From positions 10,396 through 74,395 of the IMG/VR virus record IMGVR_UViG_3300037245_001837: a stretch of DNA of 64,000 nucleotides; one strand, given 5' to 3'. Shown here in pieces: positions 1 to 64,000 of the stretch. This stretch comes from a virus. Position numbers and translations under genes: made by a program. Within the stretch, counting starts at the first letter, position 1, and the number at the start of each line of letters is the position of its first letter. Under the pieces are notes generated by a model. The model made no database searches, was not told the DNA's origin, and saw nothing but the letters and a program-made list of their open reading frames with translations.

Positions 1-2
1 TT

Positions 3-185
3 GTTATAACACACGATTTGCGAGGAGTTGCGGCATTTAACATTCAATCTATTGATAATAAGAAAGTTGTTAATTCTCATTTTGAAAATCACATAGGGGT
101 TTATACTTTTTTATTAGAAAACCACTATGACGTTTTCGGATTAATACAAGCAGACTTAGCAATAGATACTAATACTTTAAAATAA
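3..185 (+). CDS. Partial (5' truncated) conserved phage protein
   Basis: Open frame ending ...ENHYDVFGLIQADLAIDTNTLK*, a C-terminal motif common in Bacteroidota phage hypotheticals. Confidence 0.65.
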   Translation, partial: VITHDLRGVAAFNIQSIDNKKVVNSHFENHIGVYTFLLENHYDVFGLIQADLAIDTNTLK

Positions 186-187
186 AT

Positions 188-418
188 ATGAAAAATTCAG
201 AAAACAATAGCGAATTAAAAATAAGAGTATTGACTTGCAGAAGTAAGTTAGAAAAAATTGGTGTTAAAATGCCAAGACATTTTTTCTGTAAAAAATACCC
301 TGAATTCATTAACGATGAAAATCGATTAAACAATTTGTGGTATGCTAAAATCTCAAATAAGGATTTTACTACTAAATTGGAAGCATTCACAACATTTAAA
401 GAAGTCGAATTTAATTAA
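188..418 (+). CDS. Hypothetical protein
   Basis: ORF tightly packed in the operon. Confidence 0.65.
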   Translation: MKNSENNSELKIRVLTCRSKLEKIGVKMPRHFFCKKYPEFINDENRLNNLWYAKISNKDFTTKLEAFTTFKEVEFN

Positions 419-424
419 AATATT

Positions 425-1054
425 ATGACATTACCTGAAAAAATTAAACATTACGGATTAACTCAAAAAGATTGGTTTCAGCATAAACATTATACTATTC
501 TAACAAGAATGGGTATTGATAAAATACAAGCCATAGAAAAAATAAATATTTCATACGAAGCTATTGTAGCTTTACCTGAATTTTGTGTTGTAAAAGCTAT
601 TGGAACAAAAGAAGAATTAGTCATAGAAACTTTTGGAAGTGCAAAATACGGTGGTAAAGAATGGAATGCAAAACGTAACAACGGCAAAGGAGGATGGGAT
701 GAGTTCGGAAATACTACTACTTGGTATGTTATGGAAATGGCTGAAAAAAGAGCTATGAGTCGTGTTGTTTTAAAAATCACAGGGTTTTATGAATTAGGCG
801 TATTTGGAGAAGATGAAAGTGAAGATTTTAAAAACGAAACAACTAAGCCACCTAAGACTACGACTAAGAAACCACCTAAAACAACTACAGCAGAAAAACA
901 GGTTTTAGTAAAAGATTCTAAAGAATGGAAAGCTTTAATGGGATTCTTTGATGATGGGAAAGTTACTAAATTAACTCAAATAACTAAACAGTATAAGTTG
1001 TCACCAGAACTTACTACTGAATTGACGAATAAAATTACTGAACTTAATAATTGA
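425..1054 (+). CDS. Putative single-strand annealing recombination protein (Rad52/Sak-like)
   Basis: ETFGSA...EMAEKRAMSR...GVFGEDE core, low-complexity K/T/P linker, next to exonuclease and ATPase genes. Confidence 0.45.
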   Translation: MTLPEKIKHYGLTQKDWFQHKHYTILTRMGIDKIQAIEKINISYEAIVALPEFCVVKAIGTKEELVIETFGSAKYGGKEWNAKRNNGKGGWDEFGNTTTWYVMEMAEKRAMSRVVLKITGFYELGVFGEDESEDFKNETTKPPKTTTKKPPKTTTAEKQVLVKDSKEWKALMGFFDDGKVTKLTQITKQYKLSPELTTELTNKITELNN

Positions 1055-1122
1055 AAATTAGATTTAATGATAAAAACATTTGATTTAGATTTTAGAGCAA
1101 AAAATATAACTAAAATATAGCT

Positions 1123-1509
1123 ATGAAAAAAAAGACAATCCAAGATTTAAAATTAAATGATTCTGTTTACATAGCAGACCAAAATCAGGTTTTAGAATAT
1201 ACTGTTTATTTAATATCTATAAAACAATTAAAATTCAAACACAGATTACGTAATGATGTTGAATATGAACGAGAAGAAGGAGATAAAACAAGTTGGAGGA
1301 TTGAAGTTAAAAAATATAGAGAAAGTCCTCATTCAGACACTTATTATTTATCAAAATTAGATGCTTTAAAAAGACTGAGAGTGCTAGAGGATAAACGAAT
1401 GGAAGGTTTATTTGCACGAATGGAAGATTTTAATAGAACCATCAAAAATTTGAATGAAGAAACAAGAGCCACAGATGAATTGATTATTAAGGAGCTTAAA
1501 AATAACTAA
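1123..1509 (+). CDS. Hypothetical protein
   Basis: ORF track, operon context. Confidence 0.7.
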   Translation: MKKKTIQDLKLNDSVYIADQNQVLEYTVYLISIKQLKFKHRLRNDVEYEREEGDKTSWRIEVKKYRESPHSDTYYLSKLDALKRLRVLEDKRMEGLFARMEDFNRTIKNLNEETRATDELIIKELKNN

Positions 1510-1513
1510 AAGC

Positions 1514-1663
1514 ATGAGTGATTATCCAGTAGGTTCAGAAAATGATACACAAGCACCATACAACCAGAATGACAATGAATTTGAGTGTACTGAATGTGGA
1601 AAACCTATGAGTTCAGATTCAGGTGTTTGTTCAGGTAAATGTTTAAAATCAGCAATGTTATAA
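1514..1663 (+). CDS. Small zinc-finger protein (49 aa, below track cutoff)
   Basis: MSDYPVGSENDTQAPYN...CTECG...VCSGKC; two CxxC-type pairs. Confidence 0.65.
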   Translation: MSDYPVGSENDTQAPYNQNDNEFECTECGKPMSSDSGVCSGKCLKSAML

Positions 1664-1682
1664 ATTAATTAATCACAAAAAA

Positions 1683-2168
1683 ATGGATTTTAATTTCAAA
1701 CAAAAAACAAGACAACCTTATGTTGTATTACTTAATTTTACAGCCTATGAATTAGGTCAAAAACCAATTAAGTACTGGAGAAATACAGGTAATGTAAATA
1801 GAAAATCAGCCTTTCATAAAATAATTAATAAGGTTAAAAATATATGTGGTGATCCTACTAGTAATACAATTACTCGTTTATTTCATTACGCAGGAGCAGA
1901 TGTGACATTTCCATTTCACGTTCAATGGATGGAAGATAAGTTTGAATTTTGTTTATTTGATTGTTTTGGTAGTGGAAACAACACTTTAAAGTTTTCCAGA
2001 AAAGTAAATAGCGATAACGAGAGATTTACTAAAAATGAATTAAAGTTAATGACCGATTTTATGGTTACGGAACATCATATAATTACTGGTTTATATAATA
2101 AGTTTAGAGATGAATTTAAAACCTCATCAGGACATTCAAAAGTATTTGAAATAATAAGAAAATTATAA
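1683..2168 (+). CDS. Hypothetical protein
   Basis: ORF track. Confidence 0.7.
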   Translation: MDFNFKQKTRQPYVVLLNFTAYELGQKPIKYWRNTGNVNRKSAFHKIINKVKNICGDPTSNTITRLFHYAGADVTFPFHVQWMEDKFEFCLFDCFGSGNNTLKFSRKVNSDNERFTKNELKLMTDFMVTEHHIITGLYNKFRDEFKTSSGHSKVFEIIRKL

Positions 2169-2299
2169 AGTTATGACAGCCAAAGAAGAAGCACATTTAT
2201 ATCGTGAAATGCAGGAGGATTTACTTTTAGACATGGACATGTCTGGAGGATTATATTTAGAGTATGAAAAATTTGAAAAATAAATTAATAAATAGAAAT

Positions 2300-3361
2300 A
2301 TGAAAACAAAAATCGTTGGTACGCAGTTTGCCAAAGCAGAAGCAATTGGAATCCAAGAGGGTTCTGAAATTACTATCAGTCACGAACCTACAAATCCATT
2401 TGATGAAAACGCATTAGCGGTTGCATTTAATGGAGAGAAAATAGGTTTCATTGGAAAAGGTACGGACATCTATGATATAGATAGAATAAACTTTCCTAAA
2501 ACTGCAAAGGTTATTGATTTCTACATAAAGGAAGAAGGTGATCAATTTACAAAGCATCAATTAGGAACTTTAGTCTCCTGTAATATTGAACTTCCTGATG
2601 AAGTAAAATTAAAAGGAAAAGATAATGTTAATTCATTCAATGAAGAAAACGTTGTTATTAATTTTAATGAAGATTCTCATACTTACACCTACAAAGGTAA
2701 AGTTTTAAAAGGTGCCACGACTTACATCAAAAAGTATATCAAACCATTCGATAGTGAACTTATGGTTGGTAGATGTGCAAAAGCTTGGAATTTACCAAAA
2801 GGAACTATTGAAGATGCTTGGGAACTTAATCGTGATTTAGCTTCTCAATTCGGAACAGCTTTGCATAAGGCTCTGGAATTTGAGGATTTGTATAGGAGTA
2901 TGAAAAAACCAAAAGACAATAGCAGATGTTTTACAATTAAACATCCTACAATTGTTAAAATAATCACAGAATTCTATGAATTAAACGAGAAATTAGGTTT
3001 TGAAGGTGAAATTATTCCTGAAGCATTGGTTTCTGATGTTGAAAATGGTATTTGTGGTTTAGCGGATAGAATTCTAGTTACCAGTTGGAATGAAAAACGA
3101 TGTAGAATTCAGGATTACAAAGTGAACCATTCATTTAATGTAAAAGGAAAGGAAAGCTTCATTAATCTACCTAAAGGTTTGGTTTTAGAATCTACAAAAC
3201 TTTCAAAACTTTCATTACAATTGAAATTTCACGCAACTATGTTGGAGAAACAAGGTTGGACAGTTGAAGGAGTTGATGGATTTGTCTACACAGATAAATG
3301 GGAATATTATGAAGCCAACTCTTTAGAAGGTTTCGATATTTTAAAAGGAACTTTCAACTAA
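2300..3361 (+). CDS. HIRAN domain fused to PD-(D/E)XK (Cas4/lambda-exo-like) nuclease
   Basis: HEPTNPFDENALAV...KIGFI HIRAN motif; FGTALHKALE, PE, CGLADRI, IQDYK nuclease motifs; ATG 2300 preferred over 2264. Confidence 0.8.
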   Translation: MKTKIVGTQFAKAEAIGIQEGSEITISHEPTNPFDENALAVAFNGEKIGFIGKGTDIYDIDRINFPKTAKVIDFYIKEEGDQFTKHQLGTLVSCNIELPDEVKLKGKDNVNSFNEENVVINFNEDSHTYTYKGKVLKGATTYIKKYIKPFDSELMVGRCAKAWNLPKGTIEDAWELNRDLASQFGTALHKALEFEDLYRSMKKPKDNSRCFTIKHPTIVKIITEFYELNEKLGFEGEIIPEALVSDVENGICGLADRILVTSWNEKRCRIQDYKVNHSFNVKGKESFINLPKGLVLESTKLSKLSLQLKFHATMLEKQGWTVEGVDGFVYTDKWEYYEANSLEGFDILKGTFN

Positions 3362-3369
3362 ATAAAAAA

Positions 3370-3511
3370 TTTGAGATATAAATGGAGGGTAGTCCGTTCA
3401 ATTCGTGACGTTACTTGTGGTGAGTATCAAAGGTTCGATTCCTTTCAACAGAAATGTTAATGGTTGTAGAAAAGTAGGCATACGCTCGGTGGTTCGATTC
3501 CACCACTCAAA
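3370..3511 (+). ncRNA. tRNA-like structured RNA with three T-loop hairpins
   Basis: TTTGAG/CTCAAA closing stem; GTCCG-TTCAATT-CG(T)GAC, AAAGG-TTCGATT-CCTTT, GGTGG-TTCGATT-CCACC; AACA-GAAA-TGTT. Confidence 0.7.
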
Positions 3512-3684
3512 CAAATTAATAATAAAAACAAATTACGATGACTAAGAAAAATCTAGAGACTGAATATTGCAACGAAAGAGGAGAACGTAGTTTTAATAAA
3601 TACAATAACAATGATTACACTAAGTGGCTTGAAAATAAATTAATAACACTAAGCAACGTGCTAGGATAATAAAAACAAATTAAG

Positions 3685-4986
3685 ATGAAAATAAAAACAA
3701 TTACAGTAAGAAATTTCAAAGCCTTATCAGATCAGGAATTGAATTTAAATGGTGCTTCTGCAATAATAACAGCAGGTAATAATGAAGGTAAAACAAGTAT
3801 TTTACGTGGATTAGTGGACAGATTTCGAGGCGAAAAACCAGAAATCATTGTGAAGCAAGGAGAAGAAAAAGGAGAGAATGTAATGGAGCTAACTGATGGT
3901 TCTAAAATAGGGTGGAAATTCACTCATAAAACTGAAAACTTCTCATTTACTACTCCAGAAGGAATTAAAATGACAACTGGCGTTTTAAAATCTATTGGTG
4001 AAATCTATTTTGGTATCAAATTTAGTATTGATAAATTCATTTCCAGTAGTAGAAAAGAACAATTGAAACAGGTTCAAATTTTATTAGGTATCGATTTGTC
4101 AGCTTTAGATCAAAAACATAAAGAGAAATTCGATGCAAGAACTGAAGCCAATCGTGTTGTAAAAACATTACTTGGATTAAATACTAAAAAACCAGAAGTT
4201 GTTGAAAATCCAGATATAGAAGCTATCAAAAAAAGAAAAACAGCAATTACAGAAAATAACACCAAACTTAAAGAGAAGTGGGTTATCGACAATGAAGCAC
4301 ACCAAAAAGAAGCTATTGAATTCAATCAATTGCAGCAACATTACAGAGCAAATATCAAAACACTTTCCGAGCAGAAGCTTGATTTAGAAAAATACAAAGG
4401 TCAAATTGTAGCGACTTTTATTGATTACAAAAAACTAGAAAAGTACATAAATGATATTCCTGAACCACTAATAGACAAAGAGGTGACGAGCCTTGTTGAG
4501 CCTGTTTATGGTCTTTTTACAGGAATTGATAAAGAGATTGAAGATGCTTATACTGATAAAGCAAAATTCGACACCTACAACACTGATTTAACCAATTATA
4601 ATGATTGGGTTGAAAAAGGTGGAAAAGCTCGTAAAAAGGCTGATGAGCTATCAGCAGAGCTTGATAAGATCAATGAAGAAAAATTGAAACTTATTAAAGG
4701 AGCTAATTTGCCAGAAGAATTCAAAATGACTGATAATGGATTGTTATACAAAGGACTTCCTTTAGATGATAATCAGATTTCAAGTTCAGCAAAATACATT
4801 TGTGCTCTTAAACTTGGTGCTTTAAGTCTAGGTAAGGTAAATGCAATGCATTTCGATGCTTCATTTTTAGATAAAAAATCTTTAATGGAAATTCAAGAGT
4901 GGGCAAACAGTCAAGATTTACAACTTTTACTTGAGAAAGTTGATTATGAAGGAGGTTCAATAAAGTATAATTTTATTGAAGAATAA
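3685..4986 (+). CDS. SMC/Rad50-like ABC ATPase
   Basis: N-terminal ITVRNFKA, Walker A AGNNEGKTS, long coiled coil, QISSS signature, MHFDASFLD Walker B/D-loop. Confidence 0.85.
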   Translation: MKIKTITVRNFKALSDQELNLNGASAIITAGNNEGKTSILRGLVDRFRGEKPEIIVKQGEEKGENVMELTDGSKIGWKFTHKTENFSFTTPEGIKMTTGVLKSIGEIYFGIKFSIDKFISSSRKEQLKQVQILLGIDLSALDQKHKEKFDARTEANRVVKTLLGLNTKKPEVVENPDIEAIKKRKTAITENNTKLKEKWVIDNEAHQKEAIEFNQLQQHYRANIKTLSEQKLDLEKYKGQIVATFIDYKKLEKYINDIPEPLIDKEVTSLVEPVYGLFTGIDKEIEDAYTDKAKFDTYNTDLTNYNDWVEKGGKARKKADELSAELDKINEEKLKLIKGANLPEEFKMTDNGLLYKGLPLDDNQISSSAKYICALKLGALSLGKVNAMHFDASFLDKKSLMEIQEWANSQDLQLLLEKVDYEGGSIKYNFIEE

Positions 4987-4988
4987 TT

Positions 4989-5450
4989 ATGAGAGTAATT
5001 AAATTTAAAGCTAAAACATTAGACGGCAAGAAATGGGTATATGGAAATCTCATTGTATTAGAAAACGGATGCCATTACATTTTTAATAGGCATTTTATAC
5101 CTACTACATCAGTTCCTAGCGAGTGGTTTATTGAGGTGATTCCAGAAACAGTATGCCAATTCACAGGATTAAAAGACAAAAACAGCAATGATGTTTATAA
5201 AAGTGATACAGTAAAACACGTAAGGGATTATTCGTTAGTAGATTGTTTCAATGAAGATGAAGATGGTGACATCGACAGAATCGACACGATAATTGGTAAA
5301 TTCATTTTCACAAAAACAAAAGGATTTCATGTATCTGGATATAAATATTCGGTTGATATGGCAGATATAGAAAAGCCTAAACAGAAATATTTAGGAATGC
5401 CGTCCATGATAAGTACTTACGCTGAAATCACAGGTAACATACACGACTAA
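4989..5450 (+). CDS. YopX family protein
   Basis: MRVIKFKAK...WVYGNL...PETVCQFTGLKDKN...ITGNIHD. Confidence 0.9.
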   Translation: MRVIKFKAKTLDGKKWVYGNLIVLENGCHYIFNRHFIPTTSVPSEWFIEVIPETVCQFTGLKDKNSNDVYKSDTVKHVRDYSLVDCFNEDEDGDIDRIDTIIGKFIFTKTKGFHVSGYKYSVDMADIEKPKQKYLGMPSMISTYAEITGNIHD

Positions 5451-5452
5451 TT

Positions 5453-5725
5453 ATGAAAACAGAAAACCCAAGTGCATTTCCTTCAAAAGAAATAGATTAT
5501 CGAGAAAGCGCAATGCAAGGACAAACAGTTTATCATGACCAAGAAATGGGAATGACACTAAGAGATTATTTCGCAGCTAAAGCGATGCAGAGTCTAATAT
5601 CTAAAATAAACGTTAGTGATGAAGACTTAAAATATAGCGATACTATACATCAAATTGTTCCTGTATTAGCTTATCAAGTATCTGACGAAATGCTAAAAGT
5701 ACGAATGAAACCTATTAAAGAGTAG
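5453..5725 (+). CDS. Conserved phage protein
   Basis: SAFP...GMTLRDYFAAKAMQ...AYQVSDEML motif family. Confidence 0.85.
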   Translation: MKTENPSAFPSKEIDYRESAMQGQTVYHDQEMGMTLRDYFAAKAMQSLISKINVSDEDLKYSDTIHQIVPVLAYQVSDEMLKVRMKPIKE

Positions 5726-5729
5726 TACC

Positions 5730-6293
5730 ATGAGAAAAATAACAATCAAAGAAACAGACGTATTTCTTGAAAATCATAAAAAAGGACAAGGAAAAATTAC
5801 TATAAGTAATACCTATGGTAAAAACTTTTCAAATTTCTGGGGTTCGATGGGTGAAACACTAGAAGAATTCCTTTGCGGTATCAATCCAGAATATTTTGCA
5901 ACAAAATTACTTCCACCAAGTGATGAACGTATTATTGATATTAAGGCAACATTTAAAAATGTAAGGAAATATATTCGTGAAGAATTAGATATGCCATTTT
6001 ATAAAGAAATGGAATTTCAAAAAGACATGCGAGAAAAATTAAAGGAATTTCAAGATCAATGTGAAGAACGAGGTGGTAAATATAGATTTGTAGATGGTTT
6101 TCATGATTTCTTTGTGGATAGTCTTGATTTTTATTTAATAGCTGATAGCTATGACAGTAATCAAGTTAAAGAAAGTTTTCAGGGAATATGTGAACATTGG
6201 CAATTCCTAGAAGAAAAACCTTCAGAAGATCATGATTGGTTAATTGACTTTCATGCTAGATTAAAAAAGGAATTATTGAAACCTATTAAATAA
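5730..6293 (+). CDS. Hypothetical phage protein
   Basis: GKITIS...FWGSMG...EFL motif; ORF track. Confidence 0.75.
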   Translation: MRKITIKETDVFLENHKKGQGKITISNTYGKNFSNFWGSMGETLEEFLCGINPEYFATKLLPPSDERIIDIKATFKNVRKYIREELDMPFYKEMEFQKDMREKLKEFQDQCEERGGKYRFVDGFHDFFVDSLDFYLIADSYDSNQVKESFQGICEHWQFLEEKPSEDHDWLIDFHARLKKELLKPIK

Positions 6294-6300
6294 ATCAACA

Positions 6301-6612
6301 ATGGAAAAAGATTTTGTAAAAGAAGTATTAGAAGACAATAATACATTTGGAGGTTTTAAAATTACAGGCTACAAAACAAGTAAGTTTGATAAAAACAAGA
6401 AAAACCCACCTATGTATGGAGCAGCCGAAGACTTAACAGGAATGACTGTAATTCATTGGTGTACAGAAGGACATCATTGTAATTATTTTGGATTGGATTT
6501 AAAACCAAATATATCAGTTACTATCGGAAAAGATGGAGATACTAGAACAGCGTTTAACGGATATGTACACACTAAAGAAGATTTTGAAAAAGTATTGAAA
6601 CTAACTTGGTAA
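6301..6612 (+). CDS. Hypothetical protein
   Basis: ORF track. Confidence 0.7.
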   Translation: MEKDFVKEVLEDNNTFGGFKITGYKTSKFDKNKKNPPMYGAAEDLTGMTVIHWCTEGHHCNYFGLDLKPNISVTIGKDGDTRTAFNGYVHTKEDFEKVLKLTW

Positions 6613-6752
6613 ATAACTCAACAATGAAAACAGATATAGTAAAAAACGGAAAAGGACACGATATTTTTGTAAATGACCAATGGGTAACGTGGGTTATTGG
6701 AAGTAAAAATAACGCTGAAAAAGAATTGAAAACTTACTTAAAAAAATAAGTT

Positions 6753-7166
6753 ATGGAAATATACTTGGTAAAACAATTAGACAACAGCTTTAAAGTTGCT
6801 TATGATTCAGATTTTGAGAAACTTAAAAAGATCAAAGCATTGAAAATGGTGAAATGCATTATTACGCAGCCTAGGAATATCGGTTTTCATAAAAAATTCT
6901 TTGCTTTAATTAAAATGGTTTACCAGAATCAAGAACATTATAAGAATTCTGATGACCTAAGAGCTGATTTAATTGTTTCAGCAGGTTTTTATGAGAAAAG
7001 GGTATCATTCTTTGGTGAAGAAATTTTGAAGCCTAAGAGCATCAGTTTTGCCAGTATGAAACAAGATGAATTTGATGAACTTTATGGTGCTGTATTAGAT
7101 GAAATTGTAAAACATTTTCATTTTGATAAACAGGCTATAATAGAAAATGTAGAACAGTATTTTTAA
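6753..7166 (+). CDS. DUF1367 family protein
   Basis: PRNIGFHKKFFAL...PKSISFASMKQDEFDELY. Confidence 0.88.
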   Translation: MEIYLVKQLDNSFKVAYDSDFEKLKKIKALKMVKCIITQPRNIGFHKKFFALIKMVYQNQEHYKNSDDLRADLIVSAGFYEKRVSFFGEEILKPKSISFASMKQDEFDELYGAVLDEIVKHFHFDKQAIIENVEQYF

Positions 7167-7170
7167 AATT

Positions 7171-7437
7171 ATGAAACAGTCAATTATATCCATTCCAGAA
7201 AGTAACCTTTCAAATGCTATTAAGTTATTTGATAAATACAATATTGAATATAGATTATTAGGTTATCCTAATGGTAAAATTGAGACAGTTGAAAGTTTTC
7301 CTTCAAAGATGAATGTATATAATGATATGCAGAAATTCGCTAAACAATTAGGATATAAAAATACTATTGAAGCAATTATTGAAATTGGAGGTGGTAGAGC
7401 TTTTAAAGCAAAATTTGATAAAGAATTTAAAGAATAA
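7171..7437 (+). CDS. Hypothetical protein
   Basis: ORF track. Confidence 0.65.
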   Translation: MKQSIISIPESNLSNAIKLFDKYNIEYRLLGYPNGKIETVESFPSKMNVYNDMQKFAKQLGYKNTIEAIIEIGGGRAFKAKFDKEFKE

Positions 7438-7448
7438 ATATTTAAGTT

Positions 7449-8189
7449 ATGAGAATTAACGGATTTGAACAAATAAAAGGTTTTTATTCTTGGGTGTTCA
7501 GTAATCAAGACAAACAAATTAGAAGCACACATATTTCATTGTACATGTTTTTAGTAAACCAGAACAATAGAAACAATTGGGTTGAATGGTTTAAGTGTCC
7601 TTTTGATTTAGCGATGGGAGGAAGTGGTATAAGCAACAAAAAAACATATTATACTACTTTGCTAGATTTGCAAGATTGGAAGCTGTTAGAATACGTAAAA
7701 GGAGTGAATAATTTCAAAGCTCCTTTGATAAAACTTGAGGTGCTATATGATACCTCAACTGTACCACAGAGTGAACCTCAACTGCAACCGCAAGTGATAC
7801 CTATACCATTACCTCTACTGCAACCGCAACTGTATAAGAATATAAAACTATTAACTAGTAACTTAGAACTAATAACCTTAAACATAGAAAAAATTATAAT
7901 TTTTTTAAAAAGTGATTTATCAGAAAAATTTAATTTTAAAAAGTCTTTAATTAATTTAGGTGTTGAAAAAGAAATAATTTCTGATTGGTTAGCTGTTAGA
8001 AAAAAGAAAAAAGCAACAAATTCTGAAACAGCTTTTAAAAAAATAGAATCTGAAATTAAAAAATCAAAATTAAAACCAAATGAGGCTATAAAAATAGCAG
8101 TAGAAAATAGTTGGAGTGGTTTTAATAGTTCTTGGATTGAAAATATTAGTACTAATACACAAAACGGAACTTATCGTGGAAACAGGTAA
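7449..8189 (+). CDS. Phage replication initiator (lambda O-like organisation)
   Basis: N-terminal winged-helix-like region, internal DNA repeats, C-terminal DWLAVRKKKKA...ENSWSGF domain, upstream of a DnaC-like ATPase. Confidence 0.8.
   Translation: MRINGFEQIKGFYSWVFSNQDKQIRSTHISLYMFLVNQNNRNNWVEWFKCPFDLAMGGSGISNKKTYYTTLLDLQDWKLLEYVKGVNNFKAPLIKLEVLYDTSTVPQSEPQLQPQVIPIPLPLLQPQLYKNIKLLTSNLELITLNIEKIIIFLKSDLSEKFNFKKSLINLGVEKEIISDWLAVRKKKKATNSETAFKKIESEIKKSKLKPNEAIKIAVENSWSGFNSSWIENISTNTQNGTYRGNR
7751..7884 (+). repeat. Iteron-like array, probable replication origin
   Basis: Seven ~12-bp tandem units (WACCNCAACTG consensus, 7751-7833) followed by six 7-bp-period AAC(T) repeats (7846-7884). Confidence 0.7.
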
Positions 8190-9168
8190 AAGAAAAAAAA
8201 CAGACCCAACAAGAATAAGTGATCTAATAATTTCTGAAATTATTGGTAAAAAACCACGTATGCCACAAACATACGCCATGAGAAGAATCAGAAATAATCC
8301 AGAGGATATTGAATTTTGTGATAGCATTGATAAAAGAATTTCTGAATGGGATAAAAAAGCTGATAAAGTAAGGAAGCAAAAAACTATTGAGAAGAAAAAA
8401 AATATAAAATTATCTGATGATTTTGTAGTTAAAAAAATACCTCCAATAATTCTAAAACCTGAACAGATTTATGCTGATTTTATTAGGGTTTATAAAATAT
8501 TAAGTAAAAAAGATTTTCAGGAAAAAAATCCTTATTCAGAAACCGATGAACCTTACTTATATGTAAAAACATTGATTTATTATTTCATGAAGGATGATAG
8601 ATTTTTTAAAAGTCCACTTTTAAGAAAAGATTTATCAGAACCTAGTTTTGAAAAAGGAACATTATCAATTGGAGGATATGGTTGCGGAAAAACCACAACA
8701 TTCAATGCTTTATTATTTTGCTTCAAGAATTTTTTAAAACACGTTGAAAAAACTACTCCAGAGAATCAAAAAGAATTAAAAAATAAGTATTCCGTAAACA
8801 AATGTATTTCATCTGAAATAGTTCACAGATATGATACAGCAATATCAAAGCATGATTTAAATGAAATACTAAAACCTCTTATTGGATCAACAGATTTGTA
8901 TGTTGATGATATTATGAGGGAAAAGGATGCTCAAAATTTCGGTAAAAATAATATTTTTTTAAATGTTCTAACAATTAGAGCAGACAGAGATTATAAATCT
9001 CATTTATCAATGAATCCTGTTGAAATTAAAGTAAATGATGAGATTACATTTAAGAACACAGAAGAGTCATTGCAGGAGTTCAGGATTAGGTATGACGGAA
9101 GAATACACGATAGATTATTTGGAAACTATAACATCATTGAATTAACTGGTAAAAGCTTCAGAAGATAA
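8116..9168 (+). CDS. DnaC/IstB-like P-loop ATPase (helicase loader); start may be GTG at 8176
   Basis: GGYGCGKT Walker A, LYVDD Walker B, RYDGRIHDRL...GKSFR C-terminus. Confidence 0.85.
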   Translation: MVLIVLGLKILVLIHKTELIVETGKRKKTDPTRISDLIISEIIGKKPRMPQTYAMRRIRNNPEDIEFCDSIDKRISEWDKKADKVRKQKTIEKKKNIKLSDDFVVKKIPPIILKPEQIYADFIRVYKILSKKDFQEKNPYSETDEPYLYVKTLIYYFMKDDRFFKSPLLRKDLSEPSFEKGTLSIGGYGCGKTTTFNALLFCFKNFLKHVEKTTPENQKELKNKYSVNKCISSEIVHRYDTAISKHDLNEILKPLIGSTDLYVDDIMREKDAQNFGKNNIFLNVLTIRADRDYKSHLSMNPVEIKVNDEITFKNTEESLQEFRIRYDGRIHDRLFGNYNIIELTGKSFRR

Positions 9169-9186
9169 TAATAAAAATTATAACCT

Positions 9187-9420
9187 ATGAAAACAGACTC
9201 AACTATAAGAAAAGCTGCTGAAATAATAGTAAAAGAACAGTTTGGAAGTATCTCATTAATTCAAAGAAGATTAAAATTAGGATATAATAAATCTGCAAGA
9301 ATAATGGATGATTTAGAAAACTTAGGTGTAGTTGGAGCTTTTCAAGGAGTTAAACAAAGAGATGTTTTAGTTAATAAAATGGATGATTTAGAAAAAATAT
9401 TAACACTAAATAATATCTAG
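9187..9420 (+). CDS. Stand-alone FtsK gamma domain protein
   Basis: GSISLIQRRLKLGYNKSARIMDDLENLGVVG...RDVLV matches the FtsK-gamma winged helix. Confidence 0.88.
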   Translation: MKTDSTIRKAAEIIVKEQFGSISLIQRRLKLGYNKSARIMDDLENLGVVGAFQGVKQRDVLVNKMDDLEKILTLNNI

Positions 9421-9422
9421 TA

Positions 9423-10157
9423 ATGGAAAGTACTGTTTACAATGAAGATTGGAGAAAAACAACTAAAAATATTCCTGATTTATTTTTTGATTGGGTTGTT
9501 GATGATGTTCCATACGGTTTAAATGTTGCTAACATGCCATATTTAAATGAGAAAAAAACATTGGTTAAACAAAAAAACGGTACTAAATTAAATCCAAACA
9601 AAAATAAAAAAGGATACACGGTAAAAGATTGGGATTTAAAACCTCCAAGTCAGGATTATTTTGACGAAATGAGAAGAATTTCTAAAAATCAGATAATTTT
9701 TGGTGTAGAATATGTTGATTGGGATGGGTTAGGAAAAGGCAGGATCAAATGGAATAAAGGAGTTGCAAAAGGAATGAGCTTTAAAGATTATGAAATGGCT
9801 TATTGTTCAAGTATAGAACATACTCATATCCTAAACTTATTATGGAATGGAATGCGACAAGCTGCAAACTTAAAACATCCTATGAGGCAACAGGGTAATA
9901 AAAAACTAAATGAAAAAAGAATACACCCATGCCATAAACCAATACTTCTTTATAAAAAAATAGCAATAGATTTCGATTTAAAAGGCAAAAAAATCTATTG
10001 TGGTCATAATGGTTCTGGAAGTGACAGAATAGCTTTTGAGAATTTTGTAGAGTTATTTATGGCAAGTGAAATTGATAAAGAATATTTTGATAAGCAGGAA
10101 GAAAGATATAAAAATTTCAATGGAGCAATTAAGCTCTTCCAAAATCATACGATATGA
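9423..10157 (+). CDS. DNA N6-adenine/N4-cytosine methyltransferase (beta class)
   Basis: DVPYG (DPPY-like), HPCHKP, GHNGSGS, EIDKEYF. Confidence 0.85.
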   Translation: MESTVYNEDWRKTTKNIPDLFFDWVVDDVPYGLNVANMPYLNEKKTLVKQKNGTKLNPNKNKKGYTVKDWDLKPPSQDYFDEMRRISKNQIIFGVEYVDWDGLGKGRIKWNKGVAKGMSFKDYEMAYCSSIEHTHILNLLWNGMRQAANLKHPMRQQGNKKLNEKRIHPCHKPILLYKKIAIDFDLKGKKIYCGHNGSGSDRIAFENFVELFMASEIDKEYFDKQEERYKNFNGAIKLFQNHTI

Positions 10158-10555
10158 CAAGACAAACCTCAATTGACTGTTATCACCAGATAAAAGCAGA
10201 AGGACTTTTATCAGATATGAGATTTAGTGTTTATCAAGCACTTTATAACCTAAATAAGCCATCTACAAGAAGGGAGGTTTATGCAACTATGAATGTTTCA
10301 AATCAAGAATCGACTAGATTTACCGAATTACGTAATCTGGGTGTTATCTATGAAAAAACAACCAGAAAATGCTCTATTTCAGGAAGAACATCTATTGAGT
10401 GGGATTTAACAGATAATATTCCAGACAAATCATTACTAAAAAAGAATACAAAACCTAACAACCTTAAAAAATGCATAAAGTTCATATTAAACAATATGGC
10501 TGAAAAAGGATTAATGTGGATTAACCCAAGTGAAATAAAAAGCCTTTTAGACTAA
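10154..10555 (+). CDS. Winged-helix DNA-binding protein
   Basis: TSIDCYH...RFTELRNLGVI...RKCSISGR...W motif. Confidence 0.65.
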   Translation: MTRQTSIDCYHQIKAEGLLSDMRFSVYQALYNLNKPSTRREVYATMNVSNQESTRFTELRNLGVIYEKTTRKCSISGRTSIEWDLTDNIPDKSLLKKNTKPNNLKKCIKFILNNMAEKGLMWINPSEIKSLLD

Positions 10556-10625
10556 ATAAACACCCATTTGTTTATTTTAATGTATTTTATTTGCTTTTAA
10601 GTAATAGGTAGTGTATATTTATATC

Positions 10626-10931
10626 ATGAAAGATACAAACCACATAGGAGAAGCAGTTAAGAGAGTTAGAAAACTTAAAAAGCTGAAACAGAAGGATTTT
10701 GCAAAACAAATAAAAATTAGCACGAGTTCACTTTCTGCAATAGAACAAGGTGCAAGAGTTCCTTCTTTGAGAATGCTACAAAAAATTGCAGATGGGTTTA
10801 AAATATCACTACCAATATTATTATGGTTTTCCGTAAAACGAGAAGATGTTGAAGAAGATAAAAGAGAAACATTTGATATTTTAATGCCTCAAATAAATAG
10901 TATGATTTCAAGTTTATTTAATACTAAATAG
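10626..10931 (+). CDS. XRE/Cro-CI family HTH regulator
   Basis: IGEAVKRVRK...KQKDFAK...SSLSAIEQGARVPSL; promoter-like TATATTTA at 10614 favours ATG 10626. Confidence 0.88.
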   Translation: MKDTNHIGEAVKRVRKLKKLKQKDFAKQIKISTSSLSAIEQGARVPSLRMLQKIADGFKISLPILLWFSVKREDVEEDKRETFDILMPQINSMISSLFNTK

Positions 10932-13900
10932 TTATGGATGCAATAATCAAAGAATTTAACGAAACAGGCAATTGCGTTATAGATATAGATTACGCCATTA
11001 AAAAATGGAATCACTTGTATTGGATAGCTCAATGGAATGACACATACAGACTGATAATTCATGTACGTAAAGATTCACCTATAACAAAAATGAAGGTATC
11101 TATAAGTGAAAAACAAGCAAAAGAGCTAATTGCAAAACTAAAATTAACAGGTGTAAACGGAGGATTTAAAAGCTCAACAACATGGAAACAATAAAATCCA
11201 ACAAATAAAAAAACCCTCGACAAACCCGCAACGCTACATTCTAAATATTGTTTGAATTAATTAGTAGTGATTGCGGTAATGGGTTGATCTAAAAACTAAA
11301 TAGTTATGGAAAAGAAAGCAGAGGAATTATTAAATTTATATAAAAATTTATCAGATAAAATGATGGATGATTTAATAGATTTAGGTGTTTCAATTTTTAA
11401 AACTGATACTGATTCTGATGCTAAAATAGAATATGTTGACCCTATGCTTCCTGAAAATCAACATTTACTTTCTAAATACCACCAGAAAAATATTAAAAAT
11501 TCAGTTGGATTTGTACAGGAAGAGCATTTTGAAGAAATTAATGGTAAGATGCATAAGTTTATAACTACATATATATTTTAATAAAAAAATTATGGATTCA
11601 GTGAGATGTATTTGCATCGATGATGCTAAAAAACCAATAGAGATACCTCAAGAGAAATGGGTTAAAAAAGATGATGAATATCATATAACTCATATTTTCG
11701 TAATGAAAAATCAAAAAAACATTCAAGGATGTGAATTGGCAGAATTTGATATTTCAAGGTATGCTCCATACAACTGTTACAGATTAAGCAGATTTGCAAT
11801 TTTAATGGAGGATTTAGGGAAATTAGCAGCTCTTATAAAGAGATCAGATGAGTTTAATCAATTATCAGATATTGATATTCAAAAATTAGTAGATGATATT
11901 CCAATTAAAGAAGAAGTTCCTGTTGAATACATAAAGAAATCTCATAATCACGATCATTTTTGGATTAAAGACAAAATGCTTTATGAATCTTACAATACCA
12001 TAAGAGGTATGAGATATAGAGAAATATGCCTCCTTAATTATCCAGATACAGAAATTTTACCAGAAGATTTTAATCCAATTAAATTTAAAATATAGTTATG
12101 AATATTATCACAGTAATATTATACGAAAGACTGCATAGATATATTTATGATGAACATTTTAACTTAAAAGACAGGTTAAGTACATTAAAGAAACCGTATT
12201 TATATGAAAGATATAAACGTTACAGTAACGGATTAAAAGGATGGAGGATAGTATTATCTATATGGCTACCGTTTATAAAAAAGTATAGAAGATATTCGTA
12301 TTATAATTCTACTTTAAGCAAATATGAATTAAGCCAAGTCAATAAATTAAGCAAATTAGTTTACAAATTAAAACTAAAACTAATATTATGAGCAAAAAAC
12401 TATCTGACATAGAAAAGTTAAGAGATGAATTCAGAAATGAAACCAATAACGAGGTGCAAGAATGTTACATTTTCACTAGAAGTTATACGGTTTGGCTACA
12501 GTCTAAAGTACTAAAACAACTATCTAAATAAAACAAAATGGACGTAATAATTATAACCGATTCAGAAGGAGAAAAATCCTACGACAAGCACGGAGAAGAA
12601 ATTAAAATAAGAAAAAGAGAATTAACAGTAGAGATTCTGGACGATTTAAACCATTATGCTATCATAAAATCGGAAAAGAATGAAGCTGATAGAGGTCAAG
12701 GTCTTATAATTGATAAAAACCAATTTGAACAACTAAAGGAATATTTCTTAAACACCGAACAAAAGGGGAAAAAAGATATAATTGATTACATAGAACACGA
12801 TGCAGAAATAGCTATGCCAATAAACGAGCTAATGCACGAAAGCGGAAGGAGTTTAAGTAAGAAAGAGTACGGAAAAGTATTATTAAAATACCTAGTAATA
12901 GAGCTTAGAAGCAAGTTTAACAACACTTAAACAACAACTTAAAGTAAACGAGATATGACATTTGAAGAAGTAAAAAAAGATTATGTAGAATTAATGGATA
13001 TAGGTGTTCCTTATGACATGACAGGTGGCTTTGTAGATTCAGAGAGAATGGAAACAGTAATTCGTAATCCGACAAAATCTAACGCTAAAAAATACATGAT
13101 AGAGGTAATCTATTACGGTTTTCAGTGGGGTGATTATTGGAAAACTGAGACTAGTGGTGACATTCATATTAACGATAATAAATTCATAAACGAGATGTAC
13201 GAAAAATACATTTGATAATAAGTAAAACAACTCTTAAATAATAATTTAAAGTAAAGAATCTAAAACCCTAGAAATAATGAGTCAGGCAAAAATATTATTG
13301 GAAGCAATGGGAATAAATCCATTAGAGAAAATAGATAACAATTCTGGAAGTTATTGGACATTGCACGAGTTAGTTAATCATTGTGTTGGGCAATTAAACG
13401 ATAAGTAGATATGGAATCATTTTACATTAAACAGCGAGTAAGTAAGTTTGTATTGATATACCATCGAATTACCAAAGAGGGAAATATTACAGCTTTATCT
13501 TGCAGTAGAAGGAGTATATCAAATCCTAAAACTGTAATGATAGGAAAAACCTTTGAGGTGATTTCCAAGGAAGAGTTTGATAAAAAATATAACGAGTTTG
13601 CCACATAAAAACAACCTGTAGGTTTACTACACAAAAAAGCAAATAGATGAATTTAGATTACGTAAAAAAAACAAGAGGATTAGATTTCGTTAAAAAAGGA
13701 ATGCGAGTTGAGCAAACTGAAATGAAACAAAGTGGTGTAATTGTCGGAGGTAACAGATCAGGAAATATAGATGTTAAGTTTGATGGAAATAAACATACGG
13801 ACAATTGCCATCCCACATATATGATGAAGTATTTTGATGATAATGGTAATGTTATTAAAGAATACAAGGATTAATGAAATACTCCAAAAGAAATATTGTC

Positions 13901-14068
13901 CACAGTAAAAACAACAGGACTACATGGCTAGAGCGAAACTTTGATTTCACTCATGGTTGTGGATGGTTCTGCCAAATATATGATGAACATTACAACATCG
14001 GTTTTGGGTTTAGTAAAAATAAATTCACAGCATATAGAACAGCAATTAATAATTTAAAAAGCAAGTAA

Positions 14069-14434
14069 ATGTCAAAAATAGCAAAGATGGAAAACATCAT
14101 TGAAGAAATCAAACAAGAGAGATTTAAACAGGATGCCAAATGGGGTGAACAAAACCACCCTTGTTTAGATCAAACATTATTAAATAGAAAAGAAGGTTGT
14201 ACACCTCAAAGAATGACAGAAGAATATGGTATTCCTTCTGAATTAAAGGCAAAGCAATCATGCGATAGTAAAGCTGAGAAAGGAGAATGTACATGGGCTG
14301 ATATTGCACTTGAAGAGTTCTCGGAATCGATTAGCACATTTGACATTCATAAACGTAGAGAAGAATTAATTCAATTAGCTGCTGTTGTAGTTGCTTGGGT
14401 TGAAAAAATTGATAGAGATATTCAAAAACAGTAG
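14069..14434 (+). CDS. MazG-like nucleotide pyrophosphohydrolase
   Basis: ERFKQDAKWGEQNH...ALEEFSE...REELIQLAAVVVAWVE. Confidence 0.75.
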   Translation: MSKIAKMENIIEEIKQERFKQDAKWGEQNHPCLDQTLLNRKEGCTPQRMTEEYGIPSELKAKQSCDSKAEKGECTWADIALEEFSESISTFDIHKRREELIQLAAVVVAWVEKIDRDIQKQ

Positions 14435-14439
14435 AATCA

Positions 14440-14796
14440 ATGATACCAATACATCAAACAAGAACACAAGAAGAGTTTGCCAATTGCCTACAAGCTTGTG
14501 TGGCTTCATATTTTGAATTCCCATTGGAGAATGTTCCTAATTTTATGTTATTCAAAGATAATTGGTGGGATGCATTGCACTGGTACTTTTTTTCTCTTGG
14601 ATACGATATTGGACACATAAACAAATTACCCCCAGAGGATGGGAAATATTACATCGTTTCTGAAGAGTTTGGAGATAATTATAATTATTCCCATGCCGTT
14701 ATTTGGAAAGACGGGAAAATAGTGCATGATCCTTTAAATTACAAAAGCGGTAAAAGAGGAACTATTGTCGGATATTATTGGATAAGTAAAAGGTAA
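14440..14796 (+). CDS. Papain-like (C39-related) peptidase fold protein
   Basis: Q...NCLQACVAS...SHAVIW...VHDP catalytic C/H/D pattern. Confidence 0.6.
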   Translation: MIPIHQTRTQEEFANCLQACVASYFEFPLENVPNFMLFKDNWWDALHWYFFSLGYDIGHINKLPPEDGKYYIVSEEFGDNYNYSHAVIWKDGKIVHDPLNYKSGKRGTIVGYYWISKR

Positions 14797-15864
14797 CAAA
14801 CTAAAATTAAAAAGTAGTTATGGCGATATATGTAGGCAATAAAAAAATTAATGAGATCAAGTCAATTTCAGTTGTTCACGACGTACTGGAAGAAATTTTA
14901 ATGAGTGAAGCTGAATTCCTTGAGGATAGACCTGAATTTTGGACAGATGAACAAAAGGAACTTTACGACTTATTGAACACCTTAAATCAAAGGGTTATAG
15001 AAAAGGCAATTGAAATAATTGAATCACGAAAACAGTAGTTATGACAAAGGACGAATTAATCACAAAGCAGCAACTCCAGATAGAAGAGTATAAAAAAACT
15101 ATCGAATCTAACAACGAGCTAAAGAAAAAGATAATAAGTAAATTCTATAGTATAGGACAACCATTAAACGACAACATATTAAACATGGATAAAAAGCAAA
15201 TGGCATGGTGTTTTGAAGTAGTGGAATTATCTCAGCAAATAAACCAAAACTAGACGATATGAAACAAGCATTTGTATTTTACGCATGGTTCCAAGGCTCT
15301 AGTGATTTCGAACCTTTTATTGCAAGAGTATTGGATAACACATCGAATCCTAATTCATGGAGAATAGACAACCATGATAAAACCTATATGTTTGCACTAA
15401 AAGAAGCCTACATAAAGGAAGCAACGCATGACGAGATAAATATCCATGTCAATCGTAAATCTAATTAAACAGTAGTTATGTCAAATACTTTCCAAATATG
15501 GCTTATGAGCCAAAAATATTACAGAAAAGAAGGATCATTGCTTTGGTATAGAGATAATTTATTAGTGAAAGCGAAAGAACTTTCTGGAAAATTAAGGGAA
15601 TTTAAAAACATTAAACAGTAGTTATGGAAAACACTAAGAATTACAAAAAAATAGCCAATTACATCAAAAAACAAGGTTATACATGGACTGTTGAAGATGC
15701 AATCGAGTTGTATAAGAAAAAGGAAAATGGGGAGTACATAAGTTATACAGCAAATGATATTGTTGGTCGTTTTCCAGAAGAAATAAAATCACTAATACAG
15801 TAGGTTAAACAGCGATCCTACTATTTAAGAAAATCGCTTAAAACTTAAATAACAAATAAAAATT

Positions 15865-16140
15865 ATGATTACAACAGAGATGCCAAAGTATCAAAGTCAC
15901 AAAAAAGTATGGGCTTTAAAAATTAAATCCATCGTAAGAGATGGTGAAGGTGAAAATAGAGAAACGGATGGAAGTGCGATGATTACTCCAGAAGAGGATG
16001 GGTATGAACCATTTAAAGTTAGTCCTGAATATATGGGCAAACATAAACCACAAGTAGGTGGTTATTATGTTCAGTACGATGGTGGCTACGAGTCTTTTTC
16101 TCCTGCCGATGCTTTTGAAGGTGGATACACTTTAATTTAA
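15865..16140 (+). CDS. Conserved phage protein
   Basis: PKYQSHKKVWALKI...GGYYVQYDGGYESFSPADAFEGGY. Confidence 0.85.
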   Translation: MITTEMPKYQSHKKVWALKIKSIVRDGEGENRETDGSAMITPEEDGYEPFKVSPEYMGKHKPQVGGYYVQYDGGYESFSPADAFEGGYTLI

Positions 16141-16142
16141 AT

Positions 16143-16628
16143 CTAAGAATTAAAGTAATTTCCCAAAACACTTTTAACTTTACTTTCAACATCAAGTTCA
16201 GTTTTTCTATTTTTAGATATAAATAAACTAGTATTTGAAAGTGAATTATAAAACTCTTTAACAATACTGATGCTTTTATCAGTTAGCTTAAAGAGTTTTG
16301 TGTTGTTGTTAGAATAATCCTCAACAATATATTCAGCTATCAATAAATAATCCAGTTTAATTTTACGATCAATAACCATAACAGTAAATTCAAAAAGATT
16401 TAATTCTTTTAAATAGATAAGAACCAAAAGCCAATCATAGTCTAATCCATATTTAACAGTTAATTTTTGAAGGCTAAATATAGTATATGCTGTATTCAAT
16501 TTATCACTCTCAACAACTAAGGTTTTCTTATCAAATAACACCTCACTAGTTAATGAAACCTTCTTAACACTCCTGATGTTAAGGCTTTTTTCTCGCTTAG
16601 TATCTATTTTTCTTATTTTCATTACCAT
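16143..16628 (-). CDS. Putative winged-helix regulator
   Basis: LLVLIYL...LFKLTDKSISIVKEFY MarR-like wing; own promoter-like motif at 16633-16640 (-). Confidence 0.5.
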   Translation of the reverse strand: MVMKIRKIDTKREKSLNIRSVKKVSLTSEVLFDKKTLVVESDKLNTAYTIFSLQKLTVKYGLDYDWLLVLIYLKELNLFEFTVMVIDRKIKLDYLLIAEYIVEDYSNNNTKLFKLTDKSISIVKEFYNSLSNTSLFISKNRKTELDVESKVKSVLGNYFNS

Positions 16629-16694
16629 ACTGCTAAAATAAATTATTTTTCGTAGATTAGCAATTCATTAGATTAATTAAATCAAAACACTATT

Positions 16695-17045
16695 ATGAAA
16701 AAAATCTTTTTTGTATTATTAACGGTATTCATGATTACTTTATCTTTTGCTGACACATTTGAGAATGATGTTGGTGATAAATATAAAATCGAAAATACCC
16801 AAAACTTAGATGTGATGACAGCAACATTAAATGTTGTTGAAATTCCATTATTCAGCAATCAGTTATTAAGAGATGAAATTAGTAATGATTTTATTCTTTT
16901 ATGTAATGATTCTGGAGAAGAAGAAATTGTAGGCTGTATGATTCTTAAACTTCCTGATATTGATAGGATACAAAATCATTATAAAAACAGAACTTACCGT
17001 AATTATAAAACAAGAACAGCGGGAGGACTACCCTATGTCTGCTAA
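16695..17045 (+). CDS. Secreted hypothetical protein
   Basis: MKKIFFVLLTVFMITLSFA signal peptide; own promoter-like motif and terminator. Confidence 0.7.
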   Translation: MKKIFFVLLTVFMITLSFADTFENDVGDKYKIENTQNLDVMTATLNVVEIPLFSNQLLRDEISNDFILLCNDSGEEEIVGCMILKLPDIDRIQNHYKNRTYRNYKTRTAGGLPYVC

Positions 17046-17067
17046 ACATATCATATAAAATTATTTA

Positions 17068-17101
17068 AAAACCGTTAAACATTGATTTAACGGTTTTTTT
17101 T
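17068..17101 (+). terminator. Intrinsic terminator
   Basis: AAAACCGTTAAA-cattga-TTTAACGGTTTT plus T tract. Confidence 0.85.
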
Positions 17102-17104
17102 ATT

Positions 17105-17187
17105 TAATTTAGCAACGTTTTTATTATTATCACGAACCTTTGTGATGCTATACACCTCTATTAATCCATTTTAATAGGGGTGTTTTT
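17105..17187 (+). ncRNA. Putative small RNA (promoter plus terminator, no ORF)
   Basis: TAATTTAG at 17105; ATCAC/GTGAT hairpin; 13-bp terminator stem 17152-17183. Confidence 0.45.
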
Positions 17188-17250
17188 ATGTCTTTTCCAT
17201 AAATTCCAGAAACATTACCACTACCAACCACATGTATTCTTTTTAGTTTT

Positions 17251-17258
17251 TATGTTTG
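17251..17258 (+). promoter_or_regulatory. Bacteroidota -7 promoter element for scaffold/capsid operon
   Basis: TATGTTTG fits TAnnTTTG. Confidence 0.65.
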
Positions 17259-17283
17259 CATTAGAAATAATAAATATCAAATA

Positions 17284-18480
17284 ATGGAAACTAATGAAAG
17301 TAATGTAAAAGTTTTTGGAACACCTCAACCTGTTACAGAAACACAAAGTCCTACAGTAGAAACCAAAAAAGTTGAACCTACTACTCCAATAGTTGAAACT
17401 CCAAAACAAGAAGTTAAACAGGAAACTGTTATACCTAAAGTTGAGGAAAAAAAAGTTGAAACTACTAAAGTAGAAGATAAAACCAAAAAAGTTGAAACTG
17501 CAAAAACAGATAAAACTGAAAAGAAATCTGATTTCAAAGTATCTTTTGAAAATGAAGTTAAAAAAACTACCGAATCAACCACTAAACAGGAAACTGTTAG
17601 TGTTACTGAAGAAGTTGTTGCAAAATTTCTTAAAGACACTTATAACATTGAAGTCGAAAAATTATCAGATTTATCAAAAAAGGAAATATTACCTGAATCG
17701 GTAGCCAAGTTTGCAAAGTTTAACAAAGAAACAGGTCGAGGAATCGATGATTTCTATAACGCTCAAAAAGATTGGGTAAAAGAATCCAAAGATGATACGA
17801 TTAAAGAGTTCTACAAATATCAATATCCTGACATGTCTGAAGAAGATATTGATACAAGACTAGACCTTATTAAAGTTTCAAAAGATGATGAAGATGAGTT
17901 AGAAGAAAGAGACTTGAAACAACGAAAGTTAGATTATAATACGGAACATTCAAAAGCGTTGAGTTTTATGGACAAAAAATCTAAAGAGTTTCAAACACCT
18001 TTAGAAAATCAAACTGTTCAACCAAAAAAACAAACCCCAGAAGAAATAGCGGAAACGTATAAACCTTATTGGGATGCTAGAGATAAATCGTTAAGTAAAC
18101 TAAAAGAAATTAAGATTGATCTTAATGGTATTGGAGATATTAAATTAGAAGTTTCAGACGAACATCGTGATTTAATTTCAAAACATACTGAAACAGAAGA
18201 ATCTTTTTTTGGTCGTTGGAAAGATGATAAAGGAATTATTCAAACAGACAAAAGTTCATTAGACACATTATGGTCTATTCCAGAAATTAGACAAAATTTA
18301 ATTTCTAGTATGCTTGAACAAGCAAACACATTAATACTTGAAAATTTCTCTAAAAACAACAGAAATGTTACTTTAGATAAAATTGCTCAAGTTAATGAAA
18401 ATGAAAGTGGAGCATCCGTTAAAGTTGTTGGAGATCAAAATAGCCAACAAGAAAAGAAAATGGGTTCACCACTATTTTAA
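17284..18480 (+). CDS. Capsid scaffolding protein
   Basis: Acidic/T-K-E-rich N-terminus, KETGRGIDDF motif, directly upstream of capsid gene. Confidence 0.7.
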   Translation: METNESNVKVFGTPQPVTETQSPTVETKKVEPTTPIVETPKQEVKQETVIPKVEEKKVETTKVEDKTKKVETAKTDKTEKKSDFKVSFENEVKKTTESTTKQETVSVTEEVVAKFLKDTYNIEVEKLSDLSKKEILPESVAKFAKFNKETGRGIDDFYNAQKDWVKESKDDTIKEFYKYQYPDMSEEDIDTRLDLIKVSKDDEDELEERDLKQRKLDYNTEHSKALSFMDKKSKEFQTPLENQTVQPKKQTPEEIAETYKPYWDARDKSLSKLKEIKIDLNGIGDIKLEVSDEHRDLISKHTETEESFFGRWKDDKGIIQTDKSSLDTLWSIPEIRQNLISSMLEQANTLILENFSKNNRNVTLDKIAQVNENESGASVKVVGDQNSQQEKKMGSPLF

Positions 18481-18503
18481 AAAAATTAAAACACTAAACG
18501 ATT

Positions 18504-19901
18504 ATGGCACTTACAAACGTACCAACAAACCCTCACAATAATACATCACCGAATGTATTAGATAACGGGAATTATGCAGACCCTTTTGCAATTGCAGCAG
18601 TAGTTGCAGCACAACAAGGTTTGCCACAAGACCTTTTAGACCAAGTACATACTGATTGCGCAGCATTAGTAAAAAACTCTTGGTTAGGATTTTTAGATAT
18701 GTTCCAAATGAACATGTCATTTGAAACTGATTATATTCAGTTTATTGAGACTACTACTCCAGACTACGTTATTGATGATGACGGTGCTGTAACAAGAGTA
18801 GCTGATGTTTTTACTATCGATTGGTCAGCAGTAGAAGGATGGGAAGTAGGAGAAGAAGCTTTTTTCTTTAGATTAGAAGATGTTGTTCAGATTTATGACG
18901 GAACAGTTGTTGAAACTGGTGTTATTACCGCAATTAATAAAGCAGCAAACACTTTTACAGCAATCACTAGAGATGGTGCTGCTTGGACAGGTGCAGTTTC
19001 AGATATTACCGTTCAGGTAATTGGTGGAGATCATGACAAAGGCTCATGTGGTCCCGAAGCTCTTTTAGAATTGAGAAAAACGAAGTCTAAGACTCAAAAA
19101 ATGCAAATTATCAAAGATGCTATCAAAAATAGCGGAGGTAATAAATATCAATATTGTTTCCCTAATGGTGAAGTAATGTGGTATGATGATAATACTTTAG
19201 AACTTGATCGAAGATTAAACACTAAAATTGCAACAACATTGTTGTTAGAAATTGAAAGTGATGTAGCTTCTCCTGCTTATGCAGCAGGTAAATATGGTTC
19301 TTTAGGATTATTTGCTAATCTTGAAGTTAACGGACTTGTTAATACTGGATACTTAACTACTTTAGCTCACGTACAAGCATTAACTGCTTATTGGGATACT
19401 TTAGGATATGAAAACAGAGAATTTGTAGCTCACGTTGATCAAACACAAGTTAGACATTTTGAAACAATTGCAGGTGAAATTGCAACTTCATTAAATATCC
19501 AACTTAATGTTGAATTAAGAAATGCTCCTGATAACTTTGCAAAATATGGATTCAGTTCTATTTTAGTTGATGGTTATACTATCAATTTCACTAAATGGGA
19601 ATTAACTACTGGTAACAGTCCTCTAGGTAAAAATAGAATTCAAGAAGCTATGCCAAAAGGAATTATAATGCCGATGGGAACAGTTCCTACGAAAATTAAC
19701 GGTGTTGAAAAACGAGTTCCTTATATCTTTAAAGCATACCAAGATCACGGTAAATTAGGTAAAGGTGGTATGGTAAGAACATATATGACTGGTGGATTTG
19801 CAGGTGGAAATGGTTCTAACTGTGAATATCTTAAAACAGATAAATCAACAACAGTAGCTATTATAGCAGTATGTCCAGAAGCGATAACTTTGATAAAATA
19901 A
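18504..19901 (+). CDS. Major capsid protein
   Basis: 465 aa after scaffold, GSLGLF, YGFSSI..GYTINF motifs, strong terminator downstream. Confidence 0.78.
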   Translation: MALTNVPTNPHNNTSPNVLDNGNYADPFAIAAVVAAQQGLPQDLLDQVHTDCAALVKNSWLGFLDMFQMNMSFETDYIQFIETTTPDYVIDDDGAVTRVADVFTIDWSAVEGWEVGEEAFFFRLEDVVQIYDGTVVETGVITAINKAANTFTAITRDGAAWTGAVSDITVQVIGGDHDKGSCGPEALLELRKTKSKTQKMQIIKDAIKNSGGNKYQYCFPNGEVMWYDDNTLELDRRLNTKIATTLLLEIESDVASPAYAAGKYGSLGLFANLEVNGLVNTGYLTTLAHVQALTAYWDTLGYENREFVAHVDQTQVRHFETIAGEIATSLNIQLNVELRNAPDNFAKYGFSSILVDGYTINFTKWELTTGNSPLGKNRIQEAMPKGIIMPMGTVPTKINGVEKRVPYIFKAYQDHGKLGKGGMVRTYMTGGFAGGNGSNCEYLKTDKSTTVAIIAVCPEAITLIK

Positions 19902-19941
19902 TCAATTTAAAGAAATAAAGAAATCCATTATTTCTATTTTT

Positions 19942-19980
19942 AAAACCGATACAAGATTAATTTCGAGTATCGGTTTTTTT
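19942..19980 (+). terminator. Intrinsic terminator after capsid gene
   Basis: AAAACCGATAC...GTATCGGTTTT plus T tract. Confidence 0.85.
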
Positions 19981-20051
19981 ATTGAAAATAGTCCATTTTT
20001 TTTTATCGAGATTTATTGTTACATTTGGTTAATCTTAAAAATAGAAATATA

Positions 20052-20819
20052 ATGGCTAACTTCAGAACATTAAAACCGCAAAGAGCAGCAGTTATTGTAC
20101 AACAACCAATTGTATATTATCAAAGAAACTCAAAAGGAAAAACAACAAAAAAACGTCATATTCAGTACGTTGAAGATTTAGAAACAATCTTTGTTGATGA
20201 GCAAAGAAAACTTGTTGACAATCCAAAACCTTCACCAATTTACATTGCAAAAGGAGTATTAAAAATAGATGATGACAACTTACCTATGTTGGAATTAATG
20301 AGCAAACACCCTCATAATCAAGCTAACGGAGGTACTTTATTCAGATTAGTTGATGTTGAAAAAGATGATCTTTATGAAGTAAAGCAATCTGAAAAAATAG
20401 ATAAAGCTAGAGCATCCTTAATTGATATGGATGACAATTTAATTAGAGCTGTCGCAGCTTGGTTCTTAGGTCATAGCTTTATCAGCAAAAGTATTCTAAA
20501 ACTTAAAAAGACTTTAAGAAGTAAATTGGAAATGAACTTCAAATTAACCGATGGTAAAACATTTTTCGTTGATGCTTTTACAGAATTTATCGAAGAAAAA
20601 AACAACGAAGAAAAGTTAATGGTTATGTTAGCTATTCAAAAAGGTATAATTACCATTATCAATGGTAAAACAGTTGCTTGGGGTAATTCCGATGAACCTA
20701 TTTATAATGGTTCACAACCAAATTACATTGTTCGTGAATTTTCTGTTTGGGTTAAGAATGATGAAGAAGGAAGAAACGTATTAAAACTTATCGCAGAGAA
20801 AATTTCTAACTTAAAATAA
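20052..20819 (+). CDS. Conserved virion-module protein following MCP
   Basis: HIQYVE...IFVDEQ...KHPHN motif; promoter TACATTTG at 20020 favours ATG 20052. Confidence 0.75.
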   Translation: MANFRTLKPQRAAVIVQQPIVYYQRNSKGKTTKKRHIQYVEDLETIFVDEQRKLVDNPKPSPIYIAKGVLKIDDDNLPMLELMSKHPHNQANGGTLFRLVDVEKDDLYEVKQSEKIDKARASLIDMDDNLIRAVAAWFLGHSFISKSILKLKKTLRSKLEMNFKLTDGKTFFVDAFTEFIEEKNNEEKLMVMLAIQKGIITIINGKTVAWGNSDEPIYNGSQPNYIVREFSVWVKNDEEGRNVLKLIAEKISNLK

Positions 20820-20825
20820 ATAATC

Positions 20826-21107
20826 ATGGGGGGAAAAAAAGAATCATTTCAAATTTGTCTTCAAAATAAAGTTAGTAAAGAAATTGAAGAGGTTGAAATC
20901 TATACGGAGTCAGCAACCGAAAATATCTATCAAAGATTAATTAAGCTTCAATTACAATATTGTAATGATAAAAATGTTAAAATAGTCATGCAAGAATATC
21001 TTATTCAAAAAAATGAATCAGATAAGGGTAAAACATACGAAATGGCAGTTGCAGAATCAAATTGTGATTATTCGTATATTTCAATTATAAAAGAATTAAA
21101 AACTTAA
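20826..21107 (+). CDS. Hypothetical protein
   Basis: ORF track; flanked by 15-bp direct repeat. Confidence 0.65.
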   Translation: MGGKKESFQICLQNKVSKEIEEVEIYTESATENIYQRLIKLQLQYCNDKNVKIVMQEYLIQKNESDKGKTYEMAVAESNCDYSYISIIKELKT

Positions 21108-21117
21108 ATAAATAATC

Positions 21118-21444
21118 ATGAAAGACACTAAATTAACTGCTTATGTAAGCGAGAAACACGTATTGGCTTTTGAAATTGGAGAAATCAAAAAAACAAAAAC
21201 AGAAGGAAAGGGAAAAAATAAAGTTGAAGTTCCTATACAGGGAAGCGGAGCTATTATTGTTCCTGAAAACAAAGAAATTGATCCTGTTCGTGTAAACAAT
21301 ATGTTCTTAGCGAAATTCAAACCTGTTAAAGGTGATTTTTACGTTATTGAAGAAGGACAGTACCCAATAATTAAGAAAGCAAAAACTTTTCTGGAAGAAT
21401 ATGCAGAAGTAGCAGAAGTAGAGGAAGTTAAAAAAAAAGACTAA
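21118..21444 (+). CDS. Divergent paralogue of 15865..16140
   Basis: YVSEKHVLAFEI...GAIIVPE...KFKPVKGDFYV aligns with YQSHKKVWALKI...SAMITPE...KHKPQVGGYYV. Confidence 0.7.
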   Translation: MKDTKLTAYVSEKHVLAFEIGEIKKTKTEGKGKNKVEVPIQGSGAIIVPENKEIDPVRVNNMFLAKFKPVKGDFYVIEEGQYPIIKKAKTFLEEYAEVAEVEEVKKKD

Positions 21445-21497
21445 CTCCGAATAATACTTCAGAAGAAATACAAATAAATCCTATTAAAGGATTCTTT

Positions 21498-21532
21498 AAA
21501 AAGCTTCTCAATTAATTTTGAGAAGCTTTTTT
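21498..21532 (+). terminator. Intrinsic terminator
   Basis: AAAAAGCTTCTCAA-ttaatt-TTGAGAAGCTTTTT. Confidence 0.85.
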
Positions 21533-21571
21533 GCATTACTAATAAAAACGCATTCAACTATTAAAATTAAT

Positions 21572-21579
21572 TATATTTG
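21572..21579 (+). promoter_or_regulatory. -7 promoter element, tail operon
   Basis: TATATTTG. Confidence 0.7.
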
Positions 21580-21597
21580 TGAAAACATTAAATAATT

Positions 21598-22284
21598 ATG
21601 TTAGATTCAATCTATAAGACTGTTCAAGCGATACTAAATAAGGATCAACTAGGTTATTTAAAACCTTTAAAATTCAACTTATTTATAAGAAATGCTTCAA
21701 GAAAAATATATAACGGATATTTAACAGATTTAAAATCTAATGTTCGTAAAATGAATTGGATGCTTGATGGTAAAGATTTTGCAAAACTATCAGAACATAC
21801 ACAGCAATTACTAGAACATTTTTCAGCAATAGAACCAATAACCAGAACAACAAATTTTGTTTTTCCTGATGATTTTGAATATGTCGAAGATGTTTTTACA
21901 GGTGATACTAGAATAGAAAAAATAAATTACAGTGATTATCAAGATTTACAAAGTAATAATTACGCACCACCAAGTACCTGCAATCCTATTTGCAGTAAGG
22001 TAGGCAGTGCTTTATTGGTTAGTCCTCTTAGTATTACAGCAATAAATTTACACTACCTTAGAGAGCCTAAAATTGCGAATTGGACTTTTGAAGAGGTTGA
22101 TGGAAAACCAATGTTTGACCAAACAGCAAATGATTATCAAGATGTTGATATGCCTAAAAGCGCATACGATGAATTAATAAGTCTTGTGGTTGAAATGGGA
22201 GCAACATACCTTAGAGATTTTAATGTTGTCCAAGGAGCAAATGCCGAGCAAGTACAAGATACTAATCAAGAAAATAAGCAATAA
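21598..22284 (+). CDS. Tail tubular / ring (adaptor) protein
   Basis: YKTVQAILNKDQLGYL.P..FN and HYLREPK..W motifs typical of crAss-like ring proteins. Confidence 0.7.
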   Translation: MLDSIYKTVQAILNKDQLGYLKPLKFNLFIRNASRKIYNGYLTDLKSNVRKMNWMLDGKDFAKLSEHTQQLLEHFSAIEPITRTTNFVFPDDFEYVEDVFTGDTRIEKINYSDYQDLQSNNYAPPSTCNPICSKVGSALLVSPLSITAINLHYLREPKIANWTFEEVDGKPMFDQTANDYQDVDMPKSAYDELISLVVEMGATYLRDFNVVQGANAEQVQDTNQENKQ

Positions 22285-22287
22285 ATT

Positions 22288-23109
22288 ATGTCAGTAGCCA
22301 CTAACGATCAGCAATATTACGAAGATAAGGAATTATGGGGTGAGGATATGTTTACAAATCTAAAGGATATTATAAATAATATTCTTATTACTGCTGATGA
22401 TGATAGTTATTTTAAACATTCCAAACGGTTTAGAGCTTCTATCTTTGGTAAGCAAATCATAAAATCACTAAATGTTGATGTTCAAAGCAAAGACAAAGCA
22501 ATAAGCATTCAACTTTCTCCAAGTCAAATATTTCCATTCCCTAGATATATGACAAACTGGAGTAGAATTGGAGTAATGAATAAATGCGATAAATTAAGTG
22601 TTTTAAACATTAATAACAATCCTACTACTCACGATTATTTGCAGGATAACGAATGGAAATTACTCTATGATGAATCTGGAAACGTTTTACGTGGTGCAGA
22701 TTTTGATGCTCAAAAAGGTGATTGCTGCTTAATCGTTCAATGTGAAACAGTAACTACTACTGAATGCAATGATTCAGAATTTAAAAATAGTTGGGTAAAA
22801 GAGAATAAAGAAGGTAATTACTTTGAATTTAGTGAAGATTTAGTTGATCAGATTATTGTTATTGAATATCAGACAGCAGGTTTAGATACTATTGATGATT
22901 GCGATATTAAAGTACATCATTATTTAGAAGATACAGTAACCAGAGGTATCCAATGGAATCTTTTAATGGGTAAAAGAAATACTCCTGATAAGACAGTTTT
23001 TTATTACGAAGACCTTTATAAAAAAGCCAAGAAGAAGAGCAAAAATCTTTTAGCTAAAAAAATAACAGTTGAACAAATGTTAAAAGCTATCGATTTAAGA
23101 ACAAGCTAA
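22288..23109 (+). CDS. Tail tubular / adaptor protein
   Basis: FPRYMTNWSRI...FEFS...IVIEY...G motif; position before tail hub. Confidence 0.65.
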   Translation: MSVATNDQQYYEDKELWGEDMFTNLKDIINNILITADDDSYFKHSKRFRASIFGKQIIKSLNVDVQSKDKAISIQLSPSQIFPFPRYMTNWSRIGVMNKCDKLSVLNINNNPTTHDYLQDNEWKLLYDESGNVLRGADFDAQKGDCCLIVQCETVTTTECNDSEFKNSWVKENKEGNYFEFSEDLVDQIIVIEYQTAGLDTIDDCDIKVHHYLEDTVTRGIQWNLLMGKRNTPDKTVFYYEDLYKKAKKKSKNLLAKKITVEQMLKAIDLRTS

Positions 23110-23119
23110 CACCTACGCT

Positions 23120-26100
23120 ATGCCAAAATTAATAAATACATTTATCGAGGGTATGATGAATAAGGATACCTCAAAGTCTTTAGTTAATAATTCTCAATAT
23201 AGACACGCTGAAAATTTAAGATTCCATGTAAATAATGGAGATGATGGAACAGGTGTTAACATTAAAGGAACAGTACTCAAAAGTGATGTTACAGAAGGGA
23301 ATACCGACCTTAAATGTATTGGAGCATATTTTAATACAGATAAAGATGTTATTTACTATAAATTAGCAAGTACAAATGGTCAAATCAGTATTGATGCTGA
23401 ATATAATATTGGAACAGATACAACAACAATTGTACTTAAAGATACAAATGGAGTTCTAAAATATGATAAAACTGGATATGTAACAGGATGGGATGAAATA
23501 GATGGTTTACAAATTTGGTCTGAATGGGGTAATAATATCAGAAGAATAAATACTGAAAGAGCAAAAACTTATGGCGTAAATGGATTTACTGAAGAAGATA
23601 TTGCCTTAATTGTAAAACCTCCACTACAAAAACTAAAACTAACTTTAGAGGATACAACTACTCCTGCATTAGAAGAAAATAATATTGAAGAAAAATTCAT
23701 ATCGTTTTCTTACAGATACAGATATTTAGATGGTGAATATAGTGTTTTAGCTCCATTCACTGAGTTTGCTTTTTTACCAAACAAGTTTAAATATAATTAT
23801 GGCGAACAATCAAATGAATCAATGGTTAATAAGTTTAATCAGGTTCTAATTGAATTTAATACTGGAAACGAAAGAGTTACTGAAATTCAACTAATTTTCA
23901 AAGAAAGCGAAAGTAATTCTGAATGGATAATTGATGATTTCAATAAAGAATTATTAGGTTATGGAAACGATGAAGCCAGAACATTCAAATTTAATAATAA
24001 CAAAACATTTAGAGCTTTAAGTGATCTTATAATAAGAGAATATTTCTCAAATGTTCCATTAACTGCTAAAGCACAATGTATAATTGATGGCAGATTACTT
24101 GTAGGTCATTATAAAGAAAACTATGACATTAAAGATGATTTACTTGCTAAAATAGAACTAGATTACTCACTTTTATTAGTTGCTATTGATAATACTGAAG
24201 TAATAGATATTGGAGGCGTGCCAACCACAGTTCCAACATTAAACCCTTTAGAAACCTGTAAAAGCAATAGGGATTATGAAGTTGTTATGGTTTATTTAGA
24301 TGGGTTCGGAAGAGCTACAACATCATTACAAAGTAAAACAAACACTTTATACATAAATAATTCCAATAATATTACTGGTAATTCAATAGATGTAATATTA
24401 AAACATAAACCTCCGTTTTGGGCAAAACATTATAGATTTTTCATTAAGCAAACCAAAAAGAATTATGACCAATTATTACCAGTTGTATTTTATGAAGATG
24501 GCGTATATCGTTGGGTCAAATTAGAAGGAGCTGATAAGGATAAAATAAAAGAAGGTGATTATTTAATTGTAAAAGCAGACAGTCAAGGAATTTTAAACAC
24601 TCTTGTTAAGACTAAAGTTTTAGAGATTACACAACAAGAAAAAAACTTCTTACAACCTGATGATGTTACTGATAAAATAGAAGAACGAAGTGGACTTTAT
24701 TTTAAAATTAGACCAGACGGATATAGAATAGATTTAGATGATTTCGATAGTTATTTATTAGAAACATACGATAATACAAGTAAAGCATACAATAATCCTG
24801 TTAGGGATTTAACACAATATATAAGTCAACCGCATTTTTATGGAGACACTTTAGATGATCTAGTTTCATCAGGATCATACGCAGGAGCTTCTGGAACTAG
24901 AACTAGATATTTGATTCAAATAGACAACATACAATTAGCTGCAAAAGGCACTGTAACTTTAAATTCAGGAGCTTCTGGATCAGTAGATAGCATAACTGTT
25001 AATGGAGTTGAAATATTAAGTGGTTCAGTTCCATTTAATACAGATTTACCAAATACAGCATTAGATGTTGCTGCAAACATATTAGCAAATACATCATCTC
25101 CAAATTATACAGCTATTGCAGTAGGAAATATAATAACTATTACAGCAGTAACATTAGGAACTTCTTCTAATGGATTTGCAGTAGTATCATCTGCAACAAC
25201 AATAACAACAACAGATGCAAATATGTCTGATGGTTCTGAAAATACTTTTAAATGGAGTGATGACGAAGGAGCAACCTATGTAGCTGAAAATATACCAATA
25301 ACAGGAGTAGCACAATTATTAGATAATAATGGAGTATCAATAACATTTGGAGCTTTAACAGGTCATTCACTATCAGATGAATGGAATATTAATGCAAGAG
25401 CTATATTTTCTGTTGACGGAAACTCAAAAGCTTATGGTTTTTTCAGAACAGAAAATAATCATAGTGAGAATTTAGAAGATTTTGAAGCTGAAGAAATAAA
25501 TATTGGAGCAAGAATTCTTTTAGAATATGACGAATATAGTGAAGGTGATGACTATTTTCTAATTGATGAGACTTCAAACGATAAATACGACAATATTCAA
25601 GAATGGTTTTTTAAAGAAGATATTATAGCAAAAATAGAAACTCAAGGAAACATAACAATTACAAATGTATTTTTTGTTAGAGGAGTTTTACTTTATGATG
25701 ATACTGCAACTCAAATAACACAAAGGGATGCTGATGGAACAATGACATTATTAATAAAATCATATGCAACACAAAATAATGATTTTGATAAAAGAGTAAA
25801 GGTTAGGGCAAAAAGTGAAATACTTCAATCAGACAGTAATAATATTATTCTTTTAGAAACTGAACCAACAGAACAACCATACGAAACATTTTATGAAATT
25901 GGAAAAACATACGATATAACAGGAGGCTATCATATATCTGACACAGATATACCAACCGATGTAAATCAATCATTAGGAGTAGATTTAAGAGTTAAATTAG
26001 ATTGGTTTAATGCTTATAGTTATGGTAATGCTGTTGAGAGTTATAAAATTAAAGATGAGTTCAATAGAAAAGGATTAGATGTAGGTATTCGAGTATCAGC

Positions 26101-27352
26101 AGCATCAAAAGAAGAATATAAGCAAGTAACAAGAATTGCTGATGTTTCTTGGAGTGATGTGTATAATGATGACTCAAATTTCAATGGTTTAAGCTCATTC
26201 AATTTATCATTAATAAACTTTATTTCTTTAGATAAGGAAAATTCAAGTATCCAGAAACTTTACAATTCAAATAGCAATCTTATGATATTTCAAGAGGATG
26301 CTGTTGGAATTATGCCGTATAATAAAAATATCATATACGATACTCAAGGAGGTAGAGTTGTTGGAGTTTCTCAAAATATATTAAGTAAGGAAAGTTACAG
26401 AGCTTATGCAGAAGGATTACATGGTATTTCAAAGAATCCTGAAAGTTTTGTTGCTGTTGGAGCTAGAAAATATTTTACCGATAGGGTTAGGGGTAATATT
26501 TTAAGATTGGCAAATAATGGAATTACAGAAATAAATGAAAATTTATTAGAACATTATACTTCTGATCAAATGAAAGAAAATAAAGGACTTTCAATGATTG
26601 CATCATTTGACCCAAAACATAAAGAGTATTTATTACACCTTCCAAATGAAGGTAAGTTACTGTGTTTTACGGAAAAAACTAAAGGTTTTCCTGAATTTTA
26701 CACGTTTGAACCAGACTTCATGTTGAATGCTGACAATGAAATTTACGCTTGGAAAAATGGTAAAATGTATATCTTAAATGCTTCTGAAACTAGAAATAAT
26801 TTCTTTGGTGTTCAGTATCAAAGTAAATTGAAATTCTTTGTAAATCAAGAGTTTGGAGTTGAAAAAGTATTTAATACAATGGGATTACAAAGCACTCACG
26901 CTTGGTTAGCTAACTTACTTACAAATCTAACTTCTAGGCAAATTCCTAAATCATCGTTTTCTAAAATTGAAGATCATTGGTATTCTGAAATAATGGGTAA
27001 CACCAATTCAAAAACAGTATCTAGTAGTAAATTTGGATTAGGAACATACGTTATTACAAATGGAGAAATAACAACAAGTTTAAGAAATTCTGTAATGTCT
27101 ATTGGGGATTATGTAACAAGCAAAACATTACTATTTGCTCCAAATAAAATAGTTGATATTTTATCCGATAAAATAGTTCTTGAAACAAACATAACAACAA
27201 TTTCTTCATTTTTAATGTATAGCAAAAATGCTAATATCGATGGAGAATCAATCAGGGGTGATTATATGGAAGTTGAATTAATAAACGATGACACAAATAA
27301 AGTATCAATAAAAGCTGTTACAACAGATGTCTCAAAGAGTTATTACAGCTAA
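23120..27352 (+). CDS. Tail stabilisation / nozzle protein (P22 gp10-like)
   Basis: FIEGMMNKD...QYRHAEN start, FSYRYRYLDGEYS, GNAVES, GISKNPESF, IRGDYMEV end. Confidence 0.8.
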   Translation: MPKLINTFIEGMMNKDTSKSLVNNSQYRHAENLRFHVNNGDDGTGVNIKGTVLKSDVTEGNTDLKCIGAYFNTDKDVIYYKLASTNGQISIDAEYNIGTDTTTIVLKDTNGVLKYDKTGYVTGWDEIDGLQIWSEWGNNIRRINTERAKTYGVNGFTEEDIALIVKPPLQKLKLTLEDTTTPALEENNIEEKFISFSYRYRYLDGEYSVLAPFTEFAFLPNKFKYNYGEQSNESMVNKFNQVLIEFNTGNERVTEIQLIFKESESNSEWIIDDFNKELLGYGNDEARTFKFNNNKTFRALSDLIIREYFSNVPLTAKAQCIIDGRLLVGHYKENYDIKDDLLAKIELDYSLLLVAIDNTEVIDIGGVPTTVPTLNPLETCKSNRDYEVVMVYLDGFGRATTSLQSKTNTLYINNSNNITGNSIDVILKHKPPFWAKHYRFFIKQTKKNYDQLLPVVFYEDGVYRWVKLEGADKDKIKEGDYLIVKADSQGILNTLVKTKVLEITQQEKNFLQPDDVTDKIEERSGLYFKIRPDGYRIDLDDFDSYLLETYDNTSKAYNNPVRDLTQYISQPHFYGDTLDDLVSSGSYAGASGTRTRYLIQIDNIQLAAKGTVTLNSGASGSVDSITVNGVEILSGSVPFNTDLPNTALDVAANILANTSSPNYTAIAVGNIITITAVTLGTSSNGFAVVSSATTITTTDANMSDGSENTFKWSDDEGATYVAENIPITGVAQLLDNNGVSITFGALTGHSLSDEWNINARAIFSVDGNSKAYGFFRTENNHSENLEDFEAEEINIGARILLEYDEYSEGDDYFLIDETSNDKYDNIQEWFFKEDIIAKIETQGNITITNVFFVRGVLLYDDTATQITQRDADGTMTLLIKSYATQNNDFDKRVKVRAKSEILQSDSNNIILLETEPTEQPYETFYEIGKTYDITGGYHISDTDIPTDVNQSLGVDLRVKLDWFNAYSYGNAVESYKIKDEFNRKGLDVGIRVSAASKEEYKQVTRIADVSWSDVYNDDSNFNGLSSFNLSLINFISLDKENSSIQKLYNSNSNLMIFQEDAVGIMPYNKNIIYDTQGGRVVGVSQNILSKESYRAYAEGLHGISKNPESFVAVGARKYFTDRVRGNILRLANNGITEINENLLEHYTSDQMKENKGLSMIASFDPKHKEYLLHLPNEGKLLCFTEKTKGFPEFYTFEPDFMLNADNEIYAWKNGKMYILNASETRNNFFGVQYQSKLKFFVNQEFGVEKVFNTMGLQSTHAWLANLLTNLTSRQIPKSSFSKIEDHWYSEIMGNTNSKTVSSSKFGLGTYVITNGEITTSLRNSVMSIGDYVTSKTLLFAPNKIVDILSDKIVLETNITTISSFLMYSKNANIDGESIRGDYMEVELINDDTNKVSIKAVTTDVSKSYYS

Positions 27353-27383
27353 TCATTTTAAGTTAGTTTTAAAATTAGTACAG

Positions 27384-27416
27384 AAAACACCAATAATTGA
27401 CGTTATTGGTGTTTTT
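27384..27416. terminator. Bidirectional terminator between convergent genes
   Basis: AAAACACCAATAA-ttgacg-TTATTGGTGTTTT. Confidence 0.85.
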
Positions 27417-27432
27417 GTTTATATAAAAAAAA

Positions 27433-27828
27433 TTAACCTATTTGTTTTAGGTATTGTGTAACATTTACATCTCCTTCAGAATATCCAACTCCAAGTAGAG
27501 CGTCTTGTACTGGTTTTACTGGTGAAGTTGTGTATAATAAATAATAACTTTCTTTTAAAGCGTATTTCTCTATTTCATCTAGTAGAAATTGAAATGCTCC
27601 TTCTCTTTTTTCTTTTGGAACTTCTAAATTAGAAATTGGATAAGCTAAATACGCTAATGAACTATCTGTTTCGTAGAAAAACATACAATACAAATCTTCT
27701 ACTTCATTGCTAACTACAAAAACTTTTTGTGGCAAAAATGAAATATGTACATTAGGAAAATTGTGTAAATCCCAAAAACGTTTCGCTGTTTTGTAATAAT
27801 CTTCTGTTTTCTCAATTCTAACTTTCAT
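27433..27828 (-). CDS. GNAT-fold acetyltransferase-like virion-module protein
   Basis: FLP...FFYETDS...PISN...REGA...LLGVGY pattern; adjacent to tail hub and ejection genes. Confidence 0.6.
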   Translation of the reverse strand: MKVRIEKTEDYYKTAKRFWDLHNFPNVHISFLPQKVFVVSNEVEDLYCMFFYETDSSLAYLAYPISNLEVPKEKREGAFQFLLDEIEKYALKESYYLLYTTSPVKPVQDALLGVGYSEGDVNVTQYLKQIG

Positions 27829-27851
27829 AATTAAATGTGTTTTTATTTATA

Positions 27852-27907
27852 CAAAAATAATGAATTACTTTTAGTTAGTGTATTTTATATTTAAAATTTT
27901 ATATTTG
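27852..27907. promoter_or_regulatory. Divergent promoter pair
   Basis: TATTTTTG on - strand (27852-27859), TATATTTG on + strand (27900-27907). Confidence 0.65.
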
Positions 27908-27933
27908 TATCTATAACTTTAAATATAATCATA

Positions 27934-28443
27934 ATGGCAGTTGGAACAGGTATAGCGAGTCTAGGATTAGCTATTGGACAAACAGTAGCAGGAGGGATAC
28001 GTGCTAAAAAAGATAGAAAAGCAATTCACGACTTCAGGAGACAAGACCTTATTAACCCATTAGAGAACATTCAGATAAGCACTTTAAGGTCAGATAAACA
28101 AACTGATGCTAATTTATCTAATTTTGCAACATCTGTTGATGCACTTCAAAGAGGTGGAACTAGAGCTATCTCAACTGGACTACCAAGAATTAATGAAGGG
28201 AATATATTAGTTCAAAATCAAATTTTACAAGATTTAGAAGATCAGGATCAGCAAAGAAACATACTTATAGCTCAAGGAGAGGAAAGAATCAGAGCTATCC
28301 GAGAAGGTAGAGAAATAAACGCTTTACAAGGATTAGGTCAATCTCTTCAAACAAACCGTCAAGATACATTTAGTGGCACTCAAAACATAATATCAAGTAG
28401 TTTAGCCTTAACTGCTGCATTAGAAGCGGCTAAGGATGAATAA
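27934..28443 (+). CDS. Internal virion / DNA ejection protein
   Basis: Gly/Ala-rich hydrophobic N-terminus, Q-rich coiled coil. Confidence 0.7.
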   Translation: MAVGTGIASLGLAIGQTVAGGIRAKKDRKAIHDFRRQDLINPLENIQISTLRSDKQTDANLSNFATSVDALQRGGTRAISTGLPRINEGNILVQNQILQDLEDQDQQRNILIAQGEERIRAIREGREINALQGLGQSLQTNRQDTFSGTQNIISSSLALTAALEAAKDE

Positions 28444-28460
28444 TAAAAATTAAAAAAATT

Positions 28461-30020
28461 ATGGCTCAACAAGGTACAACCGCAGCAGCATTTACCAGAC
28501 TAAGACCACTCGAAGGAACCAATACAGGTGCAATCGTTGAGGAACATATTAGATTTTGGGAAAAGAACAAAGGTGATAAAGAAGCAGCAAAACTAGCTAG
28601 AGAAGCAAAAGCAAACGAGTTCAAAAGAAAAGTTGCCAAACAAACCTTTGATACTTATAAAGGTTTAGAAGGTCAAGAAGCAGCAGGTTATTTCACAGAG
28701 CAAATTGTAAATTATAAAAATGAAAATGCTGAAAAATGGGTTGACTTAGCAAAAAAAATTAATACAGGTGATGAGAATGCAATTATATTATATGCTAAAG
28801 AAAAGGAGAAGTTGAGAAATCTTATAAATGCGAGTAAAGTTGTTGCTGCAAAATCAGCAGAATTAGTAAAGCAAAAAGCAGATGGAACTTTTAACGAGCA
28901 TTTAGATTCAGATTTACTAGATTTTAATGAACAACTTGCTAGAAGTAATTATGCATTAGACCCTAAACTTGGTAAGTTTAGAATTTATGACAAAAACAAT
29001 CCAAATGTATTATTAGAAGTTGATCCACTAAAATTAACAAACGAATATCTTAGTGCTAATTTCAATCAACCAGTTGATTTTACATCCACAGGATCAAGAT
29101 TAGCAAAAGGGTTGCTAGATTCTATTGATGGTAATAAACAAATTACTCAAGAAACTAATGTTCGTGGAGTTCAATTAGCTTTAAATGAATTTTCACAAGA
29201 CCCTGTTATAGCTAAAAGTTGGTACAGAGATCAACAAAAGAAAGGATTGAATTCAAATACAAAAACATTTGAAGAATTAGATGATGGTGAATTTAATAAT
29301 TTAGCAGCTTCATTTTACCAACAATCAATTAAACCTAATATTTCTGAAACAACAAAAGATACAGAATTAGAAGATGCAGGAAAAAGACAAGCTTTAATAA
29401 ATGCAAAGTTAGAAGCACAACGAAAACGACAATTACTTAAAAAAGGAGCAAAAGAAGCTACCGAAGGAGAAACAACTATTGAGATTACTACAACAGAAGA
29501 GGGAAATACTATAAGTAGAGAAATAACCGCTAGTGGGCAACCTGTTTCTACCGAAATATTAGGAGAAACTATGTTTACTATAAAAGGAGGTTTCTCAGTT
29601 GATGAAGTAGAGGGTGATAAAGACACGAGAACAACTTATACTAACTTTGCTAGGGGTAAAGATGGAATTGTAGCAATTGGTACAAAAACAACAAAAACAC
29701 CTGTTTTAGATGAAGATGGCAAGCAAGTTATCGATGATGATGGAGTTGTTCAACTTAGAGAAGAAACAATTAGTATTGTTGAAAAAGATAAAACTAAATT
29801 AGGAAATATCGCAACAAGAATAACTAATAAAGAAGGTGAAACATTTAAAAATCTAACTGAATTAAATGCAGAGTTAATAAATTTAGAAGGAGAGCTAACA
29901 AAAACTACAACGGTATCTGCAAAAACATTTACTGAAGGGCAAGAAAAATCGATACAGGATAATATGGATGCTAATCCAGACTATTCAAGAGAAGAAATAA
30001 TCAAAGCATTAGGTTTTTAA
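28461..30020 (+). CDS. Putative internal virion / ejection protein
   Basis: Helical 519 aa between small and giant ejection proteins. Confidence 0.6.
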   Translation: MAQQGTTAAAFTRLRPLEGTNTGAIVEEHIRFWEKNKGDKEAAKLAREAKANEFKRKVAKQTFDTYKGLEGQEAAGYFTEQIVNYKNENAEKWVDLAKKINTGDENAIILYAKEKEKLRNLINASKVVAAKSAELVKQKADGTFNEHLDSDLLDFNEQLARSNYALDPKLGKFRIYDKNNPNVLLEVDPLKLTNEYLSANFNQPVDFTSTGSRLAKGLLDSIDGNKQITQETNVRGVQLALNEFSQDPVIAKSWYRDQQKKGLNSNTKTFEELDDGEFNNLAASFYQQSIKPNISETTKDTELEDAGKRQALINAKLEAQRKRQLLKKGAKEATEGETTIEITTTEEGNTISREITASGQPVSTEILGETMFTIKGGFSVDEVEGDKDTRTTYTNFARGKDGIVAIGTKTTKTPVLDEDGKQVIDDDGVVQLREETISIVEKDKTKLGNIATRITNKEGETFKNLTELNAELINLEGELTKTTTVSAKTFTEGQEKSIQDNMDANPDYSREEIIKALGF

Positions 30021-30023
30021 ATT

Positions 30024-33000
30024 ATGGGAAAGCAACAAAAAAGACCACCGTTAAAATTAGTTGGAGAAGAAAGACCTCCACTTAATTTGATAGGCGTAAA
30101 AAAAAAAGTTGGATTAGAACAGGAAGATACCACATTACCTTTGGAAGTATCTCAATCGGATACATCAATACCTCAATTGGTTGGGTCTTTGGAATCTCAA
30201 ACATCGACTCCAGAAATACCTATTAAAGAACCTGAACCTGAATCTAAAGAAGATGGATTTGGTTCTGAATTATTTAGAAGCCTACAAAAAGGGTCAGCTA
30301 GATTAGGAAGAGATATTGCATCAATTCCAGAACTAGTATTTGATGTATTCGCTGCCCCACAAAATTTCATAGCTGAACAATTTGGAATAGAAAATTTAGC
30401 TACTAATTCCGAAAGACTAAAAACTGATTTAAATATAAAAAACTCCATAAAAGATTATTACGCAGGTGATATAGAAAGATTAAACAAATTATCTGAAGAA
30501 CTTGACAGAAAATATATTGGTGGTATTACTGATAACTTTAAAGCAGGTAATATTGGTGATGGATTTAGAATACTTGGTAATAGTTTAGCTGAATCATTAC
30601 CTTCTACATTATCAATCGCATTTGGAGGTGCAGCTACAAAAGCACCTCAATTATTAGGAGCTGTTACAGCTACATTTGCAGCAGGTAAAAACGCAGAATT
30701 AAAATCAAATCCAGATATAACAAATAATATAAGAGTTTTAAACGCACTTGGAACTGGATTAGCAGAAGGTGTTTTCTCAACAATTGGAACAGGTAGAATT
30801 GGTGTTGCTGCAAAAGAATTAATAGCGAAAGAAGGAGTTGAACAAGGTGCTAAGATTTTAAAGAAAAACTTAATTGATATTTATACAGAACTACTTAAAA
30901 AGTATCCTATACCAACAGCAATGCTTGGTGAAGGTCTGGAAGAATCTACAACTCAAATTACTCAAAATGCCATTGATAAATATACAGGCGTAAGTCCTGA
31001 TATTAATTTAATGCAGGGTGTATCAGATGCTTTTATTTTAGGTGTTGGTTCTGGTGGAGCATTTGGTACTGCATTAGAAGGAATAAAAAAAATATCAAAA
31101 GAAAAAACAACAAAAGAAGATGTTGAAGTTGTTGAAAGTTCAATTGAAAAAAGAAATGTTTTAGAAGAGGAACTTAATCAGCAAATTAAAGAAGGTGAAA
31201 TACCAAATCAATTAGCTTCTGAAACAATTGCTAATTTTGATGAGATCAGAAAGCAATTACAAGCAATTCCAAAAGATTATACTTCTGATGAAAAGGCAAT
31301 TGCCATTGATTTATTAAAAGAGAGAGCAATTATTGAAAGTGAAATGGAAGGACTTGACGAGAGCCTTTTAGGTATTAGAATATCGCAAATTGCAGAAATA
31401 AATGAAGAACTTAGAAATATTAAAAAACCACAAGTAGAATCTACTGTATTGGAACAAACAACTGAATTTGCAAATGAATTAGGTACTCCTGAAGATATTT
31501 CAGATACAGTTGCAGGAGCTACTAGCGTAAAAGTTGGTGATACAGAGATAATACTAAAGTCAGAAGGTGATAATATTGTTTTAGAGAGTATTCGTACCGA
31601 TGAAGATAAAAAAGGTCAAGGAAGCGCTAGAAATGCCTTAGATAAAATAACAGAAGTTGCAGATGCCCAAGTTAAAACTATCGAATTAAAAGTTGTTCCA
31701 GAAACAGATTCCACAACGGAAGAAGGATTAATAAGTCTTTATGAGAGTGTTGGATTTGTAAAAGACGGAAATAAAATGGTTCGTGAACCAAAAACAGAAG
31801 ATACATTTTCTAATATTGATAAAGTTATAGATGAAACAACTACTGAAACTACCCAAGAAACAGAAGTCGATGAAGTTCTTTCTGAACAAAATAAAAAAGC
31901 TCAAGAGCAAAAAGAAACAACCGAAGTAACAAAAGTTGCTAAAGATGTTAGATCATTATACAATATACACAGAGATTTATTCGAGTTAGACAGAGTTAAA
32001 TCTTTCGCAAGTGCAACAGTAACCGATAGGATTATTACCACTATGGCAAAAAGGCAAGGTATTAGTAAAGCAGAAATGTATGCTAAAATTGATTTTAAAA
32101 AAGGAGATTCCAATACAATTGACAAACTAAATAAAAAAGGAAAAGCTTTATTCCAAATAGTAGGTGAAAATGCTTTATTAAAGGAGCAGTATAAAAATAA
32201 CCTGCAATTAGCGAAAGAACTAGATGGAGAAGGAAAAACATCTGAAGAAATTTGGTTCAGTACAGGTTGGGAAAAAGGTACTGATGGTAAATGGAAAACT
32301 GAAATTGATGATTCTAAAATGGAATTAGATGGTGATCTTATAAATTTACGACAATATAACCTTAGTGAAGCTATAAAATATGATGCTTTATTTGAAGCAT
32401 ATCCTGAATTAAAAGATATTAAAATTTCTTTTTCGCACAGATTAGGGAATCTGTTAGGTGTTTATATGCATGACAGAAATCGAATTGTTATTAACAGTGA
32501 ATTAAGCGTGAAAGAAACACGATCTACATTACTGCATGAAATACAACATGCCGTACAGAAGAAAGAGGGTTTCGCTGCGGGTGGATCAGCCGTTATAGCA
32601 TCTAACTACTTAAATCAAAAAATACGTGCTATATCACTATCTAAAAATTTACCAACAGGACTTATTAGAGTAGCTAAGAAACTAAATAAAAAAATGTTTG
32701 AAGGTGTTGATATAAACGCTACAAAACAAGAATTTACAAAAGAAGTAGAAAAAGCGAAAGGTCAATTAAGTAAAGAAGAATTTGAACTATATAGTAGTAT
32801 CGCAGGTGAAGTAGAGGCAACAAACGTAGAGACACGTATGGATTTGACAGCCGAACAAAGAAGGACAACACCACTATCTCAAACAGAAGATATAGCAAGA
32901 GAAGAGCAGATAGTGTTATTCCAAAAATCACAAGGAGCGATGTTAGTAGAGGACGGTAAATTTATTATTTACGCACTAACAAATCCAAATGTATCTACAC

Positions 33001-36000
33001 CTCTTCACGAGATGGCACATGTTTATGAACATTTTTTAACTAGTCAGGAACGTAGTGATATTTTAAAATTTACAGGCAAAAAACAATGGAACAGAGAAAC
33101 TAGTGAAGAATTTTCAAAAGGTTTTGAGAAATATTTAGCAGATGGGAAAGCACCTACAAAATCACTACAAAAAATATTCGATAAGTTTAAAGAATGGCTT
33201 ATTGAAATATATAATGGAGTAACAGATAGTGATATTGATGTTAAATTATCACCTAAAATGCAGAATATTTATACTGAAATGTTAAATGTAGAGACTAAAA
33301 CACAAGATAAAAGAAAGACTACTACTGATGAAACAACATTAAAGCCAAATGTTTTTGAAACTGATAAAAATAATTATACAGTTACGGTTAAGGATGGTAA
33401 ATTAGATATTGTACCTGAATTTGGAAAGGCAAAACCTAGTAAATCTGAAATTAAAAAGGTTACAGAACAGTATTTAGATAAAAATGATTTCACTATTGGT
33501 AAAACTGCCAACGTAGAGGATAAACCAAATATATCTCCAGAACAACTTAGAGAACTTGTAGCTGCGGAAAGTGAGAATGCACAAGAAATAGCAATAGAAG
33601 TTCTAAATTCAAAAGGTAGCGACAGTCAAATTAATATAAACGAAACAAAAGAAGGTTCTATTGCAGAAGCTTTAAAAGGAGTTCAGGTTAACAAAGAAAG
33701 TTTTGCTAATACTGATGATGTAAATAATATTTCTAGTGTAAACCAATATTATTTTAATTCAAGGAATAAATCTTTAAAAGGTAATGATGGTAATATTGAT
33801 CGTATTCGTGAAAGAGCGCAGCAAAATACGTCAGAAGAAGTTACATTAAAAGATGTTACTGATTTCATTAAAGAGAATTCAAGTCCTACACAATTCTTAA
33901 AGCAAAAAGTTTCAGCTCCTACAACAGATTTAGAAATAAGATTTGAAGAAGTTACAGGATTAAAACCTACTCCAGAGAATGTTAGTAAAGTTTCAGGAAT
34001 TCAAGTTACAGGAACAGAAATAACAGAAGAAGGAGATGTTCCATTCCAAGTTGAAAGTACACAGGTAAAAATTAAAGGAACTGCACTAACTAATTTAGTT
34101 GACAGGCTTAAAAAAACAGGTCTTAGCAGCGATGTTATTATTTTATCAGACAATCAGTTTAAAAATAAATTAGAAAGTCTTGGAAGAGATGTAATTGAAA
34201 CACCTCTTGGATTTATTAGCGATAATACAGTTTATTTAAATAGAGATACCGTAAAAAAAGATACTCCTATTCACGAATTTGGGCATTTATGGAATAATTA
34301 CGCCAAAGAAAACTTCAATGATGTTTTCAATAAAGGTATTGATTTAATAAAAGATAGTGAATACTTTGAAAATATTTCAGATAATCCTAACTATGAGAAT
34401 CTTACTGAAAATGAAAAACTAGAAGAAGCATTATCACAAGCTATTGGCGAGAAAGGTGTTAAAATATTAAATGAAAGTGCCAGAGCAAAATTTAATGCAT
34501 GGTTTAAAAATCTATTTACAAGAATTGCTAAAGGTCTTGGAATAACAACACTCAAAGGGAAACAACTTTCAGATATTACATTAGATAAGTTCACAGATTT
34601 AGTTAGTGCTGAATTATTAAGTGGAAAAAAAATAACTACTGAGGTAAAACAAAAATCAGAGCCTAAAACCAGAGTTAAAGAGGCTGATGTAACAAATATT
34701 GATTTAGTTGTAAAAGAACAGGAAGCCATTAAAAAAACAAAGGATACATTAACTCAAAAATTTAACGACAAAAAAGCAGAAGTTAAAGATATAAAGAAAT
34801 CGTTAGTAAAATATATCAATTCAAATATCGATTCTAAAAGATTTAATGAGCAGAGAAAAGGAGAGTTAGGAAAATTATTGACACTCGTTAAAAATACTGA
34901 ATCTAAAAAAGCATTGCAAAAAGCATTTAATAATGTAAATAAAATTGTTCAGGATATTGACAATAGAATTATCAAAAAAAGAATTGATAAAATCCTAGAC
35001 AGTAAACTTTCAAAAAAACAAAGTGGTAGAGTAAAAGCAAATATCACTACGGAACAGGCTGAAATCATATTGAAATCTGTAAAAGAAAATGTTGTTCTTC
35101 CAAAAACAAATGACCAAAAACCTGCTCAAAGAGTAGAAGAAAAACTTTTTGAGTTATATGATAAAAGAGATGCTTTACATGCCAAAGAAGAACTTACTGA
35201 AGAAGATTTTAAAGAGCTAGAAATATTAGATATTTCAATAAATTATTTAAATGGAGTTAATTCAGATGATGCAAATAACCGAAATATATTTTTAGGTAAT
35301 GCTTTACAGCAAATTGAGTCAATTTTTGAAGATGGAAGAAGTGATCTAAAGGAACAGATACAAGCTAGAAACGAAAAAGATCAGGCATTTACGGATGCTT
35401 GGATTGAGGATATCGACCCAGAAGGTACAGAATCAAGATTATCTGTAAAAGAGTTAGAAAATAAAGAAAAAATAGTTGGTAATTTAGCTACACGAATATT
35501 AAATAAAGGGTACTTCTTATTTTTTCAAGGACAGGCAACAGGTAGTTTTGGAAGTTTAACTTCATTAATTTCTAATAAAGGTGGTGAAACAAGAGAATCC
35601 AGTTTTGGAGTTCAAATTGACAGCAATCTAAAAAAAGATGAAACTGCTAAGAAAACCAGAATTAAAAAGTTCACTAAATTATTTGATGATACGGTTAAAG
35701 ATGTTTTTGAAGATAGTTCTAAAGCAAACAGAATAATGAATAAAAGGGTCGATGTAGAACTTTTAAGAAATTATGAAAATGATGATCCAAATACACCTAA
35801 ATACCCTGTTAAAGTTCCATTCACTTATTCTGAATTACTAAATGTATTGCAGATAGCTAAAAACGAATCTCAACTTGGAGGTTTAGAAGCTAATGGATTT
35901 ACAAAAGAAGTAATCGATAAAATTGAAAAACAACTCCCATCTAAATTAAAAGAATTTGGAGATAAATTGTTCGATTTATATAATGAAGCGTACATTGATG

Positions 36001-37739
36001 CTAATAAAGTGTATGAAAATATGTATTTCCATTCTTTAGGTAAACCTGATTTTTACGCAGGTAAAGTTTATCGAGAAGGTGTAGATACAAAAGTAGAGGA
36101 TCAATTATTTAAAGAAGGTGTTACCAAAAATACAGGATACGGAAGCCAGAAGGAAAGAGTAAACAATAATAAAAAAATTGTTCCAAAAGATGTAAGATTT
36201 TTATATCAAAGACATATTTCAGAGAGTTCCCATTTTGTTGCATTCGCAGAATCTCATAGACAGTTAAATAAATCTTTAAAAAGTGATGATTTATTAAAAT
36301 CTATTTTAGTTACAAATCCAAAAAACGGTACTAGAATTATAAATGAACTTGATTATTATAAGGTTAGAGATTTAGAAAAAGCTGATTTTGCAAATTATTG
36401 GCTACTTGACTTTTTTACCAGAAATATAGCAAAAGCAACATTATCTTTAAAAGGTAAGATTGGTTTAACTCAAACGATTTCTATTGTAAACGGTTCTTTA
36501 GATATGCCAACAAACATAAAATTTAAAGATTTTATAGCGTATTACGAACCTGCAAGAGTAATTAAAACAATGATTAAATTACTTAAAGAATCTGATTACC
36601 TAAAAAACAGGTATGATGTTGGAGGTATTGAAAGTGCAATGTTTGCATTATCAAATGAGGCAGATCAAAATTCATTAGAGTTTTCAAATGAAAGTCTTGA
36701 AAGTAAAAGAAAAAAAGTAGCTAGAATCTATAAAAAAGTAACTGATCTCGCTATGATTAATGTTAAAATTGGTGATGCTATTGGTGTTATGGGTTCAATT
36801 CCTATGTATAATGCTTGGATAGATACATTTATCAAACGTGGAGATTCAAGACCTGTTGCAGAAAAAAAGGCATTAGATTTATTTGAGTCATCAGTTGACC
36901 GATCACAACAAACAATAAGTACATTTGGTAAAAGTAGATGGCAAAAAGACCCAATAATTAGGTATTTCATGATGTTTACCTCTTCTCCTGTTCAGGCACA
37001 ACAAAATGCAAATTATTACAGGAGACAATTATATAAAGATGTTTTCACTCAAAAAGCGTTTAGAGGTTCAAGAGGAAGAAATATTCTAGGTTTCTTAAAC
37101 TATCAGTTCGCACAACCATACTTGTATTACTATATTTCTGCTTTAATGGCAGGTAGTGTATTGCCAGTTTTAGGGATTGGAGATGAAGAGCCAGATGATA
37201 CAGATAAAGACCTTACAAGAGCTTTAATTTTAGGAAATGCACAATCAATACCAATTCTAGGAAATGCAATGACTTATGGTGTGGATATGCTATTACTGGA
37301 CAAAGATCATTCTTATGGAGGATTAATGTCAAGTCCTATTCTGGAAAAAATAATGAATATTGAAACATTTATAGACCGTTCTGTAAAAGCAAAATCAGAA
37401 GCAACAAGAACCAAAAACTTAAATAAAGCTCTAAAAGAATTTAGCAATGTACTTGTGGCAATGCCTAATTTTGCAATTGATTTTTATAATGATTTTAATG
37501 ACGTATATTGGAACAGTGAAATAGATGCAGATATTAAAATACCAAAAGCTTTAGGTTATTCTGATTTTGTAATTAAAAAAGCAAGAACAAAAAGAATGTC
37601 AAGAAAAGAAGTTGAGGCTAGAATTAAAAAAGCCAAAAAGAAATATGATGATTCTGTTGATAAATTAAACAAAACTGAAACTGAAAGACAAAGACAAAAA
37701 AGAATAAATAAAATATTTGGAGAAGAAGATAATCGTTAA
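30024..37739 (+). CDS. Giant polyvalent ejection protein (GNAT, LPD23-like, three HExxH metallopeptidase-like domains)
   Basis: GEGLEE motif; KKGQGSA...LYESVGF GNAT; TGWEKGTDGKWKTEIDD; HEIQH (32535), HEMAH (33006), HEFGH (34272). Confidence 0.8.
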   Translation: MGKQQKRPPLKLVGEERPPLNLIGVKKKVGLEQEDTTLPLEVSQSDTSIPQLVGSLESQTSTPEIPIKEPEPESKEDGFGSELFRSLQKGSARLGRDIASIPELVFDVFAAPQNFIAEQFGIENLATNSERLKTDLNIKNSIKDYYAGDIERLNKLSEELDRKYIGGITDNFKAGNIGDGFRILGNSLAESLPSTLSIAFGGAATKAPQLLGAVTATFAAGKNAELKSNPDITNNIRVLNALGTGLAEGVFSTIGTGRIGVAAKELIAKEGVEQGAKILKKNLIDIYTELLKKYPIPTAMLGEGLEESTTQITQNAIDKYTGVSPDINLMQGVSDAFILGVGSGGAFGTALEGIKKISKEKTTKEDVEVVESSIEKRNVLEEELNQQIKEGEIPNQLASETIANFDEIRKQLQAIPKDYTSDEKAIAIDLLKERAIIESEMEGLDESLLGIRISQIAEINEELRNIKKPQVESTVLEQTTEFANELGTPEDISDTVAGATSVKVGDTEIILKSEGDNIVLESIRTDEDKKGQGSARNALDKITEVADAQVKTIELKVVPETDSTTEEGLISLYESVGFVKDGNKMVREPKTEDTFSNIDKVIDETTTETTQETEVDEVLSEQNKKAQEQKETTEVTKVAKDVRSLYNIHRDLFELDRVKSFASATVTDRIITTMAKRQGISKAEMYAKIDFKKGDSNTIDKLNKKGKALFQIVGENALLKEQYKNNLQLAKELDGEGKTSEEIWFSTGWEKGTDGKWKTEIDDSKMELDGDLINLRQYNLSEAIKYDALFEAYPELKDIKISFSHRLGNLLGVYMHDRNRIVINSELSVKETRSTLLHEIQHAVQKKEGFAAGGSAVIASNYLNQKIRAISLSKNLPTGLIRVAKKLNKKMFEGVDINATKQEFTKEVEKAKGQLSKEEFELYSSIAGEVEATNVETRMDLTAEQRRTTPLSQTEDIAREEQIVLFQKSQGAMLVEDGKFIIYALTNPNVSTPLHEMAHVYEHFLTSQERSDILKFTGKKQWNRETSEEFSKGFEKYLADGKAPTKSLQKIFDKFKEWLIEIYNGVTDSDIDVKLSPKMQNIYTEMLNVETKTQDKRKTTTDETTLKPNVFETDKNNYTVTVKDGKLDIVPEFGKAKPSKSEIKKVTEQYLDKNDFTIGKTANVEDKPNISPEQLRELVAAESENAQEIAIEVLNSKGSDSQININETKEGSIAEALKGVQVNKESFANTDDVNNISSVNQYYFNSRNKSLKGNDGNIDRIRERAQQNTSEEVTLKDVTDFIKENSSPTQFLKQKVSAPTTDLEIRFEEVTGLKPTPENVSKVSGIQVTGTEITEEGDVPFQVESTQVKIKGTALTNLVDRLKKTGLSSDVIILSDNQFKNKLESLGRDVIETPLGFISDNTVYLNRDTVKKDTPIHEFGHLWNNYAKENFNDVFNKGIDLIKDSEYFENISDNPNYENLTENEKLEEALSQAIGEKGVKILNESARAKFNAWFKNLFTRIAKGLGITTLKGKQLSDITLDKFTDLVSAELLSGKKITTEVKQKSEPKTRVKEADVTNIDLVVKEQEAIKKTKDTLTQKFNDKKAEVKDIKKSLVKYINSNIDSKRFNEQRKGELGKLLTLVKNTESKKALQKAFNNVNKIVQDIDNRIIKKRIDKILDSKLSKKQSGRVKANITTEQAEIILKSVKENVVLPKTNDQKPAQRVEEKLFELYDKRDALHAKEELTEEDFKELEILDISINYLNGVNSDDANNRNIFLGNALQQIESIFEDGRSDLKEQIQARNEKDQAFTDAWIEDIDPEGTESRLSVKELENKEKIVGNLATRILNKGYFLFFQGQATGSFGSLTSLISNKGGETRESSFGVQIDSNLKKDETAKKTRIKKFTKLFDDTVKDVFEDSSKANRIMNKRVDVELLRNYENDDPNTPKYPVKVPFTYSELLNVLQIAKNESQLGGLEANGFTKEVIDKIEKQLPSKLKEFGDKLFDLYNEAYIDANKVYENMYFHSLGKPDFYAGKVYREGVDTKVEDQLFKEGVTKNTGYGSQKERVNNNKKIVPKDVRFLYQRHISESSHFVAFAESHRQLNKSLKSDDLLKSILVTNPKNGTRIINELDYYKVRDLEKADFANYWLLDFFTRNIAKATLSLKGKIGLTQTISIVNGSLDMPTNIKFKDFIAYYEPARVIKTMIKLLKESDYLKNRYDVGGIESAMFALSNEADQNSLEFSNESLESKRKKVARIYKKVTDLAMINVKIGDAIGVMGSIPMYNAWIDTFIKRGDSRPVAEKKALDLFESSVDRSQQTISTFGKSRWQKDPIIRYFMMFTSSPVQAQQNANYYRRQLYKDVFTQKAFRGSRGRNILGFLNYQFAQPYLYYYISALMAGSVLPVLGIGDEEPDDTDKDLTRALILGNAQSIPILGNAMTYGVDMLLLDKDHSYGGLMSSPILEKIMNIETFIDRSVKAKSEATRTKNLNKALKEFSNVLVAMPNFAIDFYNDFNDVYWNSEIDADIKIPKALGYSDFVIKKARTKRMSRKEVEARIKKAKKKYDDSVDKLNKTETERQRQKRINKIFGEEDNR

Positions 37740-37751
37740 AAAATAGAAATA

Positions 37752-38087
37752 ATGGATACGGATTACAAAAAAAGATTAAAACGACACATCAAAGCGTTGG
37801 ATACCGCTTATGAAAATATAATAACAATTTTAGAAGAGGATGTTAAAAAGGAGTCTAAAAAAGAGGGGGAAGATGAAAAAATAGCTCTAAAAGATGATAA
37901 AATTAAGACCTATGCAGATGGGTTGGAGAAGGCTGCTAAAACAGCAAATTACCTTTTAACTGAAATTAAAACTAAACAAGAAGAGCTAGATTTATTGAAT
38001 AAACCTAAAAAAAATTCTAAACAAGTAGAAGATGAAGAAGTTATCGAAACTACTCAAGATCATCAATTAGAAAAACACTTAGAATAA
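37752..38087 (+). CDS. Putative terminase small subunit
   Basis: 111-aa helical protein translationally coupled to large terminase. Confidence 0.55.
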   Translation: MDTDYKKRLKRHIKALDTAYENIITILEEDVKKESKKEGEDEKIALKDDKIKTYADGLEKAAKTANYLLTEIKTKQEELDLLNKPKKNSKQVEDEEVIETTQDHQLEKHLE

Positions 38088-40363
38088 TGGAAAATAGAGA
38101 TCGTAGCTACAGGGGAGATATTGCCGAAAAACTAAATATTTTTGATCTAGTTCCAAAAGTTATTTACAACAAAAGAAACGCTGATAAAAGTTGGAAGTAT
38201 AAAAAATATCCAGATATTGACCCTAATTTTATTTGCGTATCAAAAGACGGTACAATTGGAAATATTTATAAAGTTGGAGAGCTTATTATAGCAGTTCCAT
38301 CTCAAGAAGGAAAAGAAATTTTAAATATAGATACTCCTTCAAATGAAGCTAAATGGAAAAGAACACCAATACCAGAAGGTTTTCTAAAACTTGAAGAAAA
38401 TTACAGAAAAGACATTGGAGAATCTGCAAACCATAAAAAAAGAGATGTACGACAAAAATACAAAACAGACCGTAAAAATCTTATTTCAAAACATATCAAA
38501 TTTATAGATAATGAATTCGATAAAAGAAAACACGGTTTATTTATAAAAATTGATGAAGAAATTCTATACTTAACTGGAAGTGCGTATATGTTTTTAAACT
38601 ACTACTATCTTACCGATAGTGATATGTATCCATTATTCAGAACAACATCATTATACACTTGGCTACATTGGGAGGCAGTAAAAGCCGATAAAGATGTTTT
38701 TGGTGAGCTAAGATTTAAAAGTAGGCGTGTTGCTTGGACTTCTGAAGCTGCTAGTGAAGCTCTAAACACAGTAACTATTTTAAAATACGCTAATATTCCA
38801 GTAGTTTCAGAACGTAAAGAATTAGCCGAAGAATTATTCCAATCAAAAATAATTGACTCTTTTAAATATTACCCTACTTATTTCAAACCAATAATAAGTG
38901 ACCCTAATACTTTAGAAAAAAAGAAGCTTGAATTAACGCATAATACGGCTCAAAAAGAAACTGCAAGGATAAAACTATACCCAACAAAAGTAACAGCCTA
39001 TGATAGTACTAGGGTTAAGTCATTCGCTATTAACGATGAGGTTTTTAAACTTGAAGATGTAGATTTCACAGCATTTAGATCAAGGCATAAAAGATGTTAT
39101 AATAAAAGTAAAAATTTACACCCTAAAGGAAAGTTTGGTTCAACTGTTGGAGATAAAAATATAAACACAGAAACAGCAAGATACGAATGGGAAAATGCAA
39201 ATCCTTTAAAAAGAGATTTAACAGGAAATACAAATACAGGTCTAATCGCATTATTTGTAGATAATTGCTATACTGATGCTGAAAATGGGATGTTTGACGG
39301 ATGGGGTTATCCAATTATTAACAACCCACAAAAACCAATTCTAAATGAAATTGGAGATATTGTTGAATTTGGTTCTATTACATTATGGAAAATGGAAGAG
39401 GATAAAATGAAAAAAATGAAAAAAAGCGATTTAAATTCATTTTATAGAAACAGTCCAAGATTAATTGAACACGCTCTAAGAAATGAAGGAGGGATAAATA
39501 ATGATTTCGATGCAGATAATTTAAATAATCACGTTGACCATTTAAATTCAATTCACGAATTAGATTGGACTGATATAATTTATAGAGGTAATTTAGCTTG
39601 GACAGGTGAGCCTTATAAATCTGATGTGGAGTGGAAGCCAAACACTAAAGGTAAAATATTCACAACTTGGCTACCACCTAAAGAACTCCAAAATAAATCA
39701 TCAATTAGAGAGTTTCATGGTAAACAATTAAAAATGCCTGATAATAATCATATAGCCTGTTTAGGAGTAGATAGTTATGATTTAGTTGGTAAAGCTGCTA
39801 GTGGAAAGGGTTCTGACGGTGCTTTTACAGGATACTCTAAAATGAGTATGACAGGATGCCCTAGTCACTCATTCTTTTTAAAATATAAAGATCGCCCAGA
39901 CAAAAGAGATGATTTTTATGATGATGTCATAATGACTTGTCAATACTTTGGTATTTTCGCCTTAATTGAAAGTAACAAAGGTCGTATTTTAGAGTATATG
40001 TACGATAAAGGATTTACAGGATATGCTATGAGAAGGCAAGATAAAAAATGGAGAGATTTATCAGATGCAGAAAGATTATATGGTGGAATGCCAACATCAA
40101 AAGAGGTTATTGCTGACCAAGCTAGTTTATTGAAGGATTACATCATGGATAATGTTGGTCAAAATTTAGATAATGAATGTAAAGTATATTTCAAAGACTT
40201 AATTACAGAGTGGATTGCATTTAAAGTTGATAAAAGAACTGAATTTGATTTAGCTGTTGCTAGTGGATTTGCTATTATGGGAAGTCAGTACAAAGTTAAG
40301 ATGAGAAAAGTTCCACCCATAAACCCAGAAGGTGGATTAACGTTATCTTCATTCGGAGCTTAA
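38087..40363 (+). CDS. terL: Terminase large subunit
   Basis: YLTGSAYMFL, KSRR, INDE, FGST, GVDSYD, IESNK, FDLAVASG (crAss-like terminase motifs). Confidence 0.88.
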   Translation: MENRDRSYRGDIAEKLNIFDLVPKVIYNKRNADKSWKYKKYPDIDPNFICVSKDGTIGNIYKVGELIIAVPSQEGKEILNIDTPSNEAKWKRTPIPEGFLKLEENYRKDIGESANHKKRDVRQKYKTDRKNLISKHIKFIDNEFDKRKHGLFIKIDEEILYLTGSAYMFLNYYYLTDSDMYPLFRTTSLYTWLHWEAVKADKDVFGELRFKSRRVAWTSEAASEALNTVTILKYANIPVVSERKELAEELFQSKIIDSFKYYPTYFKPIISDPNTLEKKKLELTHNTAQKETARIKLYPTKVTAYDSTRVKSFAINDEVFKLEDVDFTAFRSRHKRCYNKSKNLHPKGKFGSTVGDKNINTETARYEWENANPLKRDLTGNTNTGLIALFVDNCYTDAENGMFDGWGYPIINNPQKPILNEIGDIVEFGSITLWKMEEDKMKKMKKSDLNSFYRNSPRLIEHALRNEGGINNDFDADNLNNHVDHLNSIHELDWTDIIYRGNLAWTGEPYKSDVEWKPNTKGKIFTTWLPPKELQNKSSIREFHGKQLKMPDNNHIACLGVDSYDLVGKAASGKGSDGAFTGYSKMSMTGCPSHSFFLKYKDRPDKRDDFYDDVIMTCQYFGIFALIESNKGRILEYMYDKGFTGYAMRRQDKKWRDLSDAERLYGGMPTSKEVIADQASLLKDYIMDNVGQNLDNECKVYFKDLITEWIAFKVDKRTEFDLAVASGFAIMGSQYKVKMRKVPPINPEGGLTLSSFGA

Positions 40364-40400
40364 CATTACTTTTAACCAATAAAAAATATATATTAAAAAC

Positions 40401-40408
40401 TATATTTG
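40401..40408 (+). promoter_or_regulatory. -7 promoter element upstream of portal
   Basis: TATATTTG. Confidence 0.65.
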
Positions 40409-40425
40409 TAAATATAACAACAATT

Positions 40426-42819
40426 ATGAGTGATTTAACACCTACATTTCCAGATGATTTTGCCAGTAATGCGGAAAAAAGCAGCTTGGAATACGGAAGA
40501 AAAATTGGTGAAGCTATTGATGTTCAATGGTTTAACAATCAGCTATCAAATAGAAGAATTTGGATAGATGAAATGAGAAGTTATTCAAGAGGTGAACAAG
40601 ATACTTACCAATATAAGAAAACAATTGAAGGTGAAAAGAAGAATCGAGAAAACAGTAATGCAGGAATTCGCACACATAAAATTGATTATGTTACATTAAA
40701 AATATTACCTTCTTTTAAAGATATTGTCATAAACCCAATTGATGAGGAATTATTTAAACCAAGAGCTGAAGCAATTGATATTTCTGCTGTTAATAAAAAA
40801 AAGGATTTCTTTAAGAAATTAGATAAACAATTTTTCACAAAAGAATTCTCAGACATAATTAATGAAGGTGTAGGTATTAATTTAAACCCTGCTAATGCAC
40901 CAAAGAACGAAAAAGATTTAAATAAAAAAAAGATAGAGTACAAACCTAAAATAGAAATTGCTCAAGAATTAGCTATTGAGAATGTTTTAAAGTTAGAAAA
41001 TTTTGAATCTGTAAAAGATAAAATAAATGAAGATTTATTTGATTTAGGTTTCGGAGTTGGGAGACACTACACAGATTATAATGAGGGTATCAAAATAAAA
41101 TATGTTGATCCTTACAATTATATTCACAATACTTTCCAAACAGATGACGGTAGAGATATTCGTTATCATGGTATTGTTGAAAAAGATACTATTTCAGGGT
41201 TAATAAAATTAGTTGGAGGAATCAGTAAAGAAAATAAAGATGCTTTAAAAAATGGAGCTGTTGGAGTTTATGAAGGTACTGATGCTTATATTGATGAAGA
41301 AGATGGAAGTAGAATGATTGAATATATTAATTTTTCATATTTAATTGGTGAAGAAAAAATATTTAAGAAATTAAGAAAAAATAAATCAACTAAATTAGTT
41401 GATAGATCGAAAGACGGTTATAATCCTGCAAATCCAAATAAAAAATTCACTATTCCTTATCAAGTATGGTATGAAGGTGTTTATGTTCCTTCTGCTAAGA
41501 TAATTCTACAATGGAGAAAGATACCAAATCAAGTTGAAAAAGAAGTAAATAAGCCGATTTCTCCATTTATTATTTATGCTCCAAAAGTTAAAAGATTATC
41601 TGAAAAAGGTAGCGTAAGATTTGATAGTTTAGTTAATAGAGCAAAGCCTATAATTGATGATATTCATAGAGATTGGTTCAAGTTCCAACAATTAAAAATG
41701 GAGCTAAGACCGAATACTACGGAAATAGATGTTGATGCTATTAATGATATAACTTTAAATGGAACTCCTGTTGCTGCACAAGATGTTTTAGATTTATTTT
41801 TTGGAAGAAGTTTATTATTAAAAAGAGGATTAAATGATGATGGAGAAGTATTACCAAGAGCAATTCAAGAAAATGCAGGAGGTATAAATAATACAGCACT
41901 TACTTTTTTATCAGGTGAGTTTGCAAATAACCTTAATAGGTTAAGACAATTATTAGGAATTAATGAAATTCGTGATGGTGCTGCAAAACCAAATAGTAAA
42001 ACTGCTGTTACAGTTCAAAAACTGCTTTTAGCAAGTTCCAATAATCAAACTAGTCATATTGTTAGAGCGAGTTTCCAAATATCACTAAAATTTGCTGAAA
42101 GTATTTCTTATAGATTGTACGATGTACTCACAACACCTGCATTAAAAAATAGATATTTAAGTATTATTGGAAGTAATAATGTTGAATTGTTAGATGAAAT
42201 AAAAGAATTGCCAATGCATAAATTTGGTATTTATTTCGACTTCAAGCCAGATAATGAAGAAAGACTTGCTTTTGAGAATTCATTATTAAACTCTTACAAT
42301 AAAGAAGAAATTGATGTTGCCCAATATAATATAGCCAGACAAATTAGAAATGCAAAAAGTGCTATAAAATATTTAGAAATAATTATTGAAGATAATGCTA
42401 AAATAGAGCAAGAACAAAAAATTCAAAATATTGAAGCACAAGCGAGAGCTAATGCACAACAAAGCGTTTTAACAGAGCAGACCAAACAACAAACGATAAC
42501 TGTTCAATGGGATGTTAAACAGCAAGAAATGTTACTGAAATCTCAAATTGATGAAAGGGCATCTAAACAAGAGGCATTGACAGATGATTTATTAGCTCAA
42601 AGACAACATGAAAGAGATATTGAATTAGAATTTATTAAATCTGGAACAAAAAAAGAAATTGAAGCAGGAAAAGAAATAGCCAGAAAAGATAGGATAGACC
42701 AGACAAGCACAAATACTTCTGCAATAGCAGACCAAAAATTGAACAAGAAGCAACCTATAGATTTTGAGAACAAATTATCAGGTATATTTGAGAATAACGC
42801 ATTACCAATAAATCAATAA
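40426..42819 (+). CDS. Portal protein
   Basis: FP...EK.S.EYG, RSYSRGEQ, YKPKIEIAQE, YVDP, GINEIRDG, FGIYFD motifs; C-terminal coiled coil. Confidence 0.88.
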   Translation: MSDLTPTFPDDFASNAEKSSLEYGRKIGEAIDVQWFNNQLSNRRIWIDEMRSYSRGEQDTYQYKKTIEGEKKNRENSNAGIRTHKIDYVTLKILPSFKDIVINPIDEELFKPRAEAIDISAVNKKKDFFKKLDKQFFTKEFSDIINEGVGINLNPANAPKNEKDLNKKKIEYKPKIEIAQELAIENVLKLENFESVKDKINEDLFDLGFGVGRHYTDYNEGIKIKYVDPYNYIHNTFQTDDGRDIRYHGIVEKDTISGLIKLVGGISKENKDALKNGAVGVYEGTDAYIDEEDGSRMIEYINFSYLIGEEKIFKKLRKNKSTKLVDRSKDGYNPANPNKKFTIPYQVWYEGVYVPSAKIILQWRKIPNQVEKEVNKPISPFIIYAPKVKRLSEKGSVRFDSLVNRAKPIIDDIHRDWFKFQQLKMELRPNTTEIDVDAINDITLNGTPVAAQDVLDLFFGRSLLLKRGLNDDGEVLPRAIQENAGGINNTALTFLSGEFANNLNRLRQLLGINEIRDGAAKPNSKTAVTVQKLLLASSNNQTSHIVRASFQISLKFAESISYRLYDVLTTPALKNRYLSIIGSNNVELLDEIKELPMHKFGIYFDFKPDNEERLAFENSLLNSYNKEEIDVAQYNIARQIRNAKSAIKYLEIIIEDNAKIEQEQKIQNIEAQARANAQQSVLTEQTKQQTITVQWDVKQQEMLLKSQIDERASKQEALTDDLLAQRQHERDIELEFIKSGTKKEIEAGKEIARKDRIDQTSTNTSAIADQKLNKKQPIDFENKLSGIFENNALPINQ

Positions 42820-42866
42820 ATTCTAAGTTATATTGATTAATTTTAACACCGAAAAAAGATATTATT

Positions 42867-45656
42867 ATGGCTAAAATAAGCAATAAAGATAAGTACCCAC
42901 TTAGTAATAATCCAAGTTTAAGTGATTTCATAGTAGGGACAGTGTTTGGTACAAATAAGACAAAGAATTTTAATCTACAGGCATTATTAAGCTTATTAAA
43001 TGCTTCTAATGGGTTTAGTAATGTTCAGTATAAATTTTCTTTAGATGAAACAATACACGAAGATGAGACAGGGTTTTTAACTACAAATGGCTCTCAAGTC
43101 TCACCATCTACTATAAATTTACTTAGATTTAGTACTTTAGATTTAAATGAGGTGGATTTGACAGACTTGTTAACAATCTTTAATAGTAATAGAACTAGTG
43201 TATTAATAAAACTTTTTGACCCTTCTGATCCTAATTTAATAATTATATTTAAGGTTACTGGGATAGATTTAAGTAATTTAGATTATATTGATTTAAGTGT
43301 ATCTGCATATAAATCTATGAGTAATGGTGATTTTGTAGATGAGAAAATATATGGGTTTGAATACTTTATTTTTGAAAATACAGGAGCTAGTAGTATAGAT
43401 GCTAGGTATGACGATATACCAGATTTATTAGCTAACCAAGGTAGTCAAGCAGATTTCAACTTATACTATGTCGAGGATGCATCATTAGACCCAACTGTAA
43501 CTTCTGGATTTGCTTACTATGAATATTTAGGTACTACATTAGGTACTTTAGCTGATTATCGTAAACTTTCTGAGGAAGAGGTTGCAGAGGAAGTGAGTGT
43601 TACTAATACTAGTCAACTTATTAATGATGGGGAGGATACAGTTAATCCGTTTTATAGTCTAGTTAATTCTAATAAAGATGATGTTAATTGGACAACAGAT
43701 GACCTACGTGTTTTTGGTAAATTTAATACTGGACTTGCGATTGGTACTGGGATACAGATGTCTTCTGGAGTAATAGAAGCAATTAACAATAATACATTAA
43801 TACCTCAACCATTATCATTATCAGGCATTGGGGTTGCACTATATCATAATACTACTAATACGAGCGCAGATAAAAAATTAGAAACTAAAATTACAGGTAT
43901 TGATATTTTTCAAAATTTAGATGTTGACGGAGAAATTACAGCTGCATTAGGGCAAACTGTTTTTCACTCAGGAAATGCGAATAAATCAAGTGTTAACTGG
44001 GTTGCTGATGAATTATTAATAGCATCTGGTTTGACAGGTAGTAATTTAGCACTTCCAAATGATAATAATATAATCACATTATTAACTAACGAAATAGTAT
44101 TAGGTAATTTATTGACTAATACATCAATTAAAGGATTGTCTTTTACTTATGAAGATGGGTCAGGAATTAATACAATTTTCCATGCAGGAAACTCTAATAA
44201 ATCAGATGTTAATTGGGCTGCTGATATTTTGTCAGCAAATAACGTAACAAGTGAAAATCAAGCAACATTAAATTCTCATTTAGTAAGATTAGATCAAATG
44301 AATTCTGCCATAGGAGGATTATCTTGGCAACATTCAATTATTAGTCAATTAAACTTTACAACATCTGAACCTGTTTCTCCTAGTGATGGAGACAGATATA
44401 TAAATAATACAACAGGTTTAGGTTCAGTAAGTACAAGTATTACATTTACAATTAATAGAATTTATGAATGGAGTTCTCAGGGTGCAGGGTCTTGGCTTGA
44501 ATTTATACCTCAAGAAGGATGGACTTTATGGGATGAGTCATTAGATACCAATTATACCTTTAATGGTACTGATTGGGTTGAATTTGGTTCAACTGTATCA
44601 CATAATAATACTTTAGGATTACAAGGAGGAACTGCAAGTGAATATTATCACTTGACGGCAGCTCAATATGCAGCTAACGCTTATACCAATGTTAATAACA
44701 ACTTTAGTACAGACCAAACAATAACAGGAGACTTAACAATTAATAGTGGAATTTTAAATGGAGTAGGTGCTTTTTTTTCAGCTACTTTAGCAGCATTAAA
44801 TTTAACAGCATCCACTTCTATTTCATCTTCAGGAACTATATCAGCAACATTAGGAATAACAGCCAACGGAGGATCACAGGTTTGGGATGCTAGTAATTTG
44901 AACGGGGCAGCCTTTGATTTTGCAGCTAAGGATGTTGTGGCAAACGGAAATATAAACATAAGCAATGCATCGTTTAAAAAACTAATACTAGATAGAGATA
45001 CCGCAACAGGCTCACATACTATTGAGTTTATGAACAACTCAATTAACTCATGGCAGATATTAGGGGATGAAACTAGTTTTTTTATACGTAACCTTATAAG
45101 TGGAGGAGTTAATTTAATACCTTTTAGTTTAGATTTTTCAACAGGAGACGCAACATTCTCAGGAGAAGTAAACACCCCGAAAATAGGGATAGGAGTAGGG
45201 GCGTTTTCTAATCAGATAAACGCAACGGGAGATACTAATTTACTGTTTAACTCAAACGGAGGTGAATTATTTTTCAATAATGATGTGGCAGATGATTTAC
45301 AATTTAATGGGGGTGGCGGTAACGCTATATTTTCAGGAGAAGTAAGAGCAATGAATTTAGCTTTAGGACAAATTAGTAGCGAAATAAACACTCATGACTC
45401 AGCACTGCATATAAACGTAAGAAATGCAGACGGCTCTAGTACTGATTTTAGAGACTTCTCCATAAGAGATGGGAAGTTTAATGATGTCATGAGGATAACA
45501 GGATCAGATAAGGCTACTGTTTTTTCTGGAAAGGTGACCTCACAAAACTTAAACCTAACAACACTGCCTGTTTTCGCAGATGATACAGCAGCAGCGAGTT
45601 TAAGCCAAGGCGATATTTACAGAACTGTAACAGGTGAATTAAGAATTAAATTATAA
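42867..45656 (+). CDS. Tail fibre / receptor-binding protein
   Basis: Repeats (T/V)FH(S/A)GN.NKS.VNW.AD, GDRYI...W.FIPQEGW domain, LPVFADD..A..L..GDIYRT C-terminus. Confidence 0.8.
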   Translation: MAKISNKDKYPLSNNPSLSDFIVGTVFGTNKTKNFNLQALLSLLNASNGFSNVQYKFSLDETIHEDETGFLTTNGSQVSPSTINLLRFSTLDLNEVDLTDLLTIFNSNRTSVLIKLFDPSDPNLIIIFKVTGIDLSNLDYIDLSVSAYKSMSNGDFVDEKIYGFEYFIFENTGASSIDARYDDIPDLLANQGSQADFNLYYVEDASLDPTVTSGFAYYEYLGTTLGTLADYRKLSEEEVAEEVSVTNTSQLINDGEDTVNPFYSLVNSNKDDVNWTTDDLRVFGKFNTGLAIGTGIQMSSGVIEAINNNTLIPQPLSLSGIGVALYHNTTNTSADKKLETKITGIDIFQNLDVDGEITAALGQTVFHSGNANKSSVNWVADELLIASGLTGSNLALPNDNNIITLLTNEIVLGNLLTNTSIKGLSFTYEDGSGINTIFHAGNSNKSDVNWAADILSANNVTSENQATLNSHLVRLDQMNSAIGGLSWQHSIISQLNFTTSEPVSPSDGDRYINNTTGLGSVSTSITFTINRIYEWSSQGAGSWLEFIPQEGWTLWDESLDTNYTFNGTDWVEFGSTVSHNNTLGLQGGTASEYYHLTAAQYAANAYTNVNNNFSTDQTITGDLTINSGILNGVGAFFSATLAALNLTASTSISSSGTISATLGITANGGSQVWDASNLNGAAFDFAAKDVVANGNINISNASFKKLILDRDTATGSHTIEFMNNSINSWQILGDETSFFIRNLISGGVNLIPFSLDFSTGDATFSGEVNTPKIGIGVGAFSNQINATGDTNLLFNSNGGELFFNNDVADDLQFNGGGGNAIFSGEVRAMNLALGQISSEINTHDSALHINVRNADGSSTDFRDFSIRDGKFNDVMRITGSDKATVFSGKVTSQNLNLTTLPVFADDTAAASLSQGDIYRTVTGELRIKL

Positions 45657-46180
45657 TGAAAATAAACAACCCATATACAAGACAATTAATATACGGCTTA
45701 ATATTCTTAGGTATGTATATTATTGCTCCTTTGTTTTTCAGTTACACGGTCAAAGGTCGTGCAAATGTTAGACTTAGAAAAGATAGATCAAAATGGCATA
45801 AATTCCTTTGGTTATTTTTGAATGACACTAAAAAATCAAGTAATGAAGATATTGATTATGGAGACTACGGAAGATTCTCACATAATTGGATTGGCGCAAT
45901 TAAGCAGAATCTATTCAGAAATTCTCATTGGAACTTTAAAATAAATTACCTACTACCAAATAAAGGTACACCAACAAACGTAAAAGGAAACATGACTTTA
46001 TGTAACTTGACCAAGTATGGCAAACAATCAGCCACCTATAATATCAACGGAGAAGAATACTTTAGGGCATCTTACACAGGAGATATAGTAGGGTGTAGGG
46101 TAAACTACCAGATAGGTGCAACAACTAACAGGTATTTATATAAGGTAAGGTTATCAAGGGATATAAAAAAGAATAAATAG
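45656..46180 (+). CDS. Membrane-associated hypothetical protein
   Basis: N-terminal TM segment, LWLFLND...FRNSHWN motif. Confidence 0.65.
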   Translation: MKINNPYTRQLIYGLIFLGMYIIAPLFFSYTVKGRANVRLRKDRSKWHKFLWLFLNDTKKSSNEDIDYGDYGRFSHNWIGAIKQNLFRNSHWNFKINYLLPNKGTPTNVKGNMTLCNLTKYGKQSATYNINGEEYFRASYTGDIVGCRVNYQIGATTNRYLYKVRLSRDIKKNK

Positions 46181-46215
46181 TAGTATAAAAATAATAAACT
46201 TTAAATAAATAAATC

Positions 46216-46407
46216 ATGAATACAGGTAAAAAAACAAATTTAGTAGGGTACTTTGCATTAGTAATAATATTAATATCATTAGTAGCTATGTTCTTTGAAA
46301 AGATTACAGGAACAGAGTTTGTATCTATAATGGGTGGTGTTGGTACTTTTACTGGAGTGATGATTTCATTCCTTACAAAAACACATAGTTACGAAAAAAA
46401 AGATTAA
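46216..46407 (+). CDS. Putative holin (two TM helices)
   Basis: 63 aa, two hydrophobic segments, charged tail, upstream of endolysin. Confidence 0.65.
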   Translation: MNTGKKTNLVGYFALVIILISLVAMFFEKITGTEFVSIMGGVGTFTGVMISFLTKTHSYEKKD

Positions 46408-46443
46408 CTTAAACCAAATTAATACTTCATAAAAACCCTCACA

Positions 46444-46839
46444 ATGAAAAAATCTAATACGTGTGCAATTCACGATAAAGAAATTAGTGATATTAAAATT
46501 GAATTCAGTGAGTTTAAAACTGAATTCGGTGGATTTAAAGTTACTGTGTCAAAAAAGTTAGATGAATTAATGATATTGGTTAATAAACCTATTTTTAAAG
46601 ATAGCCAAGTAGCAGGAATTGTTATAATGGCAGTTGTTTATACTATTATGGTTATGATGTATCTAACACCTACAAGTGCAAAAGCAGATGCTAATGAAAA
46701 AGATAATTTAAGGCAAGATAAAGAAATTATCAAACAAGAAAAAAAAAGTGCCGAAATAATAACATTGCTTTTAGATATTAAAGAAATTGTTGATAAAAAT
46801 GAAGGAGCAAAAGAAGCTGAAGCTAAAATTAAACAATAA
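46444..46839 (+). CDS. Membrane protein, possible holin/antiholin
   Basis: Single TM flanked by coiled coils, in lysis cluster. Confidence 0.5.
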   Translation: MKKSNTCAIHDKEISDIKIEFSEFKTEFGGFKVTVSKKLDELMILVNKPIFKDSQVAGIVIMAVVYTIMVMMYLTPTSAKADANEKDNLRQDKEIIKQEKKSAEIITLLLDIKEIVDKNEGAKEAEAKIKQ

Positions 46840-47441
46840 TGACTAACGTAAAAAATTACACAGACAAGCAATTAATTGACAGGATGAAATCTTTAGATAG
46901 TTTTCGTTATGTTCCTAGAACACCTCACTTAATAGTGGTAAGAAGCAATGAAGATGAGCCTAACAAATACGATGATAAGCTTTATCTCTTTATTGGAGAG
47001 AATTGCATATCTGTAATGTCTTGCACTTCTAATTCTGGAACTTACGGTTTGCGTAATTTTTTTAGATGGAATAAAAAAGGAACTGCTGTAATAAAATTTG
47101 ATGAAGTTTATTATAATTCATTTCTGAAATCAGATGGAATGTCCATAAGACATCATAGAGGCAAAATGCAATGCTTACGTCAAATAGCTCCTTTAAAATA
47201 TTATCGAGATAATAATAGAGACAATAAAATAAATGAATCTGGAGTAGTCTATGAAGCAAATAACAGTACAAACGTACATTGTAATTCATACACTAGTAAA
47301 AAAGGAATTAATTCTTGGTTTATTGGACGGTGGGGAACTGGTTGTACAGTAATTAATAATCTTACAAGATATTGGGATGTTTTAATGGTGAGAATTAAAT
47401 ACAACCAACTAATAACATATACAGGATTAAAAGAATTCTAA
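46839..47441 (+). CDS. Putative endolysin (YkuD/L,D-transpeptidase-like His-Cys motif)
   Basis: VRS...NKYDD, HRGK..LRQ, YRDNNRD, TNVH...WGTGCTV. Confidence 0.65.
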   Translation: MTNVKNYTDKQLIDRMKSLDSFRYVPRTPHLIVVRSNEDEPNKYDDKLYLFIGENCISVMSCTSNSGTYGLRNFFRWNKKGTAVIKFDEVYYNSFLKSDGMSIRHHRGKMQCLRQIAPLKYYRDNNRDNKINESGVVYEANNSTNVHCNSYTSKKGINSWFIGRWGTGCTVINNLTRYWDVLMVRIKYNQLITYTGLKEF

Positions 47442-47776
47442 TGAAAAATAAAATATTAATTGGCTTATTTGCTATTCTAACTATTGGTATAGTTGCTCAA
47501 TACTTTATTTACAAAAATGAAGTATCTTTTTTGGAGCAGGAAAATTTAGATTTACTTGAAGAAAAGAAAACCGATCTAAAAAAAGTTAGAGATTCTGCAT
47601 TCGTAAAAATAAATGAAATAACTGTTAATTCTAAAAATAGATTTGATAGTATAGCAAATATTCCACCAATAATTAAATGGTATCCTTATGAAAAACCTAT
47701 TTTTATTAATCGTGATGTTGATTCCGCTTTGGACATTATCTCAAGATATAACTACAACTCAGAGAAATCGAATTGA
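47441..47776 (+). CDS. Putative inner-membrane spanin (Rz-like)
   Basis: N-terminal TM plus periplasmic coiled coil, after endolysin, overlaps next gene. Confidence 0.55.
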   Translation: MKNKILIGLFAILTIGIVAQYFIYKNEVSFLEQENLDLLEEKKTDLKKVRDSAFVKINEITVNSKNRFDSIANIPPIIKWYPYEKPIFINRDVDSALDIISRYNYNSEKSN

Positions 47777-48218
47777 CAGCATTTTTACAGCCGAAAAGAT
47801 AATTGACATATCCAAAGGTCTTTCAAACGAAAAACTGCAAGATAGCGTTATAAAAGTGCGTGACAATCAAATAAAAGAGCTTCAAGATAAAGTTGCTCTT
47901 TTAAAAAAAGAACACACTAATACTTTAATAGAAATAGCTAAACATAATAAAACTGCTGAAGAAACAACTAGTACGGTTGATGATATTTCAGACAATCAAT
48001 TAAAAAAAGAAAAAAACAAATGGAAAGGATTGCATTTATATGGAGGTGTGGAAATTCCTCAATTCAAATTCAATGAGCCAAATTTCAATACAGAATTAAT
48101 GTATGAGTTGGAAAGATTTGAATTTGGAGTAAAAGGAGAGTTTGGTAAACTTGATATTGAAAAAGAAACTGGATACAATTTCAATTACTATTTAAAGCTT
48201 CGATATAAGTTTTTTTAA
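47688..48218 (+). CDS. Putative outer-membrane spanin partner with beta-strand anchor
   Basis: Signal peptide without Cys, coiled coil, four amphipathic strands ending YYLKLRYKFF. Confidence 0.5.
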   Translation: MKNLFLLIVMLIPLWTLSQDITTTQRNRIDSIFTAEKIIDISKGLSNEKLQDSVIKVRDNQIKELQDKVALLKKEHTNTLIEIAKHNKTAEETTSTVDDISDNQLKKEKNKWKGLHLYGGVEIPQFKFNEPNFNTELMYELERFEFGVKGEFGKLDIEKETGYNFNYYLKLRYKFF

Positions 48219-48252
48219 AGTACTTTTATCGTAATTATAAAAAATAAACGCC

Positions 48253-49254
48253 ATGTCAAAACAATTTAAAACATCGAATAATTATTTTGTAATTACAGAT
48301 ACAAAGACAGGAGTTGAGGAACTTAGAAATGCGAAAAATAATATTTACTATAAAATTGCAGGAAAGAATGTTCATTTCTACGAAAAATCAACAGGTAAAA
48401 CGGAGTCAGTAAATATTTATAACAAAGATAATGTAGTAAATGGAAATAACGAAGATAGTACATTCACAACATTAGCAGAGTTACAGATTTTCTTAGATAA
48501 GAATACAGGATCAGAAGCTCCTTTAGATGTTGTATTACAAGATTCAGAAGCTCCTTTAATGATTGTTGAGGCATCTAAACTTATCACTGAAACTACAGTA
48601 GCTATAATAACAGCTAAAAACGACTATATAGTAAATGTAGCAGACGCTACTAGTTTTGCAACAGGGCAATATTTAACAATATACAACGAGGTAGCTAATA
48701 GGGTGTTTTTTGCGAAGGTGATATTAGTTGATGTTTTGGCTATTACAATAAACGTACCTTTAGATTTCGAGTTTGCGGTAGGTTCCTTTGTATCTATAGG
48801 AGATTTAAACATGAATTTAGACGGTAGCAGTACCCCTCAAATATTCGGAATAAGAAACCCAACTGGTGTAGATATACCACTTGCTTATGATATAACCAGA
48901 ATTATATTTACATGCGAATGTAACTCGTCATTAGATTTATCCAAGTTTGGAGACATTGCAGGTGGAATAGCAAGAGGATTAATAGTACGTAAAGTAGATG
49001 GTACATATAGAAATGTATTTCATTTTAAAACAAATAGGGAATTAAAATCTAAATGTTTTGATTTTGATATTGAGACAGCCATAGGAAACGCTAAGGATGG
49101 TTTTTCAGCTCGTATAACTTTCGCAGGTCAGAATAAGATGGGCGCAGTTATAAGATTAAAAGAGGACGAGGATTTGCAGTTTCTAGTACAAGACCCTTTA
49201 GAAACTTTACATTTCTTAGGTGCAACCGTAGAGGGAAGCGAAGTGATAGATTAA
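48253..49254 (+). CDS. Putative virion structural protein (two fused modules)
   Basis: Beta-rich; MNLDGSSTPQIF, KFGDI..GI..G, IRL...LQFLVQD motifs. Confidence 0.55.
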   Translation: MSKQFKTSNNYFVITDTKTGVEELRNAKNNIYYKIAGKNVHFYEKSTGKTESVNIYNKDNVVNGNNEDSTFTTLAELQIFLDKNTGSEAPLDVVLQDSEAPLMIVEASKLITETTVAIITAKNDYIVNVADATSFATGQYLTIYNEVANRVFFAKVILVDVLAITINVPLDFEFAVGSFVSIGDLNMNLDGSSTPQIFGIRNPTGVDIPLAYDITRIIFTCECNSSLDLSKFGDIAGGIARGLIVRKVDGTYRNVFHFKTNRELKSKCFDFDIETAIGNAKDGFSARITFAGQNKMGAVIRLKEDEDLQFLVQDPLETLHFLGATVEGSEVID

Positions 49255-49259
49255 TATAT

Positions 49260-49936
49260 TTAAATAGAAATATAACCAACAACATCTCCAGTAATGTAGA
49301 TGTTGTTTTTTTCTACAACATATTCTTCAACATTCCTTATTGAACCATCTAATATTGATTGATAAAAATGAGAAATAACCTTAGTAGGCGTAAATATAAC
49401 TTCAAGATTGTTTTCATCTATCATTGTTGGGTTTAAAACCAAATCCTTATGCTTTATATCATTTGAACAAAAAACAACACCAGAATGGTTTATTTCGCCT
49501 TTTTGTTTAACGATATAAACTATTGAGTGTTCCGTAAATTTTATGTCAATTGCAATTAATTCTATTTTCATAATTAGTCTATTCTTTTTTTTAATGATTG
49601 ACAAATTTTATATAAGCCAAACATTTTAGGAGTTAAATATTTTGGAGGGTAATTATAAACCATAGCCATATTACTTATGTAATGCAGCTTGTTTGTTTTA
49701 ATTAAATTTTCAGATTCTCGTTGCTCATTAAGAAATGAATTGCATTTTAGAATTTTAAATACCTCATCAATATTAAATTTATCCAGAAGAGGTTCAAATA
49801 AATACAGCCTTTTATACTTGCTTGGCTTCATACTATATATTACATTAGAGCCAATGATTTTCTTACAAAGATCGTAAGATTGAATCTTTGTATCATATAT
49901 TTTATTACCGTCAATTAAAAATCCATTTTTAATCAC
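49260..49936 (-). CDS. Two reverse-strand hypothetical genes (49574..49936, 49260..49604)
   Basis: ORF track; TATATTTG promoter on - strand at 49969-49976. Confidence 0.55.
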
Positions 49937-49997
49937 TTGATTATCAGTATTAAATTATAAATATTAAACAAATATAAGGAATATTATTAAAAAACAC

Positions 49998-50028
49998 TTG
50001 CATAGTAGGATAAAGTAGTATATATTTG
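49998..50028 (+). promoter_or_regulatory. Full Bacteroidota promoter (-33 TTG, -7 TATATTTG)
   Basis: TTG 49998-50000 and TATATTTG 50021-50028. Confidence 0.75.
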
Positions 50029-50033
50029 TACCA

Positions 50034-50216
50034 ATGAAATCACAGACAGAAAAAATCAGTATAACCATAAGTGATGTAAATCACAAAGCGATCAAGGAAT
50101 ACGCTAAAAAGATAGATCGTTCTAAGTCTAAAACAATAGACTTGGCTATAACTGATTTTTTAGAAAAGAATGTTCCAAATTACAAATACAAGCAAATTTT
50201 AAAAGACTCAAAATGA
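50034..50216 (+). CDS. Ribbon-helix-helix (CopG/Arc-like) regulator
   Basis: KISITISD...IKEYAKKIDRSKSKTIDLAITDFL. Confidence 0.8.
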   Translation: MKSQTEKISITISDVNHKAIKEYAKKIDRSKSKTIDLAITDFLEKNVPNYKYKQILKDSK

Positions 50217-50557
50217 AAGCACCCAAGGTAATTAGAAAACACGTTTCAATTCAGGCTTCTGAAATGACGGAAAAAAGAGTAATGTCTAGGTATAAAAAAT
50301 GGCAATTAATTATAGCTAAATGGATAGGTGTTGAAGTAGCTGATAATTATCAGTATCTTTTCAGAGTTGATTACAAAGGGAATGTAAGGTTGAGGTCTAA
50401 TGACATTATTTGTAACGAACAAGGTGTTATATTTCTAGTTCTAAAAGAAAATAATAGATTAGCTATGCTAGTATCTAAAGATGCCTCAAAAGATGTTCCT
50501 AAAATGTACGGTAAATTAACTATTTTAAGTAAATTAGAAGATGAAAATAAAAAATAG
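50213..50557 (+). CDS. Hypothetical protein
   Basis: ORF track. Confidence 0.7.
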   Translation: MKAPKVIRKHVSIQASEMTEKRVMSRYKKWQLIIAKWIGVEVADNYQYLFRVDYKGNVRLRSNDIICNEQGVIFLVLKENNRLAMLVSKDASKDVPKMYGKLTILSKLEDENKK

Positions 50558-50582
50558 AAATAAATTTTAAAAAAGCTATAAT

Positions 50583-50936
50583 ATGGAAATTACAGGAACT
50601 ATAAAATTAATAAATGAAACTAAAACTTTTGGAGAAAGTGGTTTTAGAAAAAGAGAATTAGTAGTAACAAGCGATGAGCAATACCCTCAAATGTTAATGG
50701 TGGAATTTGTTCAGGATAAATGTGATTTACTAGATAATTATCAAGTTGGTCAAGGAGTGAAAGTTTCAATAAATTTACGTGGTCGTGAATGGATAAATCC
50801 AGAAGGAGAAGCTAAATACTTCAACTCTATTCAAGGATGGAGAATTGAAGAAACTGGAGAACAACAACCAGATCAACAAGAAGCACCTACTTCGCAACCT
50901 GTTGATGATAATGAGCCAGACGATTTGCCATTTTAA
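50583..50936 (+). CDS. DUF3127 family single-stranded DNA-binding protein
   Basis: FRKRELVV..DEQYPQ...INLRGREW...YFNSIQGWRI; acidic DDLPF tail. Confidence 0.92.
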   Translation: MEITGTIKLINETKTFGESGFRKRELVVTSDEQYPQMLMVEFVQDKCDLLDNYQVGQGVKVSINLRGREWINPEGEAKYFNSIQGWRIEETGEQQPDQQEAPTSQPVDDNEPDDLPF

Positions 50937-50944
50937 ACGGTAAT

Positions 50945-51026
50945 CTTATACAAAAACAAAAGGTAGTCGGTAATACACTTTCCGACTCTAATCGAAAAGT
51001 GGAGAGTTATACAATCTCTCATAAGT
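50945..51026 (+). ncRNA. Putative pseudoknotted RNA
   Basis: AGTCGG/CCGACT stem whose loop CACTTT pairs with AAAGTG; then GAGAG/CTCTC hairpin. Confidence 0.5.
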
Positions 51027-51047
51027 TTAATTAAAAAATAATTAATT

Positions 51048-51203
51048 ATGAAACAGTACATTAAAAAAAGTGATGCTCAAGCAGAAGCTAAAAGAAAAGG
51101 TTTAACAGGTGTTCATAAAATGCCTAATGGTAAATGGATGGCAGGGAAAACACACCCTAAAAGCACTAAAAGCACTAAAAAACCAAAAAGAAGAGATTAT
51201 TAA
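51048..51203 (+). CDS. Small basic protein (51 aa)
   Basis: AEAKRKGLTGVHKMPNGKWMAGKTH; 9-bp tandem repeat near 3' end. Confidence 0.6.
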   Translation: MKQYIKKSDAQAEAKRKGLTGVHKMPNGKWMAGKTHPKSTKSTKKPKRRDY

Positions 51204-51407
51204 TTACGAACCACAGTAGAGGGAGTAATGAACTTACACGTTTACAAAATATCGGAAAGATTGTATCGAATTAGAAATATTAAGAAGGATACAGTTAAAG
51301 ATTGTTGGATAAAAAATGGTGAAATTCAAATACCTGCTAATATTCATAATACATTGACACCAACCGAGAGACAGGCAGTTGAAATGGAGATTTTTTAAAA
51401 GTAAATT

Positions 51408-51608
51408 ATGGAATGGATAAGCATAAAATCAAAACTACCAGAAAACAATGCTTTTGATGATGAAGATATAGAATATTATTTTATATACACAGAGAATTTT
51501 GGAATTCAAAAGGCAATGTTTATCGATAATGAATGGTGGAGTAATTATTTATCTAAAATAATGGATAATGTAACACACTGGTTAGAAATAGAATTACCAA
51601 AAGATTAA
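51408..51608 (+). CDS. DUF551-like protein
   Basis: MEWISIKSKLPE...VTHWLEI.LP. Confidence 0.8.
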   Translation: MEWISIKSKLPENNAFDDEDIEYYFIYTENFGIQKAMFIDNEWWSNYLSKIMDNVTHWLEIELPKD

Positions 51609-51611
51609 ATT

Positions 51612-51842
51612 ATGACACCAACCGAAAAACAAGCACAATTATTAGCAGACGAATTAATGAATATTTTTATTCTAACAAAGCACGATAGTAAAGGGAATAT
51701 AATAACTTTCGAATTAGCTAAAACTTGTGCCTTAATGACTTGCATTGAAATACTAAGAGCATTAAATTCTTTAAAAGGAATGGGGAAAATTCAGAAAGTG
51801 AAATTATATAAATTAGTTAAGAAAAATTTAGAAGCTAAATAA
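51612..51842 (+). CDS. Conserved Bacteroidota phage protein
   Basis: MTP.EK.A..L...AKTCAL..C.EIL motif. Confidence 0.7.
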   Translation: MTPTEKQAQLLADELMNIFILTKHDSKGNIITFELAKTCALMTCIEILRALNSLKGMGKIQKVKLYKLVKKNLEAK

Positions 51843-51843
51843 A

Positions 51844-52275
51844 ATGAAAATAATTATAATTGACATAGACGGAACAGTATCAAAAGTTGGTGACAGGCTA
51901 AAATATTTGAAAGAGTCACCTAAAAATTGGGATGCTTTTTATAACTCTTGTTTTGAAGATGAGCCTATTCAGGAAATAATAGATTTTTTACATATCATTC
52001 AAAACGATTATAAATTTGTTTTTTGTACTGGAAGAAGAGAAAGTGTAAGGTTTGACACATCAATGTGGTTAGAAAATAATGGTCTTTTTGGAGATTTGTT
52101 AATGCGACCTGATAATGACTTTAGACACGATACAATTGTAAAGCCAGAACAATTAGAAAAAAATAACATACTCCTTGACGAAGTGGCTTTTGTATTAGAA
52201 GATAGAAACGCAATGGTTGAAAAATTCAGAGAATTAGGATTAAGAGTTCTTCAAGTAGCAGACGGTAATTTTTAA
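51844..52275 (+). CDS. HAD-family phosphatase (T4 PNK phosphatase domain-like)
   Basis: DIDGT, CTGR, LLMRPDNDFRHD..VK, EDR, LQVA.GNF. Confidence 0.9.
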   Translation: MKIIIIDIDGTVSKVGDRLKYLKESPKNWDAFYNSCFEDEPIQEIIDFLHIIQNDYKFVFCTGRRESVRFDTSMWLENNGLFGDLLMRPDNDFRHDTIVKPEQLEKNNILLDEVAFVLEDRNAMVEKFRELGLRVLQVADGNF

Positions 52276-52278
52276 GTT

Positions 52279-52941
52279 ATGGCTAAACCAAAAAAATGCA
52301 AAGGAACTGGACAGGCTAAAGGTTTTGGATGTAATAAACCTTTAACCTTTTCAGAGTCAAATGGAATTAAAAGTTATAATTCAAAATACGGATTATGTCC
52401 AACTTGTCAATACGAATGGGCAACTACTAATGATGCAGGAAAGGTTTGGTTTCAGAAAAGTTTAATTTCTAATAAGAAGAAAAAGGAAAAAGAAGAAAAC
52501 GCAATACACAGAGAAAAGAAAAGATCTATTGATGAGACAGGAGCAATGCGATTAGCTGATATGTATTTCAGTAGATACATAAGAGTTCTTTATAGTGATG
52601 ATAATGGATATTGTACTTGTTACACTTGTGGAACTGATGTTTTTTTAAAAGAATTGGATAACGGACACTATCAGAAAAGGGAGCATAAAGCAACAAGGTA
52701 TCACGAAAATAATTGCAGACCACAATGCAAAACTTGTAATGGAGATACAAAGCACAATGGCAAACAGGCAGAGTTCAGAGTTCACCTATCAAACGAAATT
52801 GGAGAAGAAGAAGTATCAGAAATCGAAAGATTAGCTAATACAACTATAAAAGCAAATTCACTGTTCTTTAGAAATATAGCAGATTCATATCGAATAAAAT
52901 CTAATGAACTTCAAAAAATAAAAAAAGTAAAACACTGGTAA
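52279..52941 (+). CDS. NinG/Rap-like recombination endonuclease
   Basis: FSRYIR...CTCYTCG...DNGHY...TRYHENNCRPQCKTCN. Confidence 0.88.
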   Translation: MAKPKKCKGTGQAKGFGCNKPLTFSESNGIKSYNSKYGLCPTCQYEWATTNDAGKVWFQKSLISNKKKKEKEENAIHREKKRSIDETGAMRLADMYFSRYIRVLYSDDNGYCTCYTCGTDVFLKELDNGHYQKREHKATRYHENNCRPQCKTCNGDTKHNGKQAEFRVHLSNEIGEEEVSEIERLANTTIKANSLFFRNIADSYRIKSNELQKIKKVKHW

Positions 52942-53098
52942 TGGATAAGTTTTACCCAAATGGAAGCATCAAAGCAAAGTTCATTCGTTATTTGAAATCT
53001 GGAGAATGTTGTTGTAACTTTGATAACGATCCAGATCACTATACAGACGGAAATAAAGTTTATAAAAAAATAGAGTTTAAATTTAATAAAAACGAATA

Positions 53099-53965
53099 AT
53101 GGATAATACAGCAAAACAAACACCTAAAAACGAATTACACTTTGAAAAGAAAAAAGAAAAAGTAACTTTTAAGTTTCAAACTAAGTTTACGGAAAGAGAA
53201 ACTGAAGACCATAATAAATGGCTATCATTTTATCCTAAAAAATGTTATTTTAGATTTCAATTAGATTCTTGGGGGTATTTTGATCCAAGACCTCAAATAA
53301 GTACTAACATTACTTCTGTATTAGTTATTTTAACTCTACTCGTAAGTTTATTCACATTGACTATTACTTTGTACCATTTAGTTTTAATTCCTTTCTTATT
53401 TTTTGGTTGGGGAGAATTATTTTTAAACTTACCATTCAATTCAGGAAAAACAGATGAATGTGAAAACCCTTCTTATGGATTTTACATGTACCACATTGAC
53501 CCTGTTCCAAAAAAAGTAAATTTCCCTACTTGTTTTATTTGGCAATGGAAGAACTATAAATCATTTAATATGCCTTGGGCAAGAACTTGGATTAGAACAT
53601 CTATATTACTAAAAGATAATACTTGGGCGCATGAGACAAAAGGAAATTATAAAAGCTTTTATAAAGATAAATGGAAAAAGCAACAATATATGATAGAGTA
53701 TGATTTTACTGATAAGTATGATAATACTATTATACCTACAAAAGTATATGTTGAAGAAAGAGAGTGGAGACAACATTGGTTAAAATGGACTAAATTATTT
53801 GCACTTGTAAGAAAAACAATAGATGTAGATTTCTCTAAAGAAGTAGGTGGGAAAAAAGGAAGTTGGAAAGGAGGTACAGTAGGGTGCGGATATAATATGA
53901 AAAAAGGAGAGACAGCACTGGAATGTATAAAAAGGATGGAAAAAGAAAGGACTTTCAGAAGTTAG
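53099..53965 (+). CDS. Conserved phage membrane-associated protein
   Basis: TM hairpin; VEEREWR...IDVDFSKEVG..KGSWKGGTVGC. Confidence 0.75.
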   Translation: MDNTAKQTPKNELHFEKKKEKVTFKFQTKFTERETEDHNKWLSFYPKKCYFRFQLDSWGYFDPRPQISTNITSVLVILTLLVSLFTLTITLYHLVLIPFLFFGWGELFLNLPFNSGKTDECENPSYGFYMYHIDPVPKKVNFPTCFIWQWKNYKSFNMPWARTWIRTSILLKDNTWAHETKGNYKSFYKDKWKKQQYMIEYDFTDKYDNTIIPTKVYVEEREWRQHWLKWTKLFALVRKTIDVDFSKEVGGKKGSWKGGTVGCGYNMKKGETALECIKRMEKERTFRS

Positions 53966-53993
53966 TATAAATAAAATTTAATAAAGATAAATA

Positions 53994-54725
53994 ATGGAAA
54001 CTAAAAGCAATGAAATTGTAATTAAAACCTCAAAGTTAGAGGAAATGAAAGGTAAATATTTAGCAGAAAGACTTTTAAGAACTTGGGCTGAAGATTTTGT
54101 TGATCAGGATACTTCAGAAGTAGTCTCAATAGAGCGAAATGAGATTATTTTAGAAAAAGGAACTTTATTAGAGGGCAAAGAATTAACAGAAGTTAATTTC
54201 TTTTTGCAAAGCGGTGATGTTAAATCTGTTTCTGTTAGTAATCAAGAAAGAGGTTGTAGTTTAGTATATGGTAATTCTGCTGTTTGGATGGCTAAAATAA
54301 AATTAAACGGAAAGAATAAAACTATTTATTTATATGCAAATTCCGTTCAATCTGCAACAAATATTTGTATAGATTATGTTGAGCAAAAATATGTCGGAAA
54401 CTTTAAATTCATAGGCATAAAGGAAATAGATTATAGCACTCTAATATCTTTAGATATGAAAGAAGAGGATGCTTCAGAAGAAAACGATTATTATAAAACA
54501 GAAGTTGAGGTTACTTATGAAAATGATGAGCCAATCAATGAAGTTTATATAATAAATGCTTCCAATGCAGAAAAAGCTAAAACTTCAATAATTGATTTTA
54601 TCACTATTAATAATGAAAAGAAAAATGAATCAACTCCTTTTTATGTAACAATTATTTCTGCAAAAACAATTCCTTGTGATGACATAATTGATGTTGATTT
54701 TTCTAAATCATATTTAATAGAATAA
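53994..54725 (+). CDS. RpoB insertion-domain homologue fused to DUF4494-like tandem domains
   Basis: [33 protein letters not shown] resembles Bacteroidota RpoB; two C-terminal repeats resemble DUF4494. Confidence 0.75.
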   Translation: [243 protein letters not shown]

Positions 54726-54728
54726 ATA

Positions 54729-55109
54729 ATGGAAAAAGAATATCTACATAAAAAAGTAATAAAAGTACCGTTATACAAAGGTTTATTAGTTTTAATATTT
54801 TCTAATTCAGTAGAAAAAGTAAAACAAGTTGTTAAGGATTATAATAGAAATAGTGTTTACGCTCATGCTTGGCGTTTCAATTATAAAGGAAAAGAAGGAA
54901 ATGCCATAATACTCAACTTTAATAATGATGAGAAATTAACTCATGGTACTATTGCTCACGAAGCTTACCACATAGCTAATTTCATAGCGGATTCAAGAGG
55001 TTTAATACCAGATCACATTAATGATGAGCCAATAGCTTATTTGATAACTTGGATAACAAATGAGGTTTATAAATTTATGAATAAAAATAATTTCAAAATA
55101 GAAAAATAA
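54729..55109 (+). CDS. Small HExxH metallopeptidase-like protein
   Basis: TIAHEAYH...NDEPIAYLITWI. Confidence 0.75.
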   Translation: MEKEYLHKKVIKVPLYKGLLVLIFSNSVEKVKQVVKDYNRNSVYAHAWRFNYKGKEGNAIILNFNNDEKLTHGTIAHEAYHIANFIADSRGLIPDHINDEPIAYLITWITNEVYKFMNKNNFKIEK

Positions 55110-55726
55110 TGGCAAAAAAAACAGAGGTTACAGATTCAAAAACAAAAAAGATAAACCAATTTACAGGTGGTAAAATTGAGACTTTTACTATTCCTGATTA
55201 CCCTAAAAGTTGTGGAGATGGAAAACTTCCAGATTCTTTTTTAGCGAAAGACGGTACTTATATTGGAGACTACTCAAAAGGATTATGGTATTTGAAGCAT
55301 AATATGTTAGTGTGTTTTGAATATCCTTCTGGAGTTAGTATAATTTTAAAACACCCTGTAAAAGAATACCTATATCTTGACTCTTACATGACAGATGGTA
55401 TTGTTGGAGGTGATGATACTGAAGCTTATTATGGGTATTCTCATAGAGGTGGTAATAAATTTAAAATTGGTGATCGTTTATTTGATCCTAGTTATGAACC
55501 AAAAGAAGAAGATTACACTAAGGAAGAGTGGGAAGGATTTAAAGCTGATAGAGAAAAATCTATTTTAAGAAATATCAAAGACGGTTTCTGTAAAAACAGA
55601 GAAGAAGCAGAAAAAGAAACCCCATTGGCTGCTGTAATAACATTCAATAAAAGAGGCTCTAAGGTTATAGAGACTTGGGATGAAGCAAAACAGGCAGCTA
55701 TTAACTTATCTAAGGATTTATCATAA
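55109..55726 (+). CDS. Conserved phage protein
   Basis: DGTYIGD...YYGYSHRG...FKIGD...EAKQAAIN. Confidence 0.75.
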   Translation: MAKKTEVTDSKTKKINQFTGGKIETFTIPDYPKSCGDGKLPDSFLAKDGTYIGDYSKGLWYLKHNMLVCFEYPSGVSIILKHPVKEYLYLDSYMTDGIVGGDDTEAYYGYSHRGGNKFKIGDRLFDPSYEPKEEDYTKEEWEGFKADREKSILRNIKDGFCKNREEAEKETPLAAVITFNKRGSKVIETWDEAKQAAINLSKDLS

Positions 55727-55735
55727 TGTAGCGAG

Positions 55736-55838
55736 AAAACCTTAGTTATAACGAAACAACCCTGACTGCATTAAGCTATATTGTACAACAGTGGTTATAC
55801 GTGAGAATTGTAGAATCAGGTAATATAACTAAGGTTTT
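55736..55838 (+). ncRNA. Long-stem structured intergenic RNA
   Basis: Perfect 15-bp inverted repeat enclosing CCTGA/TCAGG stem and a TGAGA T-loop-like hairpin. Confidence 0.55.
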
Positions 55839-55867
55839 TATTTACAAATTAGAGAAATTTCAAAATT

Positions 55868-56059
55868 ATGAAAACAGCATTCACGAAAAAAAACATTGTT
55901 TATTTTATTTGTTTACTAGTGTTACACTTTGCGGTTAATTTCTGGATAAAAAATTCAATTGGTAAATTTTCAATTCTTTTTAGTATGGTAATTCCATTTC
56001 TAATCGGAATCTTTTATAAAGAGATAAGAAGTTTTATTTTCAAATTATTAAAAGTATAA
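55868..56059 (+). CDS. Small two-TM membrane protein
   Basis: Two hydrophobic segments. Confidence 0.6.
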   Translation: MKTAFTKKNIVYFICLLVLHFAVNFWIKNSIGKFSILFSMVIPFLIGIFYKEIRSFIFKLLKV

Positions 56060-56062
56060 TAG

Positions 56063-56563
56063 ATGAAAAATAAATTTAGACAATCAGTAGTTGGAGAATG
56101 CGCAATTGTAGTTATCGCAAATATCTTAAATGATGATAGAGTCATTGTTAAGTGTGATAGTTCAAACGGAACAACTGCAATGGTGCAAAGGCACATTTTA
56201 GAAGCTCATAGCGACTACACATTTAGAGGTGTGTATGAAGTTAAAAAACCTGTTAAAGATTACACTCCAGTATTTGAAATTGATAATGATTTTAAGGATA
56301 AAAAAGAATATAATAAGGATCATTACATATTGTATTTAGCAGGATTACAAGAGGAAGGGAAAAAAGGTCATGCAATTATGGTTATAAAAGAGAATCATAA
56401 TAAAACATTGACAATACTTGATCCATTAAAAGAAAAATGCGAAAAAGTTCACCAGTTTCATTTCTTTGAAGAATATCCTTGTGTTAGCCTAGATGTTGTA
56501 ATGTCAAAACAAGGAGACACAATGTTTTTTTACGAAAGTTTCATTAAACACTTAATAGATTAA
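56063..56563 (+). CDS. Papain-like (C39-related) peptidase fold protein
   Basis: Q...GECAIVVIAN...GHAIMV...TILDP. Confidence 0.6.
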   Translation: MKNKFRQSVVGECAIVVIANILNDDRVIVKCDSSNGTTAMVQRHILEAHSDYTFRGVYEVKKPVKDYTPVFEIDNDFKDKKEYNKDHYILYLAGLQEEGKKGHAIMVIKENHNKTLTILDPLKEKCEKVHQFHFFEEYPCVSLDVVMSKQGDTMFFYESFIKHLID

Positions 56564-56593
56564 ATATAAACAATAACTTAAAAATAGAAAAAA

Positions 56594-56896
56594 ATGAATG
56601 ATGCAAAACAAATAGAACAAGAAGAACCAACAACATTAACTCAAGCAGTAGAATCATTAGTTGATGAGATTATGAATTCATCAGGAATACCAATTCACAA
56701 ATCTCAAAATATTATTGATATAATACAGAGAGTTGATAAACGCCCAAAAGAGATTGAAGAAGTTCATGAAGATAGAAAAGCAATGGCTAAGACTCCTAAT
56801 TTAATTGATTTAGTAAATATGGTTGCTAGAGAGTATAGATCAACCAGAATGAAAACTTTAGAAAACCTTTCACACATAGAGGCTCTTTTAAAATAA
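56594..56896 (+). CDS. Hypothetical protein
   Basis: ORF track. Confidence 0.65.
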   Translation: MNDAKQIEQEEPTTLTQAVESLVDEIMNSSGIPIHKSQNIIDIIQRVDKRPKEIEEVHEDRKAMAKTPNLIDLVNMVAREYRSTRMKTLENLSHIEALLK

Positions 56897-56904
56897 TTTG
56901 TTTG

Positions 56905-57012
56905 TATATTTACAATGATATTTTGCCATCGAATTAATACTCTTTAGAAAGAAAATGATTAGTAAGAATTCTCATTTTGACACCCACTTTAGAAATAGAG
57001 TGGGTTTTTTTT
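56905..57012 (+). ncRNA. Putative small RNA (promoter plus terminator, no credible ORF)
   Basis: TATATTTA 56905-56912; terminator ACCCACTTTA-GAAA-TAGAGTGGGT 56982-57005 plus T tract. Confidence 0.5.
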
Positions 57013-57068
57013 ATTATATTTGTTACCGTTAGGTGTAATAACCGACAAAAATTCAAAATTATTTTACG

Positions 57069-57428
57069 ATGAGAAAAATTGTCTCAAAATTCCAATGTTT
57101 CGGTGTAGAACCTGCCGAACAGGGTTATCCAACAACAGCAAGACTTAACGCTGTTTACGCAAATTCAGATGGAACAGTTAATGAGGAAAACAAATCATTT
57201 TCAGAAGCAACACCTTCAGGAAATATTGAAATGCAAATTTCACAGAAAGTTCCTGCACACAAATTTTTTACTCCAAACCGTTATTACAAAGTAACATTTG
57301 AACTTTTACCAATGACAGAACAGGAAATTGAAAATGAAAAGGTTTATAAAATGTCACCAAAGGAACAACGTGACTACTGGGAAGAAAAAACAGGTGTAAA
57401 ACAGGATTATCCATTAGATAAAAAATAA
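57069..57428 (+). CDS. Conserved phage protein with own promoter
   Basis: ENKSFSEATPSGNIEM...YYKVTF motif; TATATTTG at 57015. Confidence 0.8.
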   Translation: MRKIVSKFQCFGVEPAEQGYPTTARLNAVYANSDGTVNEENKSFSEATPSGNIEMQISQKVPAHKFFTPNRYYKVTFELLPMTEQEIENEKVYKMSPKEQRDYWEEKTGVKQDYPLDKK

Positions 57429-57511
57429 ATATATAGTTACCTTATATTTACTATCTTTACACTAAGATACTTAGAGTAGAATTATATTTAATCAACATAA
57501 ATAGAATAAAA

Positions 57512-57715
57512 ATGGATAAAAACAAAAAAAAAGGAGACATAGTTCTCAGTAAAAAAGAGCAAGAGCAGATCAAAAACATGAGGGATGCAGAGAAGAAGAG
57601 ACAAGATTGTATCAATGAGATACAAGATGTTCTGATTAAGTACAGTTCAGAGATCAGGGTGAACCCTAATTCTCCACTTGGAAACCCATCAGTTATGATT
57701 GTTCTAAAAGATTAA
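57512..57715 (+). CDS. Hypothetical protein
   Basis: ORF track. Confidence 0.6.
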   Translation: MDKNKKKGDIVLSKKEQEQIKNMRDAEKKRQDCINEIQDVLIKYSSEIRVNPNSPLGNPSVMIVLKD

Positions 57716-57756
57716 TTGTTTTAATGCCTTATAAAAAGGCAAGGATGAATCAACTG

Positions 57757-57786
57757 AAAAACCCTCTAATCATCAGAGGGTTTTTT
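57757..57786. terminator. Bidirectional terminator
   Basis: AAAAACCCTCT-aatcatc-AGAGGGTTTTT at convergent junction. Confidence 0.75.
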
Positions 57787-58191
57787 CATTTTAGGATTGT
57801 AAAGCTTTATAATATACATGGGATTAAGAATATAATAATCTTTGAAAGGTGTTTTTAAAAGTAATTCAAGGTCTAAAAATTTCCTTCTGGTTTTATAATA
57901 ACTTCGCTCACTACATAAATCTGAATAAGTACCATATCTCAAAAACAACCCACCACTTTCAGCAGGATTTCTACCACTTTTTACTCCAGTTAAAATACGT
58001 TCCCATATTCTGTAATCAACAATACCAAATTCCTGTTGCTTAATATCAGTTAATAGTATCGAATGTTTGAAATATCCACGTAGGCTTTTATAATACGAGA
58101 AACTTACACCATTTAGACTTGAGCTTCGTATAATTTCTCTATAATATTTTTCTACCCAAGCAGGTAGTAACTCATCTTTATCTAAAATCAC
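57766..58191 (-). CDS. RepL-like winged-helix protein
   Basis: SERSYYKTRRKFLDLELL...YYILNP HTH-wing pattern. Confidence 0.5.
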   Translation of the reverse strand: MILDKDELLPAWVEKYYREIIRSSSLNGVSFSYYKSLRGYFKHSILLTDIKQQEFGIVDYRIWERILTGVKSGRNPAESGGLFLRYGTYSDLCSERSYYKTRRKFLDLELLLKTPFKDYYILNPMYIIKLYNPKMKKPSDD

Positions 58192-58529
58192 GATGGAACT
58201 ATTTTAGTAACATTATCTTTTATAATATTTTTTTTATCGAAACCTCTAGTCAATTGAAGGAAGCTTCTACCAACTGATTTAATAGTCCATAATCTAGGAT
58301 CACCTTCAATATGAACCTGCATACCCTTCTCAAAATTCAATTCATCATGAGCATTGATTTTAGGTTTTAATTCCTGTTGAGGTTTTCGTTTACGCTTTTC
58401 TGGTGCAGGTCTAATACCCCTAGAAGTACAAACGCTATTTACTAAAGCGTGAGTACATCCAACAATTATATGAATTGAATTAAATTTGATGTTACCTATA
58501 CAGGCTTTTATTTTTTCTGATTTAGTCAT
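58188..58529 (-). CDS. Hypothetical protein
   Basis: ORF track. Confidence 0.65.
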   Translation of the reverse strand: MTKSEKIKACIGNIKFNSIHIIVGCTHALVNSVCTSRGIRPAPEKRKRKPQQELKPKINAHDELNFEKGMQVHIEGDPRLWTIKSVGRSFLQLTRGFDKKNIIKDNVTKIVPS

Positions 58530-58905
58530 TTAATGTTTTCTCAAATTCTTTTTTCATTTCGTGTATTCTATCAACAATCCATGCCAATAAATAACATTCA
58601 GGCTCGTCATTATGTCTATCCAGTTTGTGCCGTATTGTAATAAATATGTTATTTACAAGATGTTTCGATTCGTGTGCTATTAGTCCTGCTTCAGGACATC
58701 CTTTTTCGTTAGCATAAAAAACAATATATAAATGGTCTTTATGATTGAAAACTGCACCTCCAAAGTCAGAAAGAATACCACTTGCCTCTGAGTCTTTAAA
58801 ATATTCTTCTGCCTCTTCTGGATTTTCGTAAATCACACAAGTAAATTCTATTTGGTAAAGAGGCGTTTCAAATTTTTTTATTTTCATGGTTTGTTTTGTC
58901 TTCAT
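58522..58905 (-). CDS. Small HExxH metallopeptidase-like protein (paralogue of 54729..55109)
   Basis: LIAHESKH...NDEPECYLLAWI. Confidence 0.75.
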   Translation of the reverse strand: MKTKQTMKIKKFETPLYQIEFTCVIYENPEEAEEYFKDSEASGILSDFGGAVFNHKDHLYIVFYANEKGCPEAGLIAHESKHLVNNIFITIRHKLDRHNDEPECYLLAWIVDRIHEMKKEFEKTLND

Positions 58906-58926
58906 GTACTGTAGGTTTTAGACTAA

Positions 58927-59473
58927 CTAATTGGAACTGTACCAGTTAAAAAATTCTACACCTGAAGAGAATTCAGACCAATTTATATGAATATTTAAAA
59001 ATAACACAGTTAAAATTACTGATTTATATTCAAATTTAATAAGTAAGCCTAATTGCCAGTATGCGTATATCGAAAATATATAAGGGTATCCCATAATTAT
59101 TTTATTATTTTGTTATATTCATCTTTATCGATTAGCAATAAAATTGGTATTCTATCTCCATTAATCACTTTCATAAGTTCATTTTCAGGTACACCAATTG
59201 ACACTTTACCACCACCTTTAACCTTATCAGCAGAAACAAGACTTGTGCAAACCCCCAAAAGCTCTGTTCCGTTTTTGTCATCAGCAACAGTTAAGTCATC
59301 AAGTTTTTGAAATATCCTTTTTTTCATTATTTTGAGGTTTCAGGATTAGACTCTTTACAATCTTGGTCATTTTTACATTTACACATATTTTTCTTGCCTT
59401 TTAAACAAGTTTCATATAAGTAATCTTCTGAGTTAAATGAGCCTTGAAGTATCTTTGTAGTTGGGTATTCCAT
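58927..59473 (-). CDS. Three small reverse-strand genes (59327..59473, 59097..59327, 58927..59094)
   Basis: Abutting ORFs of 48, 76 and 55 aa with coupled stops/starts. Confidence 0.55.
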
Positions 59474-59732
59474 TATTTATCCATTTTAAAGTTTCTATTA
59501 TTAAAAAAAGTATCGAAGGGTGAAGCGGTTTATGTCCTGTCGCTTTTAGGTATCCCGCAATTCTGTGTTTAATGTACAATCCACACAGCGCAACATTTTC
59601 ACCCTTCCATACTCCTATTTCCATCATTTCTATTATATCGTGTATTAGATAAAATAGAGTGTTATTTATGCTGCATCTCAACAGCACTACAAACATAATG
59701 AAAAAATGCATACCAAATACAAAACATAGCAT

Positions 59733-60782
59733 AAAAGTGTATCCTGTGTGCAGTAAAAAAAAGAGTTAACTTTCTAATAAACAGTATCTTATCTATCAAA
59801 TACACCTAATCTATATTAATACGTAAGTATATAAAACTATGATACTCACATACCAATACTCATTATAAGAGCTTCTAAGAGACTTAATTTATTCTAACAG
59901 TACAATATGTCTTTTATAGTATATATTCCAAAAGAGTATAGGTTCTGCTATTCAGGAAGCTTATTTGTACGCATTGTTCCTGTCAGTTTTTTAATAGTTT
60001 CGATTCAAGTGTGTATTAGAGGTTAGTAGTAGTAATATGCGTGTATAATCCAAGAGGGAAGATGCAAATCTAAAAGGCACACCCCTGTTGTTTGAATTTT
60101 ATACCTGAAATGTTTTTGAACTTTTGTATGTGGTGTGTTGTTGTACTTGATTTTATTATACTACTATCTTAATGCAGGAGTGAGAGAATAAAAGTAATAG
60201 CATAGTGTACTAATTGATTAGGGTAAAACACTTATGTACGTATTTCGTTGGTTGTGGTGCATTCTCCTGAGCTTGTACGGTACATTGTACTGCTAAGTTT
60301 CATATACTCGCTTAAATTGGCAGTATAGATAACAATTATTATACTATTTGTACTTTATTGTTATGAATATGTATGTTTTGGGGTTAAGTACCTTATAAAA
60401 GAAAAGAAAAGCATTGTTATTGTTAGCCTATGTTATGAGGTATTAATCTATGTTGTATTTAATTGTTCATATAGTTGTGTGGTGTTTGGTGTAGAATTGT
60501 TAGTTGTGTTGTTTTACTGGGGTTAGGTGATTGATGTACTTTAGTAATGTATTGATCTTTTTAGGTATGATCTAAGTATATTAACACTCTTTTGAATTGA
60601 AGTATTTTATGTTATTGTTGTAAGTCCTTTGTTTGTGTGGTTGCAGCTCATTATATATTTTATACTTTTATTAGTATTTATAGTTATATTAGATATAATA
60701 GTTGTATATTTACTATGTAGTAAGGAAATGGAAATATTTACTACAAAGTCTAACTTAATAAAAACATTTAATACATAATATT
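59733..60782. other. Large non-coding divergence zone (candidate genome end/packaging or control region)
   Basis: No ORF of 60 aa or more; switch to G/T-rich + strand; GTAC cluster; promoter-like TATATTTA at 60705. Confidence 0.6.
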
Positions 60783-61119
60783 ATGAACGTAAACAAAGCA
60801 ACCGCAATAGTTACAATCTTAAGTATATCTTTATTTGTTATCCTATTGTCAAATTTCACATTTGATGAGGCTACGACAAAAATTTTAAATAACATATTAG
60901 AAACCTCAACAGATATAGCAATCCCTGTTATATTCGTAATACTATTTATATTCCTTTACGTTTCTATAATGGGAACAGGAAAAAACACCTCTAAATAAAA
61001 TCACTATGAAAACATTACTATTAAAATACTTGAACATCATACTTTGTACATGGGCAGTTTTATTCATTGCATTGGCGATTATCGGACTTATACAAAATAC
61101 TAACACGTTAACTTATTAA
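60783..61119 (+). CDS. Two small membrane proteins (60783..60998, 61006..61119)
   Basis: Strongly hydrophobic segments; first genes after promoter. Confidence 0.6.
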
Positions 61120-61135
61120 TTTAAAACTTTATACG

Positions 61136-61432
61136 ATGAAAAATTTAAACAGTTTACAAAAAGCAATGTTAAAAGCTCTATTATTATTAGTTTGTTTATT
61201 CGCTATCACAGCAGCCACAGCGCAAACAGAGTATAAAATACAAGGGAATGAGATTGTAAAAGTACAGGACAGCACCAAAGCCAAAGCGCAACCAGTTAAA
61301 ACGGGATTGATCCACAAAATAAAAAATGTTTCTTATCCTGTTTTTAAAAGTGTTCGAGGTTCTTATTTTATTTTAAGAACATCCAAAAAAACAGGAAAGC
61401 AGTACAAACAATATTTAAAAATTTCTAAATAA
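61136..61432 (+). CDS. Secreted basic protein
   Basis: Signal peptide ending ATA-Q; YPVFKS.RGSYFILRTSKKTGK.YKQYL. Confidence 0.75.
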   Translation: MKNLNSLQKAMLKALLLLVCLFAITAATAQTEYKIQGNEIVKVQDSTKAKAQPVKTGLIHKIKNVSYPVFKSVRGSYFILRTSKKTGKQYKQYLKISK

Positions 61433-61439
61433 TAGTATT

Positions 61440-61748
61440 ATGAAAACAGCAACTATAAAAATATTACTTTATTCTATTTCAGAACTACAGGAGCAACCAA
61501 AGGATATAGCTATACAGGAACACGAAAATTTTTTAGTGTCTCAGGGCATGGAAATTGAAAACGAAGAAGGAAAACTTGAAAATATACCGTACAACCCAAC
61601 AAAGGAAGAAATTATTGAAAGTATAGAAATTAACGATTATTTATTTTTTAAAAATGGAGACATGGCTAACTGTACTACTTTTGTAGGCAATCATCCAAGA
61701 GCAGGTAAAACAGTATTAAACTTTAGAGGTTCAGAGTACGAAATTTAA
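61440..61748 (+). CDS. Conserved phage early protein
   Basis: LYSISEL...KDIAI...IIESIEINDYLF..NG motif. Confidence 0.65.
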   Translation: MKTATIKILLYSISELQEQPKDIAIQEHENFLVSQGMEIENEEGKLENIPYNPTKEEIIESIEINDYLFFKNGDMANCTTFVGNHPRAGKTVLNFRGSEYEI

Positions 61749-61760
61749 AATTATTAAAAT

Positions 61761-61835
61761 AATCGATTGAGCGATTTAAAAAAGGTTTTTAAGCTCAAAG
61801 CGTTGGACAGGTTTTTTATTCCTGTTCAGGTAAAC
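61761..61835 (+). ncRNA. Pistol self-cleaving ribozyme
   Basis: P1 AATCG/CGATT, pseudoknot TTGAG/CTCAA, AAA linker, P2 GTTT/AAAC, TTAAG, AGCG, P3 TGGACAGG/CCTGTTCA, G-G|T cleavage site. Confidence 0.88.
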
Positions 61836-61850
61836 ACAAAAATATATATT

Positions 61851-62360
61851 ATGTTCAAATTAGATGTTATTTATTATAAGGAAAATGCAAAGGTTATAAA
61901 ATTAGATCATAATTGCAAAACTGAAAACGGAATTACACCAGAGGAACAATTTAAAATCGTTGAAATTATAGGAGACTACGAACAACTAAAAATCGAAAAC
62001 CAATACCAACAACAATATATAATAAATTCTAACCAGATACAGGAGCCAACACAAAAAGAAAGGTTTTTTATTGAATGGGAAAATGTTACACTTATTAAAA
62101 TATTTGAAACGAAAGTAATTGACAACCGAACAAAAGAAAATGATTATATAATTTTTAGTATTGCTATTGATGAAGAAAAGGAAAATTTTACAGCTCAACA
62201 CGTAGGATTGACAAAAGAAGAAGAGCAGAGCAATAAAATATCGTTTAAAAGTATTGATATTGATTTTGATTTTAGTATTGACGAACACCTGCAAGAATTA
62301 CACGAAGAATGCCAAAACGCAATTTTACAAAGTGATATTTTTACACTTGCAGAAGATTAA
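61851..62360 (+). CDS. Hypothetical protein (true start probably ATG 61851, not TTG 61767)
   Basis: Upstream part of the track ORF is occupied by the pistol ribozyme; A-rich leader before ATG. Confidence 0.7.
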   Translation: MFKLDVIYYKENAKVIKLDHNCKTENGITPEEQFKIVEIIGDYEQLKIENQYQQQYIINSNQIQEPTQKERFFIEWENVTLIKIFETKVIDNRTKENDYIIFSIAIDEEKENFTAQHVGLTKEEEQSNKISFKSIDIDFDFSIDEHLQELHEECQNAILQSDIFTLAED

Positions 62361-62397
62361 AAAGAAATTATAAAAACAACATCTAAATATATATATC

Positions 62398-63057
62398 ATG
62401 AAAACATTAAACCATAGAGAACCAAAAACAATCACAAACGACATACAAACCTTTTTAAAAGATTATAAATTTATAAAAAAGGAGTTTTTAAACGATCCTA
62501 AATATTTGGAGTTAAAAAAAGAACTACACGAAAGCCAAAACGCATATAAATTTAATGCAATGTATTTATTTATAGAGGCTCAAAACATTGTTAACAATCA
62601 TTTAAACAAATTACAGCCAGAATATGAAAAAATAATAAATAATATTTTAGGTCAAAAATTTGAAAATATGGATTGTAGCCGTAACCATAAATTAAAAAAT
62701 ATTTTTGATCATATAGAAGGTGTAAAAACAAAAGAGCTTAAAAATTATAGTTACAGGATAACAACCTCAACAGCCAGAAGCTATAATAATTTTATTTTAA
62801 CGGTTGATGTTTATATATGGAATGGATCAAATAACGCACGATACAGCGATACAAAATATATAGCAAAATTTGAGAATCAAACCAGTTTTTGCGGATTTTA
62901 TGAGGCACACAAATTTGAGACTTTTAATGTAAAAACAGAATTAAAAAAGCTGAAAAAGTACGAAGCCGAAAAAAAGAAATTTGAAGAGCTTAAAAGCAAA
63001 CTAAATAATCCTTTTATGAGCCAATTTTTATTTAATTTTAATAGAGACCAATTTTAA
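62398..63057 (+). CDS. Hypothetical protein
   Basis: ORF track. Confidence 0.7.
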   Translation: MKTLNHREPKTITNDIQTFLKDYKFIKKEFLNDPKYLELKKELHESQNAYKFNAMYLFIEAQNIVNNHLNKLQPEYEKIINNILGQKFENMDCSRNHKLKNIFDHIEGVKTKELKNYSYRITTSTARSYNNFILTVDVYIWNGSNNARYSDTKYIAKFENQTSFCGFYEAHKFETFNVKTELKKLKKYEAEKKKFEELKSKLNNPFMSQFLFNFNRDQF

Positions 63058-63059
63058 AA

Positions 63060-63401
63060 ATGAAAGAGACAGCCAACACACAAACCGAAAACACAAGATT
63101 TACCGATTATATGAATAAATCATTAAAATTTAGAACTCAATTAAATAAATACATGAGTTCCAGAGGTGAAGATTTAAGCATAAAAGTAAGCGTTTTTAAT
63201 TTACTTGATAAAGTAGATCATAAAAGCGAAAAAAACCAAGAATTTAGAAACGAGTTTTTTAAATGGTTAAGCAATGCAAAAGGATACAGCACAATAAAAT
63301 TAAGAGAATTTTGCAAAATCGTTGACGTTGACTACTGGCGAAGCTTAAAAGAATCTAATGTTATAGATGTTTTTGATTCGTGCAGTTGCTTAAATAGCTA
63401 A
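63060..63401 (+). CDS. Hypothetical protein
   Basis: ORF track. Confidence 0.65.
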   Translation: MKETANTQTENTRFTDYMNKSLKFRTQLNKYMSSRGEDLSIKVSVFNLLDKVDHKSEKNQEFRNEFFKWLSNAKGYSTIKLREFCKIVDVDYWRSLKESNVIDVFDSCSCLNS

Positions 63402-63468
63402 AAACCAACACAAAAAAACAAGAAAAAGCAATTTTGCAGCAAAACACCAAAAAGCCAACATTATGAAA

Positions 63469-63555
63469 TAGTTAAAAAAATATCGAAATAGCCAATTAAC
63501 AACTGGCTATCGTGTAAAACGTGTTGAAATTTGCACCTGATGAGCAACACAACTA
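63469..63555 (+). ncRNA. Type II hammerhead ribozyme with 1-bp stem II and pseudoknot
   Basis: C-GAAA, stem III TAGCCA/TGGCTA, ATC cleavage triplet, stem I GTGTAAA/TTTGCAC, CTGATGA-G, loop I GTGTTG pairs with 3' CAACAC. Confidence 0.9.
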
Positions 63556-63572
63556 ATTTAAAAAAATATATC

Positions 63573-63692
63573 ATGAAAGATTTACAAATATTAAAACAGT
63601 TATTAAACGGGCATCATTTAGAACCTAAAGAAATAGAACAGGCAAAGAAGGTTTTAAACAGATTAAATATTGAATTAAAAAACAGGTTATAA
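63573..63692 (+). CDS. Small hypothetical protein (39 aa)
   Basis: MKDLQILKQLLNGHHLE..., downstream of hammerhead. Confidence 0.6.
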   Translation: MKDLQILKQLLNGHHLEPKEIEQAKKVLNRLNIELKNRL

Positions 63693-63704
63693 AAAATTAA
63701 GATC

Positions 63705-64000
63705 ATGAAAAATACATATAGAACAAACGAAGAACTAAAAAAGTACTTTAATAAATCATTATATCAAATTAAAACCTCTTTAAGAAAAGGCGAAGTAAAA
63801 ACAAACGTTAAAAAAGTTTTAGTTTACAACCCTTTAGATTTTAGTAAAAGAATTGCACCATGTAGCGGTTGCGATATTGTTATAAATAACGACTCTACAA
63901 ACAGCGATTATATTTTCGATTTAAAAAAAGGTTTAAATACTTCAACAAGTGCCTTTAGTTTGCACAGATACAAAGAAATTAACATTTTCACATTTTGCGA
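63705..64000 (+). CDS. Partial hypothetical protein (runs off window)
   Basis: ATG with A-rich leader, frame appears open to the window end. Confidence 0.55.
   Translation, partial: MKNTYRTNEELKKYFNKSLYQIKTSLRKGEVKTNVKKVLVYNPLDFSKRIAPCSGCDIVINNDSTNSDYIFDLKKGLNTSTSAFSLHRYKEINIFTFC

Follow-up and report, generated by a model that had tools for sequence, protein, structure and literature searches.

A conserved A10 run near the start of a giant virion protein gene of marine crAss-like phages and a predicted -1 transframe mini-protein

The DNA analyzed here (the window) is a stretch of 64,000 nucleotides from a single virus record (IMG/VR record IMGVR_UViG_3300037245_001837, positions 10,396 to 74,395). 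Its dominant feature for the present purpose is a giant open reading frame (ORF) that starts with an ATG and lies between a crAss muzzle gene and the terminase gene. The muzzle assignment rests on matches of the ORF at 23120-27352 to PF25731 and PF25729, and the neighboring TerL and portal genes were matched by PHROGs. On the basis of the crassvirus muzzle protein and these two neighbors only, without any other defining genes, the phage is a marine crAss-like phage. The GenBank phages contain neither a DNA nor a protein match to it; its closest relative (P0002) is 76% identical.

The giant protein carries Pfam matches to LPD23 (residues 714 to 768; E = 1e-13) and to a zincin/SprT-like domain (residues 788 to 852), together with further matches to DUF6782, SprT-like, and M78 zincin domains. 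An LPD-type domain combined with several enzymatic modules in one giant mobile-element protein is the mark of a polyvalent protein, and the giant ORF meets this criterion; its product is a polyvalent virion protein of the cargo/ejection type. The protein begins with a module that contains two short RPPL-x-L-x-G repeats, the place of which is taken in relatives by different, usually duplicated modules of 25 to 110 aa. The conserved domain farther downstream (Table 1) has no match in Pfam, PHROGs, PDB, the ESM Atlas, or the GenBank phages. We used it to gather relatives without consulting the -1 frame.

Table 1. Features at the 5' end of the giant ORF (window coordinates)
Feature	Position	Strand	Basis
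Giant zero-frame ORF, 2571 aa	30024..37739	+	ORF list and translation
N-terminal module, codons 1-25, common to both products	30024..30097	+	translation
Upstream TAA shutting the -1 frame, 4 codons 5' of the run	30083..30085	+	sequence
A10 slip site, GTA AAA AAA AAA G	30098..30107	+	sequence; sole run of at least 10 A in the window
Hidden -1 ORF, 39 codons + TAA	30107..30226	+	translation
Conserved N-terminal domain of the giant protein, residues 73-469	30240..31430	+	relative collection

A preliminary description of the window, made from the sequence alone, had proposed that slippage on the A10 run at codons 25 to 28 opens a 39-codon -1 frame ending at the TAA at 30224-26. The sequence is exactly as claimed: GTA is codon 25 (30096-98), the run extends through codons 26 to 28 (AAA AAA AAA), GTT follows, and the -1 frame is open over the full stated length. 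That frame contains no ATG, GTG, or TTG between the upstream TAA and the run. It encodes a cationic, aromatic/Gly-rich peptide with two divergent copies of the family motif (..ITFGSISIGY.. and ..SIGWVFGIS..), and the +1 frame is closed once 2 codons have been read. The remark that the overlapping zero-frame codons are rare elsewhere in the gene also proved correct: TTG, TCG, GGG, and ACG together account for 6 of the 39 codons in the overlap and 27 of the 2532 in the rest (Fisher P = 7e-6).

Taken by itself, the window nevertheless provides weak, merely suggestive evidence, and significance is supplied by the relatives. A single A10 is unremarkable here because A makes up 40.5% of the strand (about 4.5 runs of at least 10 A are expected and 1 is seen). 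An open -1 stretch of 39 codons has a probability of about 0.01 in this gene, and the complete stop-to-stop stretch of 46 codons ranks no higher than third in length among 362. The window -1 peptide is a divergent member that does not satisfy the strict motif pattern of the family. No downstream stimulatory structure was found in the 70 nt past the run (z = +0.9), and the upstream hairpin is weak (z = -2.4). An upstream nascent-RNA hairpin was considered as a stimulator of slippage and rejected, being weak in the window and in two relatives (L062 and L063) and not conserved (mean z = -0.6). The contigs aligned over the run show no indel, and the depth of the source contig is about 480, a consensus that hides minor variants. 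A cold-seep relative keeps the run, and its sequence diverges directly after it. Homologs of an A9 at 21430-38 were not found among the fetched loci.

The preliminary description had named conservation of the run and of the open -1 frame in orthologs as a check, together with suppressed synonymous variation, and all three came out positive over more than 100 distinct related loci. The run itself was assessed in an unbiased set, namely, the 28 distinct A-run loci that the zero-frame domain had retrieved. Lysine is encoded at their slip sites by 101 AAA codons and no AAG, compared with 76% AAA elsewhere, and none of the 87 other KKK triplets is all-AAA. Across all 74 A-run loci, the run is A10 in 70, A9 in 3, and A11 in 1, and A10 is held in genomes of 32 to 50% G+C. 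One relative (L004) has the run in a different codon register and still as A10. Transcriptional slippage is expected to preserve about nine or more identical bases, with length kept rather than codon identity or register, and this criterion is met. Across 1.04 Mb of related DNA, the slip site accounts for 29 runs of at least 10 A, and just 2 were counted at other positions, where composition predicts about 28; such runs are purged outside the site. The nearer relatives (L004, L061, L062, and L063) all combine A10 with -1 ORFs of 23 to 43 codons that carry IGFG..WFIGW-like motifs. No conserved downstream structure was detected in the A-run loci (23 loci; mean z = -0.5).

The -1 frame past the run is under selection of its own. 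In each of the 28 unbiased loci, at least 17 codons pass without a stop in this frame (null mean, 6.8 codons; P = 0.098 for each locus), and the 20 codons past the run contain 7 stops in the -1 frame versus 71 in the control zone. The +1 frame, too, is depleted of stops there in many relatives. Zero-frame codon usage is skewed in the overlap toward TCG (38% of Ser codons versus 4% elsewhere), ACG (30% of Thr codons versus 6%), and TTG (48% of Leu codons versus 14%), with an excess of third-position G (Fisher P = 3.5e-11). Mean pairwise identity is 0.24 in the -1 frame, 0.18 in the zero frame, and 0.15 in the +1 frame, and unchanged -1 residues coincide with zero-frame residues that vary (E/D/V/G/A; S versus L).

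An aromatic/glycine motif (YG-h-x-h-G-R-W-F-F-G) is present in 108 distinct loci and is confined to the -1 frame. Its 12 residues are kept with free third positions and with conservative replacements (I/F/L/V, W/Y/F, and R/K). A motif-led scan placed it in 78 of the 80 fetched loci, each time in the -1 frame relative to a long ORF starting 50 to 90 codons upstream. None of the 108 distinct loci has an ATG, GTG, or TTG of its own in the -1 window, and in 36 of 107 loci the -1 frame opens no more than 2 codons 5' of the slip site. One feature of a programmed -1 ribosomal frameshift cassette, an open, conserved -1 ORF without its own initiation codon, is present. Entropy and substitution counts are partly circular because the segments were picked by the -1 motif pattern; the unbiased tests are the Lys-codon counts, frame openness and codon skew, and stops and identity by frame.

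Sister lineages reach the same ORF by other signals. The slip sites of the 108 loci comprise A9 to A11 runs in 74 and classical -1 signals in the rest (G_GGA_AAG in 10, A_AAG in 16, and A_AAA_AAA in 3); A_AAU_UUU is also seen in register among the relatives. The presence of slippery heptamers in the zero-frame register is thus established for the family, and A_AAA_AAA occurs twice in register within the A10 of the window. The heptamer-type relatives have a covarying 9-bp hairpin after a 6-nt spacer. It pairs in 86.5% of cells, compared with 71% in shuffles and 24 to 45% in slid controls, and has 37 compensatory cells versus 12.7 in shuffles, a value reached by 0 of 500 shuffles. A stimulatory structure 5 to 9 nt downstream is found solely in the heptamer-type relatives and not in the window. 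A Cys-rich -1 stretch in these relatives was considered as a conserved peptide and set aside, as the RNA stem accounts for most of it. The domain tree (MAFFT and FastTree, without support values) implies about 10 switches between A runs and classical signals.

The slip site is conserved and the hidden frame is preserved; therefore, the gene very probably makes a second protein of roughly 67 residues that is absent from any annotation, although the product has not been observed. The comparative test thus supports the slippage product originally proposed, without any transframe RNA or protein having been seen. The predicted product has 67 residues in the window, and those of the family range from 67 to 140 aa (median, 90 aa). 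Neither Pfam, PHROGs, the PDB sequences, nor the ESM Atlas contains anything like it. A hidden Markov model of the -1 peptides, searched against 1.84 billion proteins, retrieved only 13 small proteins, which have exactly the predicted transframe layout. These called proteins are singletons and were rejected as a separate-gene arrangement; for the only one of the 13 that was checked (P0041), five otherwise identical contigs require the shift. The suggestion that the tail forms a membrane beta-hairpin is modestly supported for the hairpin alone. AlphaFold2 placed a hairpin on the motif in the full-length transframe-type protein of a relative (pLDDT of about 70 to 81), whereas the model of the isolated window -1 peptide had no defined fold and is uninformative (pLDDT, 53); there is no evidence for a membrane location.

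On these grounds, we hold with considerable confidence that the A10 is a selected, programmed -1 recoding site through which the hidden ORF is expressed, the product and its amount being inferred. Most expression would read through to the giant polyvalent protein. A fraction would be set one base back, by RNA polymerase stutter yielding an A11 mRNA, by re-pairing of tRNA-Lys on A_AAA_AAA during translation, or by both. Shifted ribosomes would then translate the 39 overlapping codons and terminate, releasing a protein composed of the N-terminal module, a KKK(S/R) basic cluster, and an aromatic/glycine-rich tail, which in relatives is predicted to be a short amphipathic beta-hairpin. According to the Atkins et al. 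2016 review (PMC5009743), bacterial RNA polymerase slips efficiently on 9 A or T in a row. Which step dominates in the A10 lineages is an inference that we cannot resolve: the chances of a mainly transcriptional mechanism appear roughly even, those of a mainly ribosomal one appreciably lower, and the small remainder falls to a combination of the two. Ribosomal shifting is likely in many relatives.

The most weakly supported alternative is coincidence, in which a conserved zero-frame KKK is written with the AAA preferred in an AT-rich genome and is followed by a -1 frame that is open by chance in a low-complexity linker. The window alone would permit this, as its run is expected from composition and its -1 stretch is just the third longest of 362. 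It can hardly be entertained once the relatives are considered, given the absence of AAG from 101 site Lys codons against a 24% background, the 0 of 87 other KKK triplets that are all-AAA, the 28 of 28 unbiased frames open beyond a length with an individual probability of 0.098, the confinement of the motif to the -1 frame, and the enrichment of rare codons in the overlap. Conservation of the run, the open -1 frame, and the frame of the motif already contradict this reading. It is also quite unlikely that the site is an attenuator only, slippage aborting a share of the costly translation of a 7.7-kb ORF and the -1 peptide being functionless, with its apparent conservation arising from RNA-level constraint or from avoidance of early or late stops. 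The location at the extreme 5' end would fit an attenuator, the RNA stem accounts for the Cys-rich -1 part of the heptamer-type relatives, and no homolog of known function was found for the -1 peptide. A nearby stop would suffice for such a device, however, and the +1 frame of the window offers one after 2 codons; the -1 frame instead keeps a 12-residue motif over loci of 32 to 50% G+C at the cost of rare zero-frame codons, and no conserved structure covers the motif in the A-run loci.

The remaining alternative is phase variation at the DNA level. Homopolymers are hypermutable, so an A10 could vary to A11 in part of a population; the A11 genomes would encode the mini-protein in frame with the giant protein off, and the two products would come from different genomes of one population. 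The 13 singleton small proteins, in which the N-terminal module and the motif share a reading frame (joined across a KKK in five), could be read as such variants, and P0041 does have one extra base relative to the five otherwise identical IMG/VR contigs. That indel, however, is 12 nt away from the slip site. A contingency locus should differ in run length among genomes, with the ORF switched on or off, and this is not met in the consensus assemblies: the giant ORF is in frame in every one examined, and 70 of the 74 runs are exactly A10. Lineages free of homopolymers reach the same ORF by a heptamer and a covarying hairpin, which act in translation, and a genome without the giant virion protein is, we infer, unlikely to be viable alone. 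We consider phase variation very unlikely.

The role of the product under programmed recoding is inferred. The preliminary description had suggested, as conjectures, that the N-terminus may be a packaging signal and that the site may set the stoichiometry of the giant protein. Since slippage would occur so early in an ORF of 7.7 kb, it would also draw expression away from the giant protein. In our view, the likeliest role of the mini-protein is joint action with the giant protein via the shared N-terminal module, its cationic aromatic hairpin binding a membrane interface or a virion partner. A more specific joint reading, which we put forward only tentatively and regard as doubtful at present, is that the mini-protein is a partner of the giant ejected protein and that slip frequency sets the cargo dose. 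The shared, often swapped N-terminal module might direct both products to the same docking sites or to coassembly, the hairpin might anchor what they form, either within the virion or at the interface with the host membrane, and slip frequency might fix the number of giant cargo molecules per particle. The A10 runs and heptamer-hairpin cassettes would then be interchangeable dosage dials, the choice between them possibly depending on the host tRNA-Lys set or on the transcribing polymerase. If this were true, the dosing principle may be general for the giant polyvalent cargo proteins of uncultured phages.

The prediction concerns a conserved protein that is invisible to gene callers in marine crAss-like phages, a large uncultured group of which IMG/VR by itself contains over 100 distinct loci. 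Where genes of this kind have an A10, it should be taken neither for an assembly error nor for the mark of a pseudogene. One short site also provides a concrete handle on the dosing of very large injected proteins by phages, and the family is a natural system for asking when evolution chooses polymerase slippage over ribosomal slippage.

We found no description of -1 recoding in this gene family in the literature searched, nor any mention there of polyvalent-protein genes with an embedded ORF reached by frameshifting at their 5' ends. The domain architecture of the polyvalent proteins of phages and conjugative elements was reportedly described by Iyer, Burroughs, Anand, de Souza, and Aravind in 2017, and the giant ORF resembles such proteins in uniting LPD23 and zincin-type modules in one virion-associated giant ORF. 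The heptamer of phage lambda gpG/gpGT is G_GGA_AAG, the one also used by 10 distinct relatives. Like that tail assembly chaperone frameshift (PMC5009743), the shift described here is a conserved -1 event in a phage structural module, and the N-terminal part is common to both products, which suggests a fixed ratio of two cooperating proteins. The lambda shift, in contrast, occurs close to the 3' end and gives a longer product, whereas the present one, close to the 5' end, gives a shorter one; the genes here are not between the major tail and tape measure genes, and the window uses A10 rather than a heptamer. With a truncating shift at codons 25 to 28 of 2571 in the muzzle-terminase interval, the criterion for a lambda G/GT-type system is not met.

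In the potyviruses, P3N-PIPO results when the polymerase slips at GAAAAAA, which gives access to a short ORF within the polyprotein ORF (PMC5009743). Here, too, a short conserved ORF without its own start lies in a very long ORF, is reached at an A run, would be expressed in fusion with what the long ORF encodes upstream, and was discovered by comparative genomics. Potyviruses are nevertheless eukaryotic RNA viruses with their own RNA-dependent polymerase, unlike the dsDNA phages considered here, and PIPO has about 60 to 115 codons and a known movement function.

The dnaX gene provides the other comparison, with a -1 frameshift at A_AAA_AAG assisted by a hairpin in Escherichia coli and polymerase slippage at a run of nine in Thermus thermophilus (PMC5009743). 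It is an unrelated gene, while here a phage virion protein is affected at codons 25 to 28 of 2571, and its alternative frame stops after 1 to 2 codons, unlike the 17 to 43 codons of conserved peptide in the present family. As with dnaX tau and gamma, one ORF would give a full-length product and a truncated one in which the N-terminal part ends in a short tail of its own. Again as in dnaX, some lineages attain this outcome with a heptamer and a hairpin and others with a long A run and no hairpin, and the approximately ten replacements between A10 and frameshift cassette within one gene family parallel the difference between the E. coli and Thermus genes.

Comparative sequence analysis indicates that slippage at a run of ten A residues (A10) near the start of the giant gene would shorten its 2571-residue protein and expose a conserved ORF embedded in the -1 frame. 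The IMG/VR virus record that holds the window is complete (74,395 bp, with terminal repeats), the window has a G+C content of 29.8% (A on the + strand, 40.5%), and its genes are arranged as in a crAss-like phage. The giant ORF encodes an LPD23 domain and a zincin-type peptidase, and its product is therefore considered a polyvalent virion protein. Its family-wide conserved domain has no relative in Pfam, PDB, or GenBank phages, and DNA and protein comparisons revealed no relative of the family among GenBank phages.

Positions in the window of the giant ORF, its conserved domain, and neighboring genes
Feature	Position	Remarks
Muzzle gene	23120-27352	match to Crassvirus muzzle protein models
Giant ORF (2571 residues)	30024-37739	between muzzle gene and terminase/portal; LPD23 domain, zincin-type peptidase
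Conserved domain (residues 73-469)	30240-31430	several Gly/Ala-rich hydrophobic stretches
Large terminase	38087-40363	
Portal	40426-42819	

The sequence GTA AAA AAA AAA GTT occupies codons 25 to 29 of the giant gene (ten A's at 30098-30107), and the -1 frame runs from 30107 for 39 codons to a TAA at 30224-30226, exactly as the preliminary description had placed them. Upstream, this frame is closed by a TAA at 30083-30085, after which there is no start codon. The claim that the zero frame over these bases uses codons rare in the rest of the gene is also real (TTG, TCG, GGG, and ACG, 6 of 39 overlap codons versus 27 of 2532 elsewhere; p = 7e-6). By itself, the window shows not much for the slip site or the -1 ORF: composition predicts about 4.5 A runs of at least 10 in 64 kb (one was seen), an open -1 stretch of 39 codons has a P of about 0.01 within the giant gene, and the stop-to-stop stretch of 46 codons ranks third by length among 362 in that gene.

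The start of the giant gene (ATG GGA AAG) contains an in-register G_GGA_AAG heptamer (30026-30032, codons 1 to 3) with a 20-codon -1 stretch, which is probably a coincidence. Other A runs occur in the window. An A9 at 21430-21438 has the same V-K-K-K-D context and lies at the end of gene 21118-21444, one codon short of the stop; a -1 shift there would append 25 codons, the last of them encoding ..GFFKKLLN (stop near 21513). This gene has no homologue among the fetched loci. Another A9 (46739-46747) is located inside ORF 46444-46839 (GAA AAA AAA AGT; off-frame ORFs of 11 and 3 codons), and a third (57524-57532) directly follows a possible ATG at 57519.

Relatives were gathered independently of the -1 frame. 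Using the N-terminal 420 residues of the giant protein as a query, we obtained 37 giant homologues, and KKK was present at the same place in 33 of the 38 proteins (query included). The conserved domain as a query yielded 56 IMG/VR loci and 31 metagenome loci, corresponding to 72 nonidentical N-terminal regions, among which 28 distinct loci carry an A run of at least 9 in the first 300 nt. The Lys codons in these runs are AAA in 101 cases and AAG in none, while AAG accounts for 24% of the other lysines of the same genes, whose other KKK triplets are never all AAA (0 of 87). A10 arises as the codon preceding the run usually ends in A; in one locus (L004), the run is in a different codon register, yet it is still A10. 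Across 1.04 Mb of related loci (L004 to L090), 29 A runs of at least 10 are at the slip site and 2 are elsewhere, versus about 28 predicted by composition, and only one T10 run was found outside the site. Such a near-absence suggests that accidental slippage is strongly selected against in these phages. After the run, the -1 frame is open for 17 to 43 codons, i.e., at least 17 in all 28 loci (null from random codons of the same genes: mean, 6.8 codons; P of at least 17, 0.098). Thus, both the poly-A and the open -1 frame that had been proposed for this site are conserved in orthologous genes. With looser motifs allowed, about 62 of the 72 family members carry a slip site and an aromatic/glycine -1 ORF. 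Neither was recognizable in the remaining 10 or so (L027, L028, L029, L030, L033, L037, L040, L057, L058, and L090), which may have lost it or may use something missed by the patterns applied.

The overlap bears marks of selection on the -1 frame. In the zero frame, TCG represents 38% of Ser codons, ACG 30% of Thr codons, and TTG 48% of Leu codons, versus 4%, 6%, and 14% elsewhere. G is overrepresented at third positions (p = 3.5e-11), where it doubles as the first base of an invariant glycine codon in the -1 frame. The next zero-frame residue varies (E/D/V/G/A) through changes that are synonymous in the -1 frame, and zero-frame Ser/Leu exchanges (TCG/TTG) correspond to Phe/Phe or Ile/Ile. When the frames were aligned separately over the 20 codons after the run, mean pairwise identities were 0.24 (-1), 0.18 (0), and 0.15 (+1), and these codons contain 7 -1 stops versus 71 in a control zone located 40 codons downstream. 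The common -1 core, a basic residue followed by x-Y-G-[IF]-x-[IF]-G-[RGK]-[WY]-F-[FI]-G, never matches the 0 or +1 frame. Entropy and synonymous/nonsynonymous counts are partly circular, since their segments were chosen by this pattern; the Lys-codon, openness/rare-codon, and frame-identity/stop tests are not.

A motif-led IMG/VR scan provided 80 loci. The motif was located in 78, and in all 78 it occupies the -1 frame relative to a long ORF whose start is 50 to 90 codons upstream and which extends beyond the end of the locus. In a census of 108 distinct motif-carrying loci (the divergent peptide of the window excluded), the slip site is A10 in 70, A9 in 3, A11 in 1, A_AAA_AAA in 3, G_GGA_AAG in 10, A_AAG in 16, U_UUU in 2, A_AAU_UUU in 1, and A_AAA in 1 (mis-located; probably A_AAG), with none recognized in 1. 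No ATG, GTG, or TTG was found in the -1 frame between the upstream stop and the motif in any of the 108 loci, and this frame opens no more than 2 codons before the slip site in 36 of 107.

Loci without a long A run carry a 9-bp hairpin beginning 6 nt after the heptamer. In an alignment of 23 such loci, 86.5% of cells pair (71% when shuffled; 24 to 45% with the partner slid), both sides have changed in 37 cells (12.7 +/- 3 in shuffles; 0 of 500 reach 37), and 6 of the 9 pairs show compensatory change. Accordingly, the Cys-rich part of the -1 frame in these loci is for the most part a shadow of the stem rather than a peptide conserved in its own right. The predicted heptamer and hairpin form a textbook -1 ribosomal frameshift cassette, and ribosomal -1 frameshifting best explains these relatives. 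In a FastTree phylogeny of the conserved domain (107 sequences, midpoint root, without support values), about 10 changes of signal type are seen versus 29 with shuffled labels; recombination of the 5' cassette could have inflated the former count.

For the A10 type, including the window, sequence cannot decide between ribosomal and transcriptional slippage. A-run loci have neither a comparable downstream structure (mean z, -0.5; window, +0.9) nor a conserved upstream hairpin (mean z, -0.6), and the median distance from the run to the start of the motif is 3 codons. In the window, the two RPPL repeats give rise at the DNA level to an upstream hairpin (30054-30088; -9.4 kcal/mol; z, -2.4), with 9 nt between it and A10; similar folds occur in L062 and L063 and are absent in most A-run loci. 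Runs of nine A or T allow efficient slippage by bacterial RNA polymerase; Thermus dnaX uses such a run and Escherichia coli dnaX uses A_AAA_AAG with a hairpin, a difference that may relate to the tRNA-Lys set (PMC5009743). Since the length of ten is tightly held, no stimulator is present, and such runs are purged elsewhere, we favor polymerase stuttering, which would yield A11 mRNA, as the main route. Re-pairing of tRNA-Lys on A_AAA_AAA would also be expected to contribute. A polymerase that dropped a base would lead into the +1 frame, which offers just two more codons after A10 in the window.

The predicted product of the window, with 28 shared residues and 39 from 30107-30223, is the shortest in the family (67 to 140 residues; median, 90), and its -1 part is a divergent member with two motif-like copies. 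The nearer relatives (L004, L061, L062, and L063; domain, 39 to 53% identical) all have A10 and -1 ORFs of 23 to 43 codons with IGFG..WFIGW-like cores. The tails carry a strong positive charge (+4 to +9), are 17 to 38% aromatic, and lack the hydrophobicity needed for a transmembrane helix (best 19-residue hydropathy, no more than 1.15). For their aromatic 12-mers, the Wimley-White interfacial energies range from -4 to -7.5 kcal/mol. Among 1.84 billion proteins, the -1 peptide profile found only 13 small ones (P0039 to P0051; 63 to 100 aa), all singletons from metagenome assemblies, each with a giant-type N-terminal module, then a KKK or Cys-rich stretch, then the C-terminal motif. They thus display the predicted architecture as contiguous sequence. 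A separate-gene arrangement was rejected given that they are singletons and that, apart from a single additional base located 12 nt downstream of an A7 site, P0041 is identical to five IMG/VR contigs in which the shift is required. In our interpretation, the 13 are rare indel variants or assembly errors; in P0039, a deletion seems to have fused the N-terminal module and the -1 tail. An AlphaFold2 model of one of the 13 (12 aligned sequences; mean pLDDT, 70) shows four helices and a beta-hairpin (RYGITF-GR-WFFGFV; pLDDT, about 70 to 81), with a disordered linker over KKK; one face of the hairpin is wholly aromatic or aliphatic. The membrane beta-hairpin suggested in the preliminary description is therefore modestly supported as a hairpin, by a model of a related protein, and nothing ties it to a membrane.

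The N-terminal modules before the slip site (first 25 to 110 codons; L004 to L179) belong to numerous types unrelated to one another, most of them built from two tandem repeats (10 to 35 residues), on giant proteins that are otherwise homologous. This pattern suggests that modules are often exchanged at the boundary with the slip site. Slip site and tail persist despite these differences, implying two proteins with the same head and different continuations: one would carry a cargo of about 2500 residues, and the other a cationic aromatic hairpin of 20 to 40 residues. Slippage would also divert a share of expression away from the 7.7-kb ORF. We found no description of the slip site, the hidden ORF, or the family in the literature searched; programmed frameshifting and polymerase slippage themselves are already well known. 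The most economical reading, inferred and untested, is that the mini-protein acts as a partner of the giant protein or in its dosing, a role proposed in the spirit of gpG/gpGT of phage lambda and tau/gamma of dnaX.

What the first reader, a model, noticed from the sequence alone, without database searches (positions are those of the whole stretch)
53994..54725. Phage copy of a host RNA polymerase beta-subunit insertion domain fused to DUF4494-like repeats
Seen: the segment from about 54045-54243 reads [38 protein letters not shown]. From memory, Flavobacteriaceae RpoB contains roughly [37 protein letters not shown] in the lineage-specific insertion of the beta lobe. The rest of the protein is two repeats resembling the host protein DUF4494. 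Inference: either a mimic that titrates a factor or defence sensor binding this RNAP surface, or a Rosetta-stone fusion showing that DUF4494 is an unrecognised RNAP-binding factor that the phage hijacks.
Basis: partly seen in the sequence, partly recalled or inferred. Interest (0 to 1): 0.82.

Follow-up and report, generated by a model that had tools for sequence, protein, structure and literature searches.

The report
Phage copy of RpoB docking domain
A phage gene starts with a faithful copy of a small surface domain of the host-lineage RNA polymerase beta subunit, including the hairpin that in other bacteria docks the UvrD/PcrA repair helicase. The copy is fused to a DUF4494-like domain and sits among the phage's recombination and replication genes, so it probably recruits or soaks up whatever host factor binds that spot on the polymerase.

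Summary
ORF 53994-54725 (+, 243 aa) has three parts. Residues 5-81 align to residues 222-294 of the solved Flagellimonas taeanensis RpoB (E 8e-14). That stretch is the single BEAN/BBM2 insertion in the beta lobe, at the position of E. coli SI1. Residues ~90-243 form two beta-beta-alpha-beta-beta units distantly related to DUF4494.

The fusion is a large, fixed phage family: phrog_35807, about 90 representatives at 50% identity, and 376 IMG/VR contigs. The phage domains and the RpoB segments separate on a single tree branch, so the domain was captured once.

The shared hairpin tip is the published PcrA/UvrD "helicase interaction motif". Bacteroidota RpoB reads VDEDTGEVV. The family consensus is identical, and this copy reads [9 protein letters not shown]. 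A Flavobacteriaceae UvrD homologue carries the matching C-terminal Tudor domain.

Across the family the gene lies between NinB/Orf and NinG, beside SSB, a Sak4-like ATPase, a helicase and helicase loaders. The Acb3-like and Tad6-like neighbours occur only in this phage.

Best reading (0.4): a mimic of the polymerase docking surface that recruits or sequesters UvrD/PcrA. The Rosetta-stone idea is untested. The scan found this family before on other DNA (e1-5854522, e1-5350004), with a similar verdict.

The parts
53994..54725 (+). Whole gene, 243 aa (P0001), member of phrog_35807
   Evidence: phrog_35807 E 3.2e-58; 68 full-length homologues
53994..54257 (+). N-terminal domain (residues 1-88): RNAP-beta-type BEAN/BBM2 domain, a copy of the Bacteroidota RpoB beta-lobe insertion (RpoB ~222-295)
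   Evidence: phmmer E 8e-14 to 9n9p_C. Foldseek top hit 9n9q_F. VIA-align hits are the BEAN set: RNAP beta insertions including the E. coli lobe/SI1 7egs_A 225-337 (Z 5.5), MoeA and Orn/Lys/Arg decarboxylases, as listed in PMC11515920.
54072..54152 (+). Beta-hairpin (residues 27-53) that is near-identical in consensus between the phage family and RpoB (TW.[20 protein letters not shown])
   Evidence: AF2 strands E27-36 and E43-53; consensus comparison of 148 phage and 80 RpoB segments
54099..54125 (+). Hairpin tip VDQDTSEVV (residues 36-44): one-off variant (G to S) of the PcrA/UvrD helicase interaction motif [VIL]-D-x-x-T-G-E-[VIL]-[VILT]
   Evidence: Motif definition in PMC8318588; motif counts; position in the window
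54270..54446 (+). DUF4494-like repeat 1 (residues ~93-151), b-b-a-b-b
   Evidence: AF2 elements E96-104, E107-115, H118-132, E137-144, E149-151; hhalign to DUF4494 repeat 1 at 64.8%, E 6e-5
54477..54722 (+). DUF4494-like repeat 2 plus C-terminal helix (residues ~162-243)
   Evidence: AF2 elements E165-175, E181-189, H192-209, E216-226, H234-241; hhalign of the whole family to DUF4494; BFVD DUF4494 hits

Best explanation
The protein is a phage-borne mimic of the docking surface on the host RNA polymerase beta lobe. Its first 88 residues are a complete BEAN domain, captured once from a Bacteroidota-type rpoB. [quoted passage not shown] I infer that it binds the host UvrD/PcrA-type helicase, or whatever else docks on this hairpin in Bacteroidota. 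The effect would be either to pull that factor away from RNA polymerase and repair, or to hand it to the phage's recombination and replication machinery. The DUF4494-like half would be the effector or second binding module. Shown: the homology, the fold, the motif, the family-wide fusion, the gene neighbourhood, and the presence of a Tudor-bearing UvrD in a host-lineage genome. Inferred: the binding, its partner and its consequence.
For: (1) Residues 5-81 align to solved Flavobacteriaceae RpoB 222-294 at E 8e-14, and this is also the top structural hit. (2) The conserved block TW.[20 protein letters not shown] has the same consensus in 148 phage copies and 80 RpoB segments, while the flanks differ. 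(3) The hairpin tip fits the experimentally defined helicase interaction motif (PMC8318588). Bacteroidota RpoB reads VDEDTGEVV and fits exactly in 79 of 80. In the phage family T, G and E are kept in 82%, 78% and 77% of copies, above the 46% mean column identity. This copy keeps T and the essential E. (4) The AF2 model puts the motif in the loop between two strands, as the paper describes. (5) The N-domain superposes on the E. coli lobe/SI1 chain that was crystallised with the UvrD C-terminal domain (7egs_A, Z 5.5, rmsd 2.4, 57 residues aligned). (6) A Maribacter UvrD homologue (775 aa) ends in a Tudor domain matching 7egs_B and 6yi2_A (E 4-7e-6) and the PcrA C-terminal domain 5dma. (7) Across 80 IMG/VR loci the gene lies in the recombination/replication module. 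NinB/Orf mediator is directly upstream in 38, and NinG is downstream in 37. SSB, an AAA_24 Sak4-like ATPase, an SF2 helicase, a DnaC-like loader and a replication initiator are also nearby. From textbook knowledge, not tested here, UvrD acts as an anti-recombinase and accessory helicase, so this context fits. (8) The N-domain stays better conserved than the C half in distant members.
Against: Only 27 of 148 phage copies fit the strict motif pattern. The glutamate that is invariant and essential in RpoB is replaced in 23% of copies, by D, Q, N or K among others. The invariant residues of the family (W31, F35, E50) lie in the strands, not at the tip, and this could reflect fold stability alone. 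The window's own copy has Ser for the tip Gly. No UvrD-RpoB interaction has been shown in any Bacteroidota. The Maribacter UvrB showed no motif match with my pattern. The tree shows no tracking of host RpoB variants. No binding prediction between this protein and UvrD could be run.
Confidence: 0.4

Rival explanations
1. Rosetta-stone reading. DUF4494 proteins are unrecognised partners of the RpoB BEAN insertion. The phage protein is a covalent version of that complex, or it uses its DUF4494-like half to sit on host RNA polymerase and modulate transcription.
For: The fusion of the two modules is fixed in about 90 representatives. Stand-alone DUF4494 exists in Bacteroidota chromosomes as a single conserved copy with housekeeping neighbours and an acidic tail, and also in phages. 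pTM 0.75 for a three-part protein suggests that the parts pack together. The repeats show faint fold likeness to T7 Gp2 (Z 4.9) and to chain E of a B. subtilis RNAP-HelD entry (6wvk_E, Z 4.3).
Against: Host DUF4494 was found in only 35 of 401 sampled Bacteroidota genomes and in 1 of 5 Flavobacteriia, whereas the RpoB insertion is phylum-wide. The Gp2 and 6wvk_E scores are at background level for this aligner. No transcription genes are conserved next to either family.
Confidence: 0.15
2. There is no mimicry. The BEAN domain is only a sturdy small scaffold inherited from an old capture. The protein has a recombination or replication role (for example DNA or SSB binding, or an accessory to NinB/Orf or Sak4) unrelated to RNA polymerase partners.
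For: The module context is conserved. BEAN domains occur in unrelated proteins such as MoeA, decarboxylases and archaeal uL10 (PMC11515920). The invariant residues lie in the strands, and the motif tip drifts in many members. The domain was captured once and shows no host tracking.
Against: About 20 consecutive positions share the same consensus with RpoB after long divergence, at a mean of 34% identity between phage and RpoB domains overall. That is more than a fold usually requires. The N-domain is the better-conserved half.
Confidence: 0.2
3. The phage BEAN domain pairs with the single BEAN domain of host RpoB, imitating the tandem BEAN pair of E. coli SI1. This would park the DUF4494-like half on the beta lobe to alter host transcription.
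For: Bacteroidota RpoB carries one BEAN unit of about 75 residues. From my own knowledge, E. coli SI1 has two. The lobe is a known target surface for regulators.
Against: No direct evidence. The gene's context is recombination and replication, not early host take-over.
Confidence: 0.1
4. It is an anti-defence decoy for an immune sensor that watches this RNA polymerase surface.
For: In this phage the gene lies between an Acb3-family protein (E 1.6e-34) and a Tad6-family protein (E 2.4e-15).
Against: Those two neighbours are singletons among 81 compared loci. The family-wide neighbours are recombination and replication genes. No such sensor is known.
Confidence: 0.07

Closest known systems
RpoB lineage-specific insertion in the beta lobe (E. 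coli SI1 / beta-i4 position), built of BEAN (= BBM2) domains; here the single-BEAN form of Bacteroidota RpoB (residues ~222-295)
   Same: Significant sequence homology (E 8e-14), the same fold, the TGD/E signature of RNAP-beta BEAN domains, and the same hairpin consensus.
   Different: It is a free-standing N-terminal domain of a 243-aa phage protein, not an insertion in a polymerase subunit. The flanks and C-terminal third of the domain differ, with a 4-residue insertion relative to RpoB. It forms its own clade.
Carriers of the PcrA/UvrD helicase interaction motif (RpoB SI1, UvrB, YxaL, YwhK; Urrutia-Irazabal et al. 2021, PMC8318588)
   Same: A beta-hairpin with the T-G-E triad at its tip. 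The family consensus VDEDTGEVV fits the published pattern exactly.
   Different: No binding has been tested. Only 18% of family members fit the strict pattern, and this copy has TSE. No phage-encoded carrier is among the proteins the passages read name as motif carriers (RpoB, UvrB, YxaL, YwhK, QueA, RplX, YtzB); phages were not searched for in that text.
DUF4494 (PF14902), stand-alone ~140-200 aa proteins of Bacteroidota and their phages
   Same: The same duplicated b-b-a-b-b architecture and colinear remote profile similarity.
   Different: P0001 is below Pfam's cut-off. The internal duplication is barely detectable. It lacks the acidic tail of the host proteins and carries the BEAN domain in front.
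phrog_35807 (unknown function)
   Same: Full-length match at E 3.2e-58.
   Different: None. This is the family itself, and it has no annotation.
Phage proteins that act on host RNA polymerase or its partners by binding (T7 Gp2, Xp10 P7, T4 Alc)
   Same: The general logic of a small phage protein aimed at the host transcription apparatus. From my own knowledge, T4 Alc action depends on the E. coli SI1 region.
   Different: Those proteins bind the polymerase. This one copies a piece of it, so it would compete for the polymerase's partners. There is no sequence relation.

Membership tests
RNAP-beta-type BEAN (BBM2) domain | Significant sequence similarity to the RpoB insertion domain | tested here: met
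   E 8e-14 to 9n9p_C 222-294; tblastn E ~1e-16 to 80 Bacteroidota rpoB loci
RNAP-beta-type BEAN (BBM2) domain | BEAN fold (two helix plus two-strand brackets), shared with MoeA, OKR decarboxylases and RNAP beta/beta' inserts | tested here: met
   The AF2 N-domain has pLDDT ~90-96. VIA-align hits to MoeA (Z 6.9), RNAP beta inserts (Z 6.4-6.5), the E. coli lobe (Z 5.5) and decarboxylases match the list in PMC11515920. The Z values are modest.
RNAP-beta-type BEAN (BBM2) domain | TGD/E motif specific to RNAP-beta BEAN domains | tested here: met
   The family consensus is TGE. This copy has TSE. Across 148 copies T is kept in 122, G in 116, and E or D in 126.
PcrA/UvrD helicase interaction motif carriers | Pattern [VIL]-D-x-x-T-G-E-[VIL]-[VILT] | tested here: inconclusive
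   The family consensus fits. P0001 (VDQDTSEVV) misses by G to S. 27 of 148 members fit exactly, against 79 of 80 RpoB segments.
PcrA/UvrD helicase interaction motif carriers | Motif at the tip of a solvent-exposed beta-hairpin | tested here: inconclusive
   The motif lies in the loop between strands 27-36 and 43-53. Exposure could not be read because no model coordinates were available.
PcrA/UvrD helicase interaction motif carriers | Binds the C-terminal Tudor domain of UvrD/PcrA, dependent on the motif glutamate | not testable with these tools
   A partner domain exists in a host-lineage genome.
DUF4494 (PF14902) | Score above Pfam's gathering cut-off (27 bits) | tested here: not met
   14.1 bits, E 0.044. 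24 of 67 relatives reach E <= 0.01, best 4e-6.
DUF4494 (PF14902) | Profile-level and fold-level similarity; duplicated b-b-a-b-b unit | tested here: met
   hhalign 70.6%, E 3.9e-5; BFVD DUF4494 hits at E 3e-4, TM up to 0.62; the same order of elements in both AF2 models
phrog_35807 | Full-length profile match | tested here: met
   E 3.2e-58, residues 2-241 on profile positions 8-276 of 283

The most novel reading that the evidence does not exclude
A large family of Bacteroidota phages carries a captured piece of RNA polymerase as a portable docking site for the host UvrD/PcrA helicase. The phages would use it in their recombination/replication module to disarm or redirect that helicase. If so, this would assign a function (helicase docking) to the uncharacterised Bacteroidota RpoB insertion. 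It would also reveal a new phage strategy: copying the host's interaction hub rather than binding it. The DUF4494 fold would be the effector half.
Probability: 0.3. Interest if true: 0.75.

Novelty: new variant of a known kind. Interest (0 to 1): 0.62.

Why it matters
The beta-lobe insertions of bacterial RNA polymerases are mostly of unknown function. For Bacteroidota they are explicitly called uncharacterised (PMC11685472) or said to 'likely interact with transcriptional factors' (bioRxiv 10.1101/2025.06.10.658880). A widespread phage family that keeps a near-consensus copy of exactly this domain marks it as a contested interaction surface. It also provides a small soluble bait for finding the partner. 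If the partner is UvrD/PcrA, this would be a phage-encoded carrier of the helicase interaction motif, which I know of no precedent for, and it would link phage recombination modules to control of a host anti-recombinase. It would also give a first functional handle on DUF4494.

Tried and rejected
(1) Complex prediction of Maribacter DUF4494 (residues 1-150, alignment A2) with the Maribacter RpoB lobe (321 residues, alignment A3) gave no verdict: score 0.21 against a mark of 0.32, and the controls were not run. It counts neither for nor against binding. This used the only job, so the better pair (phage N-domain with the UvrD Tudor domain) could not be run.

(2) The genome-contig scan with A1 returned only rpoB loci, because the pattern lies in the shared hairpin. 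It shows phylum-wide RpoB homology but gave no prophage contexts.

(3) The C half used as a single query found nothing in 301 Flavobacteriaceae genomes or in viral contigs. The profile was needed for that.

(4) tblastn against deposited phage genomes gave one hit, MT836236. It is a bacterial rplL-rpoB fragment filed as a phage, not a second architecture.

(5) The 'shorter' search for a stand-alone BEAN protein gave two sequences (86 and 99 aa) that look truncated or chimeric at the domain boundary. There is no evidence for a free-standing form.

(7) A 2-of-3-term literature search on F. johnsoniae RNA polymerase and lineage-specific insertions listed nothing relevant among its top 15. Searches found no text for 'DUF4494' or '7EGS'. 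NCBIfam found nothing.

(8) The ESM Atlas automatic cluster name 'RNA polymerase subunit sigma family protein' was not adopted, because nothing in the sequence resembles sigma.

(9) A pattern search found no helicase interaction motif in Maribacter UvrB. I treat this as neutral.

(10) Repeated capture or host tracking of the domain is rejected on this sample, because phage and RpoB sequences split on one branch with SH-like support 99. The tree rests on 95 columns.

Full report
**Setting.** The window is bases 10396-74395 of a 74,395-bp IMG/VR phage genome with direct terminal repeats, about 29-30% G+C. The ORF at 53994-54725 (+) encodes 243 residues (P0001).

phmmer against all PDB sequences aligns residues 5-81 to residues 222-294 of RpoB chain 9n9p_C at E 8e-14. 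That entry is the Flagellimonas taeanensis (Flavobacteriaceae) RNA polymerase (bioRxiv 10.1101/2025.06.10.658880). The P. gingivalis RpoB (8dkc_C) aligns at E 5e-4.

27 of the 38 quoted positions are identical (my count).

An AlphaFold2 model built on 67 homologues is confident, with pLDDT 90.5 and pTM 0.75. Its best Foldseek match in the PDB is the same RpoB (9n9q_F, E 6e-5, 82 columns, rmsd 2.9).

A pattern scan of one genome per prokaryotic species hit rpoB in at least 585 places. The 80 loci kept are ORFs of about 1270 aa, with the match starting around residues 220-260. The insertion is therefore phylum-wide in Bacteroidota.

**What the N-terminal domain is.** VIA-align matched residues 1-87 to several groups:
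- MoeA (Z 6.9)
- RNAP beta insertions of plastid and cyanobacterial enzymes at positions 218-307 (Z 6.4-6.5)
- the E. coli beta lobe/SI1, chain 7egs_A 225-337 (Z 5.5, rmsd 2.4, 57 residues)
- an M. tuberculosis beta' insert
- Orn/Lys/Arg decarboxylases

This is the membership list of the 'BEAN' domain defined in PMC11515920, the older BBM2 module. That paper notes a TGD/E motif peculiar to the RNAP-beta copies. Bacteroidota RpoB carries one such unit of about 75 residues at the SI1 position. The Z values are individually modest. The assignment rests mainly on the sequence match.

**The C-terminal half.** P0001 alone is under Pfam's cut-off for DUF4494 (14.1 bits). The wider evidence supports a divergent DUF4494-type domain:
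- 24 of 67 relatives hit PF14902 at E <= 0.01, best 4e-6.
- Profile-profile comparison with 21 chromosomal DUF4494 proteins gives 70.6% probability, E 3.9e-5, over 102 colinear columns.
- Foldseek against viral models finds DUF4494 proteins of Tenacibaculum phage pT24, a siphovirus and a crAss-like virus (E 3e-4 to 8e-3).
- The AF2 model of a Maribacter DUF4494 has the same (b-b-a-b-b) x2 order of elements.

Host DUF4494 is an obvious internal duplication (98.5%, E 2e-15). In the phage protein the duplication is nearly erased (35%).

**The family.** The fusion is not a one-off:
- phrog_35807 matches full length at E 3e-58.
- A word-indexed search found 68 full-length relatives, some in Tenacibaculum, Aestuariibaculum, Flavobacterium, Christiangramia and Capnocytophaga assemblies.
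- An exhaustive search with the C half alone returned 100 cluster representatives. Nearly all are 240-295 aa, with the C half starting at about residue 90-115.
- HMMs of the two halves show both present in all but three unrelated long proteins that match neither half and a few short, evidently truncated entries. The N half generally scores as well as or better than the C half in distant members.
- 376 IMG/VR contigs encode relatives.
- The ESM Atlas places it near a 2,739-member, mostly viral cluster.

**Origin.** In a tree of 148 phage N-domains and 80 RpoB segments the two groups are the two sides of one branch (SH-like support 99). This points to one capture followed by vertical spread in phages. 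There is no sign of repeated capture or tracking of host variants. The tree rests on only 95 columns.

**The shared block and the motif.** The consensus of the phage copies ([24 protein letters not shown]) and of RpoB ([25 protein letters not shown]) is the same over about 20 positions. Overall phage-to-RpoB identity averages only 34%. RpoB frequencies at W, E, D, F and D are inflated by the search pattern. The [11 protein letters not shown] part lay outside the pattern.

The AF2 model puts this block in a beta-hairpin (strands 27-36 and 43-53) with DQDTSE in the loop. Urrutia-Irazabal et al. (PMC8318588) showed the following by HDX-MS, mutagenesis and pull-downs:
- The Tudor C-terminal domain of PcrA binds a hairpin in the B. 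subtilis RpoB SI1 domain.
- The motif [VIL]-D-x-x-T-G-E-[VIL]-[VILT] recurs in E. coli SI1, UvrB, YxaL and YwhK.
- The glutamate is essential.
- UvrB and RNA polymerase compete for the helicase.

Bacteroidota RpoB reads VDEDTGEVV, exact in 79 of 80. The family's commonest forms are VDEDTSEVV and VDEDTGEVV. The window copy is VDQDTSEVV.

PDB entry 7egs is titled as the E. coli lobe in complex with the UvrD C-terminal domain. A 775-aa UvrD homologue of Maribacter ends in a domain matching that very chain (7egs_B, E 6.6e-6), as well as 6yi2_A and the PcrA C-terminal domain 5dma. So the ingredients of an RpoB-UvrD contact exist in the host lineage, and the phage protein copies the RpoB side.

**Caveats on the motif.** Only 27 of 148 phage copies satisfy the strict pattern. 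T, G and E are kept in 82%, 78% and 77% of copies. That is well above the family's 46% mean column identity but far from invariant. The invariant residues (W31, F35, E50) are in the strands. Part of the family may have lost or changed the interaction, or the conservation may be largely structural.

**Genomic context.** In this phage the gene is flanked by an Acb3-family protein (53099-53965, E 1.6e-34) and, two genes on, a Tad6-family protein (55109-55726, E 2.4e-15). These are singletons among 81 compared loci.

The conserved neighbours across the family are different:
- NinB/Orf recombination mediator directly upstream (38 loci; phrog_72, E 8e-19)
- NinG downstream (37 loci, and at 52279-52941 in the window)
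- a DUF3127/SSB protein
- an AAA_24 (Sak4-like) ATPase
- an SF2 helicase
- a DnaC-like loader
- a Lin1244-type replication initiator
- an MBL-fold protein
- a DNA methylase

This is a lambda-nin-like recombination/replication module, not an anti-defence island or an early host take-over cluster. It fits a protein that deals with a DNA helicase known, from general knowledge, as an anti-recombinase and accessory replicative helicase. The fit is circumstantial.

**Host DUF4494.** PF14902 was found in 35 of 401 sampled Bacteroidota genomes and in B. thetaiotaomicron among the controls. It is nearly always single copy, scores 90-214 bits, and has varied housekeeping neighbours such as YggS-like and EngB-like genes. 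In Maribacter it lies beside a convergent GreA/GreB-type gene. It often carries an acidic tail.

This patchy distribution contrasts with the universal RpoB insertion and weakens the Rosetta-stone reading without excluding it. The complex prediction for that pair gave no verdict.

**Verdict.** Nothing here shows binding.

The same family was reported earlier in this scan on other DNA (e1-5854522, e1-5350004), with the same general conclusion. I reached the UvrD/PcrA link independently, through the 7egs structural hit and PMC8318588.

- motif statistics for the family
- the single-origin tree
- the recombination-module synteny
- the host Tudor domain check
- the DUF4494 distribution

Noticed in passing
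window 53099-53965 (+): A 288-aa protein whose residues 117-287 match Pfam Acb3 (CBASS inhibitor) at E 1.6e-34 and phrog_7203. The N-terminal ~115 residues lie outside the match and include a long hydrophobic stretch. It is a singleton among 81 related loci.
   Followed up: partly
window 55109-55726 (+): A 205-aa protein matching Pfam Tad6 (type I Thoeris inhibitor) at E 2.4e-15. It has no PHROG match and is also unique to this phage among the loci compared.
   Followed up: partly
window 54729-55109 (+): A 126-aa protein with an HEAYH (HExxH) motif. It has weak Pfam hits to zincin-like families (DUF5700, SprT-like) and matches phrog_1365 at E 3e-16. It starts 4 nt after the stop of the studied gene.
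   Followed up: no
L189 (MT836236.1 898-7041): A GenBank record filed as 'UNVERIFIED: Bacteriophage sp.' from human faeces carries rplL followed by a Bacteroidota-type rpoB that is split over two frames. It is a bacterial fragment, or a frameshifted assembly, sitting in a phage collection.
   Followed up: partly
L030 (QFQQ01000006.1 78833-95069): A contig labelled 'MAG: Citrobacter freundii' encodes an rpoB with the Bacteroidota-type insertion. The bin or its label is probably contaminated.
   Followed up: no
L082 1489-2046 (+) and 2129-2632 (-): Maribacter DUF4494 (185 aa, clear internal duplication, acidic C-terminal tail) lies convergent to a 167-aa protein with a GreA/GreB C-terminal domain (E 1e-21). 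The pairing is not conserved in the other 20 loci.
   Followed up: partly
IMG/VR loci L103-L182: In 38 of 80 related phage loci the gene directly upstream is a NinB/Orf recombination mediator, and in 37 NinG follows. The BEAN-DUF4494 gene is therefore a regular member of a lambda-nin-like block in Bacteroidota phages.
   Followed up: yes

Follow-up and report, generated by a model that had tools for sequence, protein, structure and literature searches.

A pistol ribozyme and a probable type II hammerhead ribozyme lie between the small genes at one end of a marine phage genome, and it is fairly likely that the two self-process the message of this gene block between cistrons, yielding mRNAs with short leaders and 5'-hydroxyl ends. 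The window analysed here, a stretch of 64,000 nt, is part of the 74.4-kb genome of a Pachyviridae-like podovirus, a phage of marine Flavobacteriia, and its end is the left-end small-gene block, situated at the probable entry end of the genome. What we observe are the motifs, their placement and, throughout the clade, a conserved pistol arrangement; cleavage in vivo, transcription of the block as one early unit and the benefit to the phage we infer.

The ribozymes and their place in the small-gene block

The features of the block are as follows.

57766-59732, minus strand: gene block to the left of the non-coding gap
59733-60782: non-coding gap of 1,050 nt between the minus-strand genes and the plus-strand small genes, as delimited by the ORF lists
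60783-61748, plus strand: closely spaced run of four small ORFs preceding the pistol, namely
60783-60998, plus strand: ORF of 71 aa
61006-61119, plus strand: ORF of 37 aa
61136-61432, plus strand: ORF of 98 aa, phrog_16207
61440-61748, plus strand: ORF of 102 aa
61761-61835, plus strand: pistol self-cleaving ribozyme (Rfam RF02679; helices and GU read from the sequence)
61851-63401, plus strand: three ORFs between the two predicted cut sites, namely
61851-62360, plus strand: acidic ORF of 169 aa, pI 4.5
62398-63057, plus strand: ORF of 219 aa, phrog_33743, homologue of Cellulophaga phage phi4:1 gp131
63060-63401, plus strand: ORF of 113 aa
63481-63553, plus strand: probable type II hammerhead (RF02276, below threshold; core and helices read from the sequence; descriptor and shuffles)
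63573-63692, plus strand: ORF of 39 aa downstream of the hammerhead
63705-64000, plus strand: start of an ORF of 137 aa, phrog_37594, which crosses the contig junction into G000:128 onward

The run of plus-strand genes goes on past the contig junction, so that the block extends beyond the window. A mechanically listed TTG-start ORF at 61767-62360 would overlap the pistol; its first ATG is at 61851. The start at ATG 63573 is confirmed by a 38-aa homologue of the 39-aa ORF in the related genome G003 (70% identity), because this begins at the same MKDL.

The segment 61761-61835 is a pistol ribozyme, as an initial annotation of the window had proposed from the letters alone, and Mg2+-dependent cleavage is predicted for it. 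It scores 58.1 bits against RF02679, with a gathering score of 34.5, and covers the model at full length (positions 1-68). All helices could be read from the sequence: P1 (61761-64 paired with 61773-76), the 6-bp pseudoknot linking the P1 loop with the junction of P2 and P3 (61767-72/61793-98), P2 (61785-88/61832-35) and a 9-bp P3 (61803-11/61821-29), together with the cut dinucleotide at G61830|U61831, 20 nt before ATG 61851. The pistol class as described (RF02679; Weinberg et al. 2015; Harris et al. 2015, PMC4604425), which is known to occur close to phage genes and other ribozymes (PMC4604425), has the same three helices, conserved nucleotides, 6-bp pseudoknot and G|U cut. The motif fills the intergenic space that runs from the stop at 61748 to ATG 61851.

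The segment 63481-63553 is probably a type II hammerhead. Its 11-nt core is complete (CUGAUGA at 63537-43, GAA, that is G12-A14, at 63485-87, and C17 at 63511), with the A15.1-U16.1 pair formed by A63488-U63510. Stem III (7 bp, 63488-94/63504-10) and stem I (7 bp, 63512-18/63530-36) are both closed by loops, while stem II is open and consists of the single pair C63484 (C11.1)-G63544 (G10.1), an arrangement that corresponds to the type II permutation. Directly after G10.1, the 3' tail (CAACAC, 63545-50) can form a 6-bp pseudoknot with GUGUUG of loop I (63521-26). Cleavage is predicted after C63511, so that the downstream RNA would begin at G63512 with a 61-nt leader to ATG 63573.

This geometry closely matches published type II hammerheads. 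The consensus of Perreault et al. 2011 (PMC3088659) has loop I paired with the 3' tail and allows a very short stem II; the majority of type II hammerheads carry a pseudoknot of at least 4 bp that links loop I to the residues directly 3' of stem II, and a metagenome representative whose stem II is 1 bp and whose pseudoknot is 6 bp long cleaves at more than 1.2 per min. The candidate shares with the examples in their Figs 2 and 4 the permutation, the single G-C pair as stem II and the 6-bp pseudoknot immediately following it, but differs in lying below the Rfam cut-off, in its AU-rich stems and in having no sequence relatives, being known from its sequence alone.

These differences could mean that the pistol is the sole ribozyme and that 63481-63553 is a non-cleaving look-alike arisen by chance in AT-rich intergenic DNA. 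The candidate reaches 26.1 bits against RF02276, under the gathering score of 37 and in a narrow search only; the 4.5-kb and 64-kb Rfam scans returned no match. Its minimum-free-energy fold is ordinary (z -1.15). It is a singleton without covariation, with no homologous copy in the relatives or in the viral and metagenome contigs searched, and in G003 no ribozyme precedes the homologue of the 39-aa downstream gene. We nevertheless consider a chance resemblance quite unlikely. The RF02276 model has GC-rich consensus stems and is unable to take the pseudoknot into account; core, closed stems and pseudoknot all stand in the expected register. A hammerhead descriptor of our own matched exactly one site in the genome, namely this one, whereas in dinucleotide-shuffled genomes any site was found in 4 of 400 (1%) and a site with a pseudoknot of at least 5 bp in 1 of 400. 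A search of 50 further viral records with pistols (about 3.7 Mb) gave no Hammerhead_II match at E <= 1e-3. Furthermore, the site is intergenic and on the coding strand near an unquestioned ribozyme, and clustering of different ribozyme classes is known in such contexts. The hammerhead of the initial annotation thus stands on its core, stems, pseudoknot and chance controls, though not on its Rfam score.

A distance of 1,681 nt separates the two predicted cut sites, which are intergenic and on the plus strand, in agreement with the about 1.7 kb noted before. The location of each motif just upstream of a start codon also holds: the pistol ends 15 nt short of ATG 61851, and the pseudoknot of the hammerhead ends 22 nt before ATG 63573. 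With the probable hammerhead counted, the block has the layout of a ribozyme-punctuated polycistron, that is, at least two ribozymes in intergenic positions on the coding strand within a few kb.

Pistol ribozymes across the clade

The block was compared among four complete genomes of the clade: the present phage, the cultured Tenacibaculum phage Gundel_1 and the IMG/VR genomes G002 and G003. In all four a gap of 0.8-1.35 kb lies at the same place. In Gundel_1, the region equivalent in position to the gap at 59733-60782 contains, according to its annotation, a 322-bp physical terminal repeat; the small-gene block of this phage begins about 1 kb from a physical genome end, which is consistent with the designation of the block as early.

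The survey of related phages that the initial annotation had suggested recovered pistols in the same small-gene block of all four genomes (one in Gundel_1, five in G002, three in G003 and one in the present phage, n=10), although the hammerhead has no counterpart in the relatives. The Gundel_1 copy lies between gp005 and gp006, 2.5 kb from the left physical end. All ten pistols are on the coding strand and start between -20 and +21 nt relative to the upstream stop codon, which several of them overlap. The predicted cut falls 20-29 nt before an ATG in nine of the ten; only 4.8% of random positions lie in this range, as do 19% of the 72 pistols examined from other viral contigs. We found no description of this clade-wide spacing to the next AUG in the literature. 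Pairing in P1, the pseudoknot and P2 is kept in 137 of 140 cells across the ten copies, with compensatory changes at 10 of 14 positions and an invariant GU (10/10), while the P3 stems are unrelated in sequence. The copy in the window is unusually AT-rich, with 35% GC against 51-60% in those of the relatives.

The genes flanked by these pistols are mostly unrelated among the genomes, with almost none in common. Since the number and position of the ribozymes also vary (one, one plus one, three, five), they are not bound to specific genes, and the phage may be able to do without them. Active ribozymes could accordingly be passengers in the turnover of gene cassettes: in a hypervariable block they would move together with exchangeable small genes, or mark their borders, with little or no benefit for expression. 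Several of the most similar pistol pairs sit within a single genome (80% and 78% identity), which suggests local duplication, and 45 of the 50 other pistol-bearing viral records contain a single copy. Against this account, which we regard as unlikely, searches around the ribozymes found no transposase, integrase or repeat borders. Moreover, because the helices have been kept through compensatory change in all ten pistols and the spacing to the ATG has been held at 20-29 nt in nine, selection appears to have acted on both function and placement.

Proposed processing of the message and the origin and fate of its ends

We favour self-processing of the block's message, which would proceed as follows. 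During transcription of the block, each ribozyme would fold and cut itself by internal transesterification. The upstream message would retain nearly all of the pistol fold at its 3' end and terminate in a 2',3'-cyclic phosphate, while the downstream message would be released with a 5'-hydroxyl and an unstructured, A/U-rich leader of 20 nt. The hammerhead would cut 61 nt before the next AUG, its fold stopping 22 nt short of this codon. Neighbouring cistrons would probably be uncoupled in stability and translation as a result, the ribozymes acting as protein-free processing sites or insulators in the manner of the RNase III sites of T7 early RNA. Polycistron processing is the standing hypothesis for such ribozymes. 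Of the processing of an early operon postulated by the initial annotation, intergenic self-cleavage in the left-end block draws its support from comparison (pistols in four of four genomes, nine of ten cuts at the short spacing, compensatory changes), while the promoter cited for it is not retained.

That promoter-like motif, at 60705 (TATATTTA), matches the Bacteroidota -7 box at seven of eight positions and is at chance level: TAnnTTTA occurs 255 times in the window, and the exact TAnnTTTG is absent from the plus strand of the gap at 59733-60782. The exact motif is not above expectation in any of the four clade blocks, and sigma-70-like sites are no commoner than in shuffles (30 vs 31.6). 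Nor does any terminator-like site occur on the plus strand between 59000 and 64000. Because no promoter could be located, a single transcript is an assumption.

If the genes that follow the ribozymes had promoters of their own, the ribozymes would cut read-through RNA only, as substitutes for terminators or as insulators. The lack of a promoter assignable to the block would agree with this, as would the Gundel_1 block, in which a near-consensus -7 box lies within the P3 loop of the pistol, and a strongly structured 243-nt gap holding a terminator-like hairpin suggests several transcription units. We judge this arrangement very unlikely, however, given that the 3' end of a pistol is 15-24 nt from the ATG, too short a distance to accommodate a promoter after the ribozyme, and that the exact -7 motif shows no excess in the four blocks.

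Under self-processing, the short spacing may carry a further meaning. In Flavobacteriia, translation is initiated without Shine-Dalgarno pairing, on short, unstructured, A-rich leaders. Pistol cleavage could conceivably offer internal cistrons a promoter-independent supply of short 5'-OH leaders resembling those of primary transcripts, the 20-29-nt spacing then being a rule of translational activation; we put this forward as a long shot. If so, an uncut internal start would be poorly used and a cut start used well. The overlap of several pistols with the upstream stop would, in addition, place cleavage under the control of ribosomes completing the gene before it.

A different fate had been proposed for the RNA from 61831 to 63511, whose predicted 5'-OH and 2',3'-cyclic phosphate ends might allow circularisation by an RtcB-type ligase, with the following gene as an end-healing partner.

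51844-52275: HAD_PNKP phosphatase domain (PF25109, 1.2e-24), without a kinase domain

RtcB suits this end chemistry, and the domain is real. No match to RtcB (PF01139) was found in the 74.4-kb phage genome, though, while 10 of 14 control genomes were matched. Since each end belongs to a different ribozyme fold, nothing holds the two together, the partner strand of each leaving with the neighbouring fragment and no helix joining the ends. The phosphatase gene adjoins NinG in a DNA-metabolism module 10 kb away from the ribozymes, and the search that finds its domain in the present genome finds none in Gundel_1, G002 or G003, all of which bear pistols. Circularisation is therefore unsupported and the end-healing role is not borne out; we hold the combination to be extremely improbable.

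Relation to known systems

A functional analogy for the proposed processing is the early transcript of T7, which, as reportedly established by Dunn and Studier, is processed by RNase III. Site-specific cuts likewise fall between cistrons of a first-entering, first-transcribed block, so that the upstream message keeps a structured 3' end and the next ribosome-binding region is set free. The likeness is one of function only: in T7 a host protein enzyme generates 5'-phosphate and 3'-OH ends, whereas here the RNA would cut itself, leaving 5'-OH and 2',3'-cyclic phosphate ends. Synthetic ribozyme insulators such as RiboJ, reportedly introduced by Lou and colleagues in 2012, offer a second parallel. 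The available portion of a preprint also reports RNA viruses that initiate translation with the help of self-cleaving ribozymes (bioRxiv 10.1101/2024.05.16.594327). The shared feature, as proposed for the motifs described here, is a ribozyme just 5' of a coding region that strips the upstream context and defines the leader; RiboJ is an engineered part and the viral cases come from eukaryotic RNA viruses, in contrast to the putative natural role in a bacterial phage considered here.

Ribozyme arrays between phage genes have been described since 2011, and the present case adds to a known arrangement. Prophage polycistronic RNAs with multiple hammerheads flanking genes are known from Clostridium scindens, Azorhizobium caulinodans and Agrobacterium tumefaciens ardA; they cleave in vitro and in E. 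coli, and were proposed to cut the polycistron into pieces (Perreault et al. 2011, PMC3088659). In those arrays, as here, several ribozymes lie on one strand within a few kb, in the intergenic gaps of phage-type small genes. The present block differs in combining two classes, pistol and type II hammerhead, in a lytic-type podovirus, where cleavage is predicted, and in its position near the genome end that probably enters first, with relatives that carry pistols only.

Pistol ribozymes in the small-gene block of the clade

The window corresponds to positions 10396-74395 of a 74,395-bp IMG/VR virus record (G000), the ends of which carry a 127-bp repeat that marks a closed assembly, so that the last gene of the window continues at G000:128; the plus-strand gene run likewise goes on past 64000, across this junction. 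The DNA (GC about 29%) probably originates from a marine-sediment metagenome, and terminase, portal and structural genes are identifiable in it. For 60700-64000, the sequencing runs listed as containing the stretch comprise this marine-sediment DNA run, the probable source, and no RNA run. The closest cultured relative is the podovirus Tenacibaculum phage Gundel_1 (Pachyviridae, Gundelvirus; 78.8 kb), one virion protein being 57.6% identical between the two phages. Uncultured relatives comprise the complete IMG/VR records G002 (75.8 kb) and G003 (70.8 kb) and the fragment G001, with G004 as an additional fragment.

The Rfam pistol model (RF02679) matched 61761-61835 over its full length with 58.1 bits (cut-off 34.5), and all helices are legible in the sequence; the identity of this ribozyme is beyond doubt, and its predicted cut dinucleotide is G61830|U61831. 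Its location just upstream of a start codon, as claimed in the initial annotation, was confirmed: because the first ATG is that at 61851, the space from the stop at 61748 to this start is taken up by the pistol. A TTG-start reading frame (61767-62360) from a mechanical ORF list, which would cover the pistol, was discarded. No further ribozymes were detected in an Rfam scan of the whole window at gathering threshold, nor in scans of 59500-64000 (E <= 10) or G000:1-10500 (E <= 1). The first gene after the pistol (61851-62360, plus strand) codes for a strongly acidic 169-aa protein (36 D+E, pI 4.5) without a family match; its acidity, a trait typical of DNA-mimic anti-restriction proteins, is the sole pointer to that reading. 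Elsewhere in the window, a 205-aa protein (55109-55726, plus strand) matching the Pfam family Tad6, a type I Thoeris inhibitor (2.4e-15, 57 bits, cut-off 27), makes its gene a candidate for anti-defence.

The survey of related phages for ribozymes at equivalent sites, proposed in the initial annotation, recovered pistols at the same place in each of the clade's four complete genomes, namely a plus-strand block of small genes that follows a short minus-strand block and then a 0.8-1.35-kb non-coding gap.

Pistols and putative hammerhead in the small-gene block of the four complete clade genomes
Gundel_1: one pistol (65.6 bits), 2564-2642, between gp005 and gp006
G002: five pistols (56-71 bits) within 3.4 kb
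G003: three pistols (58-67 bits)
This genome: one pistol and the putative hammerhead

As the gap of Gundel_1 contains a 322-bp physical terminal repeat (PhageTerm prediction), the block constitutes, in packaged DNA, the left end. From the analogy of other podoviruses, we infer that it would enter the cell first and be read first ('early').

Clade pistols start close to the stop codon of the preceding gene, from 20 nt upstream to 21 nt downstream of it, and, in nine of ten, the cut precedes the next ATG by 20-29 nt, leaving A/U-rich leaders. This range was found in 19% of 72 pistols from other viral contigs versus 4.8% of random positions, in a survey that understates proximity because only crude ATG-only ORFs of at least 40 aa were used. 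The spacing is thus a class-wide tendency that is tightly held in the clade. The ten pistols are mutually 53-80% identical; in P1, the pseudoknot and P2, 137 of 140 alignment cells pair, with compensatory changes at 10 of the 14 positions, while in P3 the stems have no sequence relationship and the GU is invariant. Judged by these patterns, every copy is under selection to fold. The genes flanking the pistols are almost never common to different clade genomes, and the one shared gene, which adjoins the hammerhead here, is without a ribozyme in G003; on gene content, the ribozymes belong to the block and not to particular genes. Cellulophaga phages phi4:1 and phi17:2 have neither pistol nor Hammerhead_II, though one block gene (gp131) is shared by them.

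The sole pistol of the ten without a start codon closely after it lies in G002 (locus L016:1287-1392, L016 being the handle of G002), where it is followed by a 101-nt spacer with two GC-rich complementary pairs interleaved in pseudoknot order; the nested fold of this spacer is only mildly unusual (z -1.6) and the region has no Rfam match.

The hammerhead candidate at 63481-63553

The initial annotation had also placed a hammerhead upstream of a start codon. It was absent from the Rfam scans of 64 kb and 4.5 kb, and a narrow search with the Hammerhead_II model (RF02276) gave 26.1 bits, below the cut-off of 37; this low score is explained in part by the inability of a covariance model to score a pseudoknot. 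The anatomy, in contrast, is complete.

Elements of the putative hammerhead (stems and core read from the sequence)
63484-87, plus strand: C11.1-GAA
Plus strand: stem III, a 7-bp hairpin opening with A15.1-U16.1
63511, plus strand: C17
Plus strand: stem I, a 7-bp hairpin
63537-43, plus strand: CUGAUGA, with G10.1 at 63544
63545-50, plus strand: pseudoknot strand directly after G10.1, perfectly complementary to loop I (63521-26)

Type II hammerheads are defined by a pseudoknot linking loop I to the tail directly 3' of stem II, which can be very short; a metagenome representative, in which stem II is a single pair and the pseudoknot has 6 bp, cleaves at >1.2 per min, and required that pseudoknot for cleavage (Perreault et al. 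2011, PMC3088659). A hammerhead descriptor of our own identified exactly one site in the real genome, 63481-63553, whereas in dinucleotide-shuffled genomes it found any site in 4 of 400 and a pseudoknot of at least 5 bp in 1 of 400. From its sequence, we consider 63481-63553 very probably a working hammerhead. The start downstream of it is ATG 63573, not the ATG within CUGAUGAG, because its homologue in G003, 38 aa long, has the same MKDL as its first residues. The position upstream of a start therefore held, with a complete anatomy but a score short of the family threshold.

Counterparts of this locus were not found: Hammerhead_II was absent from five related records at E <= 1, and homology searches around it returned no related loci, either in viral contigs with the 219-aa protein or in metagenome contigs with the first 98 aa encoded by the downstream gene. 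A DNA pattern for hammerheads with the same pseudoknot matched 50 viral stretches, about the chance expectation, among which only one marginal descriptor match was left.

Transcription signals and proposed RNA processing

A promoter at 60705, proposed as the origin of one early transcript, did not withstand scrutiny: TATATTTA nearly matches the -7 box of Bacteroidota, near-matches of this kind number 255 in the window, and the exact TAnnTTTG is missing from the 1,050-nt gap 59733-60782. In all four clade blocks the frequency of exact TAnnTTTG is as expected; sigma-70-like sites occur at chance level, no terminator-like sites were found on the plus strand of 59000-64000, and a virion RNA polymerase, sought with PHROGs in the virion proteins of 2,571 aa and 1,410 aa, left no signal in either. 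The non-coding gaps of the four genomes have almost no common sequence, the best match being 41 bp (59793-59833, 85% identical between this phage and G002). Perhaps by coincidence, the pistol of Gundel_1 has an exact Bacteroidota -7 box, TAATTTTG (L007:2623-2630, L007 being the handle of Gundel_1), within its enlarged P3 loop. Several stop/start junctions of small genes (60980-61017, 61417-61448 and 62372-62409; 61117-61159 and 63554-63596) show the recurring context …CTAAATA…ATCAyTATGAAAAC…, which suggests a common translation-initiation or re-initiation signal.

Under the working proposed here, each ribozyme would fold and cut itself while the block is transcribed. The pistol would persist as a compact 3'-terminal structure of the upstream RNA, closed by a 2',3'-cyclic phosphate, and its cut would free a downstream RNA with a 5'-OH and an open leader of 20 nt; after the hammerhead cut, stem III would stay upstream, and a 61-nt leader would contain stem I and the core. 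The end of either fold would lie 15-24 nt before the AUG, just beyond the ribosome footprint, and the pay-off would be the independence of adjacent cistrons in stability and translation. RNase III processes T7 early RNA, and this would be a fair functional analogue of the ribozyme block, although the end chemistry differs. Such an uncoupling of neighbouring cistrons is plausible; it is an existing hypothesis for bacterial and phage ribozymes (Perreault et al. 2011, PMC3088659; review PMC6765202).

Two further suggestions of the initial annotation found no support. Circularisation of the 61831-63511 RNA by an RtcB-type ligase was rejected: no RtcB was found in this phage and, since the two ends derive from different ribozyme folds and the partner strand of each departs with the neighbouring fragment, nothing keeps them close enough for a ligase to join. 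The proposed end-healing partner, a HAD_PNKP domain (51844-52275), is genuine (1.2e-24), but this phosphatase domain of 143 aa stands alone, with a NinG-like gene directly after it in a DNA module (51844-52941, plus strand), and it is absent from the pistol-bearing Gundel_1, G002 and G003 by a search that was positive in this genome as a control.

Ribozyme clustering and the cultured relative

Clustering of different ribozyme classes with each other and with phage genes was the signal that revealed the pistol (Harris et al. 2015, PMC4604425), and cleavage by multi-hammerhead arrays in prophage polycistrons was shown in 2011 (Perreault et al. 2011, PMC3088659). Pistols are common in IMG/VR, where >119 stretches match one strict pattern; 50 sampled records held one copy in 45 cases, two in four and five in one. 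As Hammerhead_II matched none of these 50 pistol-bearing records (some 3.7 Mb of viral sequence) at E <= 1e-3, the mixed pair of pistol and type II hammerhead is uncommon, but not new in kind. The equivalent positions of both classes in one block argue that the act of cutting, rather than the class of ribozyme, would be what matters.

On sequence comparison, the main addition is the result across the clade: pistols in the same genome-end block, at a fixed distance of 20-29 nt to the next start codon. According to a review (PMC6765202), self-cleaving ribozymes are situated close to phage genes in hundreds of cases, and their biological role is an open question. One phage-host pair of the clade is in culture, Gundel_1 on Tenacibaculum sp. 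AHE14PA, which makes a knock-out and end-mapping test practical; the practical value of the locus is that this long-open functional question becomes testable in a culturable phage. The single pistol of Gundel_1, not mentioned, like ribozymes in general, in the paper describing the phage, is 2.5 kb away from a physical end that is defined.

Two other features were observed in the left-end block of Gundel_1. A conserved element of about 60 nt occupies two intergenic gaps (L007:1266-1362 and L007:3259-3354) and recurs in two other IMG/VR contigs (L198:6507-6599, minus strand; L199:9776-9868, plus strand); it has no Rfam match, is absent from the window, and presents an invariant core, TTATTCGGnnCGnTACCGACA, within an outer stem showing compensatory changes (GCCTTG/CAAGGC, GCGTG/CACGC, CCCTTTG/CAAAGGG, CATTGT/ACAATG). 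A 243-nt intergenic gap (L007:4497-4739; -55.9 kcal/mol, z -5.1) contains three strong hairpins, of which the final one is terminator-like, with an A-run and a U-run on either side, so that the left block of Gundel_1 probably comprises more than one transcription unit.

Follow-up and report, generated by a model that had tools for sequence, protein, structure and literature searches.

A canonical, very probably active pistol ribozyme between two genes of a marine-sediment phage

Near the right end of a tailed-phage genome, within a run of small genes on the + strand, a mechanical gene track begins an open reading frame at a TTG codon that lies inside what a reading of the bare sequence had proposed to be a pistol self-cleaving ribozyme. 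The locus raises the question of whether these 75 nucleotides are indeed such a ribozyme, where the gene downstream of them starts, and what a cut at this point would do to the message. The window analysed here, a stretch of 64,000 nucleotides, comprises bases 10396-74395 of a 74,395-bp IMG/VR virus record that is rated complete, has a 127-bp exact terminal repeat and a G+C content of ~30%, and encodes a large terminase, a portal and a virion structural protein. The single public sequencing run containing DNA of this phage is a marine sediment metagenome, possibly the sample of origin, and no RNA run was listed with its sequence among the public sequencing runs. At the DNA level its cultured relatives are Cellulophaga phages only, by way of one gene (62398-63057), which is common to phages phi4:1 and phi17:2 with 66.6% nucleotide identity; no relatives of this gene were found at any locus in viral contigs, and the phi4:1 genome does not carry a pistol anywhere.

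Identity and anatomy of the pistol ribozyme

The whole window was searched on both strands with all 4227 Rfam families, the Infernal comparison with the Rfam pistol model being the check that the sequence-only reading had itself suggested. The Pistol family (RF02679) matched 61761-61835 (+) with 58.1 bits, its gathering score being 34.5, over the full length of the model (positions 1-68 of 68), with no non-standard pairs flagged and an E-value of 5.5e-8 that refers to the entire window, both strands and all families. Pistol was the only one of the families to exceed its own gathering score within the window, and a search of the full 74,395-bp record with the Pistol model returned the same single match. 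The same model produced 0 matches in 14 control genomes, and blastn with the ribozyme produced 0 matches among cultured phages. No extra copies and no permuted or P1-less variants were detected in the window or the whole genome, where the exact core was found once, and looser matches to the core motif in the window were at chance level. A separate region, 15160-15324 (-), gave a near-threshold match to the Listeria sRNA rli49 (38.5 bits versus 40, E 0.003), which is probably due to chance in AT-rich DNA.

The elements of the ribozyme are the following.

61761-61835 (+): pistol self-cleaving ribozyme, full length, 75 nt (RF02679)
61761-61765 / 61772-61776 (+): P1 hairpin, AATCG / CGATT, five contiguous pairs, loop ATTGAG
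61767-61772 (+): 5' strand of the pseudoknot, TTGAGC, pairing with GCTCAA at 61793-61798, 6/6 Watson-Crick
61777-61784 (+): A-rich linker TAAAAAAG, 8 nt, with a one-base insertion relative to the Rfam consensus
61785-61788 / 61832-61835 (+): P2, GTTT / AAAC, 4/4 pairs
61789-61803 (+): conserved core TTAAGCTCAAAGCGT, in agreement with the upper-case Rfam consensus UUAgGC...GAGCGU
61803-61811 / 61821-61829 (+): P3 hairpin, 9 bp including two G-U pairs, 9-nt loop

When the sequence was read again, every pistol element that had been proposed from the letters alone was found in the position assigned to it. In the Rfam register P1 has 4 bp, with G65 and C72 (61765 and 61772) assigned to the loop, and this register implies an additional C61772-G61793 pair that lengthens the pairing of the loop (TTGAG, 61767-71) with CTCAA (61794-98) to 6 bp. 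The pseudoknot lies outside the scoring of the covariance model, and its 6/6 pairing constitutes independent support for the identity of the element; compensatory variants of it occur in other viral pistols (CAGGGC/GCCCTG, CTGAGC/GCTCAG and CTAAGT/GCTTAG). The core contains TTAAG (61789-93), the 3' strand of the pseudoknot (GCTCAA, 61793-98) and the catalytic AGCG(U) (61799-61803), and its catalytic part, TTAAGC...AAGCGT, is intact. P3 is made up of 61804-11 paired with 61821-28 plus a U61803-G61829 wobble, and it is present in the minimum-free-energy fold too. The GGT of the proposal spans 61829-31, and the two-base GU junction between P3 and P2 (G61830-U61831) has the conserved length.

An alignment of 24 pistols, the one in the window and 23 other viral ones, contained exactly ten invariant columns, all of them retained here (A61781, T61790, A61791, G61793, C61794, A61799, G61800, C61801, G61802 and T61803). 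Nine of the ten fall inside the core and the tenth, A61781, in the linker; most of the aligned pistols had been retrieved through a 15-mer that itself covers these nine, and the upper-case Rfam consensus agrees with the invariant core columns. As the MAFFT alignment was ragged at its 3' end, helices were counted per sequence by script. Linkers of 8 nt ending in G, like the one here, were present in 6 of the 22 other viral pistols parsed in the same descriptor run. By sequence and structure, 61761-61835 is confirmed as a canonical pistol ribozyme, and it is very probably catalytically active.

The downstream start codon and the predicted cut

The surroundings of the ribozyme are as follows.

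61440-61748 (+): upstream gene, 102 aa, function unknown, no family match; its stop lies 12 nt before the ribozyme
61830-61831 (+): predicted cleavage site between G61830 and U61831, from the GU junction in the Rfam alignment and mapping in other pistols
61831-61850 (+): leader of the 3' product, 20 nt, A/U-rich, with A at -3 and at -11 to -13
61851-62360 (+): downstream gene, 169 aa, orphan, with ATG 61851 as preferred start

The ribozyme occupies the 102-nt gap between the stop at 61748 and ATG 61851, which lies 15 nt past its 3' end; since the other gaps in the same + strand gene run measure 2-37 nt, this gap is essentially the ribozyme. Pfam and PHROG searches with the flanking proteins returned no match, and two neighbouring genes match PHROGs of unknown function.

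Among 72 trusted starts of the genome, a Shine-Dalgarno-like motif was seen in one, whereas 54 carried A at -3 and 42-58 carried it at positions -11 to -14. A Shine-Dalgarno-free, A-rich start pattern has been described for Flavobacterium johnsoniae and Bacteroidetes (Baez 2019, PMC6847099), and because the start-site signature of the phage matches this pattern its host is probably a member of Bacteroidota.

Several features distinguish ATG 61851 from TTG 61767. Of 77 + strand ORFs that do not overlap and reach 80 aa or more, 72 have ATG as the earliest start codon available, and the downstream frame contains no ATG besides 61851, the 169-aa protein having no further methionine. With a codon-usage log-odds score trained on 65 genes, the 28 codons from 61767 to 61850 scored -0.8, lower than all but 0.6% of the windows taken in frame from real coding sequence (mean 10.0, sd 4.5), while six consecutive windows after 61851 scored 6.1-10.7. 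ATG 61851 is preceded by A at -3, -11, -12 and -13, like other starts of the genome, and TTG 61767 has C at -3; a start-context matrix separated the two weakly (-1.30 for ATG versus -2.68 for TTG), both being under the trusted-start mean of 4.0. The form starting at 61851 is also the version found in a 5.8-billion-protein collection and in the ESM Atlas. The downstream ORF had no homologues in viral contigs, the protein collection returned only the window's own 169-aa form, and the ORF showed neither a Pfam nor a PHROG family nor a usable feature match in the ESM Atlas; in consequence its start cannot be fixed by comparison. We consider it very likely that the true start of the 169-aa gene is ATG 61851. 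The earlier claim that the TTG start is spurious is thus supported, short of proof, by four lines of evidence (ATG prevalence, codon usage, the -3/-11 context and the 169-aa database form).

Pistol cleavage has been mapped within the GU junction between P3 and P2, whose length is strictly conserved (Harris 2015, PMC4604425), and proceeds by attack of the 2'-oxygen of the G on the adjacent phosphate, which yields a 2',3'-cyclic phosphate and a 5'-OH (PMC4604425). Following this GU-junction rule, the cut here is predicted to fall at 61830/61831, exactly where the sequence-only reading had put it, and the leader of 20 nt that it had counted is correct (61831-61850). Over its first 70 nt, the predicted 3' product has hardly any structure (-1.2 kcal/mol, with 199 of 200 shuffles folding at least equally well), as is expected of start regions in this phylum. 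We also considered that cleavage might unmask the start site and rejected it, as folding of the intact RNA is predicted to leave the region around the start unpaired even before the cut; cleavage would not be needed to expose the start, which weakens that functional version.

Other viral pistols and the proposed role

The pistol class of self-cleaving ribozymes is reportedly owed to Weinberg et al. in 2015. Several hundred examples were described that year, often near bacteriophage-related genes and also in environmental DNA, and a pistol from Alistipes putredinis (Bacteroidetes) was shown to cleave (PMC4604425). The copy in the window shares with the class (RF02679) the order of its elements, the four helices including the P1-loop pseudoknot, the core, the GU junction and the habitat next to phage genes. 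Structurally it differs only by a linker one base over the consensus, a difference also common to other viral pistols, and its setting is an uncultured marine-sediment phage with Bacteroidota-type start sites.

The core 15-mer was present in 61 IMG/VR stretches, about half of them with a matching P1 loop, and Rfam confirmed 27 non-redundant pistols in those loci at 39-76 bits, with two or three in several loci. When these 27 were tabulated together with that of the window, 19 of the 28 were followed, no farther than 50 nt downstream, by an ORF of 40 aa or more that opens with ATG, and for most of them the preceding stop codon stood 0-55 nt ahead of the ribozyme. The intergenic, co-oriented placement of the window pistol is typical of these copies. 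The upstream and downstream gaps are of similar size, so that the short distance to the start codon may owe as much to genome compaction as to function. IMG/VR pistols such as those of L017, L037, L056 and L060 have the same core 15-mer and pseudoknot sequence as the copy in the window and likewise lie in intergenic gaps, with an ATG 19-28 nt past the ribozyme 3' end and AT-rich leaders without a Shine-Dalgarno motif. In contrast, the flanking genes of the IMG/VR pistol contigs are unrelated to those of the window, no relatives of the window's flanking genes having been found, and several of the contigs carry two or three pistols versus one here.

Some of these loci showed further features. 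Two or three Rfam-passing pistols lie within a few kb of each other at L029:2110-4229, L030:5254-7199 and L004:8636-9052, as well as in L055 and L057, and L024 contains a skipping-rope RNA. Short pistol matches of 46-56 nt and 39-40 bits were seen at L029:3224-3269 (-), L012:355-410 (+) and L042:8183-8238 (+); P3 or the 3' part looks truncated or replaced in them, and such copies may be variants or damaged.

For the majority of self-cleaving ribozymes, no biological role has been assigned (PMC8782182). The explanation that we favour, with a probability of roughly 0.85 for the whole of it, is that an active intergenic pistol cuts a multi-gene message ahead of a gene that starts at ATG 61851, in a phage of a probable Bacteroidota host. 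In a multi-gene transcript, the RNA would fold into P1, the 6-bp pseudoknot, P2 and P3. Internal phosphoester transfer would then sever it at G61830|U61831, either while the transcript is being made or shortly afterwards. Of the 75 nt of the ribozyme, 70 would remain as a compact body at the 3' end of the upstream message, which would terminate in a 2',3'-cyclic phosphate. The downstream message would have its 5'-OH at position -20, so that 20 nt of unstructured, A-rich leader would precede ATG 61851; TTG 61767 is presumably an artefact of the longest-ORF rule. As to purpose, we favour the view that the cut would uncouple the stability, decay or translation of cistrons that lie side by side on one transcript. 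We infer that the ribozyme is catalytically active, that it is transcribed together with its neighbours, and that its role, the cutting of a polycistronic early transcript, serves this purpose.

TAnnTTTG is the consensus of the Bacteroidetes promoter motif. Scans of promoters (sigma-70 type and this motif) and of terminators yielded counts at chance level, so that the transcription unit is not assignable and co-transcription with the upstream genes is assumed. Two features of this part of the genome were noted besides. An ORF-free, G/T-rich stretch of 820 nt (59806-60628) separates divergent blocks, one on the - strand (57766-59732) and the other being the small genes on the + strand; it had no Rfam match at E<=2 and could contain promoters, an origin or an RNA of unknown type. 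Moreover, a motif of ~32 nt (..TCTAAATA..N..ATGAAAACA) recurs at three gene junctions (60983-61014, 61417-61448 and 62375-62406), where it takes in the stop of the first gene and the start of the second with 72-78% identity, the ribozyme-bearing junction being without it.

Other explanations of the locus were weighed against the one that we favour. That the resemblance to a pistol arose by chance in AT-rich DNA has only the low G+C content in its favour, and is refuted by the Rfam search: the E-value of 5.5e-8 over the window and all families, the perfect pairing of a pseudoknot that the model does not score and the 0 matches in control genomes place the resemblance above chance, and the exact core was found once. 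We give this reading practically no credence. An improbable but more serious reading is that the element is a pistol by descent that is catalytically dead, being either a relic or an RNA whose only remaining use is as a structured element. The linker exceeding the Rfam consensus by one base would fit with it, as would the single copy here compared with two or three in several other viral loci; however, linkers of 8 nt are also found in other Rfam-passing viral pistols, the helices are undisrupted, the conserved core bases are unchanged, and a decaying element at 30% G+C would be expected to lose pairs.

Somewhat less probable than the dead ribozyme is the possibility that TTG 61767 is the true start, which would put the ribozyme within the coding sequence of a 197-aa protein. 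The mechanical ORF list does give 61767-62360, and the downstream frame is open from 61758, that is, from 93 nt upstream of ATG 61851; at such a base composition the chance of 31 open codons is estimated at ~7%. Against it stand the four lines of evidence given above for the ATG, counting the 169-aa form in two protein collections. Moreover, cleavage would part a start codon at 61767 from the body of its own gene, and at the other viral loci a stop usually closes the downstream frame within the ribozyme or shortly after it.

The reading of an active pistol ahead of ATG 61851 has as its practical yield the correction of one gene start, and it illustrates that a gene track built on the longest ORF can swallow a ribozyme. 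It adds a co-oriented intergenic pistol before a Shine-Dalgarno-less start in a probable Bacteroidota phage and, together with many similar viral copies, supports, without proving it, the processing of polycistronic phage messages by pistols. The class itself, its association with phages and its occurrence in Bacteroidetes have been known since 2015, and the locus opens no new question in this respect.

A candidate hammerhead downstream of the pistol

A second ribozyme candidate lies 1.65 kb downstream of the pistol on the same strand, and three genes are found between the two predicted cuts.

63469-63555 (+): candidate type II hammerhead, below the Rfam cut-off, predicted cut after C63511
61851-62360, 62398-63057 and 63060-63401 (+): genes between the predicted cuts

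The Hammerhead_II family (RF02276) aligned over its full length to 63481-63553 (+) with 26.1 bits, which falls short of its gathering score of 37 (E 0.0026), and the match arose only in a 341-nt search, the candidate being absent from the whole-window and 4.3-kb Rfam searches at permissive E-values. Its conserved core is intact (CTGATGA at 63537-43 and CGAAA at 63484-88). Stem III has 7 bp as defined by the descriptor, with an A15.1-U16.1 pair plus 63489-94 / 63504-09, after which C63511 occupies position 17, a non-G; stem I also has 7 bp (63512-18 / 63530-36). Stem II consists of the single pair G63544-C63484, with C-U and A-A at the next positions, and thus lacks the closed helix of the family. 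Loop I (GTGTTG) is complementary over 6 bp to CAACAC (63545-50), which follows directly after the core and stem II. The hammerhead descriptor found only three other matches in ~643 kb, all of them in pistol-bearing viral loci and on the strand of the pistols, with different 5-6 nt complements between loop I and the tail. One of these three passes the Rfam cut-off; in its locus (L028), a pistol lies 350 nt upstream of the Hammerhead_II.

Compared with the type II hammerheads near phage genes (RF02276; PMC8782182), the candidate has the same core, closed stems I and III, a pseudoknot from loop I to the 3' tail and co-occurrence with another ribozyme class, and it differs in scoring below the Rfam cut-off and in having a stem II of one pair.

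We regard as tentative, at somewhat less than even odds, the reading that pistol and hammerhead bracket a cassette and would release an RNA of 1,681 nt (61831-63511) with three genes, a 5'-OH and a 2',3'-cyclic phosphate, ends that could give it a separate fate, for example altered decay or RtcB-type ligation. Such a reading extends the main explanation and does not exclude it. The full-length Hammerhead_II alignment on the same strand, with its intact core, 7-bp stems I and III and 6-nt complement between loop I and tail, argues for it, as does the location of the three other descriptor hammerheads, each of which shares its viral locus and its strand with pistols; associations of ribozyme classes, both among themselves and with phage genes, have been published (PMC4604425; PMC8782182). 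On the other side, the score is 26.1 against 37 and the candidate is missing from the larger searches, and a stem II of one pair could render the hammerhead inactive. The stronger form, in which the pistol and a hammerhead nearly devoid of stem II excise the 61831-63511 RNA and its ends set this RNA apart inside a Bacteroidota host, for instance by sparing it from decay that depends on the 5' end or by letting an RtcB-type ligase ligate or circularise it, appears unlikely to us. If it were true, phages could use ribozyme pairs to package gene cassettes at the RNA level without any protein.

In the mechanical ORF list, a frame at 63531-63692 with a TTG start overlaps the hammerhead candidate, and an ATG follows at 63573; this TTG may be a mis-called start of the same kind as that at 61767. 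Elsewhere in the window, two look-alike proteins of ~126 aa are encoded on opposite strands, at 54729-55109 (+) and 58522-58905 (-). Both contain an HExxH motif and one of them has a weak Astacin match below the cut-off, and the two products may be paralogous mini-metallopeptidases.
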